From Vicinamibacterales bacterium (GTDB lineage Bacteria > Acidobacteriota > Vicinamibacteria > Vicinamibacterales > UBA2999), in the NCBI GenBank assembly GCA_041394705.1, contig JAWKHS010000014.1, positions 7,900 through 71,899 of the forward strand: a stretch of DNA of 64,000 nt. The letters run 5' to 3'. Both the position numbers and the translations under genes were made by a program. Positions 1-64,000 of the stretch are shown one piece after another (position 1 is the first letter of the stretch; each line of letters opens with the position of its first letter). Under the pieces are notes generated by a model. It had not been told where the DNA came from and ran no database searches. It saw nothing but the letters and a program-made list of their open reading frames with translations.

Positions 1-187
1 CGGCGATGACGTCCATGACGGGGACGGAGGGCCCGGCGACGGGCGCGGCCGAGGCGGCAGGTGTCGCCACGCGCCCAGGTGCAGCAAGAGCGGTGCCTTG
101 CGCGCTCTGACCTGGGCCTTCGCGCCGGGGCGCGCCGGGGCCGGCGGCGGGCCGTCCGTGAGGTGCCGATTCGTGGCGCCGGCGCCC

Positions 188-625
188 CTAGACGGTCGCG
201 ACCTTCTCGACGACGAAGAAGTTGTTCTCGGTCTCCTGGATCGTCACCTCGACCCGGTACGCGAGGCCGCGATCCGGGTACTGCCGGCGGATGAGATCCA
301 CGACGTGGTCGTACACGTAGTGGGCCACGTTCTCGACGCTCGGCCCCTTCCCCTTCATCACGACGATGCCTTCCGGCTCGAACAGCGCCGGGTTCATGAA
401 CGTGGCATCCGATTCGACGACGAGGATCTTGTGGTCCAGGTCGCGCATCACCTTCTTGATGCGACCGAAGTCCAGCGACATGTCGAGATCGTCGCGGGGG
501 AACGCCTCGGTCGAGATCGCGACGGTGCCCCGCCACGTGTGGCCGTGGACGAACCGGCACTCGCCCGGGTAGCCAAGCTGCCGGTGGCCGGTATGGAACT
601 TGGCGTGAACGATGATCTTTTCCAT
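188..625 (-). CDS. queD: 6-carboxy-5,6,7,8-tetrahydropterin synthase (QueD / PTPS family)
   Basis: Part of ORF 188..733(-). The internal ATG at 625 gives MEKIIVHAKFHTGH. The QueD-type C-x3-HGH motif is present (ECRFVHGHTWRG). The 36 codons upstream are Arg/Pro-rich and look non-coding. Confidence 0.85.
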   Translation of the reverse strand: MEKIIVHAKFHTGHRQLGYPGECRFVHGHTWRGTVAISTEAFPRDDLDMSLDFGRIKKVMRDLDHKILVVESDATFMNPALFEPEGIVVMKGKGPSVENVAHYVYDHVVDLIRRQYPDRGLAYRVEVTIQETENNFFVVEKVATV

Positions 626-790
626 GCGGTCGGCGGGCCGGCGCGCGGGGCGTCCCGGCCGGGCGCCGGCGCGGGTCCGGGACCGCACGCGGGTGCGCGG
701 CCCCGCACGCGGCGGCTGGCGGTATCGTAGCACGCAGGCGGCTGACCTCCGGTCCCGAGACGCGCCTGTTTCTGCTATCGTCGCGGGGCG

Positions 791-3370
791 ATGCCCCTCC
801 GGCCGCCCGACCCCGGCGTTTCAGGGGAGGGGTCCGCGTTCACGGGCGATCCGGATCACCGTCTGGAACGCTCGGCCATCCTCAGCCTTGCGGCGGCGGC
901 CGTCGCCGTGCTCCTGCCGGCCGCCCTGCGGCCGGACGCCGCCGCCTACTACCTGGCCCAGAGCGTGGTGCTCGGTCTCGGCGCCCTGACGCTCGCCGCC
1001 GTCCGCCGCCGCGTGGCGCCTCGGCGGGTGGCGCAGGGGGCGTTGGCCGTCGCGGTAGTGGTCGTGATCGCGACCGCCCTGGTCTCGGGCGGTGTCACGT
1101 CGGCCGTCTATCACGTCTACTCCGTCGCCCTGGCGGCGGCCGTCTGGCTGGTGTTCTCGCCGCGCGGGGCCGCGATCGCCACCGGCGCCATCGTCGCGCT
1201 GGGCGCCCTGCTGGCCGCGGCCACGGCCCGGGGCTGGACGCCCACGCCGTGGCTCGTGCATACACCCGCCACGGCCTGGATGACCACGTCCACGGCCACC
1301 GCCCTCGTCGCCCTCGTGCAGTGGCTGGAAGTCCACCGGCTGCGGGCCTCGCGCGAGGCGCTGCAGGACGAGCTGCACCGCAGCGAGGCCGCCCAGCGCC
1401 AGGCGTCGGACAGCGAGCGGCGCTACGCCGACGTGGTCTCGACCGTCCCCGGCGTCGTGTACGAGTTCGAGGAGCGGGCCGACGGCGCCCGCGCCTTCAC
1501 GTTCGTGAGCGAGGGCGTCCGCCAGCTGTTCGGCTGCACGCCCGAGTCCCTGCTCGCGGACTGGCGCGTGCTCCCCGGCCTGATCGACCCGTCGGAGGTG
1601 GCTGCCTGGGAGGCGGCGCTGGCCGCCTCTCGCGACTCCCTGTCCCCGTGGACCTTTCGGAACGCCATCCGGACGGCCGCCGGCGACGCGCGGTGGGTCC
1701 AGGGTCACGGGGTGCCGGCGCGCGAGCCCGACGGCACCGTGCGCTGGCACGGCGTCCTCACCGACGCGACCGAGCCGGTCGCCGCCGCGCGGGCCCTGAG
1801 CGAATCGCAGGCCGCGCTCAAGCAGTCGATCTCGCTCCTGCAGAGCGCGTTCGACTCGACCGCCGACGGCCTGCTCGCCGTGGACCTCGAGGGCCGGGTG
1901 ACCGGCTGCAACCAGAAGTTCCTTGCGCTATGGCGCGTGCCCGGCGTCATCGCCGCCACCCGCGATGACGACCAGCTGCTCGCGCACGTCCTCGAACAGC
2001 TCACGGATCCGGACCGCTTCCTGACCGACGTCAAGGCGATCTACGCCAGCCCGGACTCGGTGACGTTCGACACGCTCGAGTTCCGTGACGGACGCCGCTA
2101 CGAGCGCTACTCGCAGCCGCAGGTGGTGGACGGCGCCGTCGTCGGCCGCGTGTGGAGCTTCCGCGACATCACCGCCCGCGTCGAGGAAGAGCGGCGGCTG
2201 GCGGCGCTCGAACAGCAGCTGCAGCAGGCGCACACGCTGGAGGCCCTCGGCGCGCTGGCCGGCGGCATCGCCCGGGACTTCAACAACCTGCTGACGATCA
2301 TCATCGGGAACGCGGAGCAGGCCGCGCTCGACGAGGACGCCGCAGAGCGCGGCGAGAGCCTCGCCGCCGTCACCCGGGCCGCGCACCGCGCCGCCACCCT
2401 CGTCCGCGAGATCGGCGAGTTCAGCCAGCCCCGGCCCGCCGAGCGCACGGTCCTCAGGGTGGCGCAGGCCATCGGCAGCGCCCTCGACCTGTTCCCGTCC
2501 ACGCTGCCCAAGCAGGTCGCCATCGACACCACGCTCGACCCGGACGTCACGATGTTCGCCAACGCCACGCAGGTGCAGCAGGTGGTCACGAACCTCGTGT
2601 TGAACGCCGTCGAGGCCATCGGCGAGGGGGGCGGCACGGTGTCCGTCGTGCTCGACGAAGTGGCGCCGGACGACGTGCCGGCCGACGCGCCACGTCCCCT
2701 GGCCGCCCGCTACGCGCGGCTCACGGTTCGGGACACGGGACGCGGCATCGGCGAAGACGACCTCGCCCGCATCTTCGACACGTTCTACACGACGCGGCTC
2801 GACACGCCAGGCTCGGGCCTCGGTCTCGTGGTCGTGCAGGGCATCGTCCGGCGCCATCACGGCACGGTGGTGGTCGAGAGCACGGTGGGCGCCGGCACGA
2901 CCGTCCGCGTGTACTGGCCGTCATTCCCCCCGGTCGATCCGCACGCCGGTGGCCCGTCCGCCGCGGCACACGGGTCCGCGGTCGACGGCCGGGGCCGCCG
3001 GCTGCTGGTCGTGGACGACGAACCGGACGTGGCGCGCGTGGTCGGCGAGGGCCTGCGCCGCCTCGGCTACGACGTCGTGGTCGCGACCGATCCCCACGAA
3101 GCGCTCGCGGCATTCCACGCGTCGACCGCCGCGTTCGACGCCGTGCTGTCCGATCTCTCGATGCCAGGGCTGACCGGCGTCGAGCTCGGCCGGCGCCTGC
3201 TCGACTGCCGGCCCGACCTGCCCATCGTCCTCTTCACCGGGTACGCCGGGGAATTGAGCCCTGATGAGGCGCGGGCCCTGGGCTTCCGGGCCGTCCTCCA
3301 CAAGCCGATGAGCCTGCCGGTGCTCGCCGGGGCCGTCCACCGGGCGCTCGGCGCCGGGCCCGGCCGCTGA
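791..3370 (+). CDS. Hybrid sensor histidine kinase / response regulator (N-terminal TM region, PAS repeats, HisKA-like dimerisation box, HATPase_c, C-terminal REC)
   Basis: 859-aa ORF. It has PAS-like segments (VPGVVYEFEERADG.., FDSTADGLLAVDLEGRVTGCNQKF). The H-box-like segment is LAGGIARDFNNLL. N/G1/F/G2 boxes are present (NLVLNAVEA, DTGRGI, FDTFYTT, GSGLGL). A receiver domain is present (LLVVDDEPDV...VLSDLSMPG). The exact start is uncertain. Confidence 0.85.
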   Translation: MPLRPPDPGVSGEGSAFTGDPDHRLERSAILSLAAAAVAVLLPAALRPDAAAYYLAQSVVLGLGALTLAAVRRRVAPRRVAQGALAVAVVVVIATALVSGGVTSAVYHVYSVALAAAVWLVFSPRGAAIATGAIVALGALLAAATARGWTPTPWLVHTPATAWMTTSTATALVALVQWLEVHRLRASREALQDELHRSEAAQRQASDSERRYADVVSTVPGVVYEFEERADGARAFTFVSEGVRQLFGCTPESLLADWRVLPGLIDPSEVAAWEAALAASRDSLSPWTFRNAIRTAAGDARWVQGHGVPAREPDGTVRWHGVLTDATEPVAAARALSESQAALKQSISLLQSAFDSTADGLLAVDLEGRVTGCNQKFLALWRVPGVIAATRDDDQLLAHVLEQLTDPDRFLTDVKAIYASPDSVTFDTLEFRDGRRYERYSQPQVVDGAVVGRVWSFRDITARVEEERRLAALEQQLQQAHTLEALGALAGGIARDFNNLLTIIIGNAEQAALDEDAAERGESLAAVTRAAHRAATLVREIGEFSQPRPAERTVLRVAQAIGSALDLFPSTLPKQVAIDTTLDPDVTMFANATQVQQVVTNLVLNAVEAIGEGGGTVSVVLDEVAPDDVPADAPRPLAARYARLTVRDTGRGIGEDDLARIFDTFYTTRLDTPGSGLGLVVVQGIVRRHHGTVVVESTVGAGTTVRVYWPSFPPVDPHAGGPSAAAHGSAVDGRGRRLLVVDDEPDVARVVGEGLRRLGYDVVVATDPHEALAAFHASTAAFDAVLSDLSMPGLTGVELGRRLLDCRPDLPIVLFTGYAGELSPDEARALGFRAVLHKPMSLPVLAGAVHRALGAGPGR

Positions 3371-3376
3371 GCCGCG

Positions 3377-3646
3377 ATGACCGACCAGCCGTTCGAGGTG
3401 CCCATCGAGCGGGAACTGGACCTCCACGCGTTCCATCCTCGGGACGTGGCGCAGGTGGTGGCCGCCTTCCTCGAGGCCGCCCACGCCGCCGGCCTCCGCG
3501 AGGTCCGGCTCGTGCACGGCCGCGGGCGGGGCGTGCAGCGCGGCATCGTCCAGGCGGCGCTCGAGCGGCACCCCCTCGTGGACACGTTCTGGGACGACAC
3601 GGCGTCGCACCTGGGCGCGACGCTCGCCCGCCTGGCCGATCGCTGA
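3377..3646 (+). CDS. Smr domain protein
   Basis: 89-aa ORF with the Smr-type pattern LDLHAFHP...VRLVHGRGRGVQRGIV. It starts 7 nt after the kinase stop. Confidence 0.7.
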   Translation: MTDQPFEVPIERELDLHAFHPRDVAQVVAAFLEAAHAAGLREVRLVHGRGRGVQRGIVQAALERHPLVDTFWDDTASHLGATLARLADR

Positions 3647-3650
3647 GGCC

Positions 3651-6410
3651 CTATTCGGACGCGAGCGTGACGGCCGGATCCACCTTCAGCGCGCGCCGCG
3701 CCGGCACCGCCGTCGCCGCGACGGCGGCGGCGACGAGGAGGGTCACGGCCGTGAGGACGGCGGCCGGATCGAGCGCCCGCACCTCGAAGACCTCGGAGGC
3801 CAGGGCCCGGCCGAGCCACGCCGCTCCCGCAAGGCCGAGCGCGAGCCCCACCACGACGACCACCAGGCTCTCCCGCAGGACCAGTCCGGCGATGGCCGCG
3901 CTGGATCCGCCGAGGGCCATCCGGATGCCGATTTCGCGCGTGCGCTGGGCCACGAGGTAGGCCAGGACACCGTAGAGGCCGACGGCCGAGAGCAGGAGCG
4001 CCAGGCCCCCGAAGGCCACGGCGAGCGCCATGGTCGCGCGTCTGGCGCGCAGCGATCCGTCGATCCGCTCGCGCATCACGTGGACGTCGAAGAGCGGCAG
4101 CCGCGGGTCGAGCCCGGCGGCGACGCGGCGGAGGTCGGCTTCGACGGCCGTGGACGAGGCCGCGCTCTGCACCGCGACCACGACCGACGCCCGCACGTCC
4201 TGGGTGAACGGAAAGTAGTAGGCGCCGACCGCGTCCTTCGGCGTGACGAGGGCGAACTGCTTGATCGTGCGCACGACGCCGACGACGCGGTGGCGCTTGA
4301 TGTTCTCGGGCGACGGCTTGGTGAGGGCCTCTGCGCTCAGCGGCTGCAGCAGGTAGCGGCCGACGGCGTCCTGCCCGGGCCAGAACCGTGAGGCGAGCAG
4401 TTCGTCCACGATCACCACCGACTCGCTCGAGGCGAGCTCCGAGCCGTCGAAAGCGCGCCCGGACGCCATCGGCATCCCCATGGCCTCGAAGTACCCCGGC
4501 GTCACCACGATCTGGTACGGCGACACGAAGCTCTCGCCGGTCCCGGGCGTCCAGCCCTCCGGCCAGGCCACGCTGTCGCTGCGCGAGTCGCCGAATGGAA
4601 TGGCGCTCGTGGCGCCGGCGGCGTGCACCCCGGGCAGGGCGCGCGCGGCGTCGAGGAGGCGCTGCACGAAGGCGACGCGATCGGCGTCCTCGGGGTACGC
4701 CTGCAGCGGCAGGGAGATGGCGCCCGTCACGACCGACGTCCGGAAGCCGGTGTCGACGGCCAGCAGGCGCCGGAAGCTGGCGAAGAGGACACCCGCGCCG
4801 ACGAGCAGCATGCAGGCGACCGCCACCTGACCGACGACCAGCGCCTGACGAAGGCGGCGGGCCGCCCGGCTGCCGGTGCGGCTCCGGCCTTCGTCCCTGA
4901 GCGTGGTGGCCGTCCGTTCCGGTGCCACGGCGCCCATCGCCGCAAGTCCCAGCGTCAGGCCGACCGCCACGGTCAGGACGGCCGCGTAGAGCCAGACGCG
5001 TGGATCGAGCGCGACGGTGCGTCCCGGTGGCACCAGCGCCAGGCTGGCGCTCGGCACGACGGCCACGAGGCCCCACGCGAGCGCCACGCCCAGGGCGCCG
5101 CCGAGCGCCGCCAGGGCCAGGTGCTCGGTGACGAGCTGCATCCGCACCCGGTTCGGCTCGGCGCCCAGCGCCAAGCGCGTGGCCAGCTCCGCCTGCCGCG
5201 CCGTCGAGCGCGCGAGGGCCAACGCCGTCAGGTTGACCACGCCGATGAGCAGCACGCACGCCACGCCGCCCCAGAGCAGGTACAGCGGACGCTTGACGTC
5301 GGCGACGAGCACGTCGACCAGGGGCATGCCGATGGACCGGAAACCCGCCTTGATGAGGGGCTCTCTCAGCGCCGGAAAGCGCTCCAGGTTCGTCGCGGTG
5401 AGGGCATCGAGCTGGGTCTGCACCTGCTGCAGCGTGGCGCCGGGCGCCAGCCGGCCGACGTGGGTCCAGTTGTTGCTGTGCCGCGACGCGTCGCTGCGCT
5501 CCTCGGCCGTGAACGCCGCCGGCAGCCACAGCACGACCTCGTCGTCGTAGAAGCGGAAGCTGCGCGGCATGACGCCGACGATTTCGTACGGTTCGCCGCC
5601 GATGGTCAGCGTGCGGCCGACCACGTCGGGCGCGCTGCCGAAGCGCCGTCGCCAGAGCGCGTCGGCCAGCAGCACCTTCTTCTCGCGGCCGATCTCGCCT
5701 TCGTCATCGGTGAAGGTCCGGCCGAGGGCGGCCTGGGCGCGCAGCAGGGGGAACAGCGTGGGCGTCGTCGTGAGCGCCGTCAGGCGCTCGGCGGCCTGAT
5801 CGCCCACGCTCACCCCGCGCACGCGGAAGAGCGCCTGTTCGGCCAGCGCCGGCACCGCCGTCTGGCGGTCGAAGTAGTCGGGCACACCGGAGTTGCCCCC
5901 GGCGGCCGCGGACGACCCGGCGTTCGGGTAGATGTTGCCGACGTGGATGAGGGCCGCGGGGTCCGGGGCGGTCACCGCATCGAAGAGCACCGTGTTGACC
6001 AGGGTGAACACGACGACGTTCGCGGCCAGGCACAGCGCCAGCGTGCTGACCGAGGCCGCCGTGAACGTCCGGTCCTTCATGAAGGACCGCCATGCGTAGC
6101 GGAGATCGCGTCCGACGAGGGTCGCCCAGGTCCACGCGCCGCCGTCGGATGACCGGAGCGCGGCCGCAGGGGCCGGCGCGGGCGGACGCGGCGCCTGCCG
6201 GGACCGCGCCAGCCGGCGGATGGCCGCCATGTCGGGTACCTCCTCGCGGACGGCCCGCGCGGCCGACTCCGGCGTGGCGCCGCCCTGCAGGAGGTCGTCG
6301 TAGCGGTCCTGCAGGTGCTCCTCGATCTCCCGCTGGACGACGTCGCGGCTCGCCGGGTCGAGCCCGGCCGCCGCGCAGCGAGCCTCCAGTGCGCCGCGCC
6401 AGTCATCCAT
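3651..6410 (-). CDS. ADOP-family (MacB/FtsX-like, duplicated) ABC transporter permease with N-terminal permease-prefix domain
   Basis: 919-aa ORF with two MacB-like periplasmic plus FtsX 4-TM halves. It overlaps the upstream PadR gene by 8 nt, which is the classic PadR-permease pairing. Confidence 0.85.
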   Translation of the reverse strand: MDDWRGALEARCAAAGLDPASRDVVQREIEEHLQDRYDDLLQGGATPESAARAVREEVPDMAAIRRLARSRQAPRPPAPAPAAALRSSDGGAWTWATLVGRDLRYAWRSFMKDRTFTAASVSTLALCLAANVVVFTLVNTVLFDAVTAPDPAALIHVGNIYPNAGSSAAAGGNSGVPDYFDRQTAVPALAEQALFRVRGVSVGDQAAERLTALTTTPTLFPLLRAQAALGRTFTDDEGEIGREKKVLLADALWRRRFGSAPDVVGRTLTIGGEPYEIVGVMPRSFRFYDDEVVLWLPAAFTAEERSDASRHSNNWTHVGRLAPGATLQQVQTQLDALTATNLERFPALREPLIKAGFRSIGMPLVDVLVADVKRPLYLLWGGVACVLLIGVVNLTALALARSTARQAELATRLALGAEPNRVRMQLVTEHLALAALGGALGVALAWGLVAVVPSASLALVPPGRTVALDPRVWLYAAVLTVAVGLTLGLAAMGAVAPERTATTLRDEGRSRTGSRAARRLRQALVVGQVAVACMLLVGAGVLFASFRRLLAVDTGFRTSVVTGAISLPLQAYPEDADRVAFVQRLLDAARALPGVHAAGATSAIPFGDSRSDSVAWPEGWTPGTGESFVSPYQIVVTPGYFEAMGMPMASGRAFDGSELASSESVVIVDELLASRFWPGQDAVGRYLLQPLSAEALTKPSPENIKRHRVVGVVRTIKQFALVTPKDAVGAYYFPFTQDVRASVVVAVQSAASSTAVEADLRRVAAGLDPRLPLFDVHVMRERIDGSLRARRATMALAVAFGGLALLLSAVGLYGVLAYLVAQRTREIGIRMALGGSSAAIAGLVLRESLVVVVVGLALGLAGAAWLGRALASEVFEVRALDPAAVLTAVTLLVAAAVAATAVPARRALKVDPAVTLASE

Positions 6411-6744
6411 GGGACACCCCCGCGATGCGGCTCACGGCCGCCGAGAACACCCGCCAGCCCTCGCGCTGCGCGGCCAGGACCGCCCGGCCGGCCGGCGTGA
6501 GCGCGTAGGCACGCCGGCGCCGGGTGCCGGCCGCCTCGAGCCACCGCCCGCGGATCCAGCCGCGCGCCTCCAGGCGGTAGAGCAGGCCGTAGAGCGACGC
6601 GACATTGAAGCGGATGGCGCCGTCCGACTCGTCGGCAATCCGCTTGGCGATGTCGTAGCCGTGGCGCGGGCGGGCTTCCACGCACGCCAGGATCAGCAGC
6701 TCGGCGCTGCCCTTCTTCAACTCGCGATCGAGGGTGCGGTCCAT
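6403..6744 (-). CDS. PadR family transcriptional regulator
   Basis: Winged-helix PadR pattern KGSAELLILACVEARPRHGYDIAKRI...LYGLLYRLEARGWI. ATG at 6744 is preferred; the ORF track starts at a GTG at 6759. Confidence 0.85.
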   Translation of the reverse strand: MDRTLDRELKKGSAELLILACVEARPRHGYDIAKRIADESDGAIRFNVASLYGLLYRLEARGWIRGRWLEAAGTRRRRAYALTPAGRAVLAAQREGWRVFSAAVSRIAGVSHG

Positions 6745-6780
6745 ATGTGCCTGTGCCACATATTACACATCCACATGTGG
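6743..6780. promoter_or_regulatory. Candidate PadR operator / divergent promoter region (two palindromes in a local AT-rich patch)
   Basis: Inverted repeat ATATGTG-N7-CACATAT at 6743..6763, which contains ATGT-N9-ACAT. A perfect 10-bp palindrome CCACATGTGG lies at 6771..6780. Both sit between the divergent PadR and YwiC-like starts, and a TAATAT box lies on the minus strand at 6760..6765. Confidence 0.5.
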
Positions 6781-6862
6781 CAGCGCGATGCGTCGAGAGG
6801 GAGGACGAGCGTGGCGCGGCAAAGGTTCGCGCGGGCCGAGAAGCCGCTATAGTGCGGCGCAC

Positions 6863-7636
6863 ATGCCGCTCTGGCCGAAGGAGCACGGCGCCTACGGGCA
6901 GCTGGCCGGGCCGCTCGTCACGGGCCTCGCCGTGAGCGGTCCGACCTGGCCGGGCGGACTGGCCGCCCTCGCCGTCGTGGCCGGCTTTCTCGCGCACGAG
7001 CCCTGGCTCGTGCTGCGCGGCGCGCGGGGCTCGCGCGCCCGCCGCGAGCAGGCGGCCGAGGCGCGGGTGTGGCTGGCGGCGGCACTCTCGACCGCGTGCG
7101 GGGCCGGCCTGGCCGCCGTCGCCCTCGCGCCGCCGGCCGCGCGGTGGACGTTCCTGGCGCCCGCGGTCCCGGCCCTCGTGGTGGCCGCCGAACTGGCGCG
7201 AGGTCGCGAGAAGAGCGCGATCGCCGAAGCCGCCGTCGCCCTGGCGCTCTCCCTGACCGCCGTTCCGCTCGCGACGGCCGCCGGCCGGGGCGTGGCAGTC
7301 GGGCTCGCGGTGGCCGTGCCGTTCGCGCTGGTGTTCGTGGGATCCACCTTCGCGGTCCGGACGGTCACGCTCGCCGCGCACGGCGCCGGCGCCGGAGCGG
7401 TCGCGCTGTCGCGCCTCATCGCCCTCGCCGTCCTGCTGAGCGGCTCGGCGGGCCTCGGCTGGGCCGTGACGTCCGGACGCCTGCCGGCGGCGTCGCTGGC
7501 GGCCGCGGCGCCCGGCGTGCTGCTCGGCACGGCCGTCGCGTGGGCGCCCCCGCCGCCCCGCCGGCTTCGCGACATCGGCTGGGCGCTGATGGGCGTCGTC
7601 GTGTTCGCCGCCGGGGTGCTGATCGCGGCGCGCTGA
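6863..7636 (+). CDS. YwiC-like polytopic membrane protein
   Basis: The internal ATG at 6863 gives MPLWPKEHGAYGQLAGPLVTGL, followed by about 8 hydrophobic segments. The upstream part of ORF 6734..7636 looks non-coding. Confidence 0.6.
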   Translation: MPLWPKEHGAYGQLAGPLVTGLAVSGPTWPGGLAALAVVAGFLAHEPWLVLRGARGSRARREQAAEARVWLAAALSTACGAGLAAVALAPPAARWTFLAPAVPALVVAAELARGREKSAIAEAAVALALSLTAVPLATAAGRGVAVGLAVAVPFALVFVGSTFAVRTVTLAAHGAGAGAVALSRLIALAVLLSGSAGLGWAVTSGRLPAASLAAAAPGVLLGTAVAWAPPPPRRLRDIGWALMGVVVFAAGVLIAAR

Positions 7637-7831
7637 CGCGGGCGGCGGCGGCCATGTTCGTGGTGGCCGGCCGAGGCGTCCGCGACGTTCGACGTGACCG
7701 TCGGCTGACGCGTGCCTGCTGACGGGCGTCCGCGTGCCAGCCCGGCACGTGGACGTCCGGCCTCGACCAATGCCGCGGCCGCCCGATCCTGGCAGTGGCG
7801 TTCGCGGGCGTGCGGCGGTATGGTTGCCGCC

Positions 7832-9070
7832 ATGCACCGACGCCACGTGATCACCACCGGATCGGCCGCCGTGATCGGGTTCGGCCTGGCGGGCTGCCGG
7901 CCCGCCGCGCCTCCGCGCCTGGCCCCGGCCGCCGCCCCACGCCCGCCGCTGCAGCTGGCCACGCCGCGGATCGGCCTCGACCGCGTGATCCGGACGACGG
8001 TGGGGCTCCGGCCCCACCGCGACGGCGGGTTCGTGCTCCGGGCCGACCGGCTGGACGACAAGGTCGTCGTGCACAACTACGGACACGGCGGCGCGGGGAT
8101 GTCGCTCGCGTGGGGCTGCGGCGTCCTCGTGGCCGACCTCGCGCAGCCCGCCGGCGCGGGCCGGATCGCCGTCATCGGCTGCGGATCGCCCGGCCTGAGC
8201 ACGGCCATTCAGCTGCAGCGGCGGGGCTACGACGTGACCATCTACGCGGCCACGGTGCCGCCCGACACGACGTCGAACCGCTCCTGGGCGGGCTTCACGC
8301 CGACCACCGCGCTCATCGAACCCGATCGACGCACGCCGGCCTGGGACGCGCAGTTCCGCGCCGCCGCCGAGATCTCCTACCAGCAGCTGCAGACGATGGT
8401 CGGCCCGCGCTACGGCGTGTACTGGATCGACGCCTACAACGCCACCGATGCCCCCGAAGGCGGCGGCGGCAACGAGCGGGAACGCGACCTGGTCCCCGAC
8501 ATCCTCAGGCCGAACCGCAATCGGGAGGTGCTCGGGCCGGGCGAGCACCCGTTCCCCACGCCCTACGCCATCCGCACGTCGAACCTGGCCATCGAGCCCT
8601 CGATCTACATGCAGGCGCTCGTGGACGACTTCCGCGCGGCCGGCGGCCGGATCGTGATCCGGCGCTTCGAGAGCCGTCGGGATCTGATGGCGCTCTCGGA
8701 GCGGGTCGTCGTCAACTGCACCGGCCTCGGATCGTTCTCGCTCTTCGACGACAAGGAGCTGGTGCCGATCAAGGGGCAGCTCACGTTCATGATTCCGCAG
8801 CCCGAGCTGAACTACCGCGTGTCGTCGCGGGCCGCGAATGGCGGGAACGCCGGCCTGAATCCCCGGCGGGACGGCATCGTGGTGGGCAACTCGCAGGAGC
8901 CGGGCGTCTGGTCGCTCGACGTCAACGAAGAGACCCTGATGCGCAACGTCGAGGCAGCCGTGGCGTTCGTCGCTGGCATGCGATCCCCGGCGCCAGGCGC
9001 CAGGCTGACGCGCTCGGAAGCACCCTCGCCGGCGCCGGCGGCGGCCGCGTTCTACGACTGGGGTCAGTAG
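7832..9070 (+). CDS. FAD-dependent oxidoreductase, D-amino-acid-oxidase-like, with Tat-type signal; domain order appears circularly permuted
   Basis: MHRRHVITTGSAAVIGFGLAGC looks like a Tat/lipobox signal. It is followed by GLRPHRDGGFVLRAD...VVVHNYGHGGAGMSLAWGCG, normally the C-terminal DAAO motif. The Rossmann motif RIAVIGCGSPGLSTAIQLQRRGYDVTIYA comes only after that, and NCTGLGS...PIKGQ comes later still. Confidence 0.75.
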   Translation: MHRRHVITTGSAAVIGFGLAGCRPAAPPRLAPAAAPRPPLQLATPRIGLDRVIRTTVGLRPHRDGGFVLRADRLDDKVVVHNYGHGGAGMSLAWGCGVLVADLAQPAGAGRIAVIGCGSPGLSTAIQLQRRGYDVTIYAATVPPDTTSNRSWAGFTPTTALIEPDRRTPAWDAQFRAAAEISYQQLQTMVGPRYGVYWIDAYNATDAPEGGGGNERERDLVPDILRPNRNREVLGPGEHPFPTPYAIRTSNLAIEPSIYMQALVDDFRAAGGRIVIRRFESRRDLMALSERVVVNCTGLGSFSLFDDKELVPIKGQLTFMIPQPELNYRVSSRAANGGNAGLNPRRDGIVVGNSQEPGVWSLDVNEETLMRNVEAAVAFVAGMRSPAPGARLTRSEAPSPAPAAAAFYDWGQ

Positions 9071-10281
9071 TAGTCGTCGTAGGCGGTCTGCTCGGGGGTG
9101 CGCGCGTCGATGGCGATGCCGAGCGTCTCGAGCTTCAGCCGCGCCACCGCGTCGTCCATCTCCTGCGGCACGGCGTGGAAGGCGGGGGCGAGGCGGCCGC
9201 GCTGTTCGACCAGGTAGCGCGGGCCGAGCAGTTGCAGCGCGAAGGTCATGTCCATGATCTCGGCCGGATGGCCCTGCCCGACCGCGATGTTCACGAGCTC
9301 GCCGTTGGCGAGCAGGAAGATCCGGCGGCCGTCGGCCAGCGTGAACTCTTCCACGTCGCGCCTGGCCTCGCGTACCGCGGCGGCGCCCGCGCGGAGCGCC
9401 GGGATGTTGATCTCGCGATTGAAGTGGCCGACGTTGGCCAGGAGGCAGCCGTCCTTCAGGACGGCCAGGTGCGGCACGTCCACCACGTGCAGCCCGCCCG
9501 TGGTGGTGATGACGACGTCGGAGAGCGGCGCGGCCTCCATCATCCGCATCACGCGGAAGCCCTCCATCCGGGCATCGAGCGCCTTGGCGGGATCCACCTC
9601 CGTGACGATGACCTCGGCGCCGAGACCGCGCATCCGGAGCGCCACGCCCTTCCCCACCCAGCCGTAACCGGCCACCGTCACGACCTTGCCGCACACCGTG
9701 AGGTTCGTGGCCACGAGCAGCCCCTCGACCGTGCTCTGGCCGGTGCCGTGGCGGTTGTCGAAGAGGTGCTTCATGAGCCCCGTGTTGACGCCCAGGCACG
9801 GGAAGCGGAGGCCCTCCTTCCGCTCGATGGCCCGGATGATGCTGACGCCGCCCGTCGTTTCCTCGGACAGCCCGATGACCCGGTCCAGCAGCTCCCGCCG
9901 CTCCCGGTGCAGCGTGGAGAGCAGCTGCGCGCCGTCGTCCACGATGAGGTCCGGCCGGTGGTCCAGGGTCTCGTGGAAGTGCCGGCGGTAGGCCTCCGGG
10001 CTCTCGCCCCGGCGGCCGAAACACGTGAGGTGCTGCTGCAGGTAGGCGACGGTCGAGTCCTGGGTGGAGAGCGGGTTGCTCGGGCACATCACGACCGTGG
10101 CGCCGCCGGCCTTGATCGTGAGTCCCAGGTTGGCGGTCTTCGGCTCGAGGTGCAGGCAGATGGCGACGGTGAGCCCGTCGAACGGCCGTTCGCGGGCGAA
10201 ATCGTCACGCAGCCGCTGCATGACCGGCATGTGGGCGAACGCCCACTCCACACGTTGCTGGCCGAGCGCGTCGTCCGTCAT
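9064..10281 (-). CDS. ahcY: Adenosylhomocysteinase (short form)
   Basis: ATG at 10281 gives MTDDALGQQRVEWAFAHMPVMQRL. Diagnostic motifs are HLEPKTANL, SNPLSTQD, the NAD site GYGWVGKG and HFNREI. The upstream 132 codons of the ORF track entry look non-coding. Confidence 0.9.
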   Translation of the reverse strand: MTDDALGQQRVEWAFAHMPVMQRLRDDFARERPFDGLTVAICLHLEPKTANLGLTIKAGGATVVMCPSNPLSTQDSTVAYLQQHLTCFGRRGESPEAYRRHFHETLDHRPDLIVDDGAQLLSTLHRERRELLDRVIGLSEETTGGVSIIRAIERKEGLRFPCLGVNTGLMKHLFDNRHGTGQSTVEGLLVATNLTVCGKVVTVAGYGWVGKGVALRMRGLGAEVIVTEVDPAKALDARMEGFRVMRMMEAAPLSDVVITTTGGLHVVDVPHLAVLKDGCLLANVGHFNREINIPALRAGAAAVREARRDVEEFTLADGRRIFLLANGELVNIAVGQGHPAEIMDMTFALQLLGPRYLVEQRGRLAPAFHAVPQEMDDAVARLKLETLGIAIDARTPEQTAYDDYY

Positions 10282-10357
10282 GGTGGGCGTCAGGCTAGCA
10301 CCGGCCCTCGAGCGGGTCAAAGCCGCCCGGGGCGCGACCGGCGGTAGAATGCCCGGC

Positions 10358-11272
10358 ATGCCACGCGCACTCGTCCTCGGACTCCTCGCGACCCTCGGCG
10401 GGCTGACCATCGCCGTCTCGGCCCTGCAGGCACCGGCGCCCTCCGCAGCCGCGCTCGCCGCCACCAAGATCGAAAAGGTCAAGGACAACCTGTACGTCAT
10501 CACGGGCTCGAGCCCGACGCCGCGCGACACCTTCAGCGGCGGGAACACGGGCGTCTTCATCACCGATCGCGGGGTCGTCGTGGTGGATACGAAGCTGGCC
10601 AACTGGGGGCCGACGATCATGGAGCGCATCCGCACCGTGACCGACAAGCCCGTCGTCACCGTGATCAATACGCACACCCACGGCGATCACACCGGCAGCA
10701 ACGAGTTCTTCGGGGCGTCGGTGGAGAGCGTGGTGCAGGAGAACACGAAGGCGAACATGGCGCGGATGGACGCCTTCAAGGGCGACAAGGCGCAGTTCCT
10801 GCCGAAGCGCACGTACAAGGACCGGTTGACGCTCGGGTCGGGCAAGGACCAGATGGACCTCTACTACTTCGGTCCCGGCCACACCAACGGCGACACGTTC
10901 GTGGTCTACACGGCCCTGCGCACGATGCAGGCCGGCGACATGTTCCCGTGGAAGGACGCGCCGTTCATCGACAGGAGCAACGGCGGGAGCGGGCGTGAGT
11001 GGCCCTTGTCGCTCAAGAAGCTGCTCGACACGGTGAAGAACGTGGACACCGTGATCGGCGGGCACCAGCCGGTGGCCGGCTGGAAGGACGTGGCGACGTT
11101 CCAGATGTTCCTGACCGACCTGTACGCGCAGACGAGCGCCGCGCACAAGGCCGGCAAGACGCCCGAACAGGCCGCGGCCGACAAGGCCTGGATGAGCAAG
11201 TACCCGGGCTACGACTCCACGCGCCTCGTCGCGGCGGTCCAGGCCATCTACGACGAGCTGAACGGGAAGTAG
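10358..11272 (+). CDS. Secreted MBL-fold metallo-hydrolase
   Basis: Signal peptide MPRALVLGLLATLGGLTIAVSALQA. The HxHxDH motif is present as NTHTHGDHTG, with HTNGD later. An alternative ATG lies at 10349. Confidence 0.85.
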   Translation: MPRALVLGLLATLGGLTIAVSALQAPAPSAAALAATKIEKVKDNLYVITGSSPTPRDTFSGGNTGVFITDRGVVVVDTKLANWGPTIMERIRTVTDKPVVTVINTHTHGDHTGSNEFFGASVESVVQENTKANMARMDAFKGDKAQFLPKRTYKDRLTLGSGKDQMDLYYFGPGHTNGDTFVVYTALRTMQAGDMFPWKDAPFIDRSNGGSGREWPLSLKKLLDTVKNVDTVIGGHQPVAGWKDVATFQMFLTDLYAQTSAAHKAGKTPEQAAADKAWMSKYPGYDSTRLVAAVQAIYDELNGK

Positions 11273-11355
11273 CCGGCCCTCGCCCCCGGGCGGCCCGCTG
11301 GCCTCGGATTCAAGGTCCGCGGCCGGTGGCCGATTCCGTGGGCGGAGGCGTGGGC

Positions 11356-11571
11356 ATGGTGAACGCACTTGGCACGGCGGCACAGGGCATCGCGGCGGGC
11401 TTCGATCGCCTGGACCGCGCAGCGGATCGCATCGCGAAGGACGCCGACAGCCAGGACGTGGCCACCAACATGGTGGACCTGCTGCGCGCGCGCCAGGACG
11501 TGCGCGCGAACGTCGCCGTCGCCCGGACGGCCGACCAGATGATCGGCACCCTGCTCGACGAGCTCGCGTGA
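11356..11571 (+). CDS. 71-aa protein with flagellar rod/hook N- and C-terminal-like motifs only
   Basis: GGAGG lies 8 nt upstream of the ATG. The N-terminus ALGTAAQGIAAGFDRLDRAADRIAK resembles the rod N-motif. The C-terminus NMVDLLRARQDVRANVAVARTADQMIGTLLD resembles the Flg_bbr_C motif. Confidence 0.45.
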   Translation: MVNALGTAAQGIAAGFDRLDRAADRIAKDADSQDVATNMVDLLRARQDVRANVAVARTADQMIGTLLDELA

Positions 11572-11703
11572 CCCGCCGGGACCGGCCCGCCGCCTGACCC
11601 GCGCGACGGAACACCCGACGCACGGCTCGGCCGGCGCACGTTCCATCCGGGCGTCCCGCCCGACGTGCTTTGCGGGCGCCGGCGATTCGGCGAGACTGGC
11701 GCC

Positions 11704-12279
11704 ATGCCTCATCTCATCGAGCTGGCGCCGACGGGACGCGCGAAGTGCCGCGGCTGCGGGGCGGCGATTCCGAAGGGCACGCCCCGGCTGGGCGAAGCGG
11801 TGCCCAACCTGTACGCCGAGGCGGAAGGCGCCGAGAGCACTCAGTGGTATCACCCCGCGTGCGGCGCGTATCGACGCCCGGAGGCGTTCCTGGCCGCGGT
11901 GGCCCAGACGTCGGTGCCGCTGCTCGATCGCGGGCGCCTCGAGGCGGCCGCGGCGCTCGGGGCGGCGCACCACCGCCTGGCGCGCGTGGACCGCGCCAGC
12001 CGGGCGCCGTCGGGCCGCGCCGCCTGCCGCGCCTGCCGCGCGCCGATTCCGAAGGACGCGTGGCGGATCGGCCTGCTCTTCTGGCAGGACGGCCGGTTCG
12101 TCCCGGCGGGCTACATCCACCCCGCCTGCGCGGCGTCGTACCTCGAGACGACCGACATCCTCGACAGGCTTCGCCACTTCAGCCCGGACCTGACCGACGA
12201 CGACGCCGCCGACATCGCCCGCGCACTCGTCGCGTCGGCCGACAGTGGTCCCGCCGCGGACCCGGCGTCAGGCGCCTGA
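11704..12279 (+). CDS. Protein with two PARP-type zinc-finger-like modules
   Basis: GRAKCRGCGAAIPKGTPRLG...QWYHPAC and GRAACRACRAPIPKDAWRIG...GYIHPAC both fit C-x2-C-x(27-31)-H-x2-C with the GRAxC...IPK...R.G context. No catalytic domain is present. Confidence 0.6.
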   Translation: MPHLIELAPTGRAKCRGCGAAIPKGTPRLGEAVPNLYAEAEGAESTQWYHPACGAYRRPEAFLAAVAQTSVPLLDRGRLEAAAALGAAHHRLARVDRASRAPSGRAACRACRAPIPKDAWRIGLLFWQDGRFVPAGYIHPACAASYLETTDILDRLRHFSPDLTDDDAADIARALVASADSGPAADPASGA

Positions 12280-12633
12280 GGCGAGGCGGGCTCGCGCCGA
12301 CCACCAGCGCCACAGCCGGACGAGTCCGCTGAGCGGCGCGGCCGCCAGATAGACCATCGCGGGCAGTAGGAACACCGTGGCGCCCTCGCGCATGCCCTTG
12401 ACGGCGGGGGTCGCGCCGACGAGCGCGAAGAGCAGGCCGAACCCGGTGGCCGAGATGAAGGTCGTCGCCCACCACCCCGCGCCGAGGCCGGCCACCAGCG
12501 GATTGACGACGGCGAACAGCGTCATCAGCGCCATGGCCGCCAGCCCGCCCGGCTCCCGGCCGAAGGTCGCGGCGCCCAGCGTGAGCACATACAGCGCGAC
12601 GAGCTGTCCGATGGGCGAGGTGAATCGGCGCAT
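12268..12633 (-). CDS. Small integral membrane protein (about 4 TM), unknown function
   Basis: 121-aa ORF composed almost entirely of hydrophobic helices. It is convergent with the zinc-finger gene and overlaps it by 12 nt. Confidence 0.5.
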   Translation of the reverse strand: MRRFTSPIGQLVALYVLTLGAATFGREPGGLAAMALMTLFAVVNPLVAGLGAGWWATTFISATGFGLLFALVGATPAVKGMREGATVFLLPAMVYLAAAPLSGLVRLWRWWSARARLASGA

Positions 12634-12693
12634 GCGGCGCCATCGTAGCGCCCGGGCAGCCCGTCCGCCACGCCATTCGCTGGCGGGCCCGGT

Positions 12694-13041
12694 CTACGCG
12701 TGCACGCCCGGCCGGCCCATGCCGACCGCGACGAGCAGCCAGGCCACCGTCAGGCAGGCGAAGCCCACGAAGACGGGCACGAGCGATTCGGCGGCCCCGA
12801 TGGTCGCGATGCGGTACGTTTCGGCCGACAGATCGCGGGTCCAGCCCAGCGTGAGCACGTTGATGAGTCCCAGCACACCGCCGCTGATCGCCGAGAACAG
12901 GCCGGCCAGCGACAGCGGGCGCATCAGCGCGAGATGGCGCTCGGTCGGCCGAACGAGAAACACCACCGCCATCACCAGCGGCACGAGATCGATCAGGAGC
13001 AGCAGGCGGGCGAAGAGACCGATTTCACGAAGCGCGTCCAT
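12694..13041 (-). CDS. Small integral membrane protein, unknown function
   Basis: ATG at 13041 is preceded by GGAGGTGCC and gives MDALREIGLFARLLLLIDLVPLVMAVVFL, with about 4 TM segments. Confidence 0.55.
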   Translation of the reverse strand: MDALREIGLFARLLLLIDLVPLVMAVVFLVRPTERHLALMRPLSLAGLFSAISGGVLGLINVLTLGWTRDLSAETYRIATIGAAESLVPVFVGFACLTVAWLLVAVGMGRPGVHA

Positions 13042-13137
13042 GGCACCTCCGGGAACGACACGTTCACCTCCAATAACGTTCCGTCCGGGCGAGCGTGACG
13101 GTGTCACGTCAGGACCCGTCGCGCGTTAGATCCCACC

Positions 13138-13737
13138 ATGGACCGGGAGACCGAACTGGCACTGGTCGGCGGCCTTCGCGAGGGCGACACCGACGCCTTC
13201 GACGAGGCGTACGGCTGGCTGAGCACGCCCGTCTTCACGTTCCTGCTGCGCCTCTCGCGGCGCCACGACGTGGCCGAGGACCTGGCCGAAGAGACATGGC
13301 TCCGGCTGGTGACGCATGCGGGGCGGCTGCGGCCCGACACGCGCCTGGCGCCGTGGCTGTACACGGTGGCGCGCCACCTGTATCTCAGCTACCGGCGGTC
13401 GCGCTTCCTCGAGGATTCCGCCGCGGTCGGACTGATGACGCTCTGGCCCTACAACACCGCGCGCAGCTCGCCCTTCGAGGAGACGGCGGCAAGCGAGCTC
13501 GAACGCCGCCTCGAGCGAGCGCTCGCGACCCTGCCGGTGGCGACGCGCGAGGTGCTGCTGCTCGTCGGCGTCGCCGGGCTCGATCCCTCCGACGCCGCCG
13601 ACGTGTGCGGCGTCACGCCCGAGACGCTGCGGCAGCGGCTGCACCGCGCCCGCGAGGCACTGGCGAAGGCGCTCGACCGTGAAGCGGCCCTCCACGGTCC
13701 GGTGCGGGAAGGCACCCTGTCATGCCAGACGCGTTGA
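13138..13737 (+). CDS. ECF-type RNA polymerase sigma-70 family factor
   Basis: Region 2 is DVAEDLAEETWLRLV...LAPWLYTVARHLYLSYRR. Region 4 HTH is REVLLLVGVAGLDPSDAADVCGVTPETLRQRLHRAREAL. Confidence 0.85.
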   Translation: MDRETELALVGGLREGDTDAFDEAYGWLSTPVFTFLLRLSRRHDVAEDLAEETWLRLVTHAGRLRPDTRLAPWLYTVARHLYLSYRRSRFLEDSAAVGLMTLWPYNTARSSPFEETAASELERRLERALATLPVATREVLLLVGVAGLDPSDAADVCGVTPETLRQRLHRAREALAKALDREAALHGPVREGTLSCQTR

Positions 13738-13970
13738 TGTCCAGATTGTCGCGGTTGCCGGACGCCTCACCCCGCGCGGCACGCGCCGAGCGGCTCCGCC
13801 GGCGTTGCCACGCCGAACTCCGCCGGCGCGCCGCGACGGACCGCACCCGACGGCCGCCCGTCGTCGTCCGAGCGGCCGTCGCCGCGTGGCGTCCGGCGGT
13901 GGCGCTCCTCGGCGCCGCGTACTTCGCGGGCGTGGTGCTGCTGGCGCTGGAGACCTACCGCGGTCACTGA
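13722..13970 (+). CDS. Putative anti-sigma factor (single C-terminal TM helix)
   Basis: 82-aa ORF that overlaps the sigma gene by 16 nt. It has an Arg-rich N-terminus and then WRPAVALLGAAYFAGVVLLAL. The assignment rests on position only. Confidence 0.4.
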   Translation: MPDALMSRLSRLPDASPRAARAERLRRRCHAELRRRAATDRTRRPPVVVRAAVAAWRPAVALLGAAYFAGVVLLALETYRGH

Positions 13971-14014
13971 GTCGCCGGCGTCGGCGCGCACCCAGTTGAA
14001 CCGGACGGCGCGCG

Positions 14015-15514
14015 CTACTCGGCGACGCGGCCGATGCGCACGTCGGTGGATCCAACCGGCAGTGTGTAGAGGCTGCCGTCCTCCGCCAACGCCCAGCCGT
14101 CCTTCCGCACGGCGTCCAGCCCCTGTGCGAAGACCCGCTGGGTGAGCGCGCCGTCGGGCGCCGGAAGCAGGTGGTAGAAGACCAGCAGCCGCACGCGCGC
14201 GTCGTTGGCGATCCGCGCCGCCTGCTCGGGCGTGATGTGGTAGTCCTCGATGTCGTGCATGATGGCGGCCGTGCGGTCGCGGCCCGCCGAGCGCGCGCCC
14301 TGGCCGAGCGCCCGCGTCATCTGCACCGCAATGGCTTCCGACACCATGACGTCCACGCCGTCGGCGGCACGCGCGAGCTCCGGATGGAACTTCAGGTCGC
14401 CGGTGACGAACGCCGACCGGCCCTTGTAGTCGAACCGGTAGGCATAGGCCGGAGCAATCGGCGTGTGGTCCACCTCGACGGCCGTAATCCGGAGGCCGTC
14501 CCGCTCGAGGACGACGGCGGTGCGTCCCTTGGCTGGCATCTCCGGACCGTCGAGCGTCACGGTGTGCGCCTCCATCGGCCAGGTCTCCGGCGGCATCACC
14601 TTCGCCGTGTGGTGCGCGGTGCGGTAGCCCTGATCGAGGCGATAGGCCGCGTTGAACCCGTCCACCACGTGTTCCACGCCGGGACCGCCGTAGACAACGA
14701 GCGGCCCCGGCCGGCCCGCGGCCCACGTCTGGAGGTTGAGCTCGCCGAGGTCGCCGATGTGATCCGAATGGAAGTGCGTGAGGAGCGCGCCCCCGACCGA
14801 CTGCAGCGGGATCCCCCACAGCACGAGGTTTTCCACCGACTCCGGTCCGGCGTCCACGACGTAGAACCTTCCGCCCGCGAAGACGGCCACGCAGGCTTTG
14901 GCGCGAGACGGGCTCGGCAGCGGCGCCGACGACCCGCAGACGGCGACGCGCAGCGCGTCGTCCTGCAGCGGGGCCGCATTGACGGTAGACGTGCGCGCCT
15001 CGGCCGCGCGATCGAAGATCCCTCGCTGCACCGCCGGGTTCGTCATCACGACCGCACCGGCCGCTCCGACCGCGAGCGTCGCCGCCGCCGCGGCCGTCGC
15101 CACCCGCCGCGATCGGCGCACCGCCGTCGGCGCGGGTTGGCCGGCGGCCTTCGCGGCGAGCACGAGCGACGCCGCGAGCAGGCTCAGTTCGATCGCCATT
15201 GCCGGGCCGTCGCCGTCGACGCCTGCGGCGGCCCAGCCGACAGCGCGCCCGAAGGCGACCCCACCGACGACCGAGGCGAGCGCGAGGCTCCACGTGCGGC
15301 CACGCGTCCACGCCGCGGCCGCCGCGAGTGCGGCCATCCCTCCGAAGAGGCCGCCGATCTCGGCGCGCAGGGCGGCCGCGCCGGAGGTGCGCGCGATTCC
15401 GAGGCCGAGCCGGCCGGCCGCCGACACGGGCGCCGCCCAGATGGCCACGGCGAAGGCCGCAAAGGTGAGGCTGGCGAGCGCCACGAGGGCGCGGGTGATC
15501 CGGATGGCGTTCAT
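14015..15514 (-). CDS. Membrane-anchored MBL-fold hydrolase (N-terminal DUF4345-like 4-TM domain fused to an RNase-Z/MBL-like domain)
   Basis: ATG at 15514 gives MNAIRITRALVALASLTFAAF. Glycine-rich TM helices are followed by LLTHFHSDHIGDL (HxHxDH) and later the conserved His/Asp segment VTGDLKFHPE. Confidence 0.75.
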   Translation of the reverse strand: MNAIRITRALVALASLTFAAFAVAIWAAPVSAAGRLGLGIARTSGAAALRAEIGGLFGGMAALAAAAAWTRGRTWSLALASVVGGVAFGRAVGWAAAGVDGDGPAMAIELSLLAASLVLAAKAAGQPAPTAVRRSRRVATAAAAATLAVGAAGAVVMTNPAVQRGIFDRAAEARTSTVNAAPLQDDALRVAVCGSSAPLPSPSRAKACVAVFAGGRFYVVDAGPESVENLVLWGIPLQSVGGALLTHFHSDHIGDLGELNLQTWAAGRPGPLVVYGGPGVEHVVDGFNAAYRLDQGYRTAHHTAKVMPPETWPMEAHTVTLDGPEMPAKGRTAVVLERDGLRITAVEVDHTPIAPAYAYRFDYKGRSAFVTGDLKFHPELARAADGVDVMVSEAIAVQMTRALGQGARSAGRDRTAAIMHDIEDYHITPEQAARIANDARVRLLVFYHLLPAPDGALTQRVFAQGLDAVRKDGWALAEDGSLYTLPVGSTDVRIGRVAE

Positions 15515-15803
15515 CGTCTGATCCTTTCGAAGGCACGGGAGACGGCCCGACGACGGCGCCTGGATCGGCCCGCCGCGCACACCGTGATGCCCGACACAGG
15601 GCAAGTTCCACACCACCGGCGCGGGCAGCGCCGATCGCCCATGCATGGTGGGAATTCCTGCGCGCGGCCCGGCCGGCGCGGTCGTGCGCGGGCGCTGCAC
15701 GCGGCGGGACCGCGCATCCTGTCCCGATCCGCGCAGGATGCAGGCACGGGTTGGCGTGCAGGGGGCCGGGGCCCGTCCATGACGTCCGCGGCGGGCCGGT
15801 ATC

Positions 15804-16781
15804 ATGGACCCTCCAATGGCGCGACCGTCCGTTCCGCCGTCCCTGCCGCCGCGCCCGGACATGGTGTGGGTCCCGGGAGGCGAGTTCCTGATGGGCTCGG
15901 ACAAGGGCTATCCGGAGGAGCGTCCCGCACATCGCGTCGCCGTCGACGGCTTCTGGATGGATCGCGCGCCGGTCACCAACGCGCGGTTCGCGCGCTTCGT
16001 CGAGGCCACCGGCTTCACGACCTTCGCCGAGCACCCCCCGCGCGCCGAGGACTATCCAGGCGCACGCCCGGAGCTGCTCGTGACCGGATCGCTGGTGTTC
16101 GTGCCACCGCCTGGCAAGGTGGACCTCGGGGACGTCCGGCACTGGTGGCGCTTCGTCGAGGGCGCCGACTGGCGGCACCCGGCCGGCCCCGGCAGCTCGA
16201 CGACGGGCCTCGGCGACCACCCCGTCGTGCACGTCGCCTTCGCGGATGCGGAGGCGTTCGCCGCCTGGGACGGCAAGACGCTGCCGACCGAGGCCGAATG
16301 GGAGTTCGCGGCTCGCGGCGGCCTCGACGGCGCCACCTACGCATGGGGCAGCGAGTTCCTGCCGGACGGACGCCATATGGCCAACACCTGGCAAGGCGAA
16401 TTCCCGTGGCAGCATCACGCGCGCGACGGCTTCGAGCGGACCTCCCCGATCGGCGCGTTTCCCGCCAACGGCTACGGGCTGGTCGACATGATCGGGAACG
16501 TCTGGGAGTGGACCACGGATTGGTACGCGCCGGGCCACCCGGCGGACGCGCCCAAGGCCTGCTGTATCCCGCAGAATCCCCGCGGTCCGCGCGCCGACGG
16601 GAGCTACGACCCGGCCCACCGCGCGATTCGCATTCCCCGCAAGGTACTGAAGGGCGGCTCGCACCTGTGCGCGCCCAACTACTGCCGCCGCTACCGGCCG
16701 GCCGCCCGCTATCCCGAGCCCGTCGACACCTCCACGTCGCACGTGGGATTCCGCTGCATCATCCGCCCCTCCGCGTCGTAG
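15804..16781 (+). CDS. Formylglycine-generating enzyme family protein (SUMF1/FGE)
   Basis: MVWVPGGEFLMGSD...ERPAHRVAVDGFWMDRAPVTNARFARFV...NVWEWTTDW...KGGSHLCAPNYCRRYRPAAR are typical FGE-sulfatase domain motifs. No signal peptide is present. Confidence 0.85.
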   Translation: MDPPMARPSVPPSLPPRPDMVWVPGGEFLMGSDKGYPEERPAHRVAVDGFWMDRAPVTNARFARFVEATGFTTFAEHPPRAEDYPGARPELLVTGSLVFVPPPGKVDLGDVRHWWRFVEGADWRHPAGPGSSTTGLGDHPVVHVAFADAEAFAAWDGKTLPTEAEWEFAARGGLDGATYAWGSEFLPDGRHMANTWQGEFPWQHHARDGFERTSPIGAFPANGYGLVDMIGNVWEWTTDWYAPGHPADAPKACCIPQNPRGPRADGSYDPAHRAIRIPRKVLKGGSHLCAPNYCRRYRPAARYPEPVDTSTSHVGFRCIIRPSAS

Positions 16782-16808
16782 GGGGCCGGCGCCGGGGCCT
16801 CGGCGCGA

Positions 16809-17870
16809 CTACGCCGGCACCTGATGGACGCGCACGAGCGCGGCCCTGGTGGCGATGAAGACGTCGTCATCGGACCCGGGGACGATCATCGACGCCACGG
16901 GAGATCCCGCGCCGAGCGGTACGCGCAGCCGCTCCTGGCCGGTCGCCGCGTCGAGCACGACGAAGGCCTTCTGGATCGCCGGCCATCGCGGCCGCGACGA
17001 CACGGTGGCCATCCACGCCCGCAGCGACAGCGGCGCGTCGTGGTCCGTCACGTAGACGTGATCGCGGTCGGCGGCTACCGCGACGCAATCGCTGTTGCGG
17101 ATGACCACCCGCCAGCGCCGCTCGAGATCCGACAACCCGCGCGCTTCCAGGAAGCCCTGCGCGGTGTCCCACACCAGGATGTCGCCGCGCACGGGCGACA
17201 CCACGACGGCGAAGAACATGAAGCCGGGCTCGTCGCCGGAGAGCTCGGCGGACGTCTGGTTCAGGCCGCCAGCGAGCGGCTTTCGAAAGAGGCGGTAGCC
17301 GCCGGTCAATCCCACCGGGAACGTGTTGTCCGTGTAGTAGACGACCTGCCGGTACACGCACGGGCCCGTGCCCGGGAAGGAGCCGTCGCCCCAGTGACGA
17401 TAGCGCTCGGTCCACGACGCATCGTAGGTGAGGCGCCCGGCCCGGTAGCGCCAGCGCATGATGCGCTCGTCGCCGGCAAGCACCAGCCACTCGTCGGCCG
17501 GCGCCGCCCCGGTGCGGTCCGCCGCCATCTCTGCGTCGAGGCCGGCCGGCGCCATCGCCGTGCGGGCGTACGCGCACCGCTCCGGCGGGGCGACGGTCTG
17601 TTCGACCGCCAGCGAGTCCGGATCGACCACGAGCAGGTGGCCCGTCGTTCGCGGCCGCAGGAACTCACGCCAGGACGTACGGGTCGCCACGCCGACCGCC
17701 AGCGCCAGCAGGGCTGGTCCCGCGCAGGTCGCCGACGCCGTGGTTCCTGGTCCGATCCGTTGGCCCCCGATCGACCCCACGGCCACGGCCACGCAGAGGC
17801 CGAGCAGCCCACCGACCACGGCCATCGCGAGCGCCAGCGGCCGCAGCATCCCCAGCTCGTGGACGTCCAT
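16809..17870 (-). CDS. Hypothetical membrane-anchored protein (or the C-terminal part of a TAG-interrupted gene)
   Basis: ATG at 17870 gives MDVHELGMLRPLALAMAVVGGLLGLCVAVAV (signal anchor), then a repetitive beta-rich region (HVYVTDHD, VVYYTDNTF). It is in the same frame as ORF 17925..18398. Confidence 0.55.
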   Translation of the reverse strand: MDVHELGMLRPLALAMAVVGGLLGLCVAVAVGSIGGQRIGPGTTASATCAGPALLALAVGVATRTSWREFLRPRTTGHLLVVDPDSLAVEQTVAPPERCAYARTAMAPAGLDAEMAADRTGAAPADEWLVLAGDERIMRWRYRAGRLTYDASWTERYRHWGDGSFPGTGPCVYRQVVYYTDNTFPVGLTGGYRLFRKPLAGGLNQTSAELSGDEPGFMFFAVVVSPVRGDILVWDTAQGFLEARGLSDLERRWRVVIRNSDCVAVAADRDHVYVTDHDAPLSLRAWMATVSSRPRWPAIQKAFVVLDAATGQERLRVPLGAGSPVASMIVPGSDDDVFIATRAALVRVHQVPA

Positions 17871-17924
17871 GGCCCAGCCCTTGAGCAGCAAGCGCCCGTC
17901 CTCAGCGACCTGCAGGCCGTTGTA

Positions 17925-18398
17925 CTAGGTGAACAGCCCGTTCACCATCGGCAGGGCCGTCATCGTGCGGCGATCCAGATCGCCGTCGTCGAATCGGTAC
18001 AGCCGCGGCCCGTGCACGAGATAGACGTGGCCGTTCCGATGGCACAGCGCGCCGCCGATGTAGAGACTGCGGGGCAACGCCACCTTCTGCCGGACGCGCA
18101 GCGTGCGGGCTTCCACCCTGGCCAGGTACGCCGATTCGCCAGGGGTTCCAGGCACGCCGTAGCAGTAGCGCTCGCCGTCGCCGCGCGTGTACATCCACTG
18201 CACGTACGGGAGGGCCGCGTTCGTCGTCCGGATCCGGTGCGGGTCGAGCGCCTCGGGCAGTCCCCGGCCTGTCACGAACTTCCGCCGGGCGGTGTCGGCG
18301 TGATCCGCGGGCCACAGCGTGCGATAGAGTCCGGACGAGCGCCGCGGCCGGTCGAATCCAGGCACGACGGCGGCCTCGAGGTCCTCGGCGGCACTCAC
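17925..18398 (-). CDS. Hypothetical protein (or the N-terminal part of a TAG-interrupted gene)
   Basis: GTG at 18398 is preceded by GGGAGGG and lies 4 nt after the AIM24 stop. The ORF ends at TAG 17925..17927. The 18 codons between the TAG and the next ATG keep G/C at 20 of 21 third positions. Confidence 0.5.
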   Translation of the reverse strand: MSAAEDLEAAVVPGFDRPRRSSGLYRTLWPADHADTARRKFVTGRGLPEALDPHRIRTTNAALPYVQWMYTRGDGERYCYGVPGTPGESAYLARVEARTLRVRQKVALPRSLYIGGALCHRNGHVYLVHGPRLYRFDDGDLDRRTMTALPMVNGLFT

Positions 18399-18402
18399 GG
18401 CC

Positions 18403-19152
18403 CTACCCTCCCACCATCGCCGCCAGCCGCTTGAGCGGGTTGGCGCCGAGGTGAAACCGGCTCGGGTCCTCGAATGGCTGCACCAGCACGACGCCCGTTC
18501 CACCGAAGTGCATCTGGAACGGCTCTTCGCCGCCATGCCCGACGAGCGACCGCCAGGACAGGTCGGTCTTCAACGTCGGTTCGAGCCCGTCGGACCAGGC
18601 CACGGTAGCGTGGGGGTCCGTGTTCACGGGCGCCTCCGGCGTCACGGGAAGCGCCAGTGGGCGCCCGTGACTGGTGAACGCGAACAGGCCCTCGCCCGAC
18701 AGCCGCACCGCGGCGAGCCCGCCCGCCGCGATGCCGACGCCGTGCGCGACCAGGCGCGGCTCGAACACCAGCGTCCGCTCGAAGGCCAGCAGGTCGGACC
18801 AGGCGACGACCACGGCATCGCCGATCAGCCGCACGATGCGGACGTGGCTCCCGTGGTGCGCACAGTAGAGGCACCCCCGCCCCACCGCCCGCACGAGCGG
18901 CGCGGTCTCGCGCAGGACGGCGTCGATCGGGTCGGCCGCCTCGACCGTCGGCCGCCGGTGGAAGGTGAGATCGCCGCGATAGGCGATGGCCGCGCCAGGC
19001 GTGAGCCAGACCTCGCCATCCACGTCGATTCGCAGCGTCCGCGCCGACTCGCAGCGAAACGACTCGCCGCCGCTGGCGGCGGGCCGCGTGGCATCCACCA
19101 GCGCGCCGAACGTGGGCGCCGGTCCGGGCGGAACGTCCGTCGTGGTCGTCAT
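18403..19152 (-). CDS. AIM24 (DUF124) family protein
   Basis: 249-aa ORF whose length and beta-rich pattern are typical of AIM24 (GEGLFAFTSHG..., FGGTGVVLVQPFE). No database check was run. Confidence 0.65.
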   Translation of the reverse strand: MTTTTDVPPGPAPTFGALVDATRPAASGGESFRCESARTLRIDVDGEVWLTPGAAIAYRGDLTFHRRPTVEAADPIDAVLRETAPLVRAVGRGCLYCAHHGSHVRIVRLIGDAVVVAWSDLLAFERTLVFEPRLVAHGVGIAAGGLAAVRLSGEGLFAFTSHGRPLALPVTPEAPVNTDPHATVAWSDGLEPTLKTDLSWRSLVGHGGEEPFQMHFGGTGVVLVQPFEDPSRFHLGANPLKRLAAMVGG

Positions 19153-19174
19153 GGGATCCTCGCCGACCGCTGCG

Positions 19175-20203
19175 TCAGTTCCCCTTGCCCGGGATGCGCG
19201 TCTTGCCGAACGGGATGGTGTTCGTCACCATCAGGGTCCGGCCCTGCGTCTTCACCTGCGCTCCCGTCTCCCAGAGGTAGCGCACGTTCACGAGCGACAG
19301 CAGCCGCGTCCTGGTGGCAATCGGGAACGTCACGTCGGGACCGAGTCCGAACACCCGGTGCTTCGGCAGCCCCGGCACGTCGGCGCCGGCCGGCAGCGGC
19401 GCGCCGAGCGAGTCGGCGGTCAGCTTCCACTGGGCGTAGTAGGCCACGCCGGCGCTGGCCGCGCCGTGCAGGAACGCCTTGCCGATGCCGCCCTCGAGGG
19501 TCAGGAGCTGTCCGACCTTGACGCCGGTGACCGAGAGGTGCTCGATCTGCACCGCGCCGCTCTTCTTGGAGTGCGTCTCCCAGTAGGCCGTCGTGGCCAC
19601 GCTGAGCGAGCGCGCCTTGTCCAGGTACACGGTGCCACCACCCGACACCTCGTAGCTCCACATGCCCCTGCCCAGGTTGTCGTCGGCATCCGCGGCGTAG
19701 CGACCCGTCGGGGCGAAGAAGCCGACGCCGGCCACGGCGTCGGCGCGCGTCGTGTGCCAGCCGAGCTGCAGCGGCATCACGTAGAGGTCGCTCAGGCCCG
19801 TGCTGACGTCCTCCGACAGACCGAGGCCCGGCATCTCGAGCGAGCCCCTCGCGATCGGCAGGACCACGAGCGCGCCGACGTGCGCGCCAAGGACCTTCTT
19901 CCTGCTGACCGCATAGAGGAGGGGCATGCCGGCCTGGATGGTCTGGCTGGCCTTGCCGGACGGGTCGATCTGGATCCGCCTGCCGTCCGGATCCGTGATG
20001 GTGTCGGTGAAGTACCGGTAGTAGATGTTGGACCAGTAGACGCCGGGCTCGGGTTGCGAGCCGCTCTTGACACCCATGTCGCCGAGCAGGTTCTCGCCGT
20101 TGAACTGCGCCGCGGCGGGCGTGGCCAGGACGGCCGTGACGAGGGCGGCGAACGCCGCCGTGAGGCCGGGCCGGAGGAAGGAACGAATCGTGATCGAGGT
20201 CAT
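19175..20203 (-). CDS. Outer-membrane transporter of the MetA-pathway/phenol-degradation-like beta-barrel family
   Basis: Signal peptide ...ATPAAAQ. Alternating beta-strand pattern, aromatic-rich, with a terminal region typical of this ~300-aa barrel family. Confidence 0.65.
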   Translation of the reverse strand: MTSITIRSFLRPGLTAAFAALVTAVLATPAAAQFNGENLLGDMGVKSGSQPEPGVYWSNIYYRYFTDTITDPDGRRIQIDPSGKASQTIQAGMPLLYAVSRKKVLGAHVGALVVLPIARGSLEMPGLGLSEDVSTGLSDLYVMPLQLGWHTTRADAVAGVGFFAPTGRYAADADDNLGRGMWSYEVSGGGTVYLDKARSLSVATTAYWETHSKKSGAVQIEHLSVTGVKVGQLLTLEGGIGKAFLHGAASAGVAYYAQWKLTADSLGAPLPAGADVPGLPKHRVFGLGPDVTFPIATRTRLLSLVNVRYLWETGAQVKTQGRTLMVTNTIPFGKTRIPGKGN

Positions 20204-20241
20204 TGCCGTACTCCTGGAGATGCGGATGGCGGTGGTTGGAA

Positions 20242-21867
20242 TCAGGCCGTGACGGCCTCTTCGTCTTCGCGTGCGTGGGCCAGCGTGGTCGAGGGCCGGA
20301 AGTCGTCGGCCGCCGGCCAGCGGATCTCGTCAGGGGTGGTGCCAGTCGCGTGCATCACGTCGGTGAGCCGCCGGTGCAGGCGGGTGCGCTCGATCTCGGA
20401 CGCCGGCGTCGCGTGCGCGGCGTGCGCGAGGTTCGTCAACTCGTACGGGTCGCGGGCCAGGTCGTACATCTCGTACTCGGTGGGCGCCCCGGTGAACGGG
20501 TCGTAGTAGACGGCGTACTTCCAGGACGGCTCGGTGATCGCGCGGATGCAGTCGGCGGGCTTCACCGGAAAGACGTCGTCCTCGTAGGTGAAGTGCAGGA
20601 CGTCCTGCACCGCCGCTGCCGGGTTCGACAGGATCGGCGTGAGGTCCCTGCCCCGGAAGCCGTACTGCGCCGGCTCGGGCGTGCCCGCGATCGCGGCCAG
20701 CGTCGGCACCACGTCGATCAGGCTGACGAGCGCATCGGTCGACTGCGGCGCCGGGTACAGGCGCGGGTTCGAGACGATGAGCGGCACGTTCAGCGTCTCG
20801 CGGTACACGTTGTAGAACTTCTGCCGCATCCGGCCGTGCGACATGGCGAGCTCCCCGTGGTCGCTCGTGCGGAGGACGATCGTGTCGTCGGTGAGGCCGT
20901 TGGCGTCGAGCGCGTCCAGCACCTTCAGGATCTGGGCGTCGACCTGCCGGCAGAGATGGGCGTAGAAGCGCGCGTAGAGGAGCTGCCGATCGCGCGTCAG
21001 CACGTGGCCCGTGGCGATCGCCAGGAACTGGCGGAACGCCGCCTGCACGGCCGGTTTCGTGGCCAGGTCGTCCACCACGTTCGGGGGCAGGTCGATCGGG
21101 AGGTCGCGGAAGTCCTCGAGGCGGTATCCGCCGCGCGCGAAGGTCGGGCTCACCGACAGCCCGCGCACGCCGCGGCCGGGATACTCCTGGACGTCGTGCG
21201 GGTTGACCAGCGCGACGATGAGGCAGAAGGGCCTGTCGCCGTCGTACGTGTTCAGGAAATTGACGGCGCTCTGACGGAACATCGCGTCGCTGTCGCCGTG
21301 CGCGCCGGCCATCGTCCCGCTGCCGTCCACGTACCGTCCGTCGTTGTTGATGGCGCCGCCGCCCAGGTCGGACAGGCTCATCGGATCGCTCATGTCTGGT
21401 GGGTTCCAGCCGTGGAATCCATAGCGCTCGGCGAGATGCGCCGTATCGGCGGCCGACCACTCGTAGCGCTTCGCCTCGGCGTTGTAGTTGACGGGTCGCG
21501 TCAGGTGCAGTTTGCCCTTGAGCTCCACGTGGTAGCCGGCCGCGGCGAGCACCGTCGCGAGGTTCGGCAGCGAGCTCGGCAGGATGTTGAGCCGGCGCTG
21601 CACGGCCTGTCCGTAGTCGTTGCACGCAATCAGGTTCTTGACGCCGTGCTGCGCGGGATAGAGGCCGGTGAAGAACGTCGCACGGCTCGACGAGCACGCC
21701 GCGGTGTTGCACTGCGCACGCCGGAAGTGGAGGCCGCGGGCCATCAAGCGGCGGCGCGCCGGCAGGTTGGCCTCGGCCCAGCCCTCGGGCCAATGCATCA
21801 CCTCGCGCTCCTGGTCCGTGATCAGGATGACGAGGTTCGGCTTGCGCGGAAGGCCGGTGGCATTCAC
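20242..21867 (-). CDS. Sulfatase (arylsulfatase-like), no signal peptide
   Basis: GTG at 21867 overlaps the upstream stop as GTGA. N-terminus KPNLVILITDQ. The active-site region is CSSSRATFFTGLYPAQHG. The upstream 367 codons of ORF 20242..22968 are the shadow of the DJ-1 gene. Confidence 0.85.
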   Translation of the reverse strand: MNATGLPRKPNLVILITDQEREVMHWPEGWAEANLPARRRLMARGLHFRRAQCNTAACSSSRATFFTGLYPAQHGVKNLIACNDYGQAVQRRLNILPSSLPNLATVLAAAGYHVELKGKLHLTRPVNYNAEAKRYEWSAADTAHLAERYGFHGWNPPDMSDPMSLSDLGGGAINNDGRYVDGSGTMAGAHGDSDAMFRQSAVNFLNTYDGDRPFCLIVALVNPHDVQEYPGRGVRGLSVSPTFARGGYRLEDFRDLPIDLPPNVVDDLATKPAVQAAFRQFLAIATGHVLTRDRQLLYARFYAHLCRQVDAQILKVLDALDANGLTDDTIVLRTSDHGELAMSHGRMRQKFYNVYRETLNVPLIVSNPRLYPAPQSTDALVSLIDVVPTLAAIAGTPEPAQYGFRGRDLTPILSNPAAAVQDVLHFTYEDDVFPVKPADCIRAITEPSWKYAVYYDPFTGAPTEYEMYDLARDPYELTNLAHAAHATPASEIERTRLHRRLTDVMHATGTTPDEIRWPAADDFRPSTTLAHAREDEEAVTA

Positions 21868-22703
21868 GACGCCACCCGCTCGGACGCTGCGCGATTGGCC
21901 AGGGCCCGCTGCATCATCAGCCGCGCCACCATCGGCCCGGCGTTCTGGTTCTGGCCGGTGACGAGGTTGCCGTCCTCGACCCAGTGGTTGGCGAAGAAGT
22001 CGCGCGCCGGATGCCGCTGACTCTCGAAGAGCGCGCCGGCCTGGCGGAGCGCCGTCTCCGGATGGAGGGGCGTGATGGCGACGCCGAGCTCGTGGATCTG
22101 CTTGTCGGTGACGGCCGTCAGGTGGCGGCCCTTCACGAGCAGTTCGCCATCGGGCATGCGCGCCTTCAGCAGCCCGAGCGGGCCGTGGCAGATGCCGCCG
22201 ACGACCCTGCCCGCCGCCCACGCCTCGCTGACCTTCCGGCCGAGCGCCTCGGACTGGCCGAGGTCGAACGCCGCGCCCCAGCCGCCAGCGAAGTAGATGA
22301 TGTCGTAGCGCGTGAAGTCGACGTCGGCGATCGCCAGCGAGTCCGCCAGCTTCGCGCGGAAGTCCGCGTCGTCCAGCAGCCGGTAGTCGTCCGGCGTGCG
22401 GATGGTCGCGTCCATCGACAGCGGGTCCACGGGCACGATGCCGCCGCGCGGGCTGGCGACGTCCACGGTCATGCCCGCGTCGAGGAAGCAGTAGTAGGGA
22501 ACGGTCAGCTCCGACCCGAAGACACCGGTCGCGACCCCGATGTCGAGGACGCCGTGGTTGGTGGCGATGCAGAGGGCCCGCAGGCCGCGCAGGTCGAGGG
22601 CGACGGCGTCGCGATCCCTGGGATGCACCCCGAACTGCTGCAGCAGGCGGCGGCTCGCCAGCTTCGGTGCCGACGGACGGCCTTTGAGGGTTCGGCTTGC
22701 CAT
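21864..22703 (-). CDS. DJ-1/PfpI (class I glutamine amidotransferase-like, Hsp31-type) protein
   Basis: ATG at 22703 is preceded by AAGGAG. The nucleophile elbow GGICHGP is present, with YDIIYFAGGWGA upstream of it. Confidence 0.8.
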   Translation of the reverse strand: MASRTLKGRPSAPKLASRRLLQQFGVHPRDRDAVALDLRGLRALCIATNHGVLDIGVATGVFGSELTVPYYCFLDAGMTVDVASPRGGIVPVDPLSMDATIRTPDDYRLLDDADFRAKLADSLAIADVDFTRYDIIYFAGGWGAAFDLGQSEALGRKVSEAWAAGRVVGGICHGPLGLLKARMPDGELLVKGRHLTAVTDKQIHELGVAITPLHPETALRQAGALFESQRHPARDFFANHWVEDGNLVTGQNQNAGPMVARLMMQRALANRAASERVAS

Positions 22704-22748
22704 GGTCCTGGTCTCCTTGTGTGAGGGGCGGTTGATGCCCGGACACAG

Positions 22749-22764
22749 GGCAACACGGAGGCCA
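22749..22764 (-). promoter_or_regulatory. Sigma-54-type promoter candidate P4 (TGGCCT-CCGTG-TTGCC)
   Basis: The reverse complement of 22749..22764 reads TGGCCTCCGTGTTGCC. GG and GC are 12 nt apart as in the TGGCAC-N5-TTGC consensus. It lies 45 nt upstream of the DJ-1 ATG, in the correct orientation, in an intergenic region. Confidence 0.5.
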
Positions 22765-22960
22765 GGCCGGGTCCCGCGCCGGCCCAGCGCCACAAAACGG
22801 TAGGGCTGTTGCAGTTACGGCGGTGCGGCGACGCGGCGCACTGCGGTCACGCGATGGTGCGGCCCCGGCCAGGCTGCCCCGATCGGGACAGTGTGCGGGG
22901 GCTCTTCGACCGGGACCAGCAGGCGTCGCGGGGCGCGCGCTTGGGAAATAATCGCAGCCA

Positions 22961-24202
22961 GTGGCCACCTCGACGGCGACCGCGTCACTCGTGCCGCTGC
23001 CCGCCGCCGGCGAGGGGCACTGGCGGTACGCGGGCTGGAAGGTGGCGCTGGCCAGCAGCGCCGGGGTGTTCTGCTGGTCCCTGCATCCCTACAGCTTCGC
23101 GGTCTTCCTGAAGCCCCTGACCGAAGAGTTCGGGTGGACGCGCCAGATGGTGGCCGGCGCCTTCGGTCTCTCGGCCCTCATGGCCGCCGCTCTGTCCACG
23201 CCCGCCGGGCTTCTGATGGACCGCGTGGGCGCGCGGGTGGTGCTCATCCCGGCGCTGACCGGCGCCGGGCTCGTGTTCCTGCTCCGGGGATTCGTGACGG
23301 GGCCTTTCTGGCACCTCGCGGCGCTCTTCGCGCTGAGCGGCGTCTGCGGGCAGGGCGCCAACCCCGTCGCCCACGCGCGGCTCGTCTCGACGTGGTTCGA
23401 CGGCCGGCGCGGGCGCGCCCTGGGCGTGGTGATGGCCGGCGTGGCGGCCGGTGCGATGGCCCACCCGGTCGTGGGCCAGCTGCTCATCGACGGCGTCGGC
23501 TGGCGCGCCGCCCAGGTCGTCCTCGGCGTCCTGATGCTGACGGGCGTGCCGATCGTGGCGGCCTTCGTGCGTGCCAGGCCCGACACGCCACGCGCGGGCG
23601 GCCCCCACGTCGCGGGCATGCGCGCTCCCGAGGCGCTCAGGACGCGCGTGTTCCTCGTGCTCGCAGCGGTGCTGCTGTGCGACGCGCTCGCCACGGGCAG
23701 CCTCACCGTGCACCTGCCGGCGCTTCTGACGGACCGCGGCGTCGACGCGCCGACCGCGGCGCTGACGCTCTCGGCGATGGGCGCCGCGGCCCTGGTGGGA
23801 CGTCTCGGCACCGGCTCGCTGCTCGACCGCTTCTTCGCGCCCTACATCTCGATCGCGCTGCTGGTGCTGGCCGCCGCGGGACTCCTCGTGCTGGCCACGG
23901 CGGAGTCGCGTGCGGCCGGCATCCTCGGCGCGGCGTGCGTGGGCCTCGGCATGGGCGGCGAGTCGGACGTCACGCCCTACCTCCTGACACGGTATTTCGG
24001 CCTGCGCGCCTTCGCCACGATCTACGGCGTCATGTTCACGATCACGGCCGTCGCGTGGGCGGTGGGCCCGACGCTCATGGGTCGGGCGTTCGACGCCGAC
24101 GGCACCTACGCCCCGCACCTCGTCCGCCTGGCGGCGCTGCTCGGCGGGGCGGCGCTGTTGATGCTGAGCCTCCCCCGCTACGCGCGGGCCGGCCAGGAGT
24201 GA
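22961..24202 (+). CDS. MFS transporter
   Basis: 413-aa ORF with about 12 TM segments and MFS-like loop motifs ([11 protein letters not shown]). GTG start. Its stop lies 4 nt before the bEBP start. Confidence 0.85.
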
Positions 24203-24206
24203 CCGA

Positions 24207-27200
24207 ATGACGATGAGCGACCTGCCCGATCGGCCCGCGCTGACGGGCCTCCTCACGGCCGCGCGGGCCATGCTGCCCACAGGCGCCGTCGGCTTCGCGC
24301 GGCCGGCCGGCCATGGTCTGGTCGACGTCCTCCTCCTGTCCGATCACGGCGTCGGCGCGCACGTCTCTCCCGCACTCGACGCGCCGGCCGCGCTGCGCCC
24401 TGGTGGCACGGGCCTCCTCCAGACCGGCCCCGACGACCTGGCCGCGTTCCCCGATCGCTCTCCCGAGTGGCAGTTGCGCTTCCACGGCGTTCAGCGGGTC
24501 CTGTCGTTGCCGCTGCCCGGCGCTGCGTCCGGCACGCGCATCTGGGTGGGCGCCACCAGCGGCGAGGAGCCGCCCGCTGCCGTCGCCGACGCGCTCGCCG
24601 GCCTTGCCGCGCTCGGTGCCGCGGTCCTGCACGCCGAGGTGACGCCAGCCGAGCGGCTCGAGCGCCTCGAGCGCCTGGATCGCGCGGCGGACCTCGTGCC
24701 GGCGCTGCTCGAGGTGCTCGACGTCCGCGACGTGTTCGCCCGCCTGTCGGAGACCGCGCAGCGCGCTCTTCCCCACGACTTGCTGCTGCTCCGCGAGTTC
24801 AGCGACGACATGACGACCGCCCGGGTCTACGCGCTGTCGGACCGCGGGCCCGTCGCCGGCCCGCCCGTCGCGCACGGCTACCCGGTGTCCGTGATCCGTG
24901 CCTGGGAATACTCGATCGTGGACGACCTGGCGGCGCATCCGATCGAGGCGGAGGCGCCGCTGGCGAAGCTCGGAGCCCGGTCGGTGCTCCGCCTCGCCAT
25001 CAAGTTCGACCGGCGGACGATCGGCGGCCTCGCCTTCCTCTCCCGGTCGCCGGCGGCGTTCACGACCACGGACTTCATGGTCGCGCGCCGGCTGGCCGAT
25101 CACGTCGCGGTGGCGTTGTCGCACCACCGGATGGCCGAGGAGCGGCGCCAGGCCGCGGCGCTCCGCGAGCGCTCGGCCAACCTCGAGATGCTGGACGGCC
25201 TGCTGGCCGCGGTGGCCGGCGTCCTCGACATCCGGGCGGTCTTCGAGCGCGTGTCCGAAGTGGCACAGGCCGTCCTGCCGCACGACGGGCTGTCGATCCT
25301 CGAGCTCCTGGACGGTGGGGCACGGGCGCGGGTGCACGCGAGCCACGGGCTGGGCGATCTCCCCGACGTGCTCGAGATCCCGACCCCGCAGCCGGCCCTG
25401 TCGCCCGAGGCGATGGACACTCGAATCGTCGAGGACTATCGCGAGCGCCCCGAGTACGCCACCGGCCCCGGGGCGCGGGCCGGCATGCGGTCCTCGCTCT
25501 TCGTGTCCATTCATCTCGAAGGCAAGGTGTTCGGCGGCGTCAACTTCTACTCCCGCACCCCGGGCCGCTTCACGAAGGACGACATCCTGGTGGCCCGCCG
25601 CGTCACAGACCACGTCGCGCTGGCGCTGTCGCATCAGCGGCTGGCCGACCAGGTGCGCGCGACCGAGGAGCTGCGCGCGCAGACGACGGCGCTGGAGATG
25701 CTCGACGGGCTGCTCGCCTCGCTGATCGACAGCGGTGACCTCGCCGACACGTTCGCTCGGATCTGCGGCATCGCGGCCCGCGTCCTCCCCCACGATGGAG
25801 CGATGCTCATGGAGCGGCTCGCCGATGGCGAGACGGCGCGCCTCTACGCGAGCGCCGGCATGCCGGACTCCCTGCCGCGCACCGGCCGGATTCCGCAGGA
25901 CGCCCTGGACGATCCGGCCTGGGACCACCACCTGTTCGACGACCTCGCGAACGCCGGCGCACGGTACGCGCCGATGCTCCAGATGGGATTCCGGTCGATG
26001 CTGCGGGTGTCCGTCCGCCTCGACGGCCGACTCGAGGGCGCCCTGGTGTTCCTCGGCAGGGACACGAACCGTTTCTCGCCGCGGGACGCGATGATCGGCC
26101 GTCGCATGGCCGACCGGATGGCCGTCACGCTGGCGCGCGGACGCGAGCTGGCGTCGGAGCGACGCGCCGACGAGGCGCTCGAACGCGCCGCGCGCCTGGA
26201 AGCCCGCGTCCAGGCGCTCACCGACGAGCTCGACGCGCGCACGGGGTACCGCCGCGTGATCGGCGACTCGCCGCAGTGGCGGCAGGTGTTGACGCAGGCC
26301 ACGCAGGTGGCGGCCACCGAGACCACCGCCCTGCTGCTCGGCGAGTCCGGCACCGGCAAGGAGGTGGTGGCCCGCTTCGTCCATCGCGCGTCCCCGCGCA
26401 GGAACGGCCCGTTCCTGGCCCTCAACTGCGCGGCCCTGCCCGAGCAGCTCCTCGAAGCCGAGCTCTTCGGCTACGAGCGCGGGGCCTTCACCGGCGCGGT
26501 CCAGAGCAAGCCCGGCCAGTTGGAACAGGCCGCCGGCGGCACGTTGTTCCTCGACGAGGTCGGCGAGATGAGCCCCACGGCTCAGGCCAAGTTCCTGCGG
26601 GTGCTCCAGGAGCGCGAGTTCCAGCGCCTGGGCGGCACCCGCGTCATCCGGAGCGAGGCCCGCATCGTCGCCGCCACCAACCGCGACCTCCCGCGCGCGA
26701 TCGCCAACGGCCAGTTCCGCGAGGACCTCTACTACCGGCTCAACGTCTTCGCGATCCGGCTGCCGCCGCTGCGCGACCGCAAGTCCGACATCCCCACCCT
26801 CAGCGAGGCGTTCCTCGCCGAGATCGGCAAGGGACTCGGCCGACCGCCAGGGGGCATCTCGCGCGACGCGCGCGAGCTGCTCGTGGCCTACCACTGGCCG
26901 GGAAACGTCCGCGAGCTCAGGAACATCCTGGAGCGATCGGCGATTCTCTGTGAGGGTGGGCTCATCACGGCCGACCTGCTCGGAATCACCGCCGCGCCCG
27001 CGCCCGAGCCCACGCTGGCGGCGCCCGCACGCACACCGCCCCCGGGTGCCCCTGCGGCCCCATTCGCTCCGCCGATTGCGGCCGCGCCGCCCGGCGGCGG
27101 CCCGCCGACGTCAGCCGACGACCTCGCCGGGCTGGAGAAGACCATGATCGAGAACGCGCTGACGGCCGCGCGCTTCAACAAGTCGAGGGCTGCCAAGGCC

Positions 27201-27257
27201 CTGGGCATGACCCGGCATCAGCTCTACATCCGGATGCGCAAGCACGGGCTGGAATAG
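24207..27257 (+). CDS. Sigma-54-dependent transcriptional activator (bEBP) with about four N-terminal GAF domains, an AAA+ sigma-54 interaction domain and a Fis-type HTH
   Basis: Walker A is [11 protein letters not shown]. The GAFTGA loop is present ([13 protein letters not shown]). Walker B is [10 protein letters not shown]-finger context is [10 protein letters not shown]. The C-terminal HTH is [22 protein letters not shown]. The N-terminal ~650 aa show four repeats of a GAF-like pattern ending in ...HVA(V/L)ALSH(H/Q)R(M/L)A. Confidence 0.9.
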
Positions 27258-27280
27258 TCCCGGCGCGCCCGGTCCGGCCG

Positions 27281-28699
27281 TCAGTCCCTGCCGAACGTGA
27301 GGAAGGCACGCTCGCCCTGACGCTCGATCTGCAGGACGAACGGTCGCCCCGGCGGCAGCGACGCCAGCGCCTGGCGCAGGTCCATGAGATCCGCCACGGG
27401 AGTACGGTTCACCGCGCAGATCACGTCCCCCGGGAGCAGCGGGCCGTCCACCGCGTCCAGGTCGGCGCCCGCCGACGACACGACGACGACGCCGCGTCCA
27501 ATCCTGACGGCCGGCAGCAGGCGCGCGACCGCGGGGTCGAGCGCCACGGCGAGGATCCCCAGCATGTCCACACGGTTCCGGCGCGGGTCGGCCGACGCCG
27601 ACACCGGCGCCAGCGGGTCGGGCCGTTCCGCGACGGCGACGGGCACGGACACGGGCTGGCCGTCGCGCAGCAGCGCGAGCGTGACGACGTCGCCCACGAA
27701 GCGCCGGTAGAGCCCAACCTGGAGCTGGCGGCTGTTCTCCATCGGCTTGCCATCGAGCGCGAGCACCAGATCGCCGGGGCGGAGGCCCGCCACGTCCGCA
27801 GACGTTCGGGGCAGCACGTCGGCGAGCACGACGCCGGCGTCTCCCGCCAACCCGAGCCCCTCGGCCAGGGCCGGCGTGATCGTCTGGGCGCGAACGCCGA
27901 TGTCGCCCCGACGGACGCGGCCGTGCGCGCGAAGGTGTTCGTACACCGTGCGGACGATGTTGCTGGGCGCCGCGAAGCCGAGGCCCTCGTAGCCGCCGGT
28001 GCGCGACAACATGAGCGTGTTGAGGCCGACGAGCCGGCCCTCCAGGTCCACGAGCGGGCCGCCGCTGCTCCCGGCGTTGATGGGCGCGTCCGTCTGTATG
28101 TAGATCATGGGCGCGTCGGGCTCGAGCTGGCGGGCCACGGCGCTCACGACGCCGAGCGATACCGAGTTCTGGAGCCCAAGCGGGCTGCCGAACGCCAGCA
28201 CGAGCTGCCCGGCCCGAAGTTCGTCGGAGTCGCCCATGCGGACGACGGGCAGGCCCGAGGCCGCCACCTTGATGACGGCCAGGTCGGTCTCCAGATCGAT
28301 GCCGACCACCTCGGCCGGCAGGCTTCGCGTGCGCGCGGCCAGAATCGAACGGCCCCGCGCCGGCACCGGGAGGTCCACCCGCAGGCGCTGAGCGCCCCGC
28401 ACGACGTGCGCGTTGGTGACGATGTAGCCGTCGGCATCGACCACGACACCGGAGCCGGCGCCCCGCGCTGTCGTGACCAGGTCCGAGCCATGGCCCGCAC
28501 GGCCGTCGGCGGGCACGAACGCGGTCGTGTGGATCTCGACGACCGCCGGCCCGACGGCCCGTGTCGTGGCCTCGAGCACGGCGCTCAGGTCGTCGCCTGC
28601 GGCGGCCCTTCGCCCGGCCGGCTGGGCAGACGCGGTCGCCGCGGCCAGCAGCGCGGCGATGGCCAGCGCGCCAGCCCTCGCCCGCTCAGCGGACCTCAT
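27281..28699 (-). CDS. HtrA/DegP-family periplasmic serine protease with PDZ domain(s)
   Basis: ATG at 28699 is preceded by GGGAGGG. Signal peptide ...ATASAQP. Triad context is TNAHVV, DLAVIKV and GSSGGPLV. PDZ-like segments are GLRPGDLVLALDG and LLPGDVICAVN. Confidence 0.85.
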   Translation of the reverse strand: MRSAERARAGALAIAALLAAATASAQPAGRRAAAGDDLSAVLEATTRAVGPAVVEIHTTAFVPADGRAGHGSDLVTTARGAGSGVVVDADGYIVTNAHVVRGAQRLRVDLPVPARGRSILAARTRSLPAEVVGIDLETDLAVIKVAASGLPVVRMGDSDELRAGQLVLAFGSPLGLQNSVSLGVVSAVARQLEPDAPMIYIQTDAPINAGSSGGPLVDLEGRLVGLNTLMLSRTGGYEGLGFAAPSNIVRTVYEHLRAHGRVRRGDIGVRAQTITPALAEGLGLAGDAGVVLADVLPRTSADVAGLRPGDLVLALDGKPMENSRQLQVGLYRRFVGDVVTLALLRDGQPVSVPVAVAERPDPLAPVSASADPRRNRVDMLGILAVALDPAVARLLPAVRIGRGVVVVSSAGADLDAVDGPLLPGDVICAVNRTPVADLMDLRQALASLPPGRPFVLQIERQGERAFLTFGRD

Positions 28700-28897
28700 C
28701 GCGCCCTCCCATGGGACGTTCGAGTCCCACGACCTCGCCGGTACCACCGCGGGCCCGGACGGGCCGGGCCCACTGGCGGTTCAACGGCCTGCTCCGGCAC
28801 CGCAAGGGCCCACGCCGTCTCGTTCCGAAAAATCCGCATCGCCGTCCTCCTCTGCTGTCCCGCAGTCGGTACGGGCCCCGGGCGGGCCTGGGGCCGG

Positions 28898-30484
28898 TCA
28901 CATCGCGACCGTCGTCAGGTCGTGCCGGAGCGGCCAGCCAGCCGGCGGCGCCGCCGCGCTCTCGCGCGCCTGCCACCAGTGCCTGGCGGCGCGCGCATCC
29001 CACGTGTCGCGCGTCAGCACCCGCTCGGCCATCTCCGCCAGCACATCGGCGCTCTGTGGACGATCACGCGGATCCTTCTGCAGACACGCCATCACCAGGT
29101 CGTCCATCGCGCGCGGCACCGGGCAGGGCGCGCGCAGGGACGGCGGCACCGGACGCTCCTGCAGGTGGCCGGCGAGCTGGCGGGCCGCGCCGTGATCGCC
29201 GAAGACCGGCTGGCCCGTGAGCAGGTAATAGGCCACGCAGCCCAGCGCGTAGACATCGGCGCGGCGATCCACATCGTGGCCGGCGATGGCTTCGGGGGCC
29301 ATGTAGGCGGGCGTCCCGACGACGGCGCCCGCGTGGGTCATCATCGTGCCCGCCCGCGCGCGATCCTCGTGTCGGACCAGGCCGAAGTCGAGCACCTTCA
29401 CGAAGTCGTACTCCAGGCCCAGCCGGCAGACGTACACGTTGGCCGGCTTCACGTCACGGTGGATGAGCCCAGCGGCGTGGGCCTCCCCCAGCGAGCCGCA
29501 CATCTGGCGCAGCAGGTGGAGTACTCGGGCGGGCGGCAGGGGCCCGAACTCCGCGACGAGCGATTCCAGATCGCGGCCGTCGAGCAGTTCCATCACGTAG
29601 TAGAACGTGCCGTCGTCGGTGAGCCCGAAGTCGTAGAGCCGGATCGTGTGGGGCGAGGAGAGGGACGCGGTCGCTTGCGCCTCGCGCTCGAAGCGGGCCG
29701 CCGCGCTCCGGCCGCTGCCGAACGCCGCCGCGAACTCCGGCCGGATCAGCTTGATGGCGGCATCGCGGGCGAGCAGCCGGTGGCGGGCCCGCCACACCTC
29801 GCCCATCCCACCCTGCCCCAGCCGCTCCACCAGGTGGTAGCTGCCGAGCGCGCGGGCCTGGCGGATGCGGCCCGCCAGCTGATAGACGACGCGCACGGGC
29901 ACGACGGCCAGGATGGCGCAGACGAAGTTCTCGTAGAACATCAGGACGGCGCGCAGCGGCGGCGGCGTGGGCAGCCCGCGCAGATGCGCGACCCACACGG
30001 CCAGCGGATCCATCGCGGCGGCGACGAGGCCGCAGGCCAGCACCTTCCAGGGCCGGGCTGGAGCGAGCATGCCGACGAAGAGGATGAGCACCGTGACCTG
30101 CGACAGCGGCCGGACGTCCGTGGGCTGGGCGACCCAGCTGTTGAGGAGGGCAATTGCGAGGGCGTGCGGCACCATGGCGACGGTGCCGACATCCACCTTG
30201 GACCCGTGGCTCACCGGCGCATGGCGCACGACGAGCGCGGTGGCCGCGGCCAGGGCCGCCGCCACGCCGCCGATGATCGATCGATAGGGGCCACGGTCGC
30301 CGTGGGGGGCGAACCACGCATCCATGACCAGCGTGAGCACCCACAGGGCCACGCCGAATACGTAGAGGAGCTCAAGGCGGATCAGCTGCTCCGCGCGAAG
30401 GTCGGCCGGCAACGTCGCGGAGTCGCCGCGCGCGCCTGCGGAGGCGCTCGAGGACGGGCGGGCGATGACGACCTGACGTTCCAC
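28898..30484 (-). CDS. Ser/Thr protein kinase with N-terminal polytopic (about 7 TM) membrane domain
   Basis: GTG at 30484 is preceded by GGAGGG. TM helices come first. Kinase motifs follow: GQGGMGEVW, AIKLIR, HRDVKPAN, DFG and GTPAYMAPE. Confidence 0.85.
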   Translation of the reverse strand: MERQVVIARPSSSASAGARGDSATLPADLRAEQLIRLELLYVFGVALWVLTLVMDAWFAPHGDRGPYRSIIGGVAAALAAATALVVRHAPVSHGSKVDVGTVAMVPHALAIALLNSWVAQPTDVRPLSQVTVLILFVGMLAPARPWKVLACGLVAAAMDPLAVWVAHLRGLPTPPPLRAVLMFYENFVCAILAVVPVRVVYQLAGRIRQARALGSYHLVERLGQGGMGEVWRARHRLLARDAAIKLIRPEFAAAFGSGRSAAARFEREAQATASLSSPHTIRLYDFGLTDDGTFYYVMELLDGRDLESLVAEFGPLPPARVLHLLRQMCGSLGEAHAAGLIHRDVKPANVYVCRLGLEYDFVKVLDFGLVRHEDRARAGTMMTHAGAVVGTPAYMAPEAIAGHDVDRRADVYALGCVAYYLLTGQPVFGDHGAARQLAGHLQERPVPPSLRAPCPVPRAMDDLVMACLQKDPRDRPQSADVLAEMAERVLTRDTWDARAARHWWQARESAAAPPAGWPLRHDLTTVAM

Positions 30485-30748
30485 CTGTGACCCTCCGGGC
30501 CCGCTCGCGGGGTGGCGGCGGGCGACGCGGCTGTCGCTGTGCGAGACCCGTGCCGTACGCGAGTGCGTCAGATGGCCATCGCGGGGTCGGCGGCGGCACC
30601 CGTGGTCCGGTCTGCTCGACTGCGCCCCGCCGGACAGGCTGTGCGTATCGGAGCAGCCTGGCCGCAGGTAGACGCGGCCCGGGCGCCTTCCGGGAACACG
30701 TCGCGGTGCAATCCGCCCCAATTCGGCGTTCCCGTTCGTGAATGGTGG

Positions 30749-30764
30749 TGGTCCCGAACTTGCC
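30749..30764 (+). promoter_or_regulatory. Sigma-54-type promoter candidate P1 (TGGTCC-CGAAC-TTGCC)
   Basis: GG at 30750-51 and GC at 30762-63, spacing 12. It lies 32 nt upstream of GTG 30797. It shares the 12-mer CCCGAACTTGCC with P2. Confidence 0.6.
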
Positions 30765-30796
30765 TCGCAGGTGGGCGGATACAGAGGGACGAATCC

Positions 30797-31039
30797 GTGG
30801 CACACCGAATCATCGAGATGCTGATCGGCCGGCTCATCACCGACGAGGCCTTCCGCGAGGCGTTCCTCGCCCACCCCGAGGCGGCGCTGCTCGACCTCGT
30901 CGAGAAGGGCTTCGACCTGAGCCGGTCTGAAATCGCGGCCGTGCTCGACACCGACCCGGCGCTCTGGGTCCAGGCCGCCGAGCGTGTCGACCCGCGCCTG
31001 CAGAAGGTGCGGCTGACGGGCGGCCTCCCCACGCCCTGA
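30797..31039 (+). CDS. Small helical protein resembling the NHLP clan (nitrile-hydratase-leader-like, Os1348-like); paralogue of 35532..35768
   Basis: GTG at 30797 with AGAGGGA 7 nt upstream; an alternative ATG lies at 30818. The sequence is IEMLIGRLITDEAFREAFLAHPEAALLDLVEKGFDLSRSEIAAVLDTDPALW. The family assignment is from memory of the pattern, not from a search. Confidence 0.55.
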   Translation: MAHRIIEMLIGRLITDEAFREAFLAHPEAALLDLVEKGFDLSRSEIAAVLDTDPALWVQAAERVDPRLQKVRLTGGLPTP

Positions 31040-31285
31040 CCACGCGGCACCGTCCCCGGAAGCTCAGGGCCAACGGCACCGGGCCCGTCGAGGCAGTCGC
31101 GCACCTCGCCGCGGTGTGGCGCGTCCTGCGCCATGCCTGGGACGGCGTGCGCGGACCACCGGTCTTCCTGCCCGGGCGCTCGCCGTTCGCAATCCTCTCC
31201 TCCCCGCCTCTCACCGCCGCTCGCGGCCTCTCCCTGCGCGCCTCGGCGCCCTGCTCCTCCGAGCCCGCCCGTGACCACTCCGACG

Positions 31286-31311
31286 CCGCACGGTGACCGC
31301 TGACCGTGCGG
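31286..31311. promoter_or_regulatory. Inverted repeat CCGCACGGT-N8-ACCGTGCGG (candidate enhancer/UAS or RNA hairpin)
   Basis: Perfect 9-bp arms at 31286..31294 and 31303..31311, about 150 nt upstream of the -24 element of P2. GTGACC-like direct repeats are nearby. Confidence 0.35.
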
Positions 31312-31445
31312 TCGTCCGATCGCAGCCTGCCCCGATCCGCGCACTCTGCCGCGCGCGACGCACCTCGCGACGAGTGGACCAGCGTGGACGAAGCGCGCGG
31401 CGCGAAAACCCGGGGATTTCGACGAGGAGGCGGCGCCGCGTGACA

Positions 31446-31461
31446 TGGCCCCGAACTTGCC
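31446..31461 (+). promoter_or_regulatory. Sigma-54-type promoter candidate P2 (TGGCCC-CGAAC-TTGCC)
   Basis: GG at 31447-48 and GC at 31459-60, spacing 12. It lies 91 nt upstream of ATG 31553, inside a 513-nt non-coding spacer. Confidence 0.6.
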
Positions 31462-31552
31462 CATGGGTGACGGCGGCGGTCACTGCCGCGCACTGCGGCG
31501 CGGTCGAGGGCCGCCGCGACACCACCATCCATCGTTCACAGAGGAGTACGTC

Positions 31553-32080
31553 ATGAGACTCGCTACCATCGCCGCCCTCGTGGGCCTGCTGTTCGGCACC
31601 GCCGCCTCCGCCCAGTCGATCAGCTTCGACTTCGACCGCTCGATCAGCTTCGGCGCCTTCAAGACGTACGCGTGGGTGTCCGGCACCAACGTCCCCGATG
31701 CGCTCGTGCATCAGCGGATCGTGAACGCCGTGGACGTGCAGTTGGCGCGCAAGGGCTTGACGCGCGTGGATGCCGAAGCGCGCCCAGACGTGCTCGTCGC
31801 CTATCACGCCTCGCTCGACAAGGACCTCCAGATCTCGGGCTTCGGCTCCGGCTGGGGCGGGTATCGCTTCGGCGGCTACCGCACCGTGTCGGCGCGCGCC
31901 GAGGAGATCCTGGTCGGCACGATGATCGTGGACATCGTCGATGCCGGCACCAGCACGATCGTCTGGCGCGGCACGGCGACGAAGGACATCGACGTCGACG
32001 CCAAGCCGGACAAGCGCGACAAGAACATCACCAAGACCGCGGAGAAGCTCTTCAAGCACTACCCCCCGCAGTCGCGGTGA
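31553..32080 (+). CDS. DUF4136-like secreted/lipoprotein-type protein
   Basis: GAGGAG RBS. Signal peptide MRLATIAALVGLLFGTAASAQ. The pattern FKTYAWV...VLVAYHASLDKD...TMIVDIVDAGTSTIVWRGTATKDI is typical of DUF4136. Confidence 0.7.
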   Translation: MRLATIAALVGLLFGTAASAQSISFDFDRSISFGAFKTYAWVSGTNVPDALVHQRIVNAVDVQLARKGLTRVDAEARPDVLVAYHASLDKDLQISGFGSGWGGYRFGGYRTVSARAEEILVGTMIVDIVDAGTSTIVWRGTATKDIDVDAKPDKRDKNITKTAEKLFKHYPPQSR

Positions 32081-32184
32081 CCCTCGTGGCTCCAGCCCTG
32101 CCACGCGGTCCGGACGGCGTCTCCCGGACGCCGCCCGGGCCGCGCCCCCAGGCAGGCCTCTTTTCCTCAACTCAGGAGGTCGTG

Positions 32185-32880
32185 ATGTCCCGCCCGTCTC
32201 TCGGTTCCACCTTGTCGCTGGCCGCCGCCCTCGGGCTCGCCGTCACCGCAGCGCTCGCGGCGCAGCCACGCGAGTTCGCCGATGCGCACCGTGCCAATCA
32301 GGCTGCCCTTCGGCACTATTCCTGGACGAGCCGGACCGATCTTCGCGTCGGCGGCGAATCGACAAAGGTGCGCCTCGAGTACGTCCGGTTCGACTACGAC
32401 GGACGGCTCCAGAAGACGACCATCGGCGGCGGCACGGCAGCCGACGCCGCGCGACCGGGTCCGCCCGGACCCGCCGGCGCCGTCAGAACACGCGTGGCCG
32501 CCCGGAAGAAGGCGGCGTTCCGAGACAGGCTGGCCGATCTGGCGACGCTCGCCGAGTCCTATGCGCATCTGCCCCCCGATCGCCTGGAAGCCTTCGCGGC
32601 GCGGTCCGTGCTCACGCCCGAGGACGCCACCACGATCCGAATCCAGGGGCGCGGGCTGCTCGAGGCCGGCGACCAGATGACGGCGTGGATCGATCGCGAG
32701 CGCCTGGCCATGCGACGCGTCGAGATCACGACCATCTACGACGGCAACCGCGTGCGCATTCGCGCCGACTACCGGACCACCGACACGGGCCTCACGTATC
32801 AGGCACGCGCGACGCTCGACTACCCCGCCGACGGCATCGAGGTGGTGGTCGACACGTTCGACTACCTGCCGGCCCGCTGA
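32185..32880 (+). CDS. Hypothetical secreted protein
   Basis: AGGAGG RBS. Signal peptide MSRPSLGSTLSLAAALGLAVTAALAAQP. 231 aa with no motif I recognise. Confidence 0.6.
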   Translation: MSRPSLGSTLSLAAALGLAVTAALAAQPREFADAHRANQAALRHYSWTSRTDLRVGGESTKVRLEYVRFDYDGRLQKTTIGGGTAADAARPGPPGPAGAVRTRVAARKKAAFRDRLADLATLAESYAHLPPDRLEAFAARSVLTPEDATTIRIQGRGLLEAGDQMTAWIDRERLAMRRVEITTIYDGNRVRIRADYRTTDTGLTYQARATLDYPADGIEVVVDTFDYLPAR

Positions 32881-32938
32881 GCGCCGCCAGTCCGACCTGG
32901 ACGCTCCGGCGTCCCGCGTCTTCCCCGAGGTATCGATC

Positions 32939-35226
32939 ATGAGACCCGTTCCCCCCCTTGCTGCCCGTCTGCTCGCCGCCGTCCTCGTCCTGTGCGGCAG
33001 CGCCGGACTTCTGCCGGCCTCGGCGGCCCCGGCCCTCGCACCGGCACCCGCCGCCGATCCGGGATGGCCGCGCACCTACGACACGCCGACCGGCGGCCGG
33101 CTCACGCTCTACCAGCCGCAGATCGCCGCGTGGGACGACCAGCGGCGTCTCGTGGCCTACGCGGTTGTCGCGCACCGTCTGAAAGGCGGCGGCTCGCCGG
33201 TGCTCGGGACGATCAGGATCGACGCTGACACCGACGTGGCGCTCGCCGAGCGCCTGGTCCGGCTCACCACCCTGCAAATCACGGGCGCCAGCTTCGGGGC
33301 GGCCGGCCGCGATCGAACCGCCCTCGTCGTGCGCGAGCTCGAGGCGTCCGTGCCGGCGCCCGAACGGGTCATCGCGCTGGACCGCGTGCTCGCTGGCCTC
33401 GACGCGAGCCGCCTCCGGCCGCGCGCGGTGGCCGGTGTGAATGCCGAACCTCCGCGAATCCACGTTCGCACCGGTCCGGCCCTGCTCGTGGCATTCGACG
33501 GCCCGCCGATTTGGAGTCCCATCGACGGATCGACGCTCCGCTATGCCGTCAACACGAACTGGGACGTGTTCGAACTGCGGGCGGCCGGCCGAATCTACCT
33601 GCGCGACGGCGCACGCTGGCTGGAGGCGCGGGCCCTCGACGGCCCGTGGCGCATGGCCGCGGAGCTGCCCTCCGCCCTCGGCCGGCTACCCGACGATCCC
33701 AATTGGGCCGACGTGAAGGCCAGCCTCCGAGCCGCAGCCGTCGCCGCGAGCGCCGCTCCCGAGGTGATCGTCACGACCGTGCCCGCCGAGCTCGTGGCGC
33801 TCATGGGCGAGGCCCGCTACGAGGTGACCCGGCCGGGCGGCCGTCTGCTGTGGGTGAGCAACACCGACAGCGACGTCTTCCGTCTGGGTCTGTCGGGCCC
33901 GGTCTACTACCTGGTGGCCGGCCGCTGGTTCTCGGCGCCCGGCTTCGCGGGGCCCTGGACGTTCGCGACGCCGACCCTGCCCGTCGAGTTCACCCGGATT
34001 CCTCGGGATCACCCGCGGGCGCGCGTCCTGGCTTCCGTGCCGGGCACACCCGAGGCCGCCGAAGCCGTGCTGCTGGCAGGCATTCCACAGACGGCGACGG
34101 TGACCAAGGCCGCCGTGTCCGCGCCGCCGGTCGCGTACCAGGGCGCGCCGGTGTTCGTGCCCATCGAGACGACCGCGGTGCAGCGCGCCGTGAACACGGC
34201 GTACGACGTGCTCCGCGTCGGCGACCGCTACTATCTCTGCTTCCAGGGCGTGTGGTTCGTGTCCGCCCTCCCGGCCGGTCCCTGGGGGGTGGCCGGCGCC
34301 GTGCCAGCCGCGATCTACGCGATTCCTGCCAGCTCACCGGCCCACCACGTCACCTATGTGACCGTCGTCAGCGATACGACCGATGCCGTCGTCGTGGCGG
34401 CCGGCGCCGGCTACTCGGGCGTCACGATCGCCTGGGGCTGCGCGGTGTGGGGCACGGGCTGGCATTACGCCCAGCCGTCTGGTACGGCGGCCCACTCCCC
34501 GTCTACTATCCCCACGCCGCGACCTACGGCGCCGCGGCCCGGTACGACCCCTGGAGCGGCACGTATCAGCGCGGGGCCGTGGCGTACGGCCCGTACGGCG
34601 GCGCGGGCGCTGCCGCGCGGTACAACCCCGCCACCGGCACCTACGCTCGGGGCGCCGCAGCCTGGGGGCCTTACGGCGCCACCGGCGCCGCGCAAACCTA
34701 CAACCCTCATGCGGGCGTCTACGCCGAGGCGCGCCAAGCGGCCGGCGTCTACGGGCAATGGGGCGCGAGCGCCGTGCGTCTTGGCGACGAGTGGGCGCGG
34801 GCGGGCCACGCCACCAACCGCGCCACCGGCGTCACGCGCGCCGGCGTCGTCACCGACGAGGGTGCCGCCATCGGCCGGAGCGGGCCGGCGGGGCGCGGGT
34901 TCGTCGCCTCCGGGGAGGACGGCGTCTACGCGGGACGCGACGGCCACGTGTACCGGAGAGCGGACGGCGGCGGGTGGCAGAAGTACGACGACGGCGCGTG
35001 GGCCGACACCCAGCATCCCGCCAGCGACGCCGCAAGCCGTGCGCGCGACTCGGCCGGCCGACAGCCGGCGGACGGCACGCTCGGCCAGCTCGAACGCGAT
35101 CGAGCCGCCCGGGCTGAAGGCAGCCGGCGCGTCGGCGAGGGCGCCAGGACTGGCGAAGCGCCGCGGGGCGGCAGCCGTCCGGCGCGGCCGGACCCTCGTG
35201 CCGGCGGCCGTCGGCCCCGGAAGTAG
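32939..35226 (+). pseudogene. Large secreted protein with a C-terminal Gly/Tyr/Ala-rich repeat region, interrupted by a -1 frameshift near 34469..34472
   Basis: Frame of ORF 32939 is convincing up to ...AVWGTGWHY. The convincing sequence then continues in the frame of ORF 33511 as PAVWYGGPLPVYYPHAATYG...DGHVYRRADGGGWQKYDDGAW, ending at TAG 35224..35226. The junction is at a CCC run. After the junction the original frame degenerates into Pro/Thr/Arg-rich text. Confidence 0.7.
34522..34770 (+). repeat. Protein-level tandem repeats (about 20-22 aa, pattern ARY-x-P-x-x-GTY-x-RGA-x-A-x-GPYG) inside the frameshifted gene
   Basis: TYGAAARYDPWSGTYQRGAVAYGPYGGAGAAARYNPATGTYARGAAAWGPYGATGAAQTYNPHAGVYAEARQAAGVYGQWGAS. 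Confidence 0.55.
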
Positions 35227-35258
35227 CGCGGCGCGTCAGCCCGCCGGATCGGGCCGGG

Positions 35259-35304
35259 CGGCGTCCCTCACCACCACGCGCGTCGTGGGATCTGAGGGAC
35301 GCCG
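35259..35304 (+). terminator. Long GC-rich hairpin directly after the stop of the frameshifted gene (terminator-like, no U-tract)
   Basis: 12-bp perfect arms: CGGCGTCCCTCA at 35259..35270 and TGAGGGACGCCG at 35293..35304. The inner segment can pair further (CCACCACG / CGTCGTGG). Confidence 0.45.
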
Positions 35305-35379
35305 TCCGGCCCGCCTCACTACGGGCGTGCGAGCGTGCGGCCTGCGGCAGCGCGGGCAACCTGTCCGCAACGGGGCAAC

Positions 35380-35397
35380 CCGCGTGAGCTCACGCGG
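35380..35397. promoter_or_regulatory. Perfect 18-bp palindrome CCGCGTGAGCTCACGCGG (candidate bEBP enhancer site)
   Basis: Centred about 107 nt upstream of the -24 GG of P3. It is flanked by a GGGCAAC direct repeat at 35354..35378. Confidence 0.4.
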
Positions 35398-35493
35398 CGG
35401 CCACCCCGCACCTCCGCGCGCATGAAAAATTCCGGAGCGCAGAATGTGGAGGAAATCCCAGAGATGTCGCCGGAGGCGCACGCGGCGCGCGAC

Positions 35494-35509
35494 TGGCCCG
35501 CCGCTTGCC
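35494..35509 (+). promoter_or_regulatory. Sigma-54-type promoter candidate P3 (TGGCCC-GCCGC-TTGCC)
   Basis: GG at 35495-96 and GC at 35507-08, spacing 12. It lies 22 nt upstream of ATG 35532. The GGAGG RBS at 35522..35526 would sit almost at the 5-prime end of the transcript. Confidence 0.5.
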
Positions 35510-35531
35510 CTGCCAGGGCACGGAGGCTGAC

Positions 35532-35768
35532 ATGACCGCGACCATCCGCACCCTGGACCAGACCCTGGACATCCTGATCGACGAACTGCAGGCCGACGAC
35601 GAACTGCGCGCGGCCTTCTTCCGGCACCCGGATCGCCTGCTGCGGCAGGCCGACGAGTGGGGCCTGCCCTTGACCGACACGGAGGTCAACGCGCTGCAGA
35701 CCCCGCGCGTGCCCGTCTGGGAGCGCGTGGCGGACGCCCTGAACGCGCGCGCGCGGCAGGCTGCCTGA
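35532..35768 (+). CDS. Small helical protein, paralogue of 30797..31039 (NHLP-clan-like)
   Basis: GGAGG lies 5 nt upstream of the ATG. LDILIDELQADDELRAAFFRHPDRLLRQADEWGLPLTDTEVNALQTPRVPVW aligns position by position with the 30797 product (L-I..L..D...R.AF..HP...L......G..L...E..A). Confidence 0.55.
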   Translation: MTATIRTLDQTLDILIDELQADDELRAAFFRHPDRLLRQADEWGLPLTDTEVNALQTPRVPVWERVADALNARARQAA

Positions 35769-35799
35769 GTGGACGGCTGCGGGCCGTCCGCAGCACCGC

Positions 35800-36405
35800 T
35801 CATGGCTGCCGGGACACGTCCAGGGCCAGACGCACCAGCTCCACACCGTCGGCCCGCAGGACGACCTCCCGGGCGGTGTCCGCCACGTCGGCGTCGAAGA
35901 GCGCCTCCACGGTCGCGCCCGCGACCGGCAGCCGTTCGTTCGGCGCGCCGGTTCCGAGCCCGAACACCGTGGCGCCCTCGAGCGCGAGGCGGGGCAGCCG
36001 TCCGGCGCGCCCAATGAGATCGAGGTCGAGCGGCGGCGCCAGGACGTAGGCGTTCTGCGGCGGGAAGCGCAGACGTCCGACGATGGCCACCTTGCGCCGC
36101 CACGGCCGCAGCGCCTCGCGCGCCCGCCACAGACCGCGCGCGAACGCCCAGTCACCCGCGGCGAGGCGGGCCTCGGCGATGAGCGCCAGCCGGCGCCGCT
36201 CGGTGACGATCTCGATGCGCTCGACCACCGGGTGCTCGATCTCGAGGCCATACGCCCGGTGAAAGGCCGCGCGCGCAGCCGCGTCGCCGCGCGCCACCGC
36301 CAGCACCCGTTCGATCTCCGCATCGCTCGCGCCGTGCCCGGGCCGGTCCGGCTGGCCGGCCGCCAGCGTGCCCAGGGCCAGCAGCGCCGCAGACGCCACC
36401 CTCAT
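35800..36405 (-). CDS. Hypothetical secreted protein
   Basis: AGGAGG lies 6 nt upstream of ATG 36405. Signal peptide MRVASAALLALGTLAAG. 201 aa with no recognised motif. Confidence 0.55.
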   Translation of the reverse strand: MRVASAALLALGTLAAGQPDRPGHGASDAEIERVLAVARGDAAARAAFHRAYGLEIEHPVVERIEIVTERRRLALIAEARLAAGDWAFARGLWRAREALRPWRRKVAIVGRLRFPPQNAYVLAPPLDLDLIGRAGRLPRLALEGATVFGLGTGAPNERLPVAGATVEALFDADVADTAREVVLRADGVELVRLALDVSRQP

Positions 36406-36461
36406 GCCGCACCTCCTGCAGGATCGGTCGCGACCATCCGCGTGCCGACGACTCGCCGATG

Positions 36462-36477
36462 GGCAAGTCCGGTGCCG
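36462..36477 (-). promoter_or_regulatory. Sigma-54-type promoter candidate P5 (CGGCAC-CGGAC-TTGCC)
   Basis: The reverse complement of 36462..36477 reads CGGCACCGGACTTGCC. The GGCAC and TTGC elements have canonical spacing. It lies 56 nt upstream of ATG 36405. Its core differs by one base from P1/P2. Confidence 0.55.
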
Positions 36478-36663
36478 CCGGGCCGTGGCCGGGGCGCAAC
36501 CGCAGTGTGGGCGCGGAATTCCTGAGGATTCTCTTGGAGTACGCGTACAGGAGGCCGCGGATGGGCGTCCCCGCGCCTCGACAGGGCATGCGCCGGCAGC
36601 GGCCAGAGTGTGCCCAGAGGCACGCGGTGGGCGCCCATCGCCGGCCGATGGGCGCCCGGGGGA

Positions 36664-39594
36664 TCAGAACTGGTACCGCACGCCGAACTGCGCCTGGCGC
36701 GGGAAGCCGCCGCCGCCGCGCAGGTTCGTCCGCACCAGGAACGTCGACGCCACGCGACGGTCGCCCGACGGGTTGTCGAAGTTCGCGCGGTTCGTCACGT
36801 TGAAGATGTCGAAGAAGACGTTGAGGGCATGGTTCTCGCGGGTCCGCACCCGCCAGCCGGCGCGAAGATCCAGCTGGAAGTAGTCGGGTCCGTAGGCGCC
36901 GTTGCGCCCGCCGTCGTTCTTCACGTCCTTCATCGCGTTCAGGGCGGTGCCGCTGTAGGTGCCGGCCGGCAGCGGGTCGACGAGCTCGCCGTTCTGGTCC
37001 GCGTCGATGCTGCTGTCGAAGATCGTGAAGGGCGCCCCGCTCATGTAGCGGGCGGTGGCGGAGACGTTCATGCCCCACGTCTTCGGGATGTCCACCTGCC
37101 CGCTCACCGACAGGATGTGACGGCGGTCCACCTGGCTGGGCCCGGACCAGTCGTCCAGACGGAGATCGGTGCCCACCTGGTAGGTGTTCTTGTCGGCCTG
37201 GTTCTCGGCCGTGCCGCGCGAGTAGCCCAGCGAGTAGGACACCCGGCCCGACCAGTTGTGCGACAGGCGCTTCTCCACCTGCAGGTTCAGGGCGTCGTAG
37301 TCGTTCTTGCCGGTGTTCTCCATCACCCACACCTGCTGGCTGTAGGCCTCGCCGAGCACGCCGAACGCGTCGCTCCGGGTGATGGCGCCGGTCCGTGTCG
37401 TGTCCACGCGCCGCATCGGGTTGAGGTTGCGCGCCAGGAACATGTCGCGGTTCAGCGACTTGACGTAATCGGCGCTCACGGCCACGGACTGCCCGAACTG
37501 CCGGGTGTAGCCCACCGTCATCTGGTGCGCGTACGGCTGCTGCCGGCCGGGCGCGTCGAAGATCACGACGCCGGCGTTCCTGATGCGCGCGCCGGCCGGG
37601 TACCGCTGGTTCATCAGCGCCTGGTTGATGAACGGGCCGTTCACCAGCCACGGATCCGTCGGGAACTGCCCGCGGCTGGGTCCGGGATCGGCGTTGTTGT
37701 TCGGGAACTGCAGTACCGCCGACTCGGTGAACTTCGAGAACTCCACGACGTCGTCGATCGCGCCGAGGATGGTGCGGTTGTAGAAGATCCCGTAGCCGGC
37801 GCGAAGGACCGAACGGTTCTGCTCGTCCAGCGCACGGGTGAAGCCGAGGCGCGGCGCGACGTTGTTCTTGTCCACGGGATAGCCGGCCCCCGCGAACAGG
37901 GGGTTGTCGGTCTCGTCGAGCGGAATCACCTCCAGGTCGTAGCGCAGGCCGAGGCTGATGGTGTTCCGGCCCACGCGCCACTTGTCCTGGACGAACGCCT
38001 CGAAGGTGTGGTTCTTCACGAACTCCCGGAAGGCGTTCGGGACGCGGATGGTGAGCCGTTCGGGATAGGTGCGGGGATCGGCGGCGTCGAACGGCGCGTT
38101 CGTGTTGAAACGGAAGGTGCCGTTCCTGTTGATGCCCGACACACGCTCGAGCTCCGTGAAATTGTAGCGGGCGCCCAGCTTGAACTCGTGGTCGCCGCGC
38201 CTGGTCGGGACGTACCACGACACGTCGTCCTCGACCTGCCAGTTCGAGTCCCACGGCCCCTGCAGTTCCGTGCTGGCCTGGCCGAGGAACTCCAGGTAGT
38301 CGAGCTGCGGCGGGCAGAGTGACTGGTCCTGCACGGCCTCGTCGCCCTGGGCCCGCGCGCACTCGTTGGCGTGCCACCAGTGCTCCCACGTCCTGGCGAT
38401 GCGCACGGTGTTCACGCGCGAGTTGCCGAGCACGCTCGTCAGGGTGAAGACAGCCGTCTGGTCGAGGTCGGTCTCGTCCTGGAACGACGCCTCCGTCTGG
38501 CGGGTGCCGATCACGGGAAACTGCGGCGCCGACTCGCGCAGCCAGCGCGCGGCCCAGGTGTGGTTCTGGGTCAGCTGATGGTCGATACGGATGAGCGTGT
38601 TCCAGTCCGACCGCTCCTCGACGCGCGAGAAGTTCAGCTCGGGCCGGGACGAGAACACGCGCGATCGGTTCGGGTTGTCCACCTGGCGCTCGAGGCTCAG
38701 GAAGAAGTGCATCTTGTTCTTCACGATGGGCCCGCCGACCACGCCGCCCCACTCGCGCTTGGTCACGGTGGGCTTCGGCAGGTCGTTCTGCTTCACGAAG
38801 AAGTCGCGTGACGTGAGCTGGTTGAACGCCGAGTAGCCGAAGAGGACGCCCCGGAACTCGTTCGTGCCCACCTTGGTCACGGCGTTGACGACCGCGCCGC
38901 TCGCGCGTCCGAACTCCGCGTCGTACATGCCCGTGACCACCTGGAACTCCTGGATGGCCTCGAGCGGCGTCCGGACCTGCGCGCCGGAGCTCGTGCCCAG
39001 CGCGTCGTCGGCGTTGTAGCCGCCGTCGACGGAGACGTTGGTGTTCTGCGACGTCTGCCCGCCGGCGATGATCGTGTCGTTCCCCATCTGGTTGGAGGGC
39101 GTGAACTGCACGCCCGGCAGGAGCGCGACGGCCGAGAAGTAGTTCCGGTTGATGGCCGGCAGCGTGGAGAGCTCCGCCGTGCCGATGTTGCCGCCGACGC
39201 TCGTGCTGCTGGTGTCCACGAGGGGCGACGCGCCCGTCACCTCGACGGTCTCGGACAACGATCCGACCTTCAGGGTGAGATCCACGGTGACCGTGTTGCC
39301 CACCTGCACGAGGAGCCCCGTGCGGTCGAAGGGCGCGAAGCCCTCCAGCGTCGCCCGGAGCTTGTAGCGCCCGGGCACGATCTGGGAGACGAAGAAGGCG
39401 CCCGACGCGCCGGTCGAGACCTCGCGGAAGACGCCGGTCTCCTCGTTGGTCACGACGAGCGTGACCCCGGGCAGCACCGCGCCTTGTTCGTCGGTGACCT
39501 TGCCCGCGATCTGTGACGTGCCTTGTTGGGCCGAGAGCGACGTGGCCGCCGCCAGGACGAGTGCTACTGCCAGACCGAGTCGAACACCGCGCAT
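36664..39594 (-). CDS. TonB-dependent receptor, Oar-like (N-terminal carboxypeptidase-regulatory-like domain)
   Basis: ATG at 39594 with a GGGAGG RBS. Signal peptide ...ATSLSAQQ. The N-domain reads GKVTDEQGAVLPGVTLVVTNEETG...GRYKLRATLEGF. The ~970-aa barrel ends in ...QFGVRYQF. Confidence 0.9.
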   Translation of the reverse strand: MRGVRLGLAVALVLAAATSLSAQQGTSQIAGKVTDEQGAVLPGVTLVVTNEETGVFREVSTGASGAFFVSQIVPGRYKLRATLEGFAPFDRTGLLVQVGNTVTVDLTLKVGSLSETVEVTGASPLVDTSSTSVGGNIGTAELSTLPAINRNYFSAVALLPGVQFTPSNQMGNDTIIAGGQTSQNTNVSVDGGYNADDALGTSSGAQVRTPLEAIQEFQVVTGMYDAEFGRASGAVVNAVTKVGTNEFRGVLFGYSAFNQLTSRDFFVKQNDLPKPTVTKREWGGVVGGPIVKNKMHFFLSLERQVDNPNRSRVFSSRPELNFSRVEERSDWNTLIRIDHQLTQNHTWAARWLRESAPQFPVIGTRQTEASFQDETDLDQTAVFTLTSVLGNSRVNTVRIARTWEHWWHANECARAQGDEAVQDQSLCPPQLDYLEFLGQASTELQGPWDSNWQVEDDVSWYVPTRRGDHEFKLGARYNFTELERVSGINRNGTFRFNTNAPFDAADPRTYPERLTIRVPNAFREFVKNHTFEAFVQDKWRVGRNTISLGLRYDLEVIPLDETDNPLFAGAGYPVDKNNVAPRLGFTRALDEQNRSVLRAGYGIFYNRTILGAIDDVVEFSKFTESAVLQFPNNNADPGPSRGQFPTDPWLVNGPFINQALMNQRYPAGARIRNAGVVIFDAPGRQQPYAHQMTVGYTRQFGQSVAVSADYVKSLNRDMFLARNLNPMRRVDTTRTGAITRSDAFGVLGEAYSQQVWVMENTGKNDYDALNLQVEKRLSHNWSGRVSYSLGYSRGTAENQADKNTYQVGTDLRLDDWSGPSQVDRRHILSVSGQVDIPKTWGMNVSATARYMSGAPFTIFDSSIDADQNGELVDPLPAGTYSGTALNAMKDVKNDGGRNGAYGPDYFQLDLRAGWRVRTRENHALNVFFDIFNVTNRANFDNPSGDRRVASTFLVRTNLRGGGGFPRQAQFGVRYQF

Positions 39595-39799
39595 ACTGTG
39601 CCTCCCGAGGACAGACGAACCGAGAGAGAAACAGCCGACGATTCCGAACGGACGACTTCGAGGTGGGGGCCGACCGCGAGGGTGTAACACACGAGCTGGC
39701 CCGAGATCAATGGCTGGGATGGATCCTCGTGCACCGGGCCCGCGCGCCACCGGACCGCCGCGTTCCGGCGTCCAGGCCCCCGCTCTTCTCGCGCACGGC

Positions 39800-39828
39800 T
39801 TGACTTGGCGTGCGGCCGAGCCTAGTGT
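39800..39828 (+). promoter_or_regulatory. Sigma-70-like promoter candidate (TTGACT-17 nt-TAGTGT)
   Basis: TTGACT at 39800..39805, a 17-nt spacer, and TAGTGT at 39823..39828. It lies about 80 nt upstream of ATG 39911. Confidence 0.3.
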
Positions 39829-39910
39829 CCTGACCGGCCGCACCGGGCCGGGCCCCGTGCGCGTACGGCGCTGGCGCCGCCGTTGGCCGTGTGGCGGATT
39901 GGAGGGCGGA

Positions 39911-41107
39911 ATGGGGCCGGTGGAACGCCGATGGTGCTCGAGTCCAGGACGCCGGAAGGCCCTGGCGAGCCTGGCCGCCTTCGTGGCGGCCTCGCCGCTG
40001 TCGGCGGCGCAACGTGATCCCCGTCCGCTCCCGGCCCATCGCCGGGTGCCCGGCTTCGACGAGATGGCGACGGTCTTCGACTTCGAGCCGATCTTTTTCG
40101 CCAACGTGCCGCAGGCCGTCTACGACTACACGGCGCACGGGGCCGATTCCGAGTTCACCATCCGGCGCAACCGCGACGCCTTCGACTGGGTGGACGTCGT
40201 GTCCCGGCCCGCCGTCGACGCCAGCCGCGTGACCACGCGGACCCGGGTGCTGGGCCTCGACCTGGCCTTCCCGATCTTCGTGGCGCCGACCGCCCTGCAG
40301 GCGGCGCTGCACCCGGACGGCGAAGCGGGCATGCACCAGGCGGCCACCGAGACGAAGACGCCCTTCATCATCAGCAACAACTCGAGCCAGCCCGTGGACC
40401 GGATCGTGGCGGGGGGCGCGGGCCCGACGTGGTTCCAGTTCTATCCCCGGCGCAATCTCGACGAGAGCCGGACGATCCTCGAGCGTGTCCAGGGACTCGG
40501 CTGCCGCGCCGTCGTCGTGACCGTGGATCAGCAGGCCACCTACTACGAACGGTCGCAGCACGCTCGGAACCTGGGCGGCAGCGTGCGCGGGCCGGCGCCG
40601 CGGCCGGCCGGCGGCGGTCCGAAGAACCCGTACCGCGTGCCGGACACGCGGCTGTGGTACGAGTGGAGCTACCTCGACCGCATCCGTCCACTCATCACGG
40701 TGCCGATGCTGGTGAAGGGCATCCTCACGGCGGAGGACGCGCGGCTCTGCATCGCGCACGGCGCCGACGGGATCATCGTGTCGAACCACGGCGGGCGCTC
40801 GCTGGACTACGGCCCGTCCACGCTGGAGGTCCTGCCCGAGATCGTCGACGCGGTGGCCGGACGCGTGCCAGTGCTCGTGGACAGCGGGTTCCGCCGCGGG
40901 GCCGATGCGTTCAAGGCCCTGGCGCTCGGCGCGGATGCCGTCTGCCTGGGGCGCGCCACGCGCTGGGGCTTCGGCGCCTTCGGTCCGGCGGGCACCCGGC
41001 GTGTCATCGAGATGGTGCAGGCCGAACTGGTGGCCGCGATGGCGGCGGCCGGCACGGCGTCGCTCGCGGACGTGAACCGGACGGCCGTGACGGCGAGGTT
41101 CGACTGA
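39911..41107 (+). CDS. FMN-dependent alpha-hydroxy-acid dehydrogenase/oxidase (LldD/glycolate-oxidase family) with Tat-like N-terminus
   Basis: GGAGGG RBS. The N-terminus GRRKALASLAAFVAASPLSAAQ looks Tat-like. The family motif IIVSNHGGRSLD is present, together with VLVDSGFRRGADAFKALALGA. Confidence 0.85.
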   Translation: MGPVERRWCSSPGRRKALASLAAFVAASPLSAAQRDPRPLPAHRRVPGFDEMATVFDFEPIFFANVPQAVYDYTAHGADSEFTIRRNRDAFDWVDVVSRPAVDASRVTTRTRVLGLDLAFPIFVAPTALQAALHPDGEAGMHQAATETKTPFIISNNSSQPVDRIVAGGAGPTWFQFYPRRNLDESRTILERVQGLGCRAVVVTVDQQATYYERSQHARNLGGSVRGPAPRPAGGGPKNPYRVPDTRLWYEWSYLDRIRPLITVPMLVKGILTAEDARLCIAHGADGIIVSNHGGRSLDYGPSTLEVLPEIVDAVAGRVPVLVDSGFRRGADAFKALALGADAVCLGRATRWGFGAFGPAGTRRVIEMVQAELVAAMAAAGTASLADVNRTAVTARFD

Positions 41108-41109
41108 CC

Positions 41110-42144
41110 ATGGCGACCACGAGCAGGCGGGACTGGCTGCAGCGGGCCACGGCGCCCGGCGGGCGGCCCGATGCCCAGGCGACGACAGCGGGGCCGCGCG
41201 TCGCTCCGCGCGACGGCCTCGTCAACGTCTTCGAGTTCGAGGCCGAGGCCACCAAGGCGCTCGGCCCGGATCGCGCGCGCCTCGTCGCCGGTAGCGATCG
41301 CGCGGCGTTCGATCGCATCACGTTCCGGCCGCGGATGATGGTGAACTGCCTGGAGCTCGACCAGTCGGTCGAGCTCGTCGGCGTCCGGATGTTCGCGCCG
41401 ATCCTGGCCGGGCCGATCGCGGATCCGCGCCGGTTCCACCCGGAGGCCGAGGCGGCGGTGCTGCGCGGCGCCGGGGCCGCGAAGGCCGCCGTGGTGCTGA
41501 ACGCGGGTGGGGCGCCCGGCATCGACGTCCTGGCCGCGGCCCATCCATCGGTGCCGATGCTCGTCCAGGTGTTCGCCGGTGACGACGCCGGGGCCACCCG
41601 CGCGCGCCTCGCCGAGGCCGAGCACGCGGGCTGCAAGGCCGTGGTCGTCACGGTCGGCCCGACCGACACCCTGGCCCGCCCGCGCCGGCGCATCGACTGG
41701 GCCGCGGTGGACCGCGTGACGCGCGAGGTCTCGCTGCCGGTCGTGGTGAAGGGCATCGCGTCGGTGGACGAGGCCCGCGCCGCCCTGTCGCACGGCGCCC
41801 GCGGTCTCGTCGTCTCCACCTACGGCCAGGCCGAATCGTCGAGTCAGCCCGCGCCGCTCGACCTCATCGCCCCGATCGTGGAGGCCGTGAGCGGCCGCGT
41901 CCCCGTGCTCGCCGACGGCGGCTTCAGGCGCGGCACCGACGTCATGAAGGCGCTGGCGTTCGGCGCGACGGCCGTGCTCGTCGCGCGGCCCATCGCCTGG
42001 GGACTGGCCGCCTACGGCGCCGACGGCGTCCAGGGCGTGCTGGAGACGCTCCAGACCGAGCTTGGACGAGTGATGGCGTGCTGCGGCACGCCCACCCTGT
42101 CGGCGATCGGTCCGGCCGTCGTGAAGCGGCATCGCACGGTTTGA
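41110..42144 (+). CDS. Degenerate paralogue of the FMN-dependent alpha-hydroxy-acid dehydrogenase (catalytic His/Arg motif absent)
   Basis: Starts 3 nt after the previous stop. N-terminus is MATTSRRDWLQ. The equivalent of SNHGGRxLD reads VVSTYGQAESS. The FMN-phosphate region VLADGGFRRGTDVMKALAFGA is retained. Confidence 0.75.
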   Translation: MATTSRRDWLQRATAPGGRPDAQATTAGPRVAPRDGLVNVFEFEAEATKALGPDRARLVAGSDRAAFDRITFRPRMMVNCLELDQSVELVGVRMFAPILAGPIADPRRFHPEAEAAVLRGAGAAKAAVVLNAGGAPGIDVLAAAHPSVPMLVQVFAGDDAGATRARLAEAEHAGCKAVVVTVGPTDTLARPRRRIDWAAVDRVTREVSLPVVVKGIASVDEARAALSHGARGLVVSTYGQAESSSQPAPLDLIAPIVEAVSGRVPVLADGGFRRGTDVMKALAFGATAVLVARPIAWGLAAYGADGVQGVLETLQTELGRVMACCGTPTLSAIGPAVVKRHRTV

Positions 42145-42258
42145 GTCGTCACGTCCGCGCCGAGGCCGCCCGGCCCGGGCCGTGGCGCGCCGTCCACGAC
42201 ACGGCCGCACGAGCTCTGCCATCATGGCGGCACGACGCACGGCCAGTGGAGGGCCCAG

Positions 42259-42774
42259 ATGACCGACACCCCCGATCCGCACGGATCGACGTCCCCATCC
42301 GACCGACGGCACGCGGAGGTCCGGCGCGCGACGGCGGACGACATCGCGGCGCTGGTACCGCTGGTGTGCGACTACTGGGTGTTCGAAGGCCTGTCGGGAT
42401 TCGACGCCTCGCACGTCGCAGGCGCGCTGGCCCAGCTGCTCTCAGACGGCCGGCTCGGCGCCGTGTGGCTCGCGCGGATCGACGGCGCAGCCGTGGGCTA
42501 TCTCATCGCCGTCTACGTGTTCAGCCTGGAACACCTCGGCCTCACGGCCGAGCTCGACGAGTTGTACGTGGGGCCGGACCATCGCGCGAGCGGCGTCGGC
42601 GCGTCGCTGCTCAGGGCCGCCGAGGCCGCCGCCGCCGAGGCCGGGTGCACGAACGTGTCGCTCCAGCTCGGCCGGCACAACGACGGCGCGCGACGGTTCT
42701 ACGTCCGGCACGGCTACTCGGACAGACAAGGCTTCGATCTGCTCGAAAAGCCCTTCGCGCCGCATCCGGACTGA
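42259..42774 (+). CDS. GNAT family N-acetyltransferase
   Basis: The acetyl-CoA motif region is LYVGPDHRASGVGASLLRAAEAAAAEAG, followed by ARRFYVRHGY. Confidence 0.85.
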   Translation: MTDTPDPHGSTSPSDRRHAEVRRATADDIAALVPLVCDYWVFEGLSGFDASHVAGALAQLLSDGRLGAVWLARIDGAAVGYLIAVYVFSLEHLGLTAELDELYVGPDHRASGVGASLLRAAEAAAAEAGCTNVSLQLGRHNDGARRFYVRHGYSDRQGFDLLEKPFAPHPD

Positions 42775-42810
42775 GCCGCAGTCGCGACCGTCCGCTACGA
42801 TCCCTCCGTC

Positions 42811-43302
42811 ATGCTCACGATGCTGCGCGACCTGAACGGACACAAAGGCCACGCCAATGCCGCGCTCCTGACGGAGGTGGGCCGGCATCCGGCGGCGGCC
42901 TCCGATCCGGAGATGCTGCGCCTGCTCCATCACGTCCTGCTGGCGAATCGCTTCTGGCTGCTCACGGTGCTCGGCGAGCCGTTCGACGTGGAGCAGGAGT
43001 CCCTCGCGGCGCCGACCTTCGAGGCCCTCGTCGCGCGATACGCGGGGACGCAGTCGCGCGAAGACACCTGGCTCGCCAACGCGACGGCAGGCGACCTCGA
43101 CCGGACGCTCGCCAGTCCGCTCGTGCCGGGCGGCGGATGCACGGTCGCGCAGGCGTTCCTGCAGGTGAGCCTGCACTCGCACGGCCACCGCGCCCAGGCC
43201 GCCTCGCGCCTGCGGCACGTCGGCGGCACGCCGCCGGCCACGGACTTCATCCTGTGGCTGGCCACACGCCCCCGGCCCACCTGGCCATCCGGCCGCGAGT
43301 GA
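42811..43302 (+). CDS. DinB family protein
   Basis: 163 aa. The four-helix DinB pattern has conserved His residues (HKGHANAALL, HHVLLANRFW, HSHGHRAQ). Confidence 0.75.
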   Translation: MLTMLRDLNGHKGHANAALLTEVGRHPAAASDPEMLRLLHHVLLANRFWLLTVLGEPFDVEQESLAAPTFEALVARYAGTQSREDTWLANATAGDLDRTLASPLVPGGGCTVAQAFLQVSLHSHGHRAQAASRLRHVGGTPPATDFILWLATRPRPTWPSGRE

Positions 43303-43335
43303 CGCACGCCGGAAGGACGAGGGCCCGTACGTGGC

Positions 43336-43360
43336 GAGAGCCGCGCGATGCGCGGCTCTC
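43336..43360. terminator. Perfect 11-bp stem / 3-nt loop hairpin between the DinB gene and the tRNA (bidirectional terminator candidate)
   Basis: GAGAGCCGCGC-gat-GCGCGGCTCTC. It lies immediately 3-prime of the tRNA on the minus strand and 34 nt after the DinB stop on the plus strand. Confidence 0.55.
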
Positions 43361-43362
43361 AT

Positions 43363-43439
<77 letters not shown>

Positions 43440-43509
43440 ACAGAAGAATAGCACTATACCACAGCTCAGCAAGTCCCTTCGTCCGGCAGCTCGTGCGGCG
43501 GAGACATCG

Positions 43510-45486
43510 TCATCGCCGCTCCTGCCCTTCCAGTTGCTTCAGGCGCGCACGGGCCATCGCGTAGAACGGGTCCGCGGCCGGAACGCGCGCCAGCAGGCGT
43601 CGGGCGTCCTCGGCACGGTGCTGGCCCATCCGCACCAGGCCCAGGAAGAACGCGGCCCCCGGGAATTTCGGGGAGAGATCCATGGCGATCGACAGCGCGG
43701 CCGACGCGGGCTCCAGGCGTCCGTTCAGCAGGTGGACCAGGCCGAGGTCGGTCTGCGTCGCCGCATCGTCCTCGTGTTCGGCGGCCTGGGCCGCGAATTC
43801 GCCGCTCACGGACCGGAAGCGCACCGTGTCGCCGGGCGTCGCGAGCGGCGTGCCCAGGTTGACGAGCGACACGAGCGCCGCGAGGCGGACCGATCGGCTG
43901 GAGTCCCCGAGGGCCCGAAGGAGCGCGGGCTGCAGCGCCGGCTGCGTCACGCTCGACGCGGCGACCATCCGCAGCAGCGGCTCCTCGCTGGCCAGCGCGT
44001 GTCCGAGCGCGGCCACCGCACGCGGGTCGTCGTACGCACGCAGGTAGCCCAGCGCGTTGGCGCGCGACAGCGGGCCCTCCGCCGGATCCGCCGCGATCGC
44101 GACGAGCTTCGGCAGGGCGTCGGGCCTCGCCTCCCGGCCCTCGGTGAACGCCGCGGCGCGCGCCACGTTCCGGCGCCGCCGTCCCTCGGGCCACCATGCC
44201 GCCATGCGCGCAACGGCCCACGCCGCGGACTCGGTCGTATGACAGGTCGTGCAGGCGTTGGGGATGCCGTACTTCACCGTGTTCTCGGGCGTCGGCACGC
44301 CGATCGTGTGATCGCGGATCCGGGCCTTGATGCTCACGACCTCGCGCGGCATGTGGCACTCCACGCACGCGCTCCCGGCGCTCGCCGCGGCATGCTTCGT
44401 GTGCCCGGCCACGTCCCGGCCGATGGCCTCGTGGCAGCGCGTGCACAGCGCCGTGTTCGCGGGCGCGAGCTCCTCGTGGCGGTCCACGTTCGGCGCGTGG
44501 CCGTCGTGGCAGGTGACGCAAGTGGCGCCGCCGCGCAGGTAGCACTGGCTCTGCCAGAGGCCCGCGGCGTCGTTCGAAAAACGCCGGGGCCGCCCGTCGG
44601 CCCAGTAGACGGGATCCTGCTCCTTGCGCGGCGTGTATTCCAGCTTCAGGACGAAGTAGTCGTCGTACGCCTCGCCGGCCCGGAAGCCCGGTGCCGCCCG
44701 GTCGCGCAGCGAGTGGCACTGGGCGCACACGGCCGTGCTCCGCGGCGGCGTCAGGCGGGTCGGCCGGACGATGCCGGTCGCCCCTGGCGGCGCCGGGCCC
44801 GTCGCGGCGCGGTAGCGCTCGACGTGTTCGCGGCCGGGCCCATGGCACCGCTCGCAGGTCGTGCCTTCGTCGCGCCAGGTCGTGGCGTAGGTCCGGGTCG
44901 CCGGGTCGTAGCGGTTGTCCTGCTCGCTCACGTGGCAGCCGACGCAGTTCTTGTTCCACTGCTGCACGACCTGCGTGTCGCCTTCGTCGGGCCGGATGAT
45001 CTCGACGCTGTCGAACCACGCCTTGCGTTCGACGTCCCAGGCGGGCGGCAGGACCACGATGCGGCCGTGGTCGACGGTCGTGAGGTAGTGCTGGATGCGG
45101 CGGCTGCCGAGCGTCAGCTCCACCTTGTGCTCCACCGGCGCGCCGCTCCACCGCGACTCGGTGATGTAGAAGCCGCCGTCGGCCTCGCGGAACCGGAACG
45201 GGTCGCCGTGCAGCCTCAGTTCCGCCTGCCGGAAGTCGCCGACGACGCTCGCGCGGCTGGCTCGCTGGATCATCCGGCTGTGCCGGGCCGCGCTCCACGC
45301 CTCGTGCGCCTCTTCGTGGCACTCCGCACAGACGTCCGCCCCGACGAGGTCCCCACCGGCGCCCGCCCGGGGGATCCGCGTCGGCGACGAGGCCTGGGCC
45401 CCCTGACGCGGCGCCGGCTCCGCCCGCACTCCCGTCAGCGCCCATGCCCAGAGGAGCAGCAGGACGGTCGCGGCGACGCCGGACAT
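43510..45486 (-). CDS. Multihaem c-type cytochrome (8 CxxCH) fused to HEAT-like and TPR repeats
   Basis: ATG at 45486 gives the signal peptide MSGVAATVLLLLWAWALTGVRA. Haem motifs are CAECH, CVGCH, CERCH, CAQCH, CVTCH, CTRCH, CVECH and CTTCH. The C-terminus has DPRAVAALGHAL...SVRLAALVSL (HEAT-like) and TPR-like helices. Confidence 0.8.
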   Translation of the reverse strand: MSGVAATVLLLLWAWALTGVRAEPAPRQGAQASSPTRIPRAGAGGDLVGADVCAECHEEAHEAWSAARHSRMIQRASRASVVGDFRQAELRLHGDPFRFREADGGFYITESRWSGAPVEHKVELTLGSRRIQHYLTTVDHGRIVVLPPAWDVERKAWFDSVEIIRPDEGDTQVVQQWNKNCVGCHVSEQDNRYDPATRTYATTWRDEGTTCERCHGPGREHVERYRAATGPAPPGATGIVRPTRLTPPRSTAVCAQCHSLRDRAAPGFRAGEAYDDYFVLKLEYTPRKEQDPVYWADGRPRRFSNDAAGLWQSQCYLRGGATCVTCHDGHAPNVDRHEELAPANTALCTRCHEAIGRDVAGHTKHAAASAGSACVECHMPREVVSIKARIRDHTIGVPTPENTVKYGIPNACTTCHTTESAAWAVARMAAWWPEGRRRRNVARAAAFTEGREARPDALPKLVAIAADPAEGPLSRANALGYLRAYDDPRAVAALGHALASEEPLLRMVAASSVTQPALQPALLRALGDSSRSVRLAALVSLVNLGTPLATPGDTVRFRSVSGEFAAQAAEHEDDAATQTDLGLVHLLNGRLEPASAALSIAMDLSPKFPGAAFFLGLVRMGQHRAEDARRLLARVPAADPFYAMARARLKQLEGQERR

Positions 45487-45782
45487 CCGTGACCCAGTGG
45501 TGGGGCGAGGCACAGTGCCCCGCATCCTAGCAGCGGCGTCCGGGAACGCAAGACCGCCGTTCGCCCCAGGGTTTACCCCTCCTTTCCAGCCTTTCATCAC
45601 AGTAATTGCCGAACTAGGCCTGGAATCCGCCGTCAATCCGTCCCGCAGCTCGTCCTTTTCCTCGCAAGCTCGACCATTACGGGACTACCATTCGCCCCAC
45701 CCCCACAGGGCAGTTTGGTGCCGCGGTGGGTTCACAGCGACACAAACCGGTTGTTCGGAATACGAGGAGGAGGAGGACTTCC

Positions 45783-48686
45783 ATGAGGTGGAAACTGATT
45801 CGTCTCGTCGCGATCGCCGGCGTCGCCGCGCTGATGGCGATGCCGGCGTACGCACAGATCACGCAAGGCCGCATCACCGGCACGGTCAGTGACGCGCAGG
45901 GCGGCGTGCTCCCGGGCGTCACGGTGACGGCCACGTCGCCGGCCCTCATCGGCGTCAGGACCACGGTGAGCCAGGCCGACGGCAACTACATGTTCCCGGC
46001 GCTGCCGACGGGCGTCTACAAGCTGACGTTCGAGCTCGAGGGCTTCAAGAAGGTCGAACGCGAGAACATCAGCGTGACGCTCGGCCAGACGATCTCCTTC
46101 GACGCCAAGCTCGAGGTGGGCGGCCTCACCGAGAGCATCACGGTCACGGGCGACTCGCCGCTCGTGGACACGTCCACCACGAAGATCGGCACGAGCCTGA
46201 AGGGCGACGCCCTCATCGCGGTGCCCAACTCCACCGACGTCTGGGGCGCGCTCTCGGAGGCGCCCGGCGTCCGCATGCAGGGCTTCGACGTGGGCGGCAG
46301 CCACAAGAGCCAGCAATCGGGCTACGAGAGCTTCGGCATCCAGAACCAGGCGCGCGTCGTCTCCGACGGCATCGACCACACCGAGGGCGTGGGCGGCACG
46401 GGCTTCTACGAGGACTACTACGCGAACGAGGAGGTCTCGGTCAGCGCGCTCGGCGCGGACGTGGAGATGAACTCGGGCGGCGCCGCGATCGTGACGACGA
46501 TCAAGAGCGGCGGCAACGAGTTCAAGGGCCTGTACAACTACAGCTACGAGGACGGCAGCTGGGTGGGCACGAACGCGGCCCCGAATGACATGAAGGATCG
46601 CGGCTACACCTGCCCCAACGACGGCACGGGCAATCCGTCCTGCCTGAACCCCAACCTGATCTACTACGAAGGGCACGCGGACCTGGGCGGCCCGATCATG
46701 CGCGACAAGGTCTGGTTCTACGCGGCCTACAACCACTTCAAGATCGACAAGCAGGTGTCCGGCGTGGCGCAGAGCATCGCCACGGACCTCGGCATCTTCG
46801 ACAACTACACCGCGAAGGCCACGGCCAAGGTCGGCCAGAACAACACCTTCATCGGCTACTTCCAGCAGGGCCGGAAGCAGAAGCCGAAGCGCGGCCTCTC
46901 CACCCTGCTGCCGCCCGAGTCGGTGCGCGCTCAGGACAGCTACTCGCGGATGTACAAGGGCGAGTACCAGCGCGTGGTCAGCGACCGCGCCTTCTTCAAC
47001 CTGAACGTCGGCAACTTCACGCTCGACTGGCCGATGGTCGTGAAGGTGGATCCGGCCAACAGCCCGCCGAAGCTGTTCCGGACCACGAACGCCGTGGCCG
47101 GCGCCGGCTGGAACGCCTTCTCCACCTACCGCAAGAAGCCGCAGGTCAAGGCTCAGCTCACCTACTACCTGCCCGAGAAGGCCGGCAGCCACGACTTCAA
47201 GTTCGGGTTCGAGAGCATCCTGGACTCGTACCGCTACGGCCACAACGGCACGTCCGGGCAGATCCGCTACTCGTACCCGTGCGCGAGCGCGGCGGCGTGC
47301 GGTCCCGACCGCATCCGCTTCGTGGATACCGGTGCGTCGAGTGACTATGGTTCCGGCTGGACCGTGGGCCCGAACACGGACCTGCACTACGCCGCCTACA
47401 TCCAGGACCGGTGGGCGCCGAACGCCAAGCTCACCTTCACGCTCGGCCTCCGGATGGACTACCAGAAGGTCGGCTACGGCGACGCGGTGCGCAAGCCCCT
47501 CATCACGGACGTCGCGCCCGACGGCACCCCGATCTTCCCGGCCTCGACCAACGTGCAGGCCGCCACGATCCTGTCGAACACGAACCTGGCCCCGCGGCTG
47601 GGCGCCACCTACGACGTCCACGGCGACGGCAAGTTCGTGCTGAAGGCTTTCTACGGCCGCTACTACAACAACCTGGCCGATGGCTTCTCGGCCATCAACC
47701 CGGGCGGCCAGTCGATTGCCGAGTACAACTTCCTCGATCAGAACGGCAACCAGCGCTACGACGGCCCGAGCGAGCTCGGCTCGCTGCGCCTGCGCGTCGG
47801 CGCCGACAGCACGCCCGTGGACAAGAACTTCAAGACGCCCTCCACCGAGGAGATCAGCGGGTCGATGGAGTTCCAGCTGCCGGGTGAATCATCCGCGCGG
47901 TTCACCTACGTCCGGAAGAACCACTACAACTTCGCGTCGTTCTACGGCACGAACCTCGTCTCGGCGTGGGTCGGTCAGGTGAACGTGCCCACCACGCAGG
48001 TGGTGGACGCCACCGGGCAGACGCTGCAGCTGCTCGACGTGCCGGACAGCCTCGCGGACTCGACCGACGGCATGTACGGCAACTACCCCGGCGGCACCTT
48101 CCACTACGACACCGTGGAGGTCGCCTACTCCAAGCGCCTGCACAACTTCTTCGTACAGACGAGCGCCGACTACCAGTGGCGCACCGACTTCCGCGCCGCG
48201 TCGCAGGTCAGCACGAGCCCGCTGTCGGCCGACCCGATCGGGATCAACTTCGAGTTCACGCCGAACCCGAACGCCCCGAACCTGCAGGACACCACGGTGT
48301 GGCACTACCAGTTCCTGGGCCGCTACACCTTCCCCTTCGACATCGGCGTGGCCGCCAACTGGCGTCTGCAGAGCGGGTTCCCGTACTCGCCGATCGTCTC
48401 CGACGGCGGCACGTCGCCGGGCCTGAACCTGTCGAACTTCGGCGCGCCGTTCTTCCTCCAGAACCTGAGCGAGAACCGGTCCGACAACGTCAGCCTGGTG
48501 AACCTCCGCGTCGACAAGTCGTTCCAGACGGGCAAGCTGCGCTGGACGGGCATGCTCGACATCTACAACCTGCTCAACCAGGACGCGGTGACGAACTTCA
48601 ACCTCACCCTGGGCCCGACCTACAAGCGCGTGATCGCCACGCTCGACCCGCGCGTCTTCCAGGCGGGCATCCGGCTGGAGTTCTAA
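45783..48686 (+). CDS. TonB-dependent receptor, Oar-like (N-terminal carboxypeptidase-regulatory-like domain)
   Basis: GGAGGAGGAGGA RBS. Signal peptide ...AMPAYAQ. The N-domain reads GRITGTVSDAQGGVLPGVTVTATSP...GVYKLTFELEGF. The protein ends ...QAGIRLEF. Confidence 0.9.
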   Translation: MRWKLIRLVAIAGVAALMAMPAYAQITQGRITGTVSDAQGGVLPGVTVTATSPALIGVRTTVSQADGNYMFPALPTGVYKLTFELEGFKKVERENISVTLGQTISFDAKLEVGGLTESITVTGDSPLVDTSTTKIGTSLKGDALIAVPNSTDVWGALSEAPGVRMQGFDVGGSHKSQQSGYESFGIQNQARVVSDGIDHTEGVGGTGFYEDYYANEEVSVSALGADVEMNSGGAAIVTTIKSGGNEFKGLYNYSYEDGSWVGTNAAPNDMKDRGYTCPNDGTGNPSCLNPNLIYYEGHADLGGPIMRDKVWFYAAYNHFKIDKQVSGVAQSIATDLGIFDNYTAKATAKVGQNNTFIGYFQQGRKQKPKRGLSTLLPPESVRAQDSYSRMYKGEYQRVVSDRAFFNLNVGNFTLDWPMVVKVDPANSPPKLFRTTNAVAGAGWNAFSTYRKKPQVKAQLTYYLPEKAGSHDFKFGFESILDSYRYGHNGTSGQIRYSYPCASAAACGPDRIRFVDTGASSDYGSGWTVGPNTDLHYAAYIQDRWAPNAKLTFTLGLRMDYQKVGYGDAVRKPLITDVAPDGTPIFPASTNVQAATILSNTNLAPRLGATYDVHGDGKFVLKAFYGRYYNNLADGFSAINPGGQSIAEYNFLDQNGNQRYDGPSELGSLRLRVGADSTPVDKNFKTPSTEEISGSMEFQLPGESSARFTYVRKNHYNFASFYGTNLVSAWVGQVNVPTTQVVDATGQTLQLLDVPDSLADSTDGMYGNYPGGTFHYDTVEVAYSKRLHNFFVQTSADYQWRTDFRAASQVSTSPLSADPIGINFEFTPNPNAPNLQDTTVWHYQFLGRYTFPFDIGVAANWRLQSGFPYSPIVSDGGTSPGLNLSNFGAPFFLQNLSENRSDNVSLVNLRVDKSFQTGKLRWTGMLDIYNLLNQDAVTNFNLTLGPTYKRVIATLDPRVFQAGIRLEF

Positions 48687-48740
48687 GGAACCGGGGCTCG
48701 GGTTCCGGGGGCCTGGGGCCCGGGACTCGAGCACCACTGG

Positions 48741-48771
48741 AAGGGGCGGCTCGGTCGTCGGGCCGCCCCTT
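48741..48771. terminator. Strong hairpin AAGGGGCGGC-N11-GCCGCCCCTT in the convergent gap (terminator candidate)
   Basis: 10-bp perfect arms at 48741..48750 and 48762..48771, followed by GGTGTGT. It lies between the stops of the TonB receptor (+) and the sulfatase-TPR gene (-). Confidence 0.5.
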
Positions 48772-48877
48772 GGTGTGTACGCCGCGACCGCCCCTCGCGG
48801 CGAGGCCACGCGCCGACCCTGGCCCGGCAGGTCCGGCGCGAGTTCGCGGGCGTCTGAGCCCCGCGACCCGAGTCCGC

Positions 48878-50905
48878 CTACCGCTTCTCCAGCAACGCCC
48901 GCGCCTTGGCGATGTTGTCGCGCGCGTCACGGAGGTCGGGACGCAGGGTCAGCGCCCGCTGCCACTCGGCGATCGCGCGCGCGAAGTCGCCCTGCTGCGC
49001 GTAGACCACGCCCAGGCCGTTGTGCGCATTGGCCATGGAGGGATCGATCGCGATGGCCCGCTTCAGGCTCTCACCCGCCTCGGCCCACCGCCGCTCGGCC
49101 AGGAGCAGCGAGCCCTTGTTGTTCAGGGTGGTGGCCGAATCCGGCGCCACCGTCAGCAGGTGATCGAACATCCGGTGCGCCTCGTCGAACCGCCCGATCC
49201 GCGTGTAGGTCACGCCGAGCTTCTCGTACACCTCCATCTCCGACGGGTTCATCTGCCGGGCGGCCTCCAGGACCTCGACGGATCGGGTGAGATCACCCGC
49301 CTCCTGCAAGTAGCCGCCAAGCGCGGCCAGCGAGCCCGCGTCCGCCGCGCCGGCCTTCGCCGCGCGATCCAGCGTGGCGATGGCCTGACGGAGCCGGCCG
49401 GTGTCCCTGTAGAGCTGCGCGAGGCGGTCATAGGCCACCGTGAAGTCGGCCCGCGCCTCGATGAGCCGCGTGAGCAGGCGCTCCGCCTCCGGGGTGCGGC
49501 CCGCCTTCAGGGCCGCGAGCGCCTCTTCGAGGGACGTGTGCAGGCCGATGAGGGCCTTGGGATCGTCAGCCTCCGTGTAGGCACGGTCCGCCGCCGGAGC
49601 CGACGAGGCCACGTACCCCAGCGCCCGCAGCCGCCGTTCGGTCTCGCGGTCGACGGCCTGCGGCGCGGCCGGCGCGGCGCCGGCCTTCAGCGCGTTCAGC
49701 CGCCGGGCGATTGGCGTGGCGTCGGCGCGGCGGGCCTCGAACAGGTTCCGGCTCTCCGACGGGTCGGCGGCCAGGTCGTACAGCTCGGGAATCGGGAGGT
49801 CGATGAACTTCAGTCCGCCCGCGATGAGGCCCGTGAGCGGCGCCCAGTGCCGGGTGAAGCTGGCGTTCAGGGCTTCGAAGTAGACGCCCGGGTCGTCGGC
49901 GACGCGGCCGGAGGCGAACGACGGCGCGAGGCTCCGGCCGCTGACGGCCTCCCCGGTCACGCCGACGAGATCCAGCACGGTCGGCATGACGTCCACGAGC
50001 CGCGCCGGTCCCCGCACGACGCCGGCCGACACCGCTGGAGGGCCCCAGACGACGAGCGGCACGCGGAGGGTGGCGTCGTAGGCAAAGAGGCCATGCGTCC
50101 GTTCCTGGTGCTCGCCCAGCGCCTCGCCGTGGTCGGCGGCCACGACGACGAGCGTCGAGTCGAGCCATCGGCGCTCACGGAGTGCATCCAGGAGACGGCC
50201 GAGCTCGGCGTCGGCGAACGCGACCTCGCCCGCGTACGGGTCGCCGGCGAACCGCGTGCGGAACGGCTCCGGCGGCTCGTACGGGTCGTGGGGATCGTAG
50301 AAGTGGACCCAGGCGAACCACGGCTGCGGGCTCGGCCCCGGCGTACCCAGCCAGCCGAGCGCCGCCGTCACCACCTCGTCGGCCGGCCGCTCCAGGACCG
50401 ACAGGTCGCCCCCGATGGCGCGCGGTCGCGCCGCGCCGTCGTAGACGTCGAAGCCCGCGTTCAGCCCGAACCTGGCGTCCAGCACGAACGACGCCACGAA
50501 GGCGCCCGTGCGGTAGCCGGCCCGCTCGAGCGTCGTCGCCAGCGTGGGCCGGCGGCCGTCGAAGCGGAAGGAGCCGTTGTCGCGAACGCCGTTGACGAAG
50601 GGATACGCCCCGGTCATGAGGGACGTGTGCGACGGCAGCGTCAGCGGCACGTGGGCATAGGCCGTCTCGAAGCGAGCGCCCTCGGCGGCGAGCCTGTCGA
50701 GGTGCGGCGTGAGCCCACCGGGATGGCCGTAGGCGCCGACCACGTCGGCCCGCAGGGTGTCGATGGTGACGAGGAGGACGTTCGCGCCCCGCATGGCGGG
50801 GCCGCGCGCGGGTTCGGGCGCCGCCGGCGCGGAGCGGCATCCGGCGGCCGCCAGGCCGCCCAGCGCCAGCACGACCGCCCACGGCACGCCCTGCCGTCGG
50901 TTCAT
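48878..50905 (-). CDS. Sulfatase-like (alkaline-phosphatase superfamily) hydrolase/transferase fused to C-terminal TPR repeats
   Basis: Lipobox-like signal LGGLAAAGC. The N-domain reads NVLLVTIDTLRADVVGAYG...PSHTSLMTG. The C-terminal ~230 aa are TPR-like. Confidence 0.85.
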   Translation of the reverse strand: MNRRQGVPWAVVLALGGLAAAGCRSAPAAPEPARGPAMRGANVLLVTIDTLRADVVGAYGHPGGLTPHLDRLAAEGARFETAYAHVPLTLPSHTSLMTGAYPFVNGVRDNGSFRFDGRRPTLATTLERAGYRTGAFVASFVLDARFGLNAGFDVYDGAARPRAIGGDLSVLERPADEVVTAALGWLGTPGPSPQPWFAWVHFYDPHDPYEPPEPFRTRFAGDPYAGEVAFADAELGRLLDALRERRWLDSTLVVVAADHGEALGEHQERTHGLFAYDATLRVPLVVWGPPAVSAGVVRGPARLVDVMPTVLDLVGVTGEAVSGRSLAPSFASGRVADDPGVYFEALNASFTRHWAPLTGLIAGGLKFIDLPIPELYDLAADPSESRNLFEARRADATPIARRLNALKAGAAPAAPQAVDRETERRLRALGYVASSAPAADRAYTEADDPKALIGLHTSLEEALAALKAGRTPEAERLLTRLIEARADFTVAYDRLAQLYRDTGRLRQAIATLDRAAKAGAADAGSLAALGGYLQEAGDLTRSVEVLEAARQMNPSEMEVYEKLGVTYTRIGRFDEAHRMFDHLLTVAPDSATTLNNKGSLLLAERRWAEAGESLKRAIAIDPSMANAHNGLGVVYAQQGDFARAIAEWQRALTLRPDLRDARDNIAKARALLEKR

Positions 50906-50944
50906 GGCCGCCCCGGCCGCGTGCCGCTCACGCCGCCCTCGCGT

Positions 50945-51361
50945 CTACCGCTCGACGACGAACGCCGCGCGGCCGGAATCGGCGATCTGCTGGCCGCCCC
51001 GCAACCCCACCACGATCCAGAAGTAGGTACCGGCCTCGAGGTCGAGGTCCTGCGGCCGTTCGACCGACGTGCCCGTAATCTCGTCGGACCGCCAGCGCAG
51101 CCGGTCCACGTCGTCCCACAGGCCGAGCGCATACCGGTCGGCACCCGCCGCCGCCGTCCACTCGAACCGCTCCGGAAGCGGCCCCACGAAGTCGCGCCGC
51201 GGCCGGACGTGGTTGATGACGACCGCTGCGCTCTGCTCCCCCGCGACGCCGGTGGCGGCCTCGCGCGGCGACGCACTCGGCGCGCTGCAGGCGCAGGCCG
51301 CCACGATCGCCGCCCCCACGAGGAGGCGCCAGGGCGAGGTCAGCGGGGCCAGGTCAGTCAC
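50945..51361 (-). CDS. Hypothetical lipoprotein
   Basis: 138 aa with the lipobox IVAAC. It overlaps the upstream gene by 8 nt. Confidence 0.5.
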   Translation of the reverse strand: MTDLAPLTSPWRLLVGAAIVAACACSAPSASPREAATGVAGEQSAAVVINHVRPRRDFVGPLPERFEWTAAAGADRYALGLWDDVDRLRWRSDEITGTSVERPQDLDLEAGTYFWIVVGLRGGQQIADSGRAAFVVER

Positions 51362-52067
51362 GCCGCGAATTGTACCGCGGAATCGCGCGCGCCACGGCTC
51401 GCGTGCGCCGCGCCGCCAGGCCGCCGGCCGCGATCAGGCGCTCGAGGTCGCCCGGGGCGTCGAGATCGTGCCACCGGTCCACGAGGGCGACGGCGCCGCC
51501 GCCGGCCACCGCCCGCCCGGTGATGCCGGCCAGCACGCCGTCGTGCCCCCACGTCATCCCCGCGAAGGCGGTGGCGGCGGCGCCGGCCTCGGCGGCCGCG
51601 AGCAGGTAGAAGCCGCCGTCCTCGGCCGGACCCGCCACCAGCGTGCCCCGCCCTGCGCGCGCCACGGCCGCGGCCGCGGCGGCCACGGCCCGGATCGGCA
51701 GGTCGGGAATGTCCGAGCCCACGAGGACGGCCACGTCATGGCCGGCGCCGAGCGTTCCGGCGATGGCGTCCGTCATCCGGGCGCCAAGATCGCCGTCGGC
51801 CTGCGGCCGAACGTACAGCCGCGAACGCGCGGGCGCGATGGCGGGATCGGCCGCCGCGAGGACGGCCACGGCCTCCGCCTCGCCGCGGGGGGTGACGAAC
51901 ACGTGGACGGGCCACTCGAGCGAGAGCGCGGCGTCGAGGGTGTCGAGGAAAATGGCCGTCCGCAGCGCCGTCGCCGCCGCGTGGTCGAGCGACGCGGTGA
52001 GGCGGGTCTTGCCGTCGGCGCCGGGCGCGCGCGCCAGCATCGCGACGGCCGGACGCGACGCCGTCAT
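51354..52067 (-). CDS. DUF2064 / TIGR04282-like glycosyltransferase
   Basis: MLARAPGADGKTRL...VLVGSDIPDLP...GPAEDGGFYLL...WHDLDAPGDL is the typical DUF2064 pattern. Confidence 0.7.
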   Translation of the reverse strand: MTASRPAVAMLARAPGADGKTRLTASLDHAAATALRTAIFLDTLDAALSLEWPVHVFVTPRGEAEAVAVLAAADPAIAPARSRLYVRPQADGDLGARMTDAIAGTLGAGHDVAVLVGSDIPDLPIRAVAAAAAAVARAGRGTLVAGPAEDGGFYLLAAAEAGAAATAFAGMTWGHDGVLAGITGRAVAGGGAVALVDRWHDLDAPGDLERLIAAGGLAARRTRAVARAIPRYNSRRD

Positions 52068-52078
52068 CGCCGATGCCG

Positions 52079-52720
52079 TCAGGCCTGGCGCGGCACGCGG
52101 GCGCCGCCGACGGGCGCGGCGGCCTGGCGCCTGGCCGTCGTCTTCCAGACGCGCACCGCCAGCAGGACGCCGACCACGGCGAAGTAGTAGACGGGATTGG
52201 TCGTGTCGAGCTTGACCTTCCAGAAGTAGTGGAGGGCCCCGCCGAGCGCGCTCACGTAGACGAGGCGGTGCAGCAGGTTCCAGTTCCGGCCGCCGAGGCG
52301 CCGGATCCAGCCCGTGGTCGACGTGATCGCCAGCGGGATCATCAGCACGAAGGCCGTGAAGCCGGCCGTGATGTACGGCCGCTTCACCACGTCCTCCCAG
52401 ACGCCGGCGAACACCAGCGACTGATCCAGGACGAAGTACGTCATGAAGTGCAGCGTGCCGTAGAAGAACGCGAAGAGCCCCAGGGGCCGCCGGAAGAGCG
52501 TGAGCGGATTCACGCCCGTGAGCCAGCGCGCCGGCGTGATCGCCAGGGTGAGCACCAGGAAGCGCAGCGTCCAGATGCCGGTCTGGTTGGTGATCGTCTC
52601 GACCGGATTGACGCCCAGGTCACCCCAGAACGCGTTGTAGACCAGCCAGCCGGCCGGCGCGAGCGCCGCCGCGAAGACCAGAGGCTTGGCGACGCGACGG
52701 ACGAACTGGGTCTGGGTCAT
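52079..52720 (-). CDS. msrQ: Protein-methionine-sulfoxide reductase haem-binding subunit MsrQ (YedZ)
   Basis: Six-TM ferric-reductase-like protein with conserved His residues (FYGTLHFMTY, LHRLVY) and the ALHYFW motif. It lies directly downstream of msrP. Confidence 0.85.
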   Translation of the reverse strand: MTQTQFVRRVAKPLVFAAALAPAGWLVYNAFWGDLGVNPVETITNQTGIWTLRFLVLTLAITPARWLTGVNPLTLFRRPLGLFAFFYGTLHFMTYFVLDQSLVFAGVWEDVVKRPYITAGFTAFVLMIPLAITSTTGWIRRLGGRNWNLLHRLVYVSALGGALHYFWKVKLDTTNPVYYFAVVGVLLAVRVWKTTARRQAAAPVGGARVPRQA

Positions 52721-52732
52721 GCGGCCGGCGGC

Positions 52733-53692
52733 TCAGTAGTAGCGACGCAGGTCCATGCCCTTGTAGAGCGACGCGACCTGGTCGGCGTACCCGTTGAACG
52801 GGAGCGTCTTCCTGCGGAAGAACTCGCCGATGCGGCGCTCGGTCTTCTGGGTCCACCGGGGATGGTCGACGTCCGGGTTCACGTTGGCGTAGAACCCGTA
52901 CTCGTCGGCCCGCGTCTGCTGCCAGGTGTTGAGCGGCTCCCGCTCGACGAAGCGCACGTTGACGATCGACTTGATCCCCTTGAAGCCGTACTTCCACGGC
53001 ACCACGAGCCGGATCGGCGCACCGTTCTGGTTGGGCAGCACCTCGCCGTAGAGGCCCACCGCGAGCATCGCCAGCGGGTGGAGCGCTTCGTCCATGCGCA
53101 GGCCTTCGGTGTAGGGCCACTGCAGCACCGGTTCGCTCTGGCCCGGCATCTGTTTGAGGTCCACGAGCGTCTTGAACTGGACGTACTTGGCCTTGGAGGT
53201 CGGCTCGAACCGCTTCACGAAGTCGGCGAGGGGAAAGCCGTTCCACGGCACCACCATCGACCACGCCTCGACGCAGCGCATCCGGTAGATCCGCTCCTCG
53301 AGCGGGAACCACTTCAGGATGTCCTCGATGTCGTACGTGCCGGGCTTCGCACACTCCCCTTCGACCTTCACCGACCAGGGGCGCGGCTTCAGCGAATGGG
53401 CGTTGCGCGACGGGTCGCCCTTGTCCAGACCGAACTCGTAGAAGTTGTTGTAGGTCGTGACGTCGCGGTACGAGTTCATCTTCTCGTCCGTGACGCTGAA
53501 CGGGCTCTTCTTGAGGTCGCCGAGCTTCTGCGCCGACGGATTCTGCGCCGATGCGGCGTCCGGCGTCCCGAGACCTGTGGCGAGCGCCGCGGCCGCGACG
53601 CCGGCCGCGCCGATGAACTCACGCCGCCGGAGGTAGAGCTCCCGCGGGGTCACGTCCGATTCGCGCAGGTCAGGCGTCTGCTTGATCAGCAT
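52733..53692 (-). CDS. msrP: Protein-methionine-sulfoxide reductase catalytic subunit MsrP (YedY, molybdopterin)
   Basis: ATG at 53692. Tat signal [17 protein letters not shown]. Motifs are [29 protein letters not shown] and [14 protein letters not shown]. Confidence 0.9.
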
Positions 53693-54431
53693 CTGATGAG
53701 CCTCGTTCGAAAAGGGTCCCAGGATCATACCTGCGAGCCAGCCGTTCCGGCGAGACGCCGGCACCGTAGAGCCCGAGGGTCACCAGGTTTGCCGCACTCT
53801 GCCGCACCCAGCCCCGCGCCTCCCACCGCCGGGCCGAGGTCGTCAGCCCAAGGGTGAGATGTGCCAGGCGCCCCCGCCGTTTCAGGCGCCGGATGAACTC
53901 GACGTCTTCCATCAACGGGATCGGTTGGAACCCACCTAGGGACTGGAACACCGCGCGGCGCGCAAAGATTCCCTGGTCGCCGTACGGCAGATCGAACAGC
54001 CGCACCCGCAGCGCCACGCCCCGCTCCAGGAGCCGCGCCTGCCAGGCGTCGGAGTCCAGCCGGAAACGGAAGCTGCCGCCAGCCACCGCGGCCTCCGCGT
54101 TCAGGCCCCGGAACGCTCCGAGCCAGCCCGGCGGCAGGCCGCTGTCCGCGTGCACGAACCACAGCCAGGTCCCCGAGGCGGAGGCCGCGCCCCGGTTCAG
54201 TTGCGTCCCCCGGCCCGCGGGGCCCTCCACCCACAGGACGTCCGGCCGCGCTTCGCGGAGGGGACGGCTGCCGGCACGGGTCGCCCGGTCATCGGCCGAC
54301 GACACGATCACCTCCACGTCGGGCGCCGGCACCAGCTGCGCCAGGAGGCGCGCGAGCGGGACGGCGTCGCCGCGCACCGGAATCACGACGCTGACGAGCG
54401 GAGAAGGCCCCCCCACCGGCACCGCGCCCAT
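53670..54431 (-). CDS. Family-2 glycosyltransferase, TIGR04283-like
   Basis: [11 protein letters not shown]...[12 protein letters not shown]...[13 protein letters not shown]...[12 protein letters not shown] is the typical pattern of the GT2 partner of DUF2064 proteins. Confidence 0.75.
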
Positions 54432-54445
54432 AGTACCGTCAGGCC

Positions 54446-55093
54446 ATGACCCCCCACGAGGTTGCCGAGCTCCTCTCGCTGACGGGACACGAGCTCCGGG
54501 CGCCCGCCGGTGTCATCGGCGGGTACCTGGGGCTGCTCGAAAAGCACGCCGACGCGCTGTCGCCGGCGGATCGGCGCGCCGTCGCGGGCGCGCGACGCGC
54601 GCAGGAGCTGATCGTCGAGCTCCTGGATCAGCTCCGACACGTGGCCGCCATCTGGTCGACCGACGGACGCCAGCGTCCGACGGCGCGGACGGCCGTCGCC
54701 GAGGTGGCCGCCCTCCTGCGATCCGGCGTGACCGACGTGGTCACGGAGGTGGCCTACGACGCGGCGTCGGTCGTGGGCGACGTGCCGCTGACGCGCGAGG
54801 AACTGGCGCTGGTGGTGGACGCGATGGCCCAGGTCGTCGTGCGCGAGCACGGCGGCGTGCTCCGCTGCCACGTCTGGCGCGATGCCGCGTCGGCCCACGT
54901 GGAGGTCACGACCACCGCACCCGCCCAGGACGCGCTGCCGCGCCCGCCGTTCTCGCGCTACCGGGGCGGCCTCGGCCTCGCGCTGGTCCGCGCGCACGCG
55001 CTCGTGGAGGGCGCCGCCGGGCAGATGGCGCCCATCGACGAGGCGTCGTCGCGCGGCATCCGGGCTACGCTGCCGCTGCTCCCATCCATGTGA
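54446..55093 (+). CDS. Stand-alone histidine-kinase-like protein (H-box present, ATPase domain short/degenerate, no sensor domain)
   Basis: The H-box is LSLTGHELRAPAGVIGGYLGLL. The C-terminal part has a G2-like GGLGLALVRA. I could not find a clear N-box or a DxGxG G1 box. Confidence 0.5.
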   Translation: MTPHEVAELLSLTGHELRAPAGVIGGYLGLLEKHADALSPADRRAVAGARRAQELIVELLDQLRHVAAIWSTDGRQRPTARTAVAEVAALLRSGVTDVVTEVAYDAASVVGDVPLTREELALVVDAMAQVVVREHGGVLRCHVWRDAASAHVEVTTTAPAQDALPRPPFSRYRGGLGLALVRAHALVEGAAGQMAPIDEASSRGIRATLPLLPSM

Positions 55094-56114
55094 GCACGCG
55101 GTCGCGCAGCGCCGTCACCGGCACCAGGCGGCGGAAGTACATCGACGCCACCGCCATCACGCCGTAGCACACGAGGATCCGCACGGCCGACTGCGCCACC
55201 ATCGACCAGTCGGCCATGAGCGGGTCGAGCGCGTACATCACGGGCATGTGCGCGACGAACACGAAGACGGTCTGGGCCGACAGGAACTCGGCCGCGTGCG
55301 ACGGCCCGAGCCGCCGCGTCAGGTGGTAGAGCCCCCAGCACGTGCCCAGGTAGAGCGTCGACACGGCCGCCGACAGCACCAGGCGCATGCCCGTCGACGT
55401 CCCGCCGGTGACAGGCCGAAACGGCCCGAACATGTCGAGCGGGATGCCCAGCGCGGGCTGGGCGACGAGCCACGCCAGGCCCAGCACCACGAGCGCCCAG
55501 CCGAGCGCGCCGCCCTTCACGGGCGTCGCCGGGCCGGCCATCGCCGCCTGCCCGGCCGCGCGGCCCAGCAGGAAGCACCCGAACCAGTTCGGCAGGATCA
55601 TGTACGCCTGGAACCCTCCCAGGTGGTCCCAGGCGTAGGCCCGCACGGCGATCTCGACGGCGAGCGTGCCCACGAGGACGGGAGTCGTCACCGTCACATG
55701 CCGGAACAGCAGCGCCCACGCCACGATCAGGTGGATGTAGGTGCCGATGTACCAGGTGGTGGGATTCGCCGGGAAGTTGTTCACGAGCACGTTGGCGCCG
55801 AAGACCAGCGGCGTGAAGTTGCTGAGCCTGGCGCCGCCGTCCACCGCGAGCCCGATGACCGACAGGAGCACGGCGAAGAGCCCGCCAACGAACATGATCT
55901 CGAACAGCCGGCGGACCACGACGGTGCCCACGGGCCGGCGCTCCGACGCCAGCGAGTAGCCGGCCACGAACACGAACAGCGCCACGCCCAGCTGCTTGGG
56001 AAAGATCGGCGGGAAGTACTCGTTGATCGTCCACCCCGCCACGTGCCCGTAGACGACCAGCGTGATGCCGATGGCCTTGAGCCAGTCGATGAACGCCAGC
56101 CGTTCCCGGCTCAC
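55065..56114 (-). CDS. Acyltransferase family 3 (integral membrane O-acyltransferase)
   Basis: IDWLKAIGITLVVYGHV is the family-3 N-terminal motif. About 10 TM segments. It overlaps the upstream gene by 4 nt. Confidence 0.8.
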   Translation of the reverse strand: MSRERLAFIDWLKAIGITLVVYGHVAGWTINEYFPPIFPKQLGVALFVFVAGYSLASERRPVGTVVVRRLFEIMFVGGLFAVLLSVIGLAVDGGARLSNFTPLVFGANVLVNNFPANPTTWYIGTYIHLIVAWALLFRHVTVTTPVLVGTLAVEIAVRAYAWDHLGGFQAYMILPNWFGCFLLGRAAGQAAMAGPATPVKGGALGWALVVLGLAWLVAQPALGIPLDMFGPFRPVTGGTSTGMRLVLSAAVSTLYLGTCWGLYHLTRRLGPSHAAEFLSAQTVFVFVAHMPVMYALDPLMADWSMVAQSAVRILVCYGVMAVASMYFRRLVPVTALRDRVLTWMGAAAA

Positions 56115-56737
56115 GCCGTCGCTCCCGCCTCCGACGCGGACGCCGGCGAGGGCCAGTCGATCTTGCGGACGAAGCGGGCGGGATTGCCTGCCACGACGAT
56201 GCCGCCCGGCACCGGCGCCGACACGACCGCGCCGGCCGTGACGAGCGACCGCGGCCCCACGTCGTTCATGATGATCGCGCCCTCCCCCACCAGCACGTGC
56301 TCGCCGATGGCCACGATCCGGAGCTTGTCCACGTGGTACGGCGTCCAGCGGCCGTCGGGACCCGGCTCGTGGAGCTCGGTACCGGACAGCACGCTCGCGC
56401 GGCTGCCGATCGAGCAGCCGTCGCCGAGGCGGGCGGCGCCGACGAGCGCGTAGTGGCCCACGTAGACACTGCTGCCCACCTGCGCCACGCGGTGGGTGAA
56501 GAAGGCGCCGTGGTTGACGTACAGATTGGGGCCGCAGGAGGCGAGCGTGGACTCGTAGAACGCCGCGCGCAGGAACACGCCGGGCCGGCCCGGCATCCCC
56601 GCCAGCGCCTGGGCGCAGAAGGCGAAGGCGCCCTCCCCCGTCGGTACGACCGCGCGCTCCAGGGCGCAGAGCGCCGTGAGCGGCAGCACCGCGAGGCGGG
56701 CGGCGAACGACGACAGCTGTTTGAGGAGGGGTCGCAC
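56111..56737 (-). CDS. Left-handed beta-helix (hexapeptide-repeat) acyl/acetyltransferase
   Basis: Hexapeptide repeats (VGSSVYVGHYALVGAARLGDGCSIGSRASVL..., IGEHVLVGEGAIIMNDVG) and C-terminal GNPARFVRK. Confidence 0.8.
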   Translation of the reverse strand: MRPLLKQLSSFAARLAVLPLTALCALERAVVPTGEGAFAFCAQALAGMPGRPGVFLRAAFYESTLASCGPNLYVNHGAFFTHRVAQVGSSVYVGHYALVGAARLGDGCSIGSRASVLSGTELHEPGPDGRWTPYHVDKLRIVAIGEHVLVGEGAIIMNDVGPRSLVTAGAVVSAPVPGGIVVAGNPARFVRKIDWPSPASASEAGATA

Positions 56738-56768
56738 GGCGTGGGTGGCGGCCTGGCCGCCCCTAACC

Positions 56769-58100
56769 TTATCGCAAGCGCTTGAACCGTTCCGAGTAGA
56801 GCACGTCGTCGGTCACCTTGATGCGGGTCGGCACCTTGTAGCCCTCGAGTTTCGCCGCACAGGCCGCACGCACGCGCGCCTTGAGCTGGGGCAGCGGTTC
56901 CGGCGTCTTCAACCGGAGCGTGGCGACGACGATCTGCCCGGTGATGGCGTTGGCCTCTCCCTCCACGACCGCGTCGGCCACGTTGTCGAGCGTGAGGAGC
57001 ACGCTCTCGACCTCCGCCGGGTAGACCTTGGCGCCGCCCACGTTGATGATGTCGCTCTTCCGGCCCAGGATCCGGAGCCACTCCCCGTCCTGCTCCACGA
57101 GGTCGCCCGTGTCGAGGAAGCCGTCGGGCGAGAACGGACTCGGCGCGTTCAGGTAGCCGAGCATGGCGGACTCGGCGCGAATCCAGAGCCGCCCGTCCAC
57201 GATCTTGGTCTCGTAGCCCTCGCCGCCGACGCGCACCCACAGCGAGTCGTTGCCCCGAGACTGCGACCGCAGGATCCCGACCTCCGACAGTCCGTAGGTC
57301 TGCTGCAGCTTCACGCCGGGCAGCTCCTGGTGCACGAGCGCCAGCGTGCTCTCGGGCATCGGCTCGGTGCCGTAGGTGACCAGTTGGAGCGAGGACAGAT
57401 CGTGGCGGCGATGCGCCCCGGAGAGCATCAGCAGGTTCAGGAACGTCGGCGAGGTCGGCAGGAGCTCCACCCGGTGGGCGGCAATGGCCTCGCAGACGGC
57501 GTCCGGCGTCCTGGCGGCGGCCACCACGCAGGCGCCGCCGTTGGACAGCGTGTAGAAGAGCGTGTTGACGCCGCCGATGTGATCGAGCTGCAGGAACACC
57601 AGCGTCCGGAAGGCGCGCTTGCGCACGCGGAACTTGCGGAGCAGCCGCTCCAGGTCGTGGACGACGCCCTTCGGCGCCCCCGTGGACCCCGACGAGAAGA
57701 GCACCAGGCCGGGCACACCGCGCTCCCGAAGGGTCTGGTAGTGCGCGTGCGTCGCCGCGGCCCCGGTACGGGTCACGGTGACGCCGCCGTCGCCGACGGT
57801 CACCCGGACCTCCACCTCGCCGATCTCCAGGAACGAGGCGTGGTGGGCGCGGGCCGCGCGCGACAGCGGCACGATGAGACAGCACTCGGCCGTCAGCGCG
57901 ATGAACCAGGCCACGCCCTGCAGCCCGTACTCGGCCTCGAGCGACACCACGGTGCCGGCGCCCACGCCCTCGGCGGCCAGGCGCGCCCGCGCGTCGGCCA
58001 CCGCCTGCAGCAGCGTGGCGCCCGAATGCGCCCGGGGCCCCTCGGCGATGGCCAGGCGCTCGGGCGCCTCGCCCACGGCATCGATCAACACGTCCACCAT
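56769..58100 (-). CDS. AMP-dependent synthetase/ligase (adenylate-forming, acyl-ACP/CoA ligase-like)
   Basis: ATG at 58100 overlaps the SDR stop (TGATG). Motifs are the AMP-binding box LFSSGSTGAPKGV, YGLSE, DTGD, GRKSDIINVGGAKVYPAEVE and the terminal K in KVP. Confidence 0.85.
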   Translation of the reverse strand: MVDVLIDAVGEAPERLAIAEGPRAHSGATLLQAVADARARLAAEGVGAGTVVSLEAEYGLQGVAWFIALTAECCLIVPLSRAARAHHASFLEIGEVEVRVTVGDGGVTVTRTGAAATHAHYQTLRERGVPGLVLFSSGSTGAPKGVVHDLERLLRKFRVRKRAFRTLVFLQLDHIGGVNTLFYTLSNGGACVVAAARTPDAVCEAIAAHRVELLPTSPTFLNLLMLSGAHRRHDLSSLQLVTYGTEPMPESTLALVHQELPGVKLQQTYGLSEVGILRSQSRGNDSLWVRVGGEGYETKIVDGRLWIRAESAMLGYLNAPSPFSPDGFLDTGDLVEQDGEWLRILGRKSDIINVGGAKVYPAEVESVLLTLDNVADAVVEGEANAITGQIVVATLRLKTPEPLPQLKARVRAACAAKLEGYKVPTRIKVTDDVLYSERFKRLR

Positions 58101-58801
58101 CAGCTGAACCCACCCAGATAGACGACCTGCCCGGTGACCATCCCGCTTTCGGGCCGCGCGAAGAACTCGACCACGTTGTACACGTCGTCCGCCGTCGCCC
58201 AGCCCGGGCGGGGCTGGCGCTGGACCAGCTTCTCGATGGTCGCTTCCGGCACGTTGGCCGTCAGCCTCGTCTTGATCGGCGACGGCCCGACGGCGTTGCA
58301 GGTGATGCCCCAGCCGCCGACTTCCTTCGCGGTGACGCGCGTGAGCATCTCGACGGCGGCCTTCGAGGCCGCGTAGATGGCTTCGCCCTCCAGACGCAGC
58401 GGCACGGCCACGGTGGAGAGGTTGATGATGCGGGGCGCCGTCGACTGGCGCAACAGCCGGATCGCCTGCGTGGTGCAGAAGAACGTGCCGAGCACGTTGG
58501 TCTCCAGCACGCGGCGGGCGTCGTCGGCCGGCGTGAGCGCGACCACGTTCATCCGGGCGATGCCGGCGTTGTTCACGAGGATGTCGAGACCGCCGGCGTC
58601 CTTGCGGATGGCCCGGAACATCTCGCGCACGGCGTCGGCGTCGCCGACGTCCAGGGCGAAGTGCCGGTAGCGCTCGTGCGCGGGCGCGTCGGTGGTCCGG
58701 CCGCACCCGAAGACGCGATCGCCGGCGGCCAGGAACTTCTCGACCAGCGCGGCGCCGATGCCTCGCGACGCCCCCGTCACGAGGACCCGGCGCGCGGTCA
58801 C
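58100..58801 (-). CDS. SDR family oxidoreductase (FabG-like)
   Basis: GTG start. Cofactor motif VTGASRGIG, then NNAG and the catalytic Y-x3-K (YAASKAAV). Confidence 0.85.
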   Translation of the reverse strand: MTARRVLVTGASRGIGAALVEKFLAAGDRVFGCGRTTDAPAHERYRHFALDVGDADAVREMFRAIRKDAGGLDILVNNAGIARMNVVALTPADDARRVLETNVLGTFFCTTQAIRLLRQSTAPRIINLSTVAVPLRLEGEAIYAASKAAVEMLTRVTAKEVGGWGITCNAVGPSPIKTRLTANVPEATIEKLVQRQPRPGWATADDVYNVVEFFARPESGMVTGQVVYLGGFS

Positions 58802-59094
58802 GAGCGGGGCTCCAGCAGCCCGCCGATGTACTGCACGAGCGCCGGCACGTCGCGGAACGGGCTCTGCCGCTGGGACATGGCCCGGGCGTCGCTGAGCTCC
58901 ACCTCGACGCCCTCGTCCCTGAGCGCGTCCTCGATGTCCACCAGGAGGGCGACGAGCCCCAGCGAGTCGAGCGGGCTGCCGGGGGCGAAGATTGGTGCGT
59001 CGGCCGCCACCGCGAGCTGCTTCGACGCCTCCCGCGCCAGGTTCGCGTTCGTGAGGGCTCCCAGGACGACTTGCTCGATCCGCTCTCGTGTCAC
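58798..59094 (-). CDS. Acyl carrier protein
   Basis: 98 aa with a GTG start. The phosphopantetheine attachment context is LDSLGLVALLVDIE. It overlaps the SDR start by 4 nt. Confidence 0.8.
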   Translation of the reverse strand: MTRERIEQVVLGALTNANLAREASKQLAVAADAPIFAPGSPLDSLGLVALLVDIEDALRDEGVEVELSDARAMSQRQSPFRDVPALVQYIGGLLEPRS

Positions 59095-59203
59095 GACGGT
59101 GTGTCTCCGTTCCAGCTATCGGTTCGACCTCACGGGCCGGACACGGCCCGCCCGGGCACGCCGAGGCCCTGTCCTGCCCGGACCTGCGCGGGGGCGCGCG
59201 GGA

Positions 59204-60754
59204 CTATCGCAGCGCGTCGAGGGACTTGCCGCGCGCGATCTCCCGGCCCACGCATCGCTCGGCACGGGCGACGGCCTCGAGCTGCGCGCCGCCCGAGACC
59301 GGACGCAGCAGCTCGGCCTCGCTCGGACACTGGACGCGCGGGTCCCGCGGCGTGGGGAGCGGAGCCTGCCGCGAGTAGTAGGCCGCCGCGCCGATTCTGA
59401 CCCATGCGGGCGCGTCGGCGAGGGGCGGCCCGAGCACGGCCGACGCCACCTCGAAGCGGAGCGTCGACTCCAGGGCGCCGCGGTCGCGCAGCGCCCCGAG
59501 GGGCGCCACGTCGATCGCGGTGCCGACCGTCGCGCCGTACACCCACCACGGCTGCCCGGTCGCCAGTCCGAAGGCCTCGCGCGAGGCGTGGGCCGTGATG
59601 GTGAGGAGGGCGGGCGCGTCCACCTCCGCGCGCGCGGCCACGTCGTCGCGCGTGTGCCGGACGAGCGCAAGCAGCGCGTCGCGCTCGCCTTCGTCGTCGG
59701 GCGGCAGCGCCAGGTGGACGTCGGCCGGCATCCGGGGCGCGGGGGTGGCGCGGGCCGGGCCTGCCGGCGTTCGCGGGGTCGGCGGCGCCGCCGGCACCGC
59801 GGAGGCGACGGTCGCCGGCGCCGACACCCGCCCCGCCACGGCCTCGCCGGCGAGCGGCGCCGGGCCGACGCGGAGATCGCGGAAGTAGGCGCGCAGGATG
59901 GCGGCCGTGGACTCGCCGCGCGCGGCCCGGTTGCCCGCGCACACGACGCCGAATCCCACGCCGTGGCCGTAGCCGACCCCGGAGAAACGGTAGCCGCTCG
60001 ACGAACGCGCCACCTCGAACGCGGTGCTGCGGAGCACCCGGACATCCAGCGTGCGCCCGAGGGCCATGCGCAGCTCGTGGGCCGAAATCGTGTCGGGCGT
60101 GAACCCGTCGACGCGCAAGGTCCCGGCCCGATCCGACGGCGTCCGCGACAGCACCGACAGCCCGCGCAGACGGCGGCCCGTGGCGCCGGCCGCGCGCAGC
60201 GCGCGCTCGAGGTCGGCGGTCGTGATCTCGGACGTCCAGCCCGGTTCGGCGGTGCACGCGTCGTCGGTGGGCGCCGCAGGCGCATAGTCCTTGGCGCCCG
60301 GCCAGACCTCCGAGGCCAGCGCGGGCCGCCCGCCATTGCTGGCCGAGTAGAACACGAAGGCCGGCCGTCCCCCGTCGAGCAGCACCCGACCGGCCGTGGC
60401 CAGCGCCGCCGCACGTGCGGCCGGGAGCGTGGGACGCAGCACCTGGCAGTGCGTCGTGTCGCACAGGTCGTAGCCCTCGGCCCGGTGGCGGTGCAGGTTC
60501 GCCGCCGCGAAGGTGCGGATGACGATGGCCAGGGCTTCCTGGGCCGCCGCGCCCGCGGTCGGCTGGCCCTCGCCGGACAGGACGGCGGCCACGTAGTCCT
60601 CGAGCGGCATGGTCTCGACGCGCACCCGGCCGCCCGGGACGCTCACGCCGACCCTGACGGTCTGCGGAACGACGGAATCGGCGGGCGCGGCGGCGAGGGT
60701 CGCCGCGGCGCCGACCAGCAGCCACGCGGCGGCCGGGCGGACGCGGCCCCTCAC
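59204..60754 (-). CDS. SpoIID/LytB domain protein with a ~250-aa C-terminal extension
   Basis: Candidate GTG at 60754 overlaps the SET stop as GTGA and gives VRGRVRPAAAWLLVGAAATLAAAP, a good signal peptide. An alternative ATG at 60787 would overlap the SET gene by 37 nt. SpoIID motifs are YVAAVLSGE, YDLCDTTHCQV and FYSASNGG. Confidence 0.8.
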   Translation of the reverse strand: MRGRVRPAAAWLLVGAAATLAAAPADSVVPQTVRVGVSVPGGRVRVETMPLEDYVAAVLSGEGQPTAGAAAQEALAIVIRTFAAANLHRHRAEGYDLCDTTHCQVLRPTLPAARAAALATAGRVLLDGGRPAFVFYSASNGGRPALASEVWPGAKDYAPAAPTDDACTAEPGWTSEITTADLERALRAAGATGRRLRGLSVLSRTPSDRAGTLRVDGFTPDTISAHELRMALGRTLDVRVLRSTAFEVARSSSGYRFSGVGYGHGVGFGVVCAGNRAARGESTAAILRAYFRDLRVGPAPLAGEAVAGRVSAPATVASAVPAAPPTPRTPAGPARATPAPRMPADVHLALPPDDEGERDALLALVRHTRDDVAARAEVDAPALLTITAHASREAFGLATGQPWWVYGATVGTAIDVAPLGALRDRGALESTLRFEVASAVLGPPLADAPAWVRIGAAAYYSRQAPLPTPRDPRVQCPSEAELLRPVSGGAQLEAVARAERCVGREIARGKSLDALR

Positions 60755-61167
60755 AGCTTGGTCGTGCAGCCGGGTCGGCAGCGACATGGGATCGTCTTGT
60801 CGCCCTCGGTGTTGTAGTCGTAGGTGAGCTCGTCGCCCGGCTTGATGTTCTTCGACGCGCGGATCCAGATGGTCTGGCCGTCCACGGCGCTGTAGCAGTT
60901 CGGCCGGCACGAGTGGTTGATGAACCGGGCGACGTTGCCGCCGACGTTGGCGTCGCGCGACCACTTGCGGTTCACGCGGAAGACCCAGATGCACCCCTGG
61001 TTGAGATACCGGTCCTCGCGCTTCTCGCTCTGCTTGTTGTCGATGAGCTCACCGGCGTAGTCGACGATGATCTTGTTCTTGTTGATGGGCTCGGCGGCGA
61101 ACACGCCCCAACCGTGCAGCTTCGAGCGCTTTCGGACGATCTTGGGAAAATACAGCGACGACGGCAT
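60751..61167 (-). CDS. SET-domain protein lysine methyltransferase with post-SET Cys cluster
   Basis: ATG at 61167; the ORF track starts at a TTG at 61173. Motifs are GWGVFA, RFINHSCRPNC, GDELTYDY and post-SET C-x-C-x4-C (CRCRPGC). Confidence 0.85.
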   Translation of the reverse strand: MPSSLYFPKIVRKRSKLHGWGVFAAEPINKNKIIVDYAGELIDNKQSEKREDRYLNQGCIWVFRVNRKWSRDANVGGNVARFINHSCRPNCYSAVDGQTIWIRASKNIKPGDELTYDYNTEGDKTIPCRCRPGCTTKL

Positions 61168-61286
61168 GCGCAACGTAGTGTAGCGGAGTCCGGTCGGCTT
61201 CGGCTATCCTTCCGGCCGGCGTGCCGGATCGGCGCGTCGGGCGCGGCGTGGACGGGCACGGCGACGACGCCGGACCCCATGCCGCC

Positions 61287-62462
61287 ATGGAGGCGCGTGT
61301 GCGACGGACTCTCGCGGCGGCACTGATTGGAACCCTCGTCCTCGGAGGCAGCATGACGGCGCAGGTGCAGCGATGGGCGGGACCCGCGCAGTTCCCCTTC
61401 AGCCAGGCCACCAGGGCCGACGGCCTCATCTACGTCGCCGGCACGATCGTGGCCGAGGGCGACATCAAGAACCAGACCGCCAAGGTCCTCCAGAGCATCG
61501 ACCAGACGCTGCAGAAGGCCGGGTCCAGCCTGGCCATGGCGGCGTCGATGCAGGTCTACATCAAGAGCGCCGGCGACTTCGCGGCCATGAACGAGGTGTA
61601 CCGGACGTTCTGGAAGGCGGACCCGCCGGCGCGGACCACGGTCGTGAGCGACTTCGTCGTGCCGAACGCCCTCATCGAGATCTCGGCCGTGGCCGTCCCG
61701 AACGGCGGCGATCGGCAGGTCATCCACCCGGCATCGTGGATGAAGTCGCCCAACCCGTACAGCTACGGCATCAAGTCGGGCAGCACGCTCTTCATGGCGG
61801 GCCTGGTGTCGCGCAACGGCAAGGACAACTCGGTCGTCGAGGGCCCGATGGGCGTCCAGACGAAGGCCGTGCTCGAGAACGCCGCCGAGATCCTCAAGGC
61901 CGCGGGCATGACCATCGACAACGTCGTCAGCTCGAAGGTGTTCATCACCGACGTGACGAAGTTCCAGGAGATGAACGAGGCCTACCGGGCGGTCTTCACC
62001 AAGGAGCCGCCGGCGCGCGCGACCGTCGTGGCGCCGCTCATGGGCGCCGCCAACGTGGTCGAGATCACGCTCACGGCCTCGAGCCTGCCCAAGCAGGTCT
62101 TCACGACCCCGGCGGCCGACGGATCGCCCGGCAAGCCGAGCCCGATCCTGAGCAGCGCCGTCAAGGTGGGCAACCGCCTGTACCTGTCGGGCCTCCTCGG
62201 CAACACCGCCGCCAACAAGGGCAACGCCGAGGCGCAGACGGCCGAACTCCTCGCGCGCGTGGGCCGCACGCTGCAGGTCGCTGGGTTCGGTTGGGGCGAC
62301 CTGGCCGACGCCGTCGTCTACCTGCCCAACACCGGTGACTTCGACGCCATGAACCGGAGCTACAGATCGGTCATCAAGGAGTTCCCCGCCCGCGCCGCCG
62401 TGAAGGCGGGCCTCGTCAGCGCCGACGGCATGCTCGAGATCATGTTCGTCGCGTCGAAGTAA
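61287..62462 (+). CDS. Secreted protein made of three tandem RidA/YjgF/Endoribonuclease-L-PSP domains
   Basis: ATG at 61287 gives a signal peptide MEARVRRTLAAALIGTLVLGGSMTAQV. Three ~120-aa units follow, each with the RidA pattern ending in PAR(T/A)xV...(V/I)E(I) (PPARTTVV..IEI, PPARATVV..VEI, FPARAAVK..LEI). Confidence 0.8.
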   Translation: MEARVRRTLAAALIGTLVLGGSMTAQVQRWAGPAQFPFSQATRADGLIYVAGTIVAEGDIKNQTAKVLQSIDQTLQKAGSSLAMAASMQVYIKSAGDFAAMNEVYRTFWKADPPARTTVVSDFVVPNALIEISAVAVPNGGDRQVIHPASWMKSPNPYSYGIKSGSTLFMAGLVSRNGKDNSVVEGPMGVQTKAVLENAAEILKAAGMTIDNVVSSKVFITDVTKFQEMNEAYRAVFTKEPPARATVVAPLMGAANVVEITLTASSLPKQVFTTPAADGSPGKPSPILSSAVKVGNRLYLSGLLGNTAANKGNAEAQTAELLARVGRTLQVAGFGWGDLADAVVYLPNTGDFDAMNRSYRSVIKEFPARAAVKAGLVSADGMLEIMFVASK

Positions 62463-62491
62463 CCGGCGCGCTCTCGCGGCCACGCGCCGGT
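62462..62491. terminator. Inverted repeat ACCGGCGC-N14-GCGCCGGT in the convergent gap (terminator candidate)
   Basis: 8-bp perfect arms between the stop of the triple-RidA gene and the stop of the TolB-like gene. Confidence 0.35.
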
Positions 62492-62495
62492 GCGG

Positions 62496-64000
62496 TCACG
62501 GCGCGATGCGCCAGATCGAGGCGACGTAGCGCCACGCCGTGAACGCGAGCCGCCGGCCGTCGGGCGACCAGGCCGGCTGCGACTTGTGCACGGGATCGAA
62601 CGTCAGCTGCTCCACCGGGCCGCCGGCGAGCGCACGCCGGAACAGCTGATAGCGGCCGTCCGGCGCCGGCGCGACGAAGGCGAACGCTCGGCCGTCCGGA
62701 CTCACCGTGATCCCCGGGAAGTCGTGCTCCGAGGCGATGCGGTGCAGCACCTGCGTGCCCGAGCCGTCCGCCTGCACGAGCAGCACGGCGTGGCGGCCCG
62801 GCCCCTCCTTGGCGATGGCCACCACGCGGCGGCCGTCGGGCAGCCACTCGCCGTGGGTGATCTCGAAGCCTTCCGCGGCGAGTTCGCGGATCGGCGAGGT
62901 CTCCTGCCCCGTGTCCTGGTCCAGGCCGATCGTGAAGAGGACCGAGCGCTCGTCCTTCGTGCCGTCCAGCAGCAGCGTCTTGCCGTCGGGCGCCCAGCGC
63001 GGCCAACCGACCTCGGCGCCCCGGCCGAGCGTCGTGAGCCGGCGATCCGGCTGGCTGCCGTCGGTGGGCCGCACCCACACGTCGTCGGACATCTCGCGGT
63101 GCGAGTGGAACGCGATCCACGCGCCGTTGGGCGACCACGCCATGCCCTGGTCCTCGGAGGCCGACGCCGCGATGACCTCGCGCGGCCGGTCCGCCGGGGC
63201 GTCCTCGTCGGCGTCGATCACGCCCACCTCCTGCGCGATGTCGGGGTAATTCGCGTCGTCCATCTGGCGGCGCCACGTCCCGAAGGTCATCGAGAGCAGC
63301 GGCCGCGTCGGGTGCCACCACGGCGTCTCTGACTGAAAGGTGGTGAGCGGCCGGACCGCGCCTCCGGCGAGCTCTCCGAGATTCGTGCGGTATTCCTGTG
63401 TCTTGTAGACGACGACGCCGTCGCGCGTCACCGAGGGGCCGTAGCTGTCACGGACGGTGTGGGTGAGCTGCGTGGCCTCGCCCGTCGCGCGCGACACGCG
63501 CCACAGGTCCACGAAGCCACGGGCGTTGGCCGCGGCCGTGTAAATCGTCTGGCCGTCGGGCGCGAACGCGATCGGCCCGGCCACGTGGAGGGGCGGCGTC
63601 GTGGCGAGAGGCGCCGCGCCGCAGGGTATCGAAATGCCGGCGGTGTCGCCCGTGGCCAGCACGCACGCCATCTCCGTCGGCGACGCCCAGGCCGGCCACG
63701 ACGCGCGGCCCGTCGTGATGGCGGTCCGCCACAGCTCCTGCCCGTCCAGGCGCACCCGCCAGAGTTCGGGCCCCTCGCGGCCGTTCACGATGCCGGCGAG
63801 CCAGGCGCCGTCCGGGCTGGCGGCGAGCTGTCGCAGCGCGTTGGCCGGCAGGGTGAGGCCGCTCGGGGTGCTTTCGAGCGTAGGCGTCGGCCAGAGCGGG
63901 CGGGCGTCCCGGCCGATCTCGTGCAGGCGCCAGCGCTGGGCGGCGCCCCCGTCCTCGAACACGATGCGCCGGTCGTCCACCCAGGCGAGGTGGCGGATCT
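62496..64000 (-). CDS. TolB-like beta-propeller (PD40/WD40-like repeat) protein, 5-prime end outside the window
   Basis: Repeated xSPDG motifs (WSPNGAWIAF, WAPDGKTLLL, VSPDGRAFAF, WSPDGRRLAF). The reading frame stays open to position 64000, so the GTG at 63980 is probably not the true start. Confidence 0.75.
   Translation of the reverse strand, partial: IRHLAWVDDRRIVFEDGGAAQRWRLHEIGRDARPLWPTPTLESTPSGLTLPANALRQLAASPDGAWLAGIVNGREGPELWRVRLDGQELWRTAITTGRASWPAWASPTEMACVLATGDTAGISIPCGAAPLATTPPLHVAGPIAFAPDGQTIYTAAANARGFVDLWRVSRATGEATQLTHTVRDSYGPSVTRDGVVVYKTQEYRTNLGELAGGAVRPLTTFQSETPWWHPTRPLLSMTFGTWRRQMDDANYPDIAQEVGVIDADEDAPADRPREVIAASASEDQGMAWSPNGAWIAFHSHREMSDDVWVRPTDGSQPDRRLTTLGRGAEVGWPRWAPDGKTLLLDGTKDERSVLFTIGLDQDTGQETSPIRELAAEGFEITHGEWLPDGRRVVAIAKEGPGRHAVLLVQADGSGTQVLHRIASEHDFPGITVSPDGRAFAFVAPAPDGRYQLFRRALAGGPVEQLTFDPVHKSQPAWSPDGRRLAFTAWRYVASIWRIAP

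Follow-up and report, generated by a model that had tools for sequence, protein, structure and literature searches.

Four intergenic elements with the GG-N10-GC spacing of sigma-54 promoters lie close together in a 64,000-nucleotide stretch (hereafter the window) of the genome of a soil bacterium of the Vicinamibacterales (Acidobacteriota), and raise the question of whether they drive a local regulon or are strings that DNA of 72% G+C supplies by chance. The elements comprise (i) P1 (30749-30764, + strand, TGGTCCCGAACTTGCC), a sigma-54-type site with GG at -24 and GC at -12 preceding small protein A; (ii) P2 (31446-31461, + strand, TGGCCCCGAACTTGCC), of the same type, preceding an operon for a DUF4136 protein, a 231-aa protein and a ~760-aa secreted protein; (iii) P3 (35494-35509, + strand, TGGCCCGCCGCTTGCC), likewise sigma-54-type, preceding small protein B; and (iv) P5 (36462-36477, - strand, CGGCACCGGACTTGCC), a candidate promoter of a 201-aa secreted protein. 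All four 16-mers reported in the preliminary description are confirmed at these coordinates, with the gaps of 32, 91, 22 and 56 nt, respectively, to the start codons, the 12-mer CCCGAACTTGCC common to P1 and P2, the single base by which P5 departs from the 11-mer core, and the intergenic location of every site on a GC3-based gene map. Two long ORFs in the mechanical ORF list span P1; the conserved start of the neighbouring kinase gene is GTG 30484, and these ORFs are therefore not genes there. The sites carry C instead of A/T at -11 and mostly lack the A at -22, and P5 fits the canonical GGCAC-N5-TTGC best.

Several counts in the window favour a chance origin, GG-N10-GC and near-consensus strings being abundant at this base composition. 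For the bare core GG-N8-TTGC no enrichment is seen (25 matches versus 30 expected; the caveat pattern TGG-N9-TTGC given earlier was misspaced and should read TGG-N8-TTGC), and simple consensus counting finds 110 strings in the window that match at least 8 of 11 positions. An approximate generic sigma-54 matrix, based on the Barrios consensus, assigns the sites 8-9 bits, a level reached by 24 matches in the window versus 25.7 expected; it does not separate the sites from chance, and coding sequence contains matches at chance frequency, the very outcome that the preliminary description had named as speaking against its proposal. The pattern YGGYMC-N5-TTGCC occurs four times versus 0.45 expected in the window, a pattern fitted post hoc to the sites. 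The sigma-54 assignment survives the failure of the generic matrix only because of lineage-specific and comparative evidence. A clade matrix trained exclusively on sites of other genomes ranks P1 (20.8 bits), P2 (20.1), P6 (20.1), P3 (16.3) and P5 (15.5) as the five best matches among 128,000 positions, with 0.27 matches above 15 bits expected per window; P6 is one of three further promoters described below. All five fall in non-coding DNA, which makes up 8.6% of the window, and each is directed at a start codon. The matrix includes orthologues of P1, P2 and P6, and their high scores are therefore not fully independent. Neither a sigma-70 consensus nor an Rfam family accounts for the promoter regions, and rpoN was not found within the 64-kb window.

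The comparison of related genomes contradicts chance, since position and sequence of the motif are kept at orthologous sites in dozens of them. A GG-N8/9-TG block stands about 41-46 nt ahead of the start of the gene for an Os1348-family ~80-aa protein in 70 of 78 related loci (labelled L below). In the 100 nt preceding this gene, 70 of the 78 contain TGGCACG-N4-TTGC with 8 or more of its 11 consensus positions intact, compared with 0-2 of about 76 control windows from the same loci. The first base of the motif lies 41-46 nt ahead of the start codon in 65 of 71 loci, and the P1 orthologous motif lies at -38 to -47. Information content is limited to the block T-GG-CACG...(T/G)TG(C/A/T)AA, i.e., to the -24/-12 positions; conservation is absent from the flanks and weak in the four-base spacer N4. 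P2 is kept upstream of DUF4136 in four genomes (L001, L002, L004, L014), with changes in the spacer, so that the check for orthologous conservation proposed earlier supports P1 and P2. Support for P3 is limited, the site being kept in L001 with two spacer changes and a P3-like site preceding the B-like gene of L015. P5 is kept only in L001, a near-identical relative; the one homologue of its gene inspected, in L080, is not preceded by a P5-like site, and P5 is the least supported of the four.

A second element, the 26-bp palindrome CAnnnTGnnCnnATCnGnnCAnnnTG, had escaped the preliminary description together with P6, P7 and P8, leaving its regulon incomplete. The palindrome occurs 79-111 nt upstream of P1, P2, P3, P6, P7 and P8 and represents a predicted enhancer. 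Perfect matches are found at (i) 30635-30660 (CAGGCTGTGCGTATCGGAGCAGCCTG), common to P1 (gap of 88 nt) and the divergent P8 (gap of 79 nt); (ii) 31323-31348, 97 nt upstream of P2; (iii) 15715-15740, 99 nt upstream of P6; and (iv) 22870-22895, which precedes P7 by 105 nt and the operon of an MFS transporter and the putative activator by 65 nt. A variant with two mismatches (35357-35382) lies 111 nt upstream of P3. The columns of the first two sites are invariant in alignments A2 (12 genomes) and A3, respectively. The four perfect sites and the variant compare with 0.07 expected in the window, where 0.5 palindromes with at most two mismatches are expected, and at 88-105 nt from every perfect palindrome stands a GG-N8-TTGC in the correct orientation, an arrangement with a chance probability of about 1e-6. 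Upstream of P5, by 126 nt, lies a degenerate copy with three mismatches (36604-36629); 7.5 such copies are expected per window, and therefore position alone favours this weak candidate enhancer. The palindrome core, TG-N12-CA, resembles the NifA site.

The additional promoters differ in their evidence. P6 (15600-15615, - strand, TGGTGTGGAACTTGCC), preceding a membrane MBL-fold protein, combines its clade-matrix score and perfect enhancer with recurrence of the enhancer-promoter-gene arrangement in L010. P7 (22749-22764, - strand, TGGCCTCCGTGTTGCC) lies 45 nt before ATG 22703 and scores 10.0 bits with the clade matrix, unremarkable by itself; P5 and P7 are both without an informative orthologous promoter, and the genes of the P7 operon directly follow the small-protein gene in L004 and L010. 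P8 (30540-30555, - strand, CGGCACGGGTCTCGCA), 55 nt before GTG 30484 and divergent from P1, is kept as CGGCACG-N4-YTCGCA, with a variable spacer, ahead of the kinase gene of L001, L002, L003 and L069; in L007 the divergent gene is a different one, and the site preceding it carries G in place of Y (CGGCACGCGAGTCGCA). The four initial sites are very probably true sigma-54 promoters and belong to a set of at least seven in the window. Although chance is conceivable for P5 or P7 individually, cross-genome conservation contradicts it for P1, P2, P3, P6 and P8; together with the externally trained matrix, which places its top-ranked sites outside genes, and the pairing with a palindrome for which 0.07 occurrences per window are expected, this makes a chance origin of the set extremely improbable. 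The reading we prefer, with a probability of about 0.78, is a local regulon transcribed from these sites as sigma-54 (-24/-12) promoters.

The conserved block might instead be read by a factor other than sigma-54, with transcription starting elsewhere, either an ECF sigma factor that recognises GGAAC as a -35 element or a repressor or activator whose operator is centred on CCGGAACTTGCC. The spacer CCSGAAC, GGTCCGGAACTTGCC in the close clade, shows stronger conservation than binding by sigma-54 alone would need, GGAAC resembles the ECF -35 element, and the window encodes an ECF-type sigma factor (13138-13737). Outside the close clade, however, GGAAC is gone (TGGCGCAACGCTTGCC, TGGCACATGCGTTGCC, TGGCACGGCGTGTGAA) while GG and TG keep their spacing and position; P8 and P3 are entirely without it; no CGT-type -10 element occurs at 16-17 nt, where the ribosome-binding site is found; and the conserved neighbour is a GAFTGA activator. 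We consider such a factor unlikely.

This neighbour (24207-27257, + strand), a predicted sigma-54 activator or bEBP, comprises an N-terminal domain, GAF repeats, an AAA+ domain with GAFTGA and a Fis-type HTH (Pfam); three GAF repeats are detectable, rather than the four described previously, preceded by a 165-aa N-terminus without assignment. Its GAFTGA motif is intact, the accepted criterion of sigma-54 dependence (PMC3162934). The MFS transporter gene upstream (22961-24202, + strand; Pfam MFS_1) is probably co-transcribed with it, and L002 has the same order. In about 30 loci an orthologue of the activator adjoins the small-protein gene. The activator HTH reads LTRHQLY(I/V)RMR in all nine enhancer-bearing cases with an activator gene in reach (the window and eight loci), and TRAQLY or TRQQLY in all enhancer-less loci, so that a His in the recognition helix co-occurs with the palindrome. 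For P1, P2 and P3, the in silico evidence lends good support to the proposal of a sigma-54 regulon beside a sigma-54 activator, given their -24/-12 conservation, their upstream enhancer and the adjacent activator with its intact GAFTGA loop.

Sigma-54 promoters could also be served by another activator, encoded elsewhere and binding the palindrome, or be shared by several. The view is limited to 64 kb of the genome, P5 has no good palindrome, related genomes encode several paralogous GAF activators (L015, L018), and Thermoanaerobaculia loci have the promoter but lack an activator within 6 kb. Against this, the HTH His and the palindrome co-occur wherever both are visible, orthologues of the 24207-27257 protein stand immediately beside the target in L004, L010, L011 and L014, and the palindrome also precedes the activator's own operon; another activator is accordingly improbable, if somewhat less so than a different sigma factor or operator protein.

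The two ~80-aa helical paralogues previously left anonymous belong to a named family, Os1348 of the NHLP clan, with a solved structure, 6LK7. Small protein A (30797-31039, + strand, 80 aa) matches NCBIfam NF038399 with 61 bits (cutoff 40), and its AlphaFold2 model is all-helical (pLDDT 83) with 6LK7 as best fold match. Small protein B (35532-35768, + strand, 78 aa) is a divergent paralogue with 25% identity to A (alignment A1), scoring 26.6 bits, under the cutoff. The P2 operon encodes the DUF4136 protein (31553-32080, + strand; signal peptide; Pfam 1.8e-32), the 231-aa secreted protein (32185-32880, + strand), which has no family match and has orthologues in L001, L002 and L014, and the ~760-aa secreted protein (32939-35226, + strand), whose description needs correction in that the reading frame changes near 34470; the L002 orthologue occupies one single frame. 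The gene of the 201-aa secreted protein (35800-36405, - strand) is rare, with four homologues found, the distant ones within other operons. The membrane Ser/Thr kinase (28898-30484, - strand, 528 aa, about 6-7 hydrophobic segments; Pfam Pkinase, start codon and hydropathy), listed earlier as a neighbour, is also a probable target, via P8. The HtrA-type protease (27281-28747, - strand; Pfam Trypsin_2 and PDZ) lies 150 nt downstream of the kinase, and its membership in the regulon is uncertain; in L009 the small-protein gene is divergent from the HtrA gene, which has a TGGCAT-N5-TTGTA site. P6 precedes the MBL-fold protein (14015-15514, - strand; hydrophobic N-terminus; Pfam Lactamase_B_2), and the P7 operon (16809-22703, - strand; assigned by Pfam, frame correction and synteny with L004 and L010) comprises genes for DJ-1/PfpI (21864-22703), a sulfatase (20242-21867), a Phenol_MetA_deg outer-membrane channel (19175-20203) and AIM24 (18403-19152), all on the - strand, then two unassigned ORFs.

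The mechanism envisaged is classical. Sigma-54 RNA polymerase would bind the GG-N10-GC elements in a closed complex, and the 24207-27257 activator would bind the palindrome and be brought to the polymerase by DNA looping, perhaps aided by an element enriched in A/T that precedes the -24 element by about 35 nt. On sensing a signal through its GAF domains, the activator would spend ATP to open the promoter. The predicted targets are the two Os1348-family small proteins (P1 and P3), the DUF4136 operon (P2), the membrane MBL-fold protein (P6), the DJ-1/sulfatase/outer-membrane channel/AIM24 operon (P7), the kinase (P8, through the enhancer of P1) and, probably, the 201-aa protein (P5). The function suggested earlier, an 'envelope or stress module', was a guess; the regulon would most likely serve an envelope-associated scavenging or detoxification response. 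What would be new is the regulon itself, a gene set previously undescribed, and the pairing of its activator with the small proteins.

The locus is predicted to operate by the classical enhancer-dependent sigma-54 mechanism through seven promoters, comprising (i) P1 (30749-30764, +), ahead of the gene of small protein A (30797-31039, +), (ii) P2 (31446-31461, +), ahead of a DUF4136 gene, (iii) P3 (35494-35509, +), ahead of the gene of the paralogous small protein B (35532-35768, +), (iv) P5 (36462-36477, -), ahead of a gene for a 201-aa protein, and three sites added here, (v) P6 (15600-15615, -), TGGTGTGGAACTTGCC, 85 nt before the gene of a membrane MBL-fold protein, (vi) P7 (22749-22764, -), TGGCCTCCGTGTTGCC, 45 nt before an operon encoding DJ-1/PfpI, a sulfatase, a Phenol_MetA_deg channel, and AIM24, and (vii) P8 (30540-30555, -), CGGCACGGGTCTCGCA, 55 nt before a Ser/Thr kinase gene. 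The 16-mers of P1, P2, P3, and P5 are as the preliminary description gave them in coordinates, sequence, and distance to the start codon, and their non-coding position agrees with the GC3-based gene map. In all seven sites GG and GC stand exactly 10 nt apart, and all are non-coding, located 22-91 nt ahead of a start codon with a ribosome-binding site and facing that start. The mechanical ORF list places P1 inside two long ORFs; its region is read as intergenic because the divergent kinase gene has its conserved start at GTG 30484.

The warning in the preliminary description that such patterns arise by chance was justified, with GG-N8-TTGC observed 25 times in the window versus 30 expected. Scored with a generic sigma-54 matrix, an approximate one modelled on the published consensus, the four original sites reach 8-9 bits, a level attained by 24 matches versus 25.7 expected, and 8 or more of the 11 consensus positions are matched by 110 strings in the window. 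Judged by the refuting condition named in the preliminary description, such a matrix does not set the sites apart from the background, and there is no enrichment. Position -11 of the sites is C, and most of them have no A at -22; the G/C portion of the sigma-54 consensus carries no information in this genome; in DNA of 72% G+C, the value for the window, neither the generic matrix nor consensus counting discriminates, and both stand as negative results. No sigma-70 promoter or intrinsic terminator was found in 30400-36700, and no Rfam family, sigma-70 consensus, or terminator accounts for the promoter regions. An RNA element as explanation was rejected, the only Rfam match in the window being a tRNA gene elsewhere (43366-43439, -). 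A perfect hairpin, GGGCGCCCATCG-GCCGG-CGATGGGCGCCC, lies at 36630-36660, where it immediately follows the stop of the TonB-dependent receptor gene; it is terminator-like but devoid of a T tract.

Orthologous loci discriminate where the generic matrix does not. A scan at one genome per species returned 79 loci encoding relatives of the small proteins, numbered from L001. In 70 of 78 loci, the 100 nt ahead of the small gene contain a match to TGGCACG-N4-TTGC at 8 or more of its 11 positions, compared with 0-2 of about 76 in four control windows from the same loci, and the start of the motif lies 41-46 nt ahead of the small-gene start codon in 65 of 71. The information content is restricted to T-GG-CACG ... 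(T/G)TG(C/A/T)AA, with unconserved flanks and a weakly conserved four-base spacer. The P1-type motif reads YGGTCCSGAACTTGCC in the close clade, so that the shared core highlighted in the preliminary description is a lineage signature, TGGCGC-N5-TTGCC in other Vicinamibacterales, and TGGCACATGCGTTGCC in a Solibacter genome. A reading of the string GGAAC as the -35 element of an ECF sigma factor, or as an operator, was rejected: the string is missing in other clades and in P3 and P8, GG and TG persist where it is lost, and no -10 element follows. About 40 orthologous promoters from Thermoanaerobaculia/Holophagales (L027-L068, L070, and L071) keep a perfect -24 TGGCAC(G) some 41-46 nt before the small-protein ATG, with (G/T)TG(A/T)A as the -12 element (e.g., TGGCACGGCGTGTGAA and TGGCACGGGACTTGTA); the normally near-invariant -12 C is thus missing, which might point, with low probability, to a lineage-specific relaxation of -12 recognition by sigma-54.

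P2 is likewise conserved ahead of DUF4136, reading TGGCCCTGAACTTGCC in L001, TGGTCTGGAACTTGCC in L002, CGGTCCGGAACTTGCC in L004, and TGGCAGCGCGATTGCT in L014, and the P6 arrangement of enhancer, promoter, and gene recurs in L010. P8, with TCGC as the -12 element, has an identical 16-mer in L002 although the kinase is only 68% identical, with counterparts in L003 (CGGCACGCGCCTCGCA) and L069 (CGGCACGTCCTTCGCA). P3 is retained in L001 with two spacer changes, and a similar site precedes a B-like gene in L015; L001, whose intergenic sequence shows about 93% identity with that of the window, is nearly uninformative for both P3 and P5. Four homologues of the 201-aa protein downstream of P5 exist; the homologue gene sits inside unrelated operons in the three cases looked up, and no sigma-54 site was found upstream of the one scanned (L080). 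The expected conservation in orthologues of the -24/-12 blocks, with a freer spacer, is thus borne out for P1 and P2, as well as for the added P6 and P8, with limited support for P3 and no informative orthologue for P5 and P7. The genes of the P7 operon directly follow the small-protein gene in L004 and L010, where they therefore hang on the P1 equivalent. A chance origin of the sites, the reading that the background counts invite, is contradicted by conservation and is excluded for P1, P2, P3, P6, and P8.

A clade matrix built on 27 sites, all from other genomes, ranks P1 (20.8 bits), P2 (20.1), P6 (20.1), P3 (16.3), and P5 (15.5) as the top five of 128,000 window positions, with 0.27 scores above 15 bits expected in the window. 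All five lie within its non-coding 8.6%, for which the chance is about 5e-6. Since the training set includes orthologues of P1, P2, and P6, it is chiefly the ranking of P3 and P5 that adds independent information. P7 scores 10 bits. The sixth-best position, 589-604 (+), CGGTATGGAACTTGGC, at 13.1 bits, has GG for GC at -12, lies inside a coding ORF without an enhancer, and is probably a chance match. In addition, 83-98 (-), AGGCACCGCTCTTGCT, is a good GGCAC-N5-TTGCT match in a non-coding stretch at the window edge, with its target gene off the window and no palindromic enhancer nearby.

The second invariant block in the aligned orthologous upstream regions is a 26-bp palindrome, CAnnnTGnnCnnATCnGnnCAnnnTG, the putative enhancer, of which the window contains four perfect copies and one with two mismatches versus 0.07 expected. 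The gap between palindrome and promoter is 88 nt for P1, 97 nt for P2, 111 nt for P3, 99 nt for P6, 105 nt for P7, and 79 nt for P8, which faces the copy of P1 in the opposite direction; P5 has only a palindrome with three mismatches, 126 nt upstream. The chance of a correctly oriented GG-N8-TTGC in range of all four perfect copies is about 1e-6. Among the related loci the palindrome is confined to the clade nearest the window (L001-L004, L007-L011, L014, and L069), where it always precedes the promoter by 85-139 nt. Two divergent promoters flanking a single enhancer are a recurring layout, as judged from L007, where a P8-like site (5665-5680, CGGCACGCGAGTCGCA) precedes a different divergent gene, and from L009 (5690-5720), where the HtrA gene is transcribed divergently from the small gene and TGGCATTCTCGTTGTA lies about 30 nt before its ATG. 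A repeat or mobile element is ruled out because the seven promoter regions, as aligned (A4), are alike only in the enhancer and the -24/-12 blocks and otherwise dissimilar. An A/T-enriched, palindrome-like element is also visible between enhancer and promoter, about 35 nt upstream of -24, reading CAGGAATTCC at P5 and P6, GGAAATCC at P3, GAAAACCCGGGGATTTC at P2, and GGAAATC-N5-GATTCC as the consensus of the P1 orthologues; this element may serve in DNA bending, as an IHF/HU site, or be bound by a second regulator.

The predicted sigma-54 activator (24207-27257, +) comprises (i) an N-terminal stretch of 165 aa without domain assignment, (ii) three GAF repeats (residues 170-310, 336-480, and 511-646), (iii) a sigma-54 interaction domain in which GAFTGA is intact, a feature accepted as the sign of sigma-54 dependence (PMC3162934), and (iv) a Fis-type HTH. 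The best NCBIfam match is NifA, at 386 bits versus an equivalog cutoff of 528.85 bits (TIGR01817); the activator is NifA-like in architecture but not NifA. Neither the window nor any of the 79 loci yielded an RpoN box; we infer that rpoN is present in the genome because of the GAFTGA activator and because sigma-54 is nearly universal in diderm-LPS bacteria (PMC3162934). The HTH reads LTRHQLY(I/V)RMR in all nine enhancer-bearing cases with a visible activator, the window and eight loci, and TRAQLY or TRQQLY in every enhancer-less locus, a co-variation that ties this activator to the palindrome. It is possible that a different activator, encoded elsewhere in the genome, acts on these promoters, especially on P5 with its imperfect palindrome. 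The perfect copy at 22870-22895, upstream of P7, also precedes the MFS-activator operon by only 65 nt and may reflect autoregulation of the activator. The FGE-sulfatase gene (15804-16781) lies beside the P6 enhancer; no sigma-54 promoter for this gene or for the MFS-activator operon was found by eye beside the enhancers.

Small protein A belongs to the 'Os1348 family NHLP clan' (NCBIfam NF038399; 61.3 bits, cutoff 40), and small protein B, at 26.6 bits below that cutoff, is a divergent paralogue with 25% identity to A. Six helices are predicted for A (pLDDT 83), the best match by both sequence (E = 0.0011) and fold (probability 0.95, TM 0.48), and the only meaningful structural one, being Os1348 (PDB 6LK7). 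The family is conserved over its whole length, with 65% mean column identity and a short, variable tail. The small gene leads a TolC-like/HlyD/AcrB efflux operon in most of the 79 loci, and both small genes stand alone in the window. A RiPP precursor of the NHLP type was weighed: the similarity of this kind is weak and below cutoff (TIGR04509, 27 bits; Pfam Frankia_peptide, 37 bits), the layout of leader, cleavage motif, and variable core is missing, and no maturase gene adjoins the small gene in the window or the loci, the neighbors being efflux, kinase, and activator genes. The small protein is accordingly not filed as a RiPP precursor, given the missing core and maturases and the whole-length conservation.

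All other predicted targets are hydrolases or proteins that are exported or membrane-bound. One possible physiological theme is envelope-associated scavenging or detoxification, with sulfate esters as conceivable substrates. The sulfatase of the P7 operon (16809-22703) is encoded at 20242-21867 (-), 541 aa, with a GTG start overlapping the DJ-1 stop codon; an ORF at 20330-21793 (487 aa, no family) was dismissed as an alternative-frame artefact of this gene. Around position 34470, the gene of the secreted protein of about 760 aa (32939-35226) switches to another reading frame, through a frameshift or through faulty assembly; its orthologue in L002 runs in a single frame, and L001, the near-identical relative, has no such gene at all.

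The nif promoters of Klebsiella and rhizobia combine sigma-54 -24/-12 elements with an upstream TGT-N10-ACA bound by NifA, a GAF-AAA+-HTH protein. The promoters described here share with them (i) the GG-N10-GC rule, (ii) a palindromic enhancer, some 100-130 nt ahead of the start, whose core is TG-N12-CA (TGT-N10-GCA in P1 and P6), and (iii) an activator with the domain order GAF, AAA+ with GAFTGA, and Fis-type HTH. On the other hand, this activator carries three GAF repeats and an extra N-terminal domain versus one GAF in NifA, and the core is TG(T/C)-N10-(G/A)CA inside a 26-bp palindrome. No enhancer of the window is identical to the NifA site, the one at 22875-22890 ending in ACA but beginning with TGC. 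Nor are there nif genes here, and the predicted targets range from small and secreted proteins to a kinase and hydrolases.

Os1348, from cluster OS3 of Pseudomonas sp. Os17, is an 85-aa protein that forms a dimer and has been linked to antibiotic activity; its gene precedes efflux genes, stands under GacA/Rsm control, for which a -35/-10 promoter is proposed, and has GNAT and further putative modification genes behind it (PMC7726476). The small gene resembles it in preceding efflux genes in most related loci, but differs in its sigma-54 type promoter, the lack of adjacent modification enzymes, and conservation of the product throughout, with no variable core after the leader-like domain. Likewise, the NHLP/Nif11-type RiPP precursors (Haft et al. 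2010, as cited in PMC7726476) share only a weak similarity to the leader-like domain; unlike them, the small protein has no variable core delimited by Gly-Gly, and its gene has no maturase or transporter-peptidase neighbors. The description of sigma-54 as 'controller of the bacterial exterior' (Francke et al. 2011, PMC3162934) agrees with the mainly exported, membrane, and outer-membrane targets here, and the activator is of the GAF type, as are about 10% of those in that survey. The words Acidobacteria, Solibacter, and efflux are absent from the main text of that paper (PMC3162934), and nothing relevant was found in the literature on sigma-54 in Acidobacteria or on Franean1_4349. Two predictions appear new: this regulon in Acidobacteriota with its enhancer sequence, and the phylum-wide coupling of Os1348-family small proteins with sigma-54 promoters, GAF activators, kinases, and efflux operons.

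Activator orthologues adjoin the small-protein gene in about 30 Acidobacteriota loci, and differently built activators do so in Desulfobacterota and Binatia. In L015 (3493-11750), three activator/small-gene pairs stand in tandem in the order small-activator-small-activator(split)-small, and a separate GG-N8-TTGC promoter precedes every small gene, as though the two genes had been duplicated jointly. This adjacency, the tandem pairs, and the small gene's own sigma-54 promoter in 70 of 78 loci speak for a reading to which we nonetheless assign a low probability, namely that the GAF-type activator and the Os1348-family protein form a conserved two-gene regulatory unit with the small dimer as signalling feedback partner. 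The cytoplasmic helical dimer would then modulate the activator, or serve as substrate or adaptor of the kinase, and would gate the expression of efflux and envelope operons instead of yielding a peptide antibiotic.

Acidobacteriota are abundant soil bacteria, mostly uncultured, and to our knowledge their gene regulation is almost unstudied. The locus offers a complete, testable circuit comprising an activator, its predicted 26-bp binding site, seven promoters, and a defined set of targets. It also provides a rule for very GC-rich genomes, in which promoter-enhancer pairing together with orthologous conservation works where generic matrices fail. A family labelled in databases as a relative of RiPP precursors would, on the comparative evidence, be reassigned as a conserved sigma-54 target in Acidobacteriota, and the links of the small protein to activators, Ser/Thr kinases, and RND efflux operons point to a regulatory or efflux-associated role, not to an antibiotic precursor.
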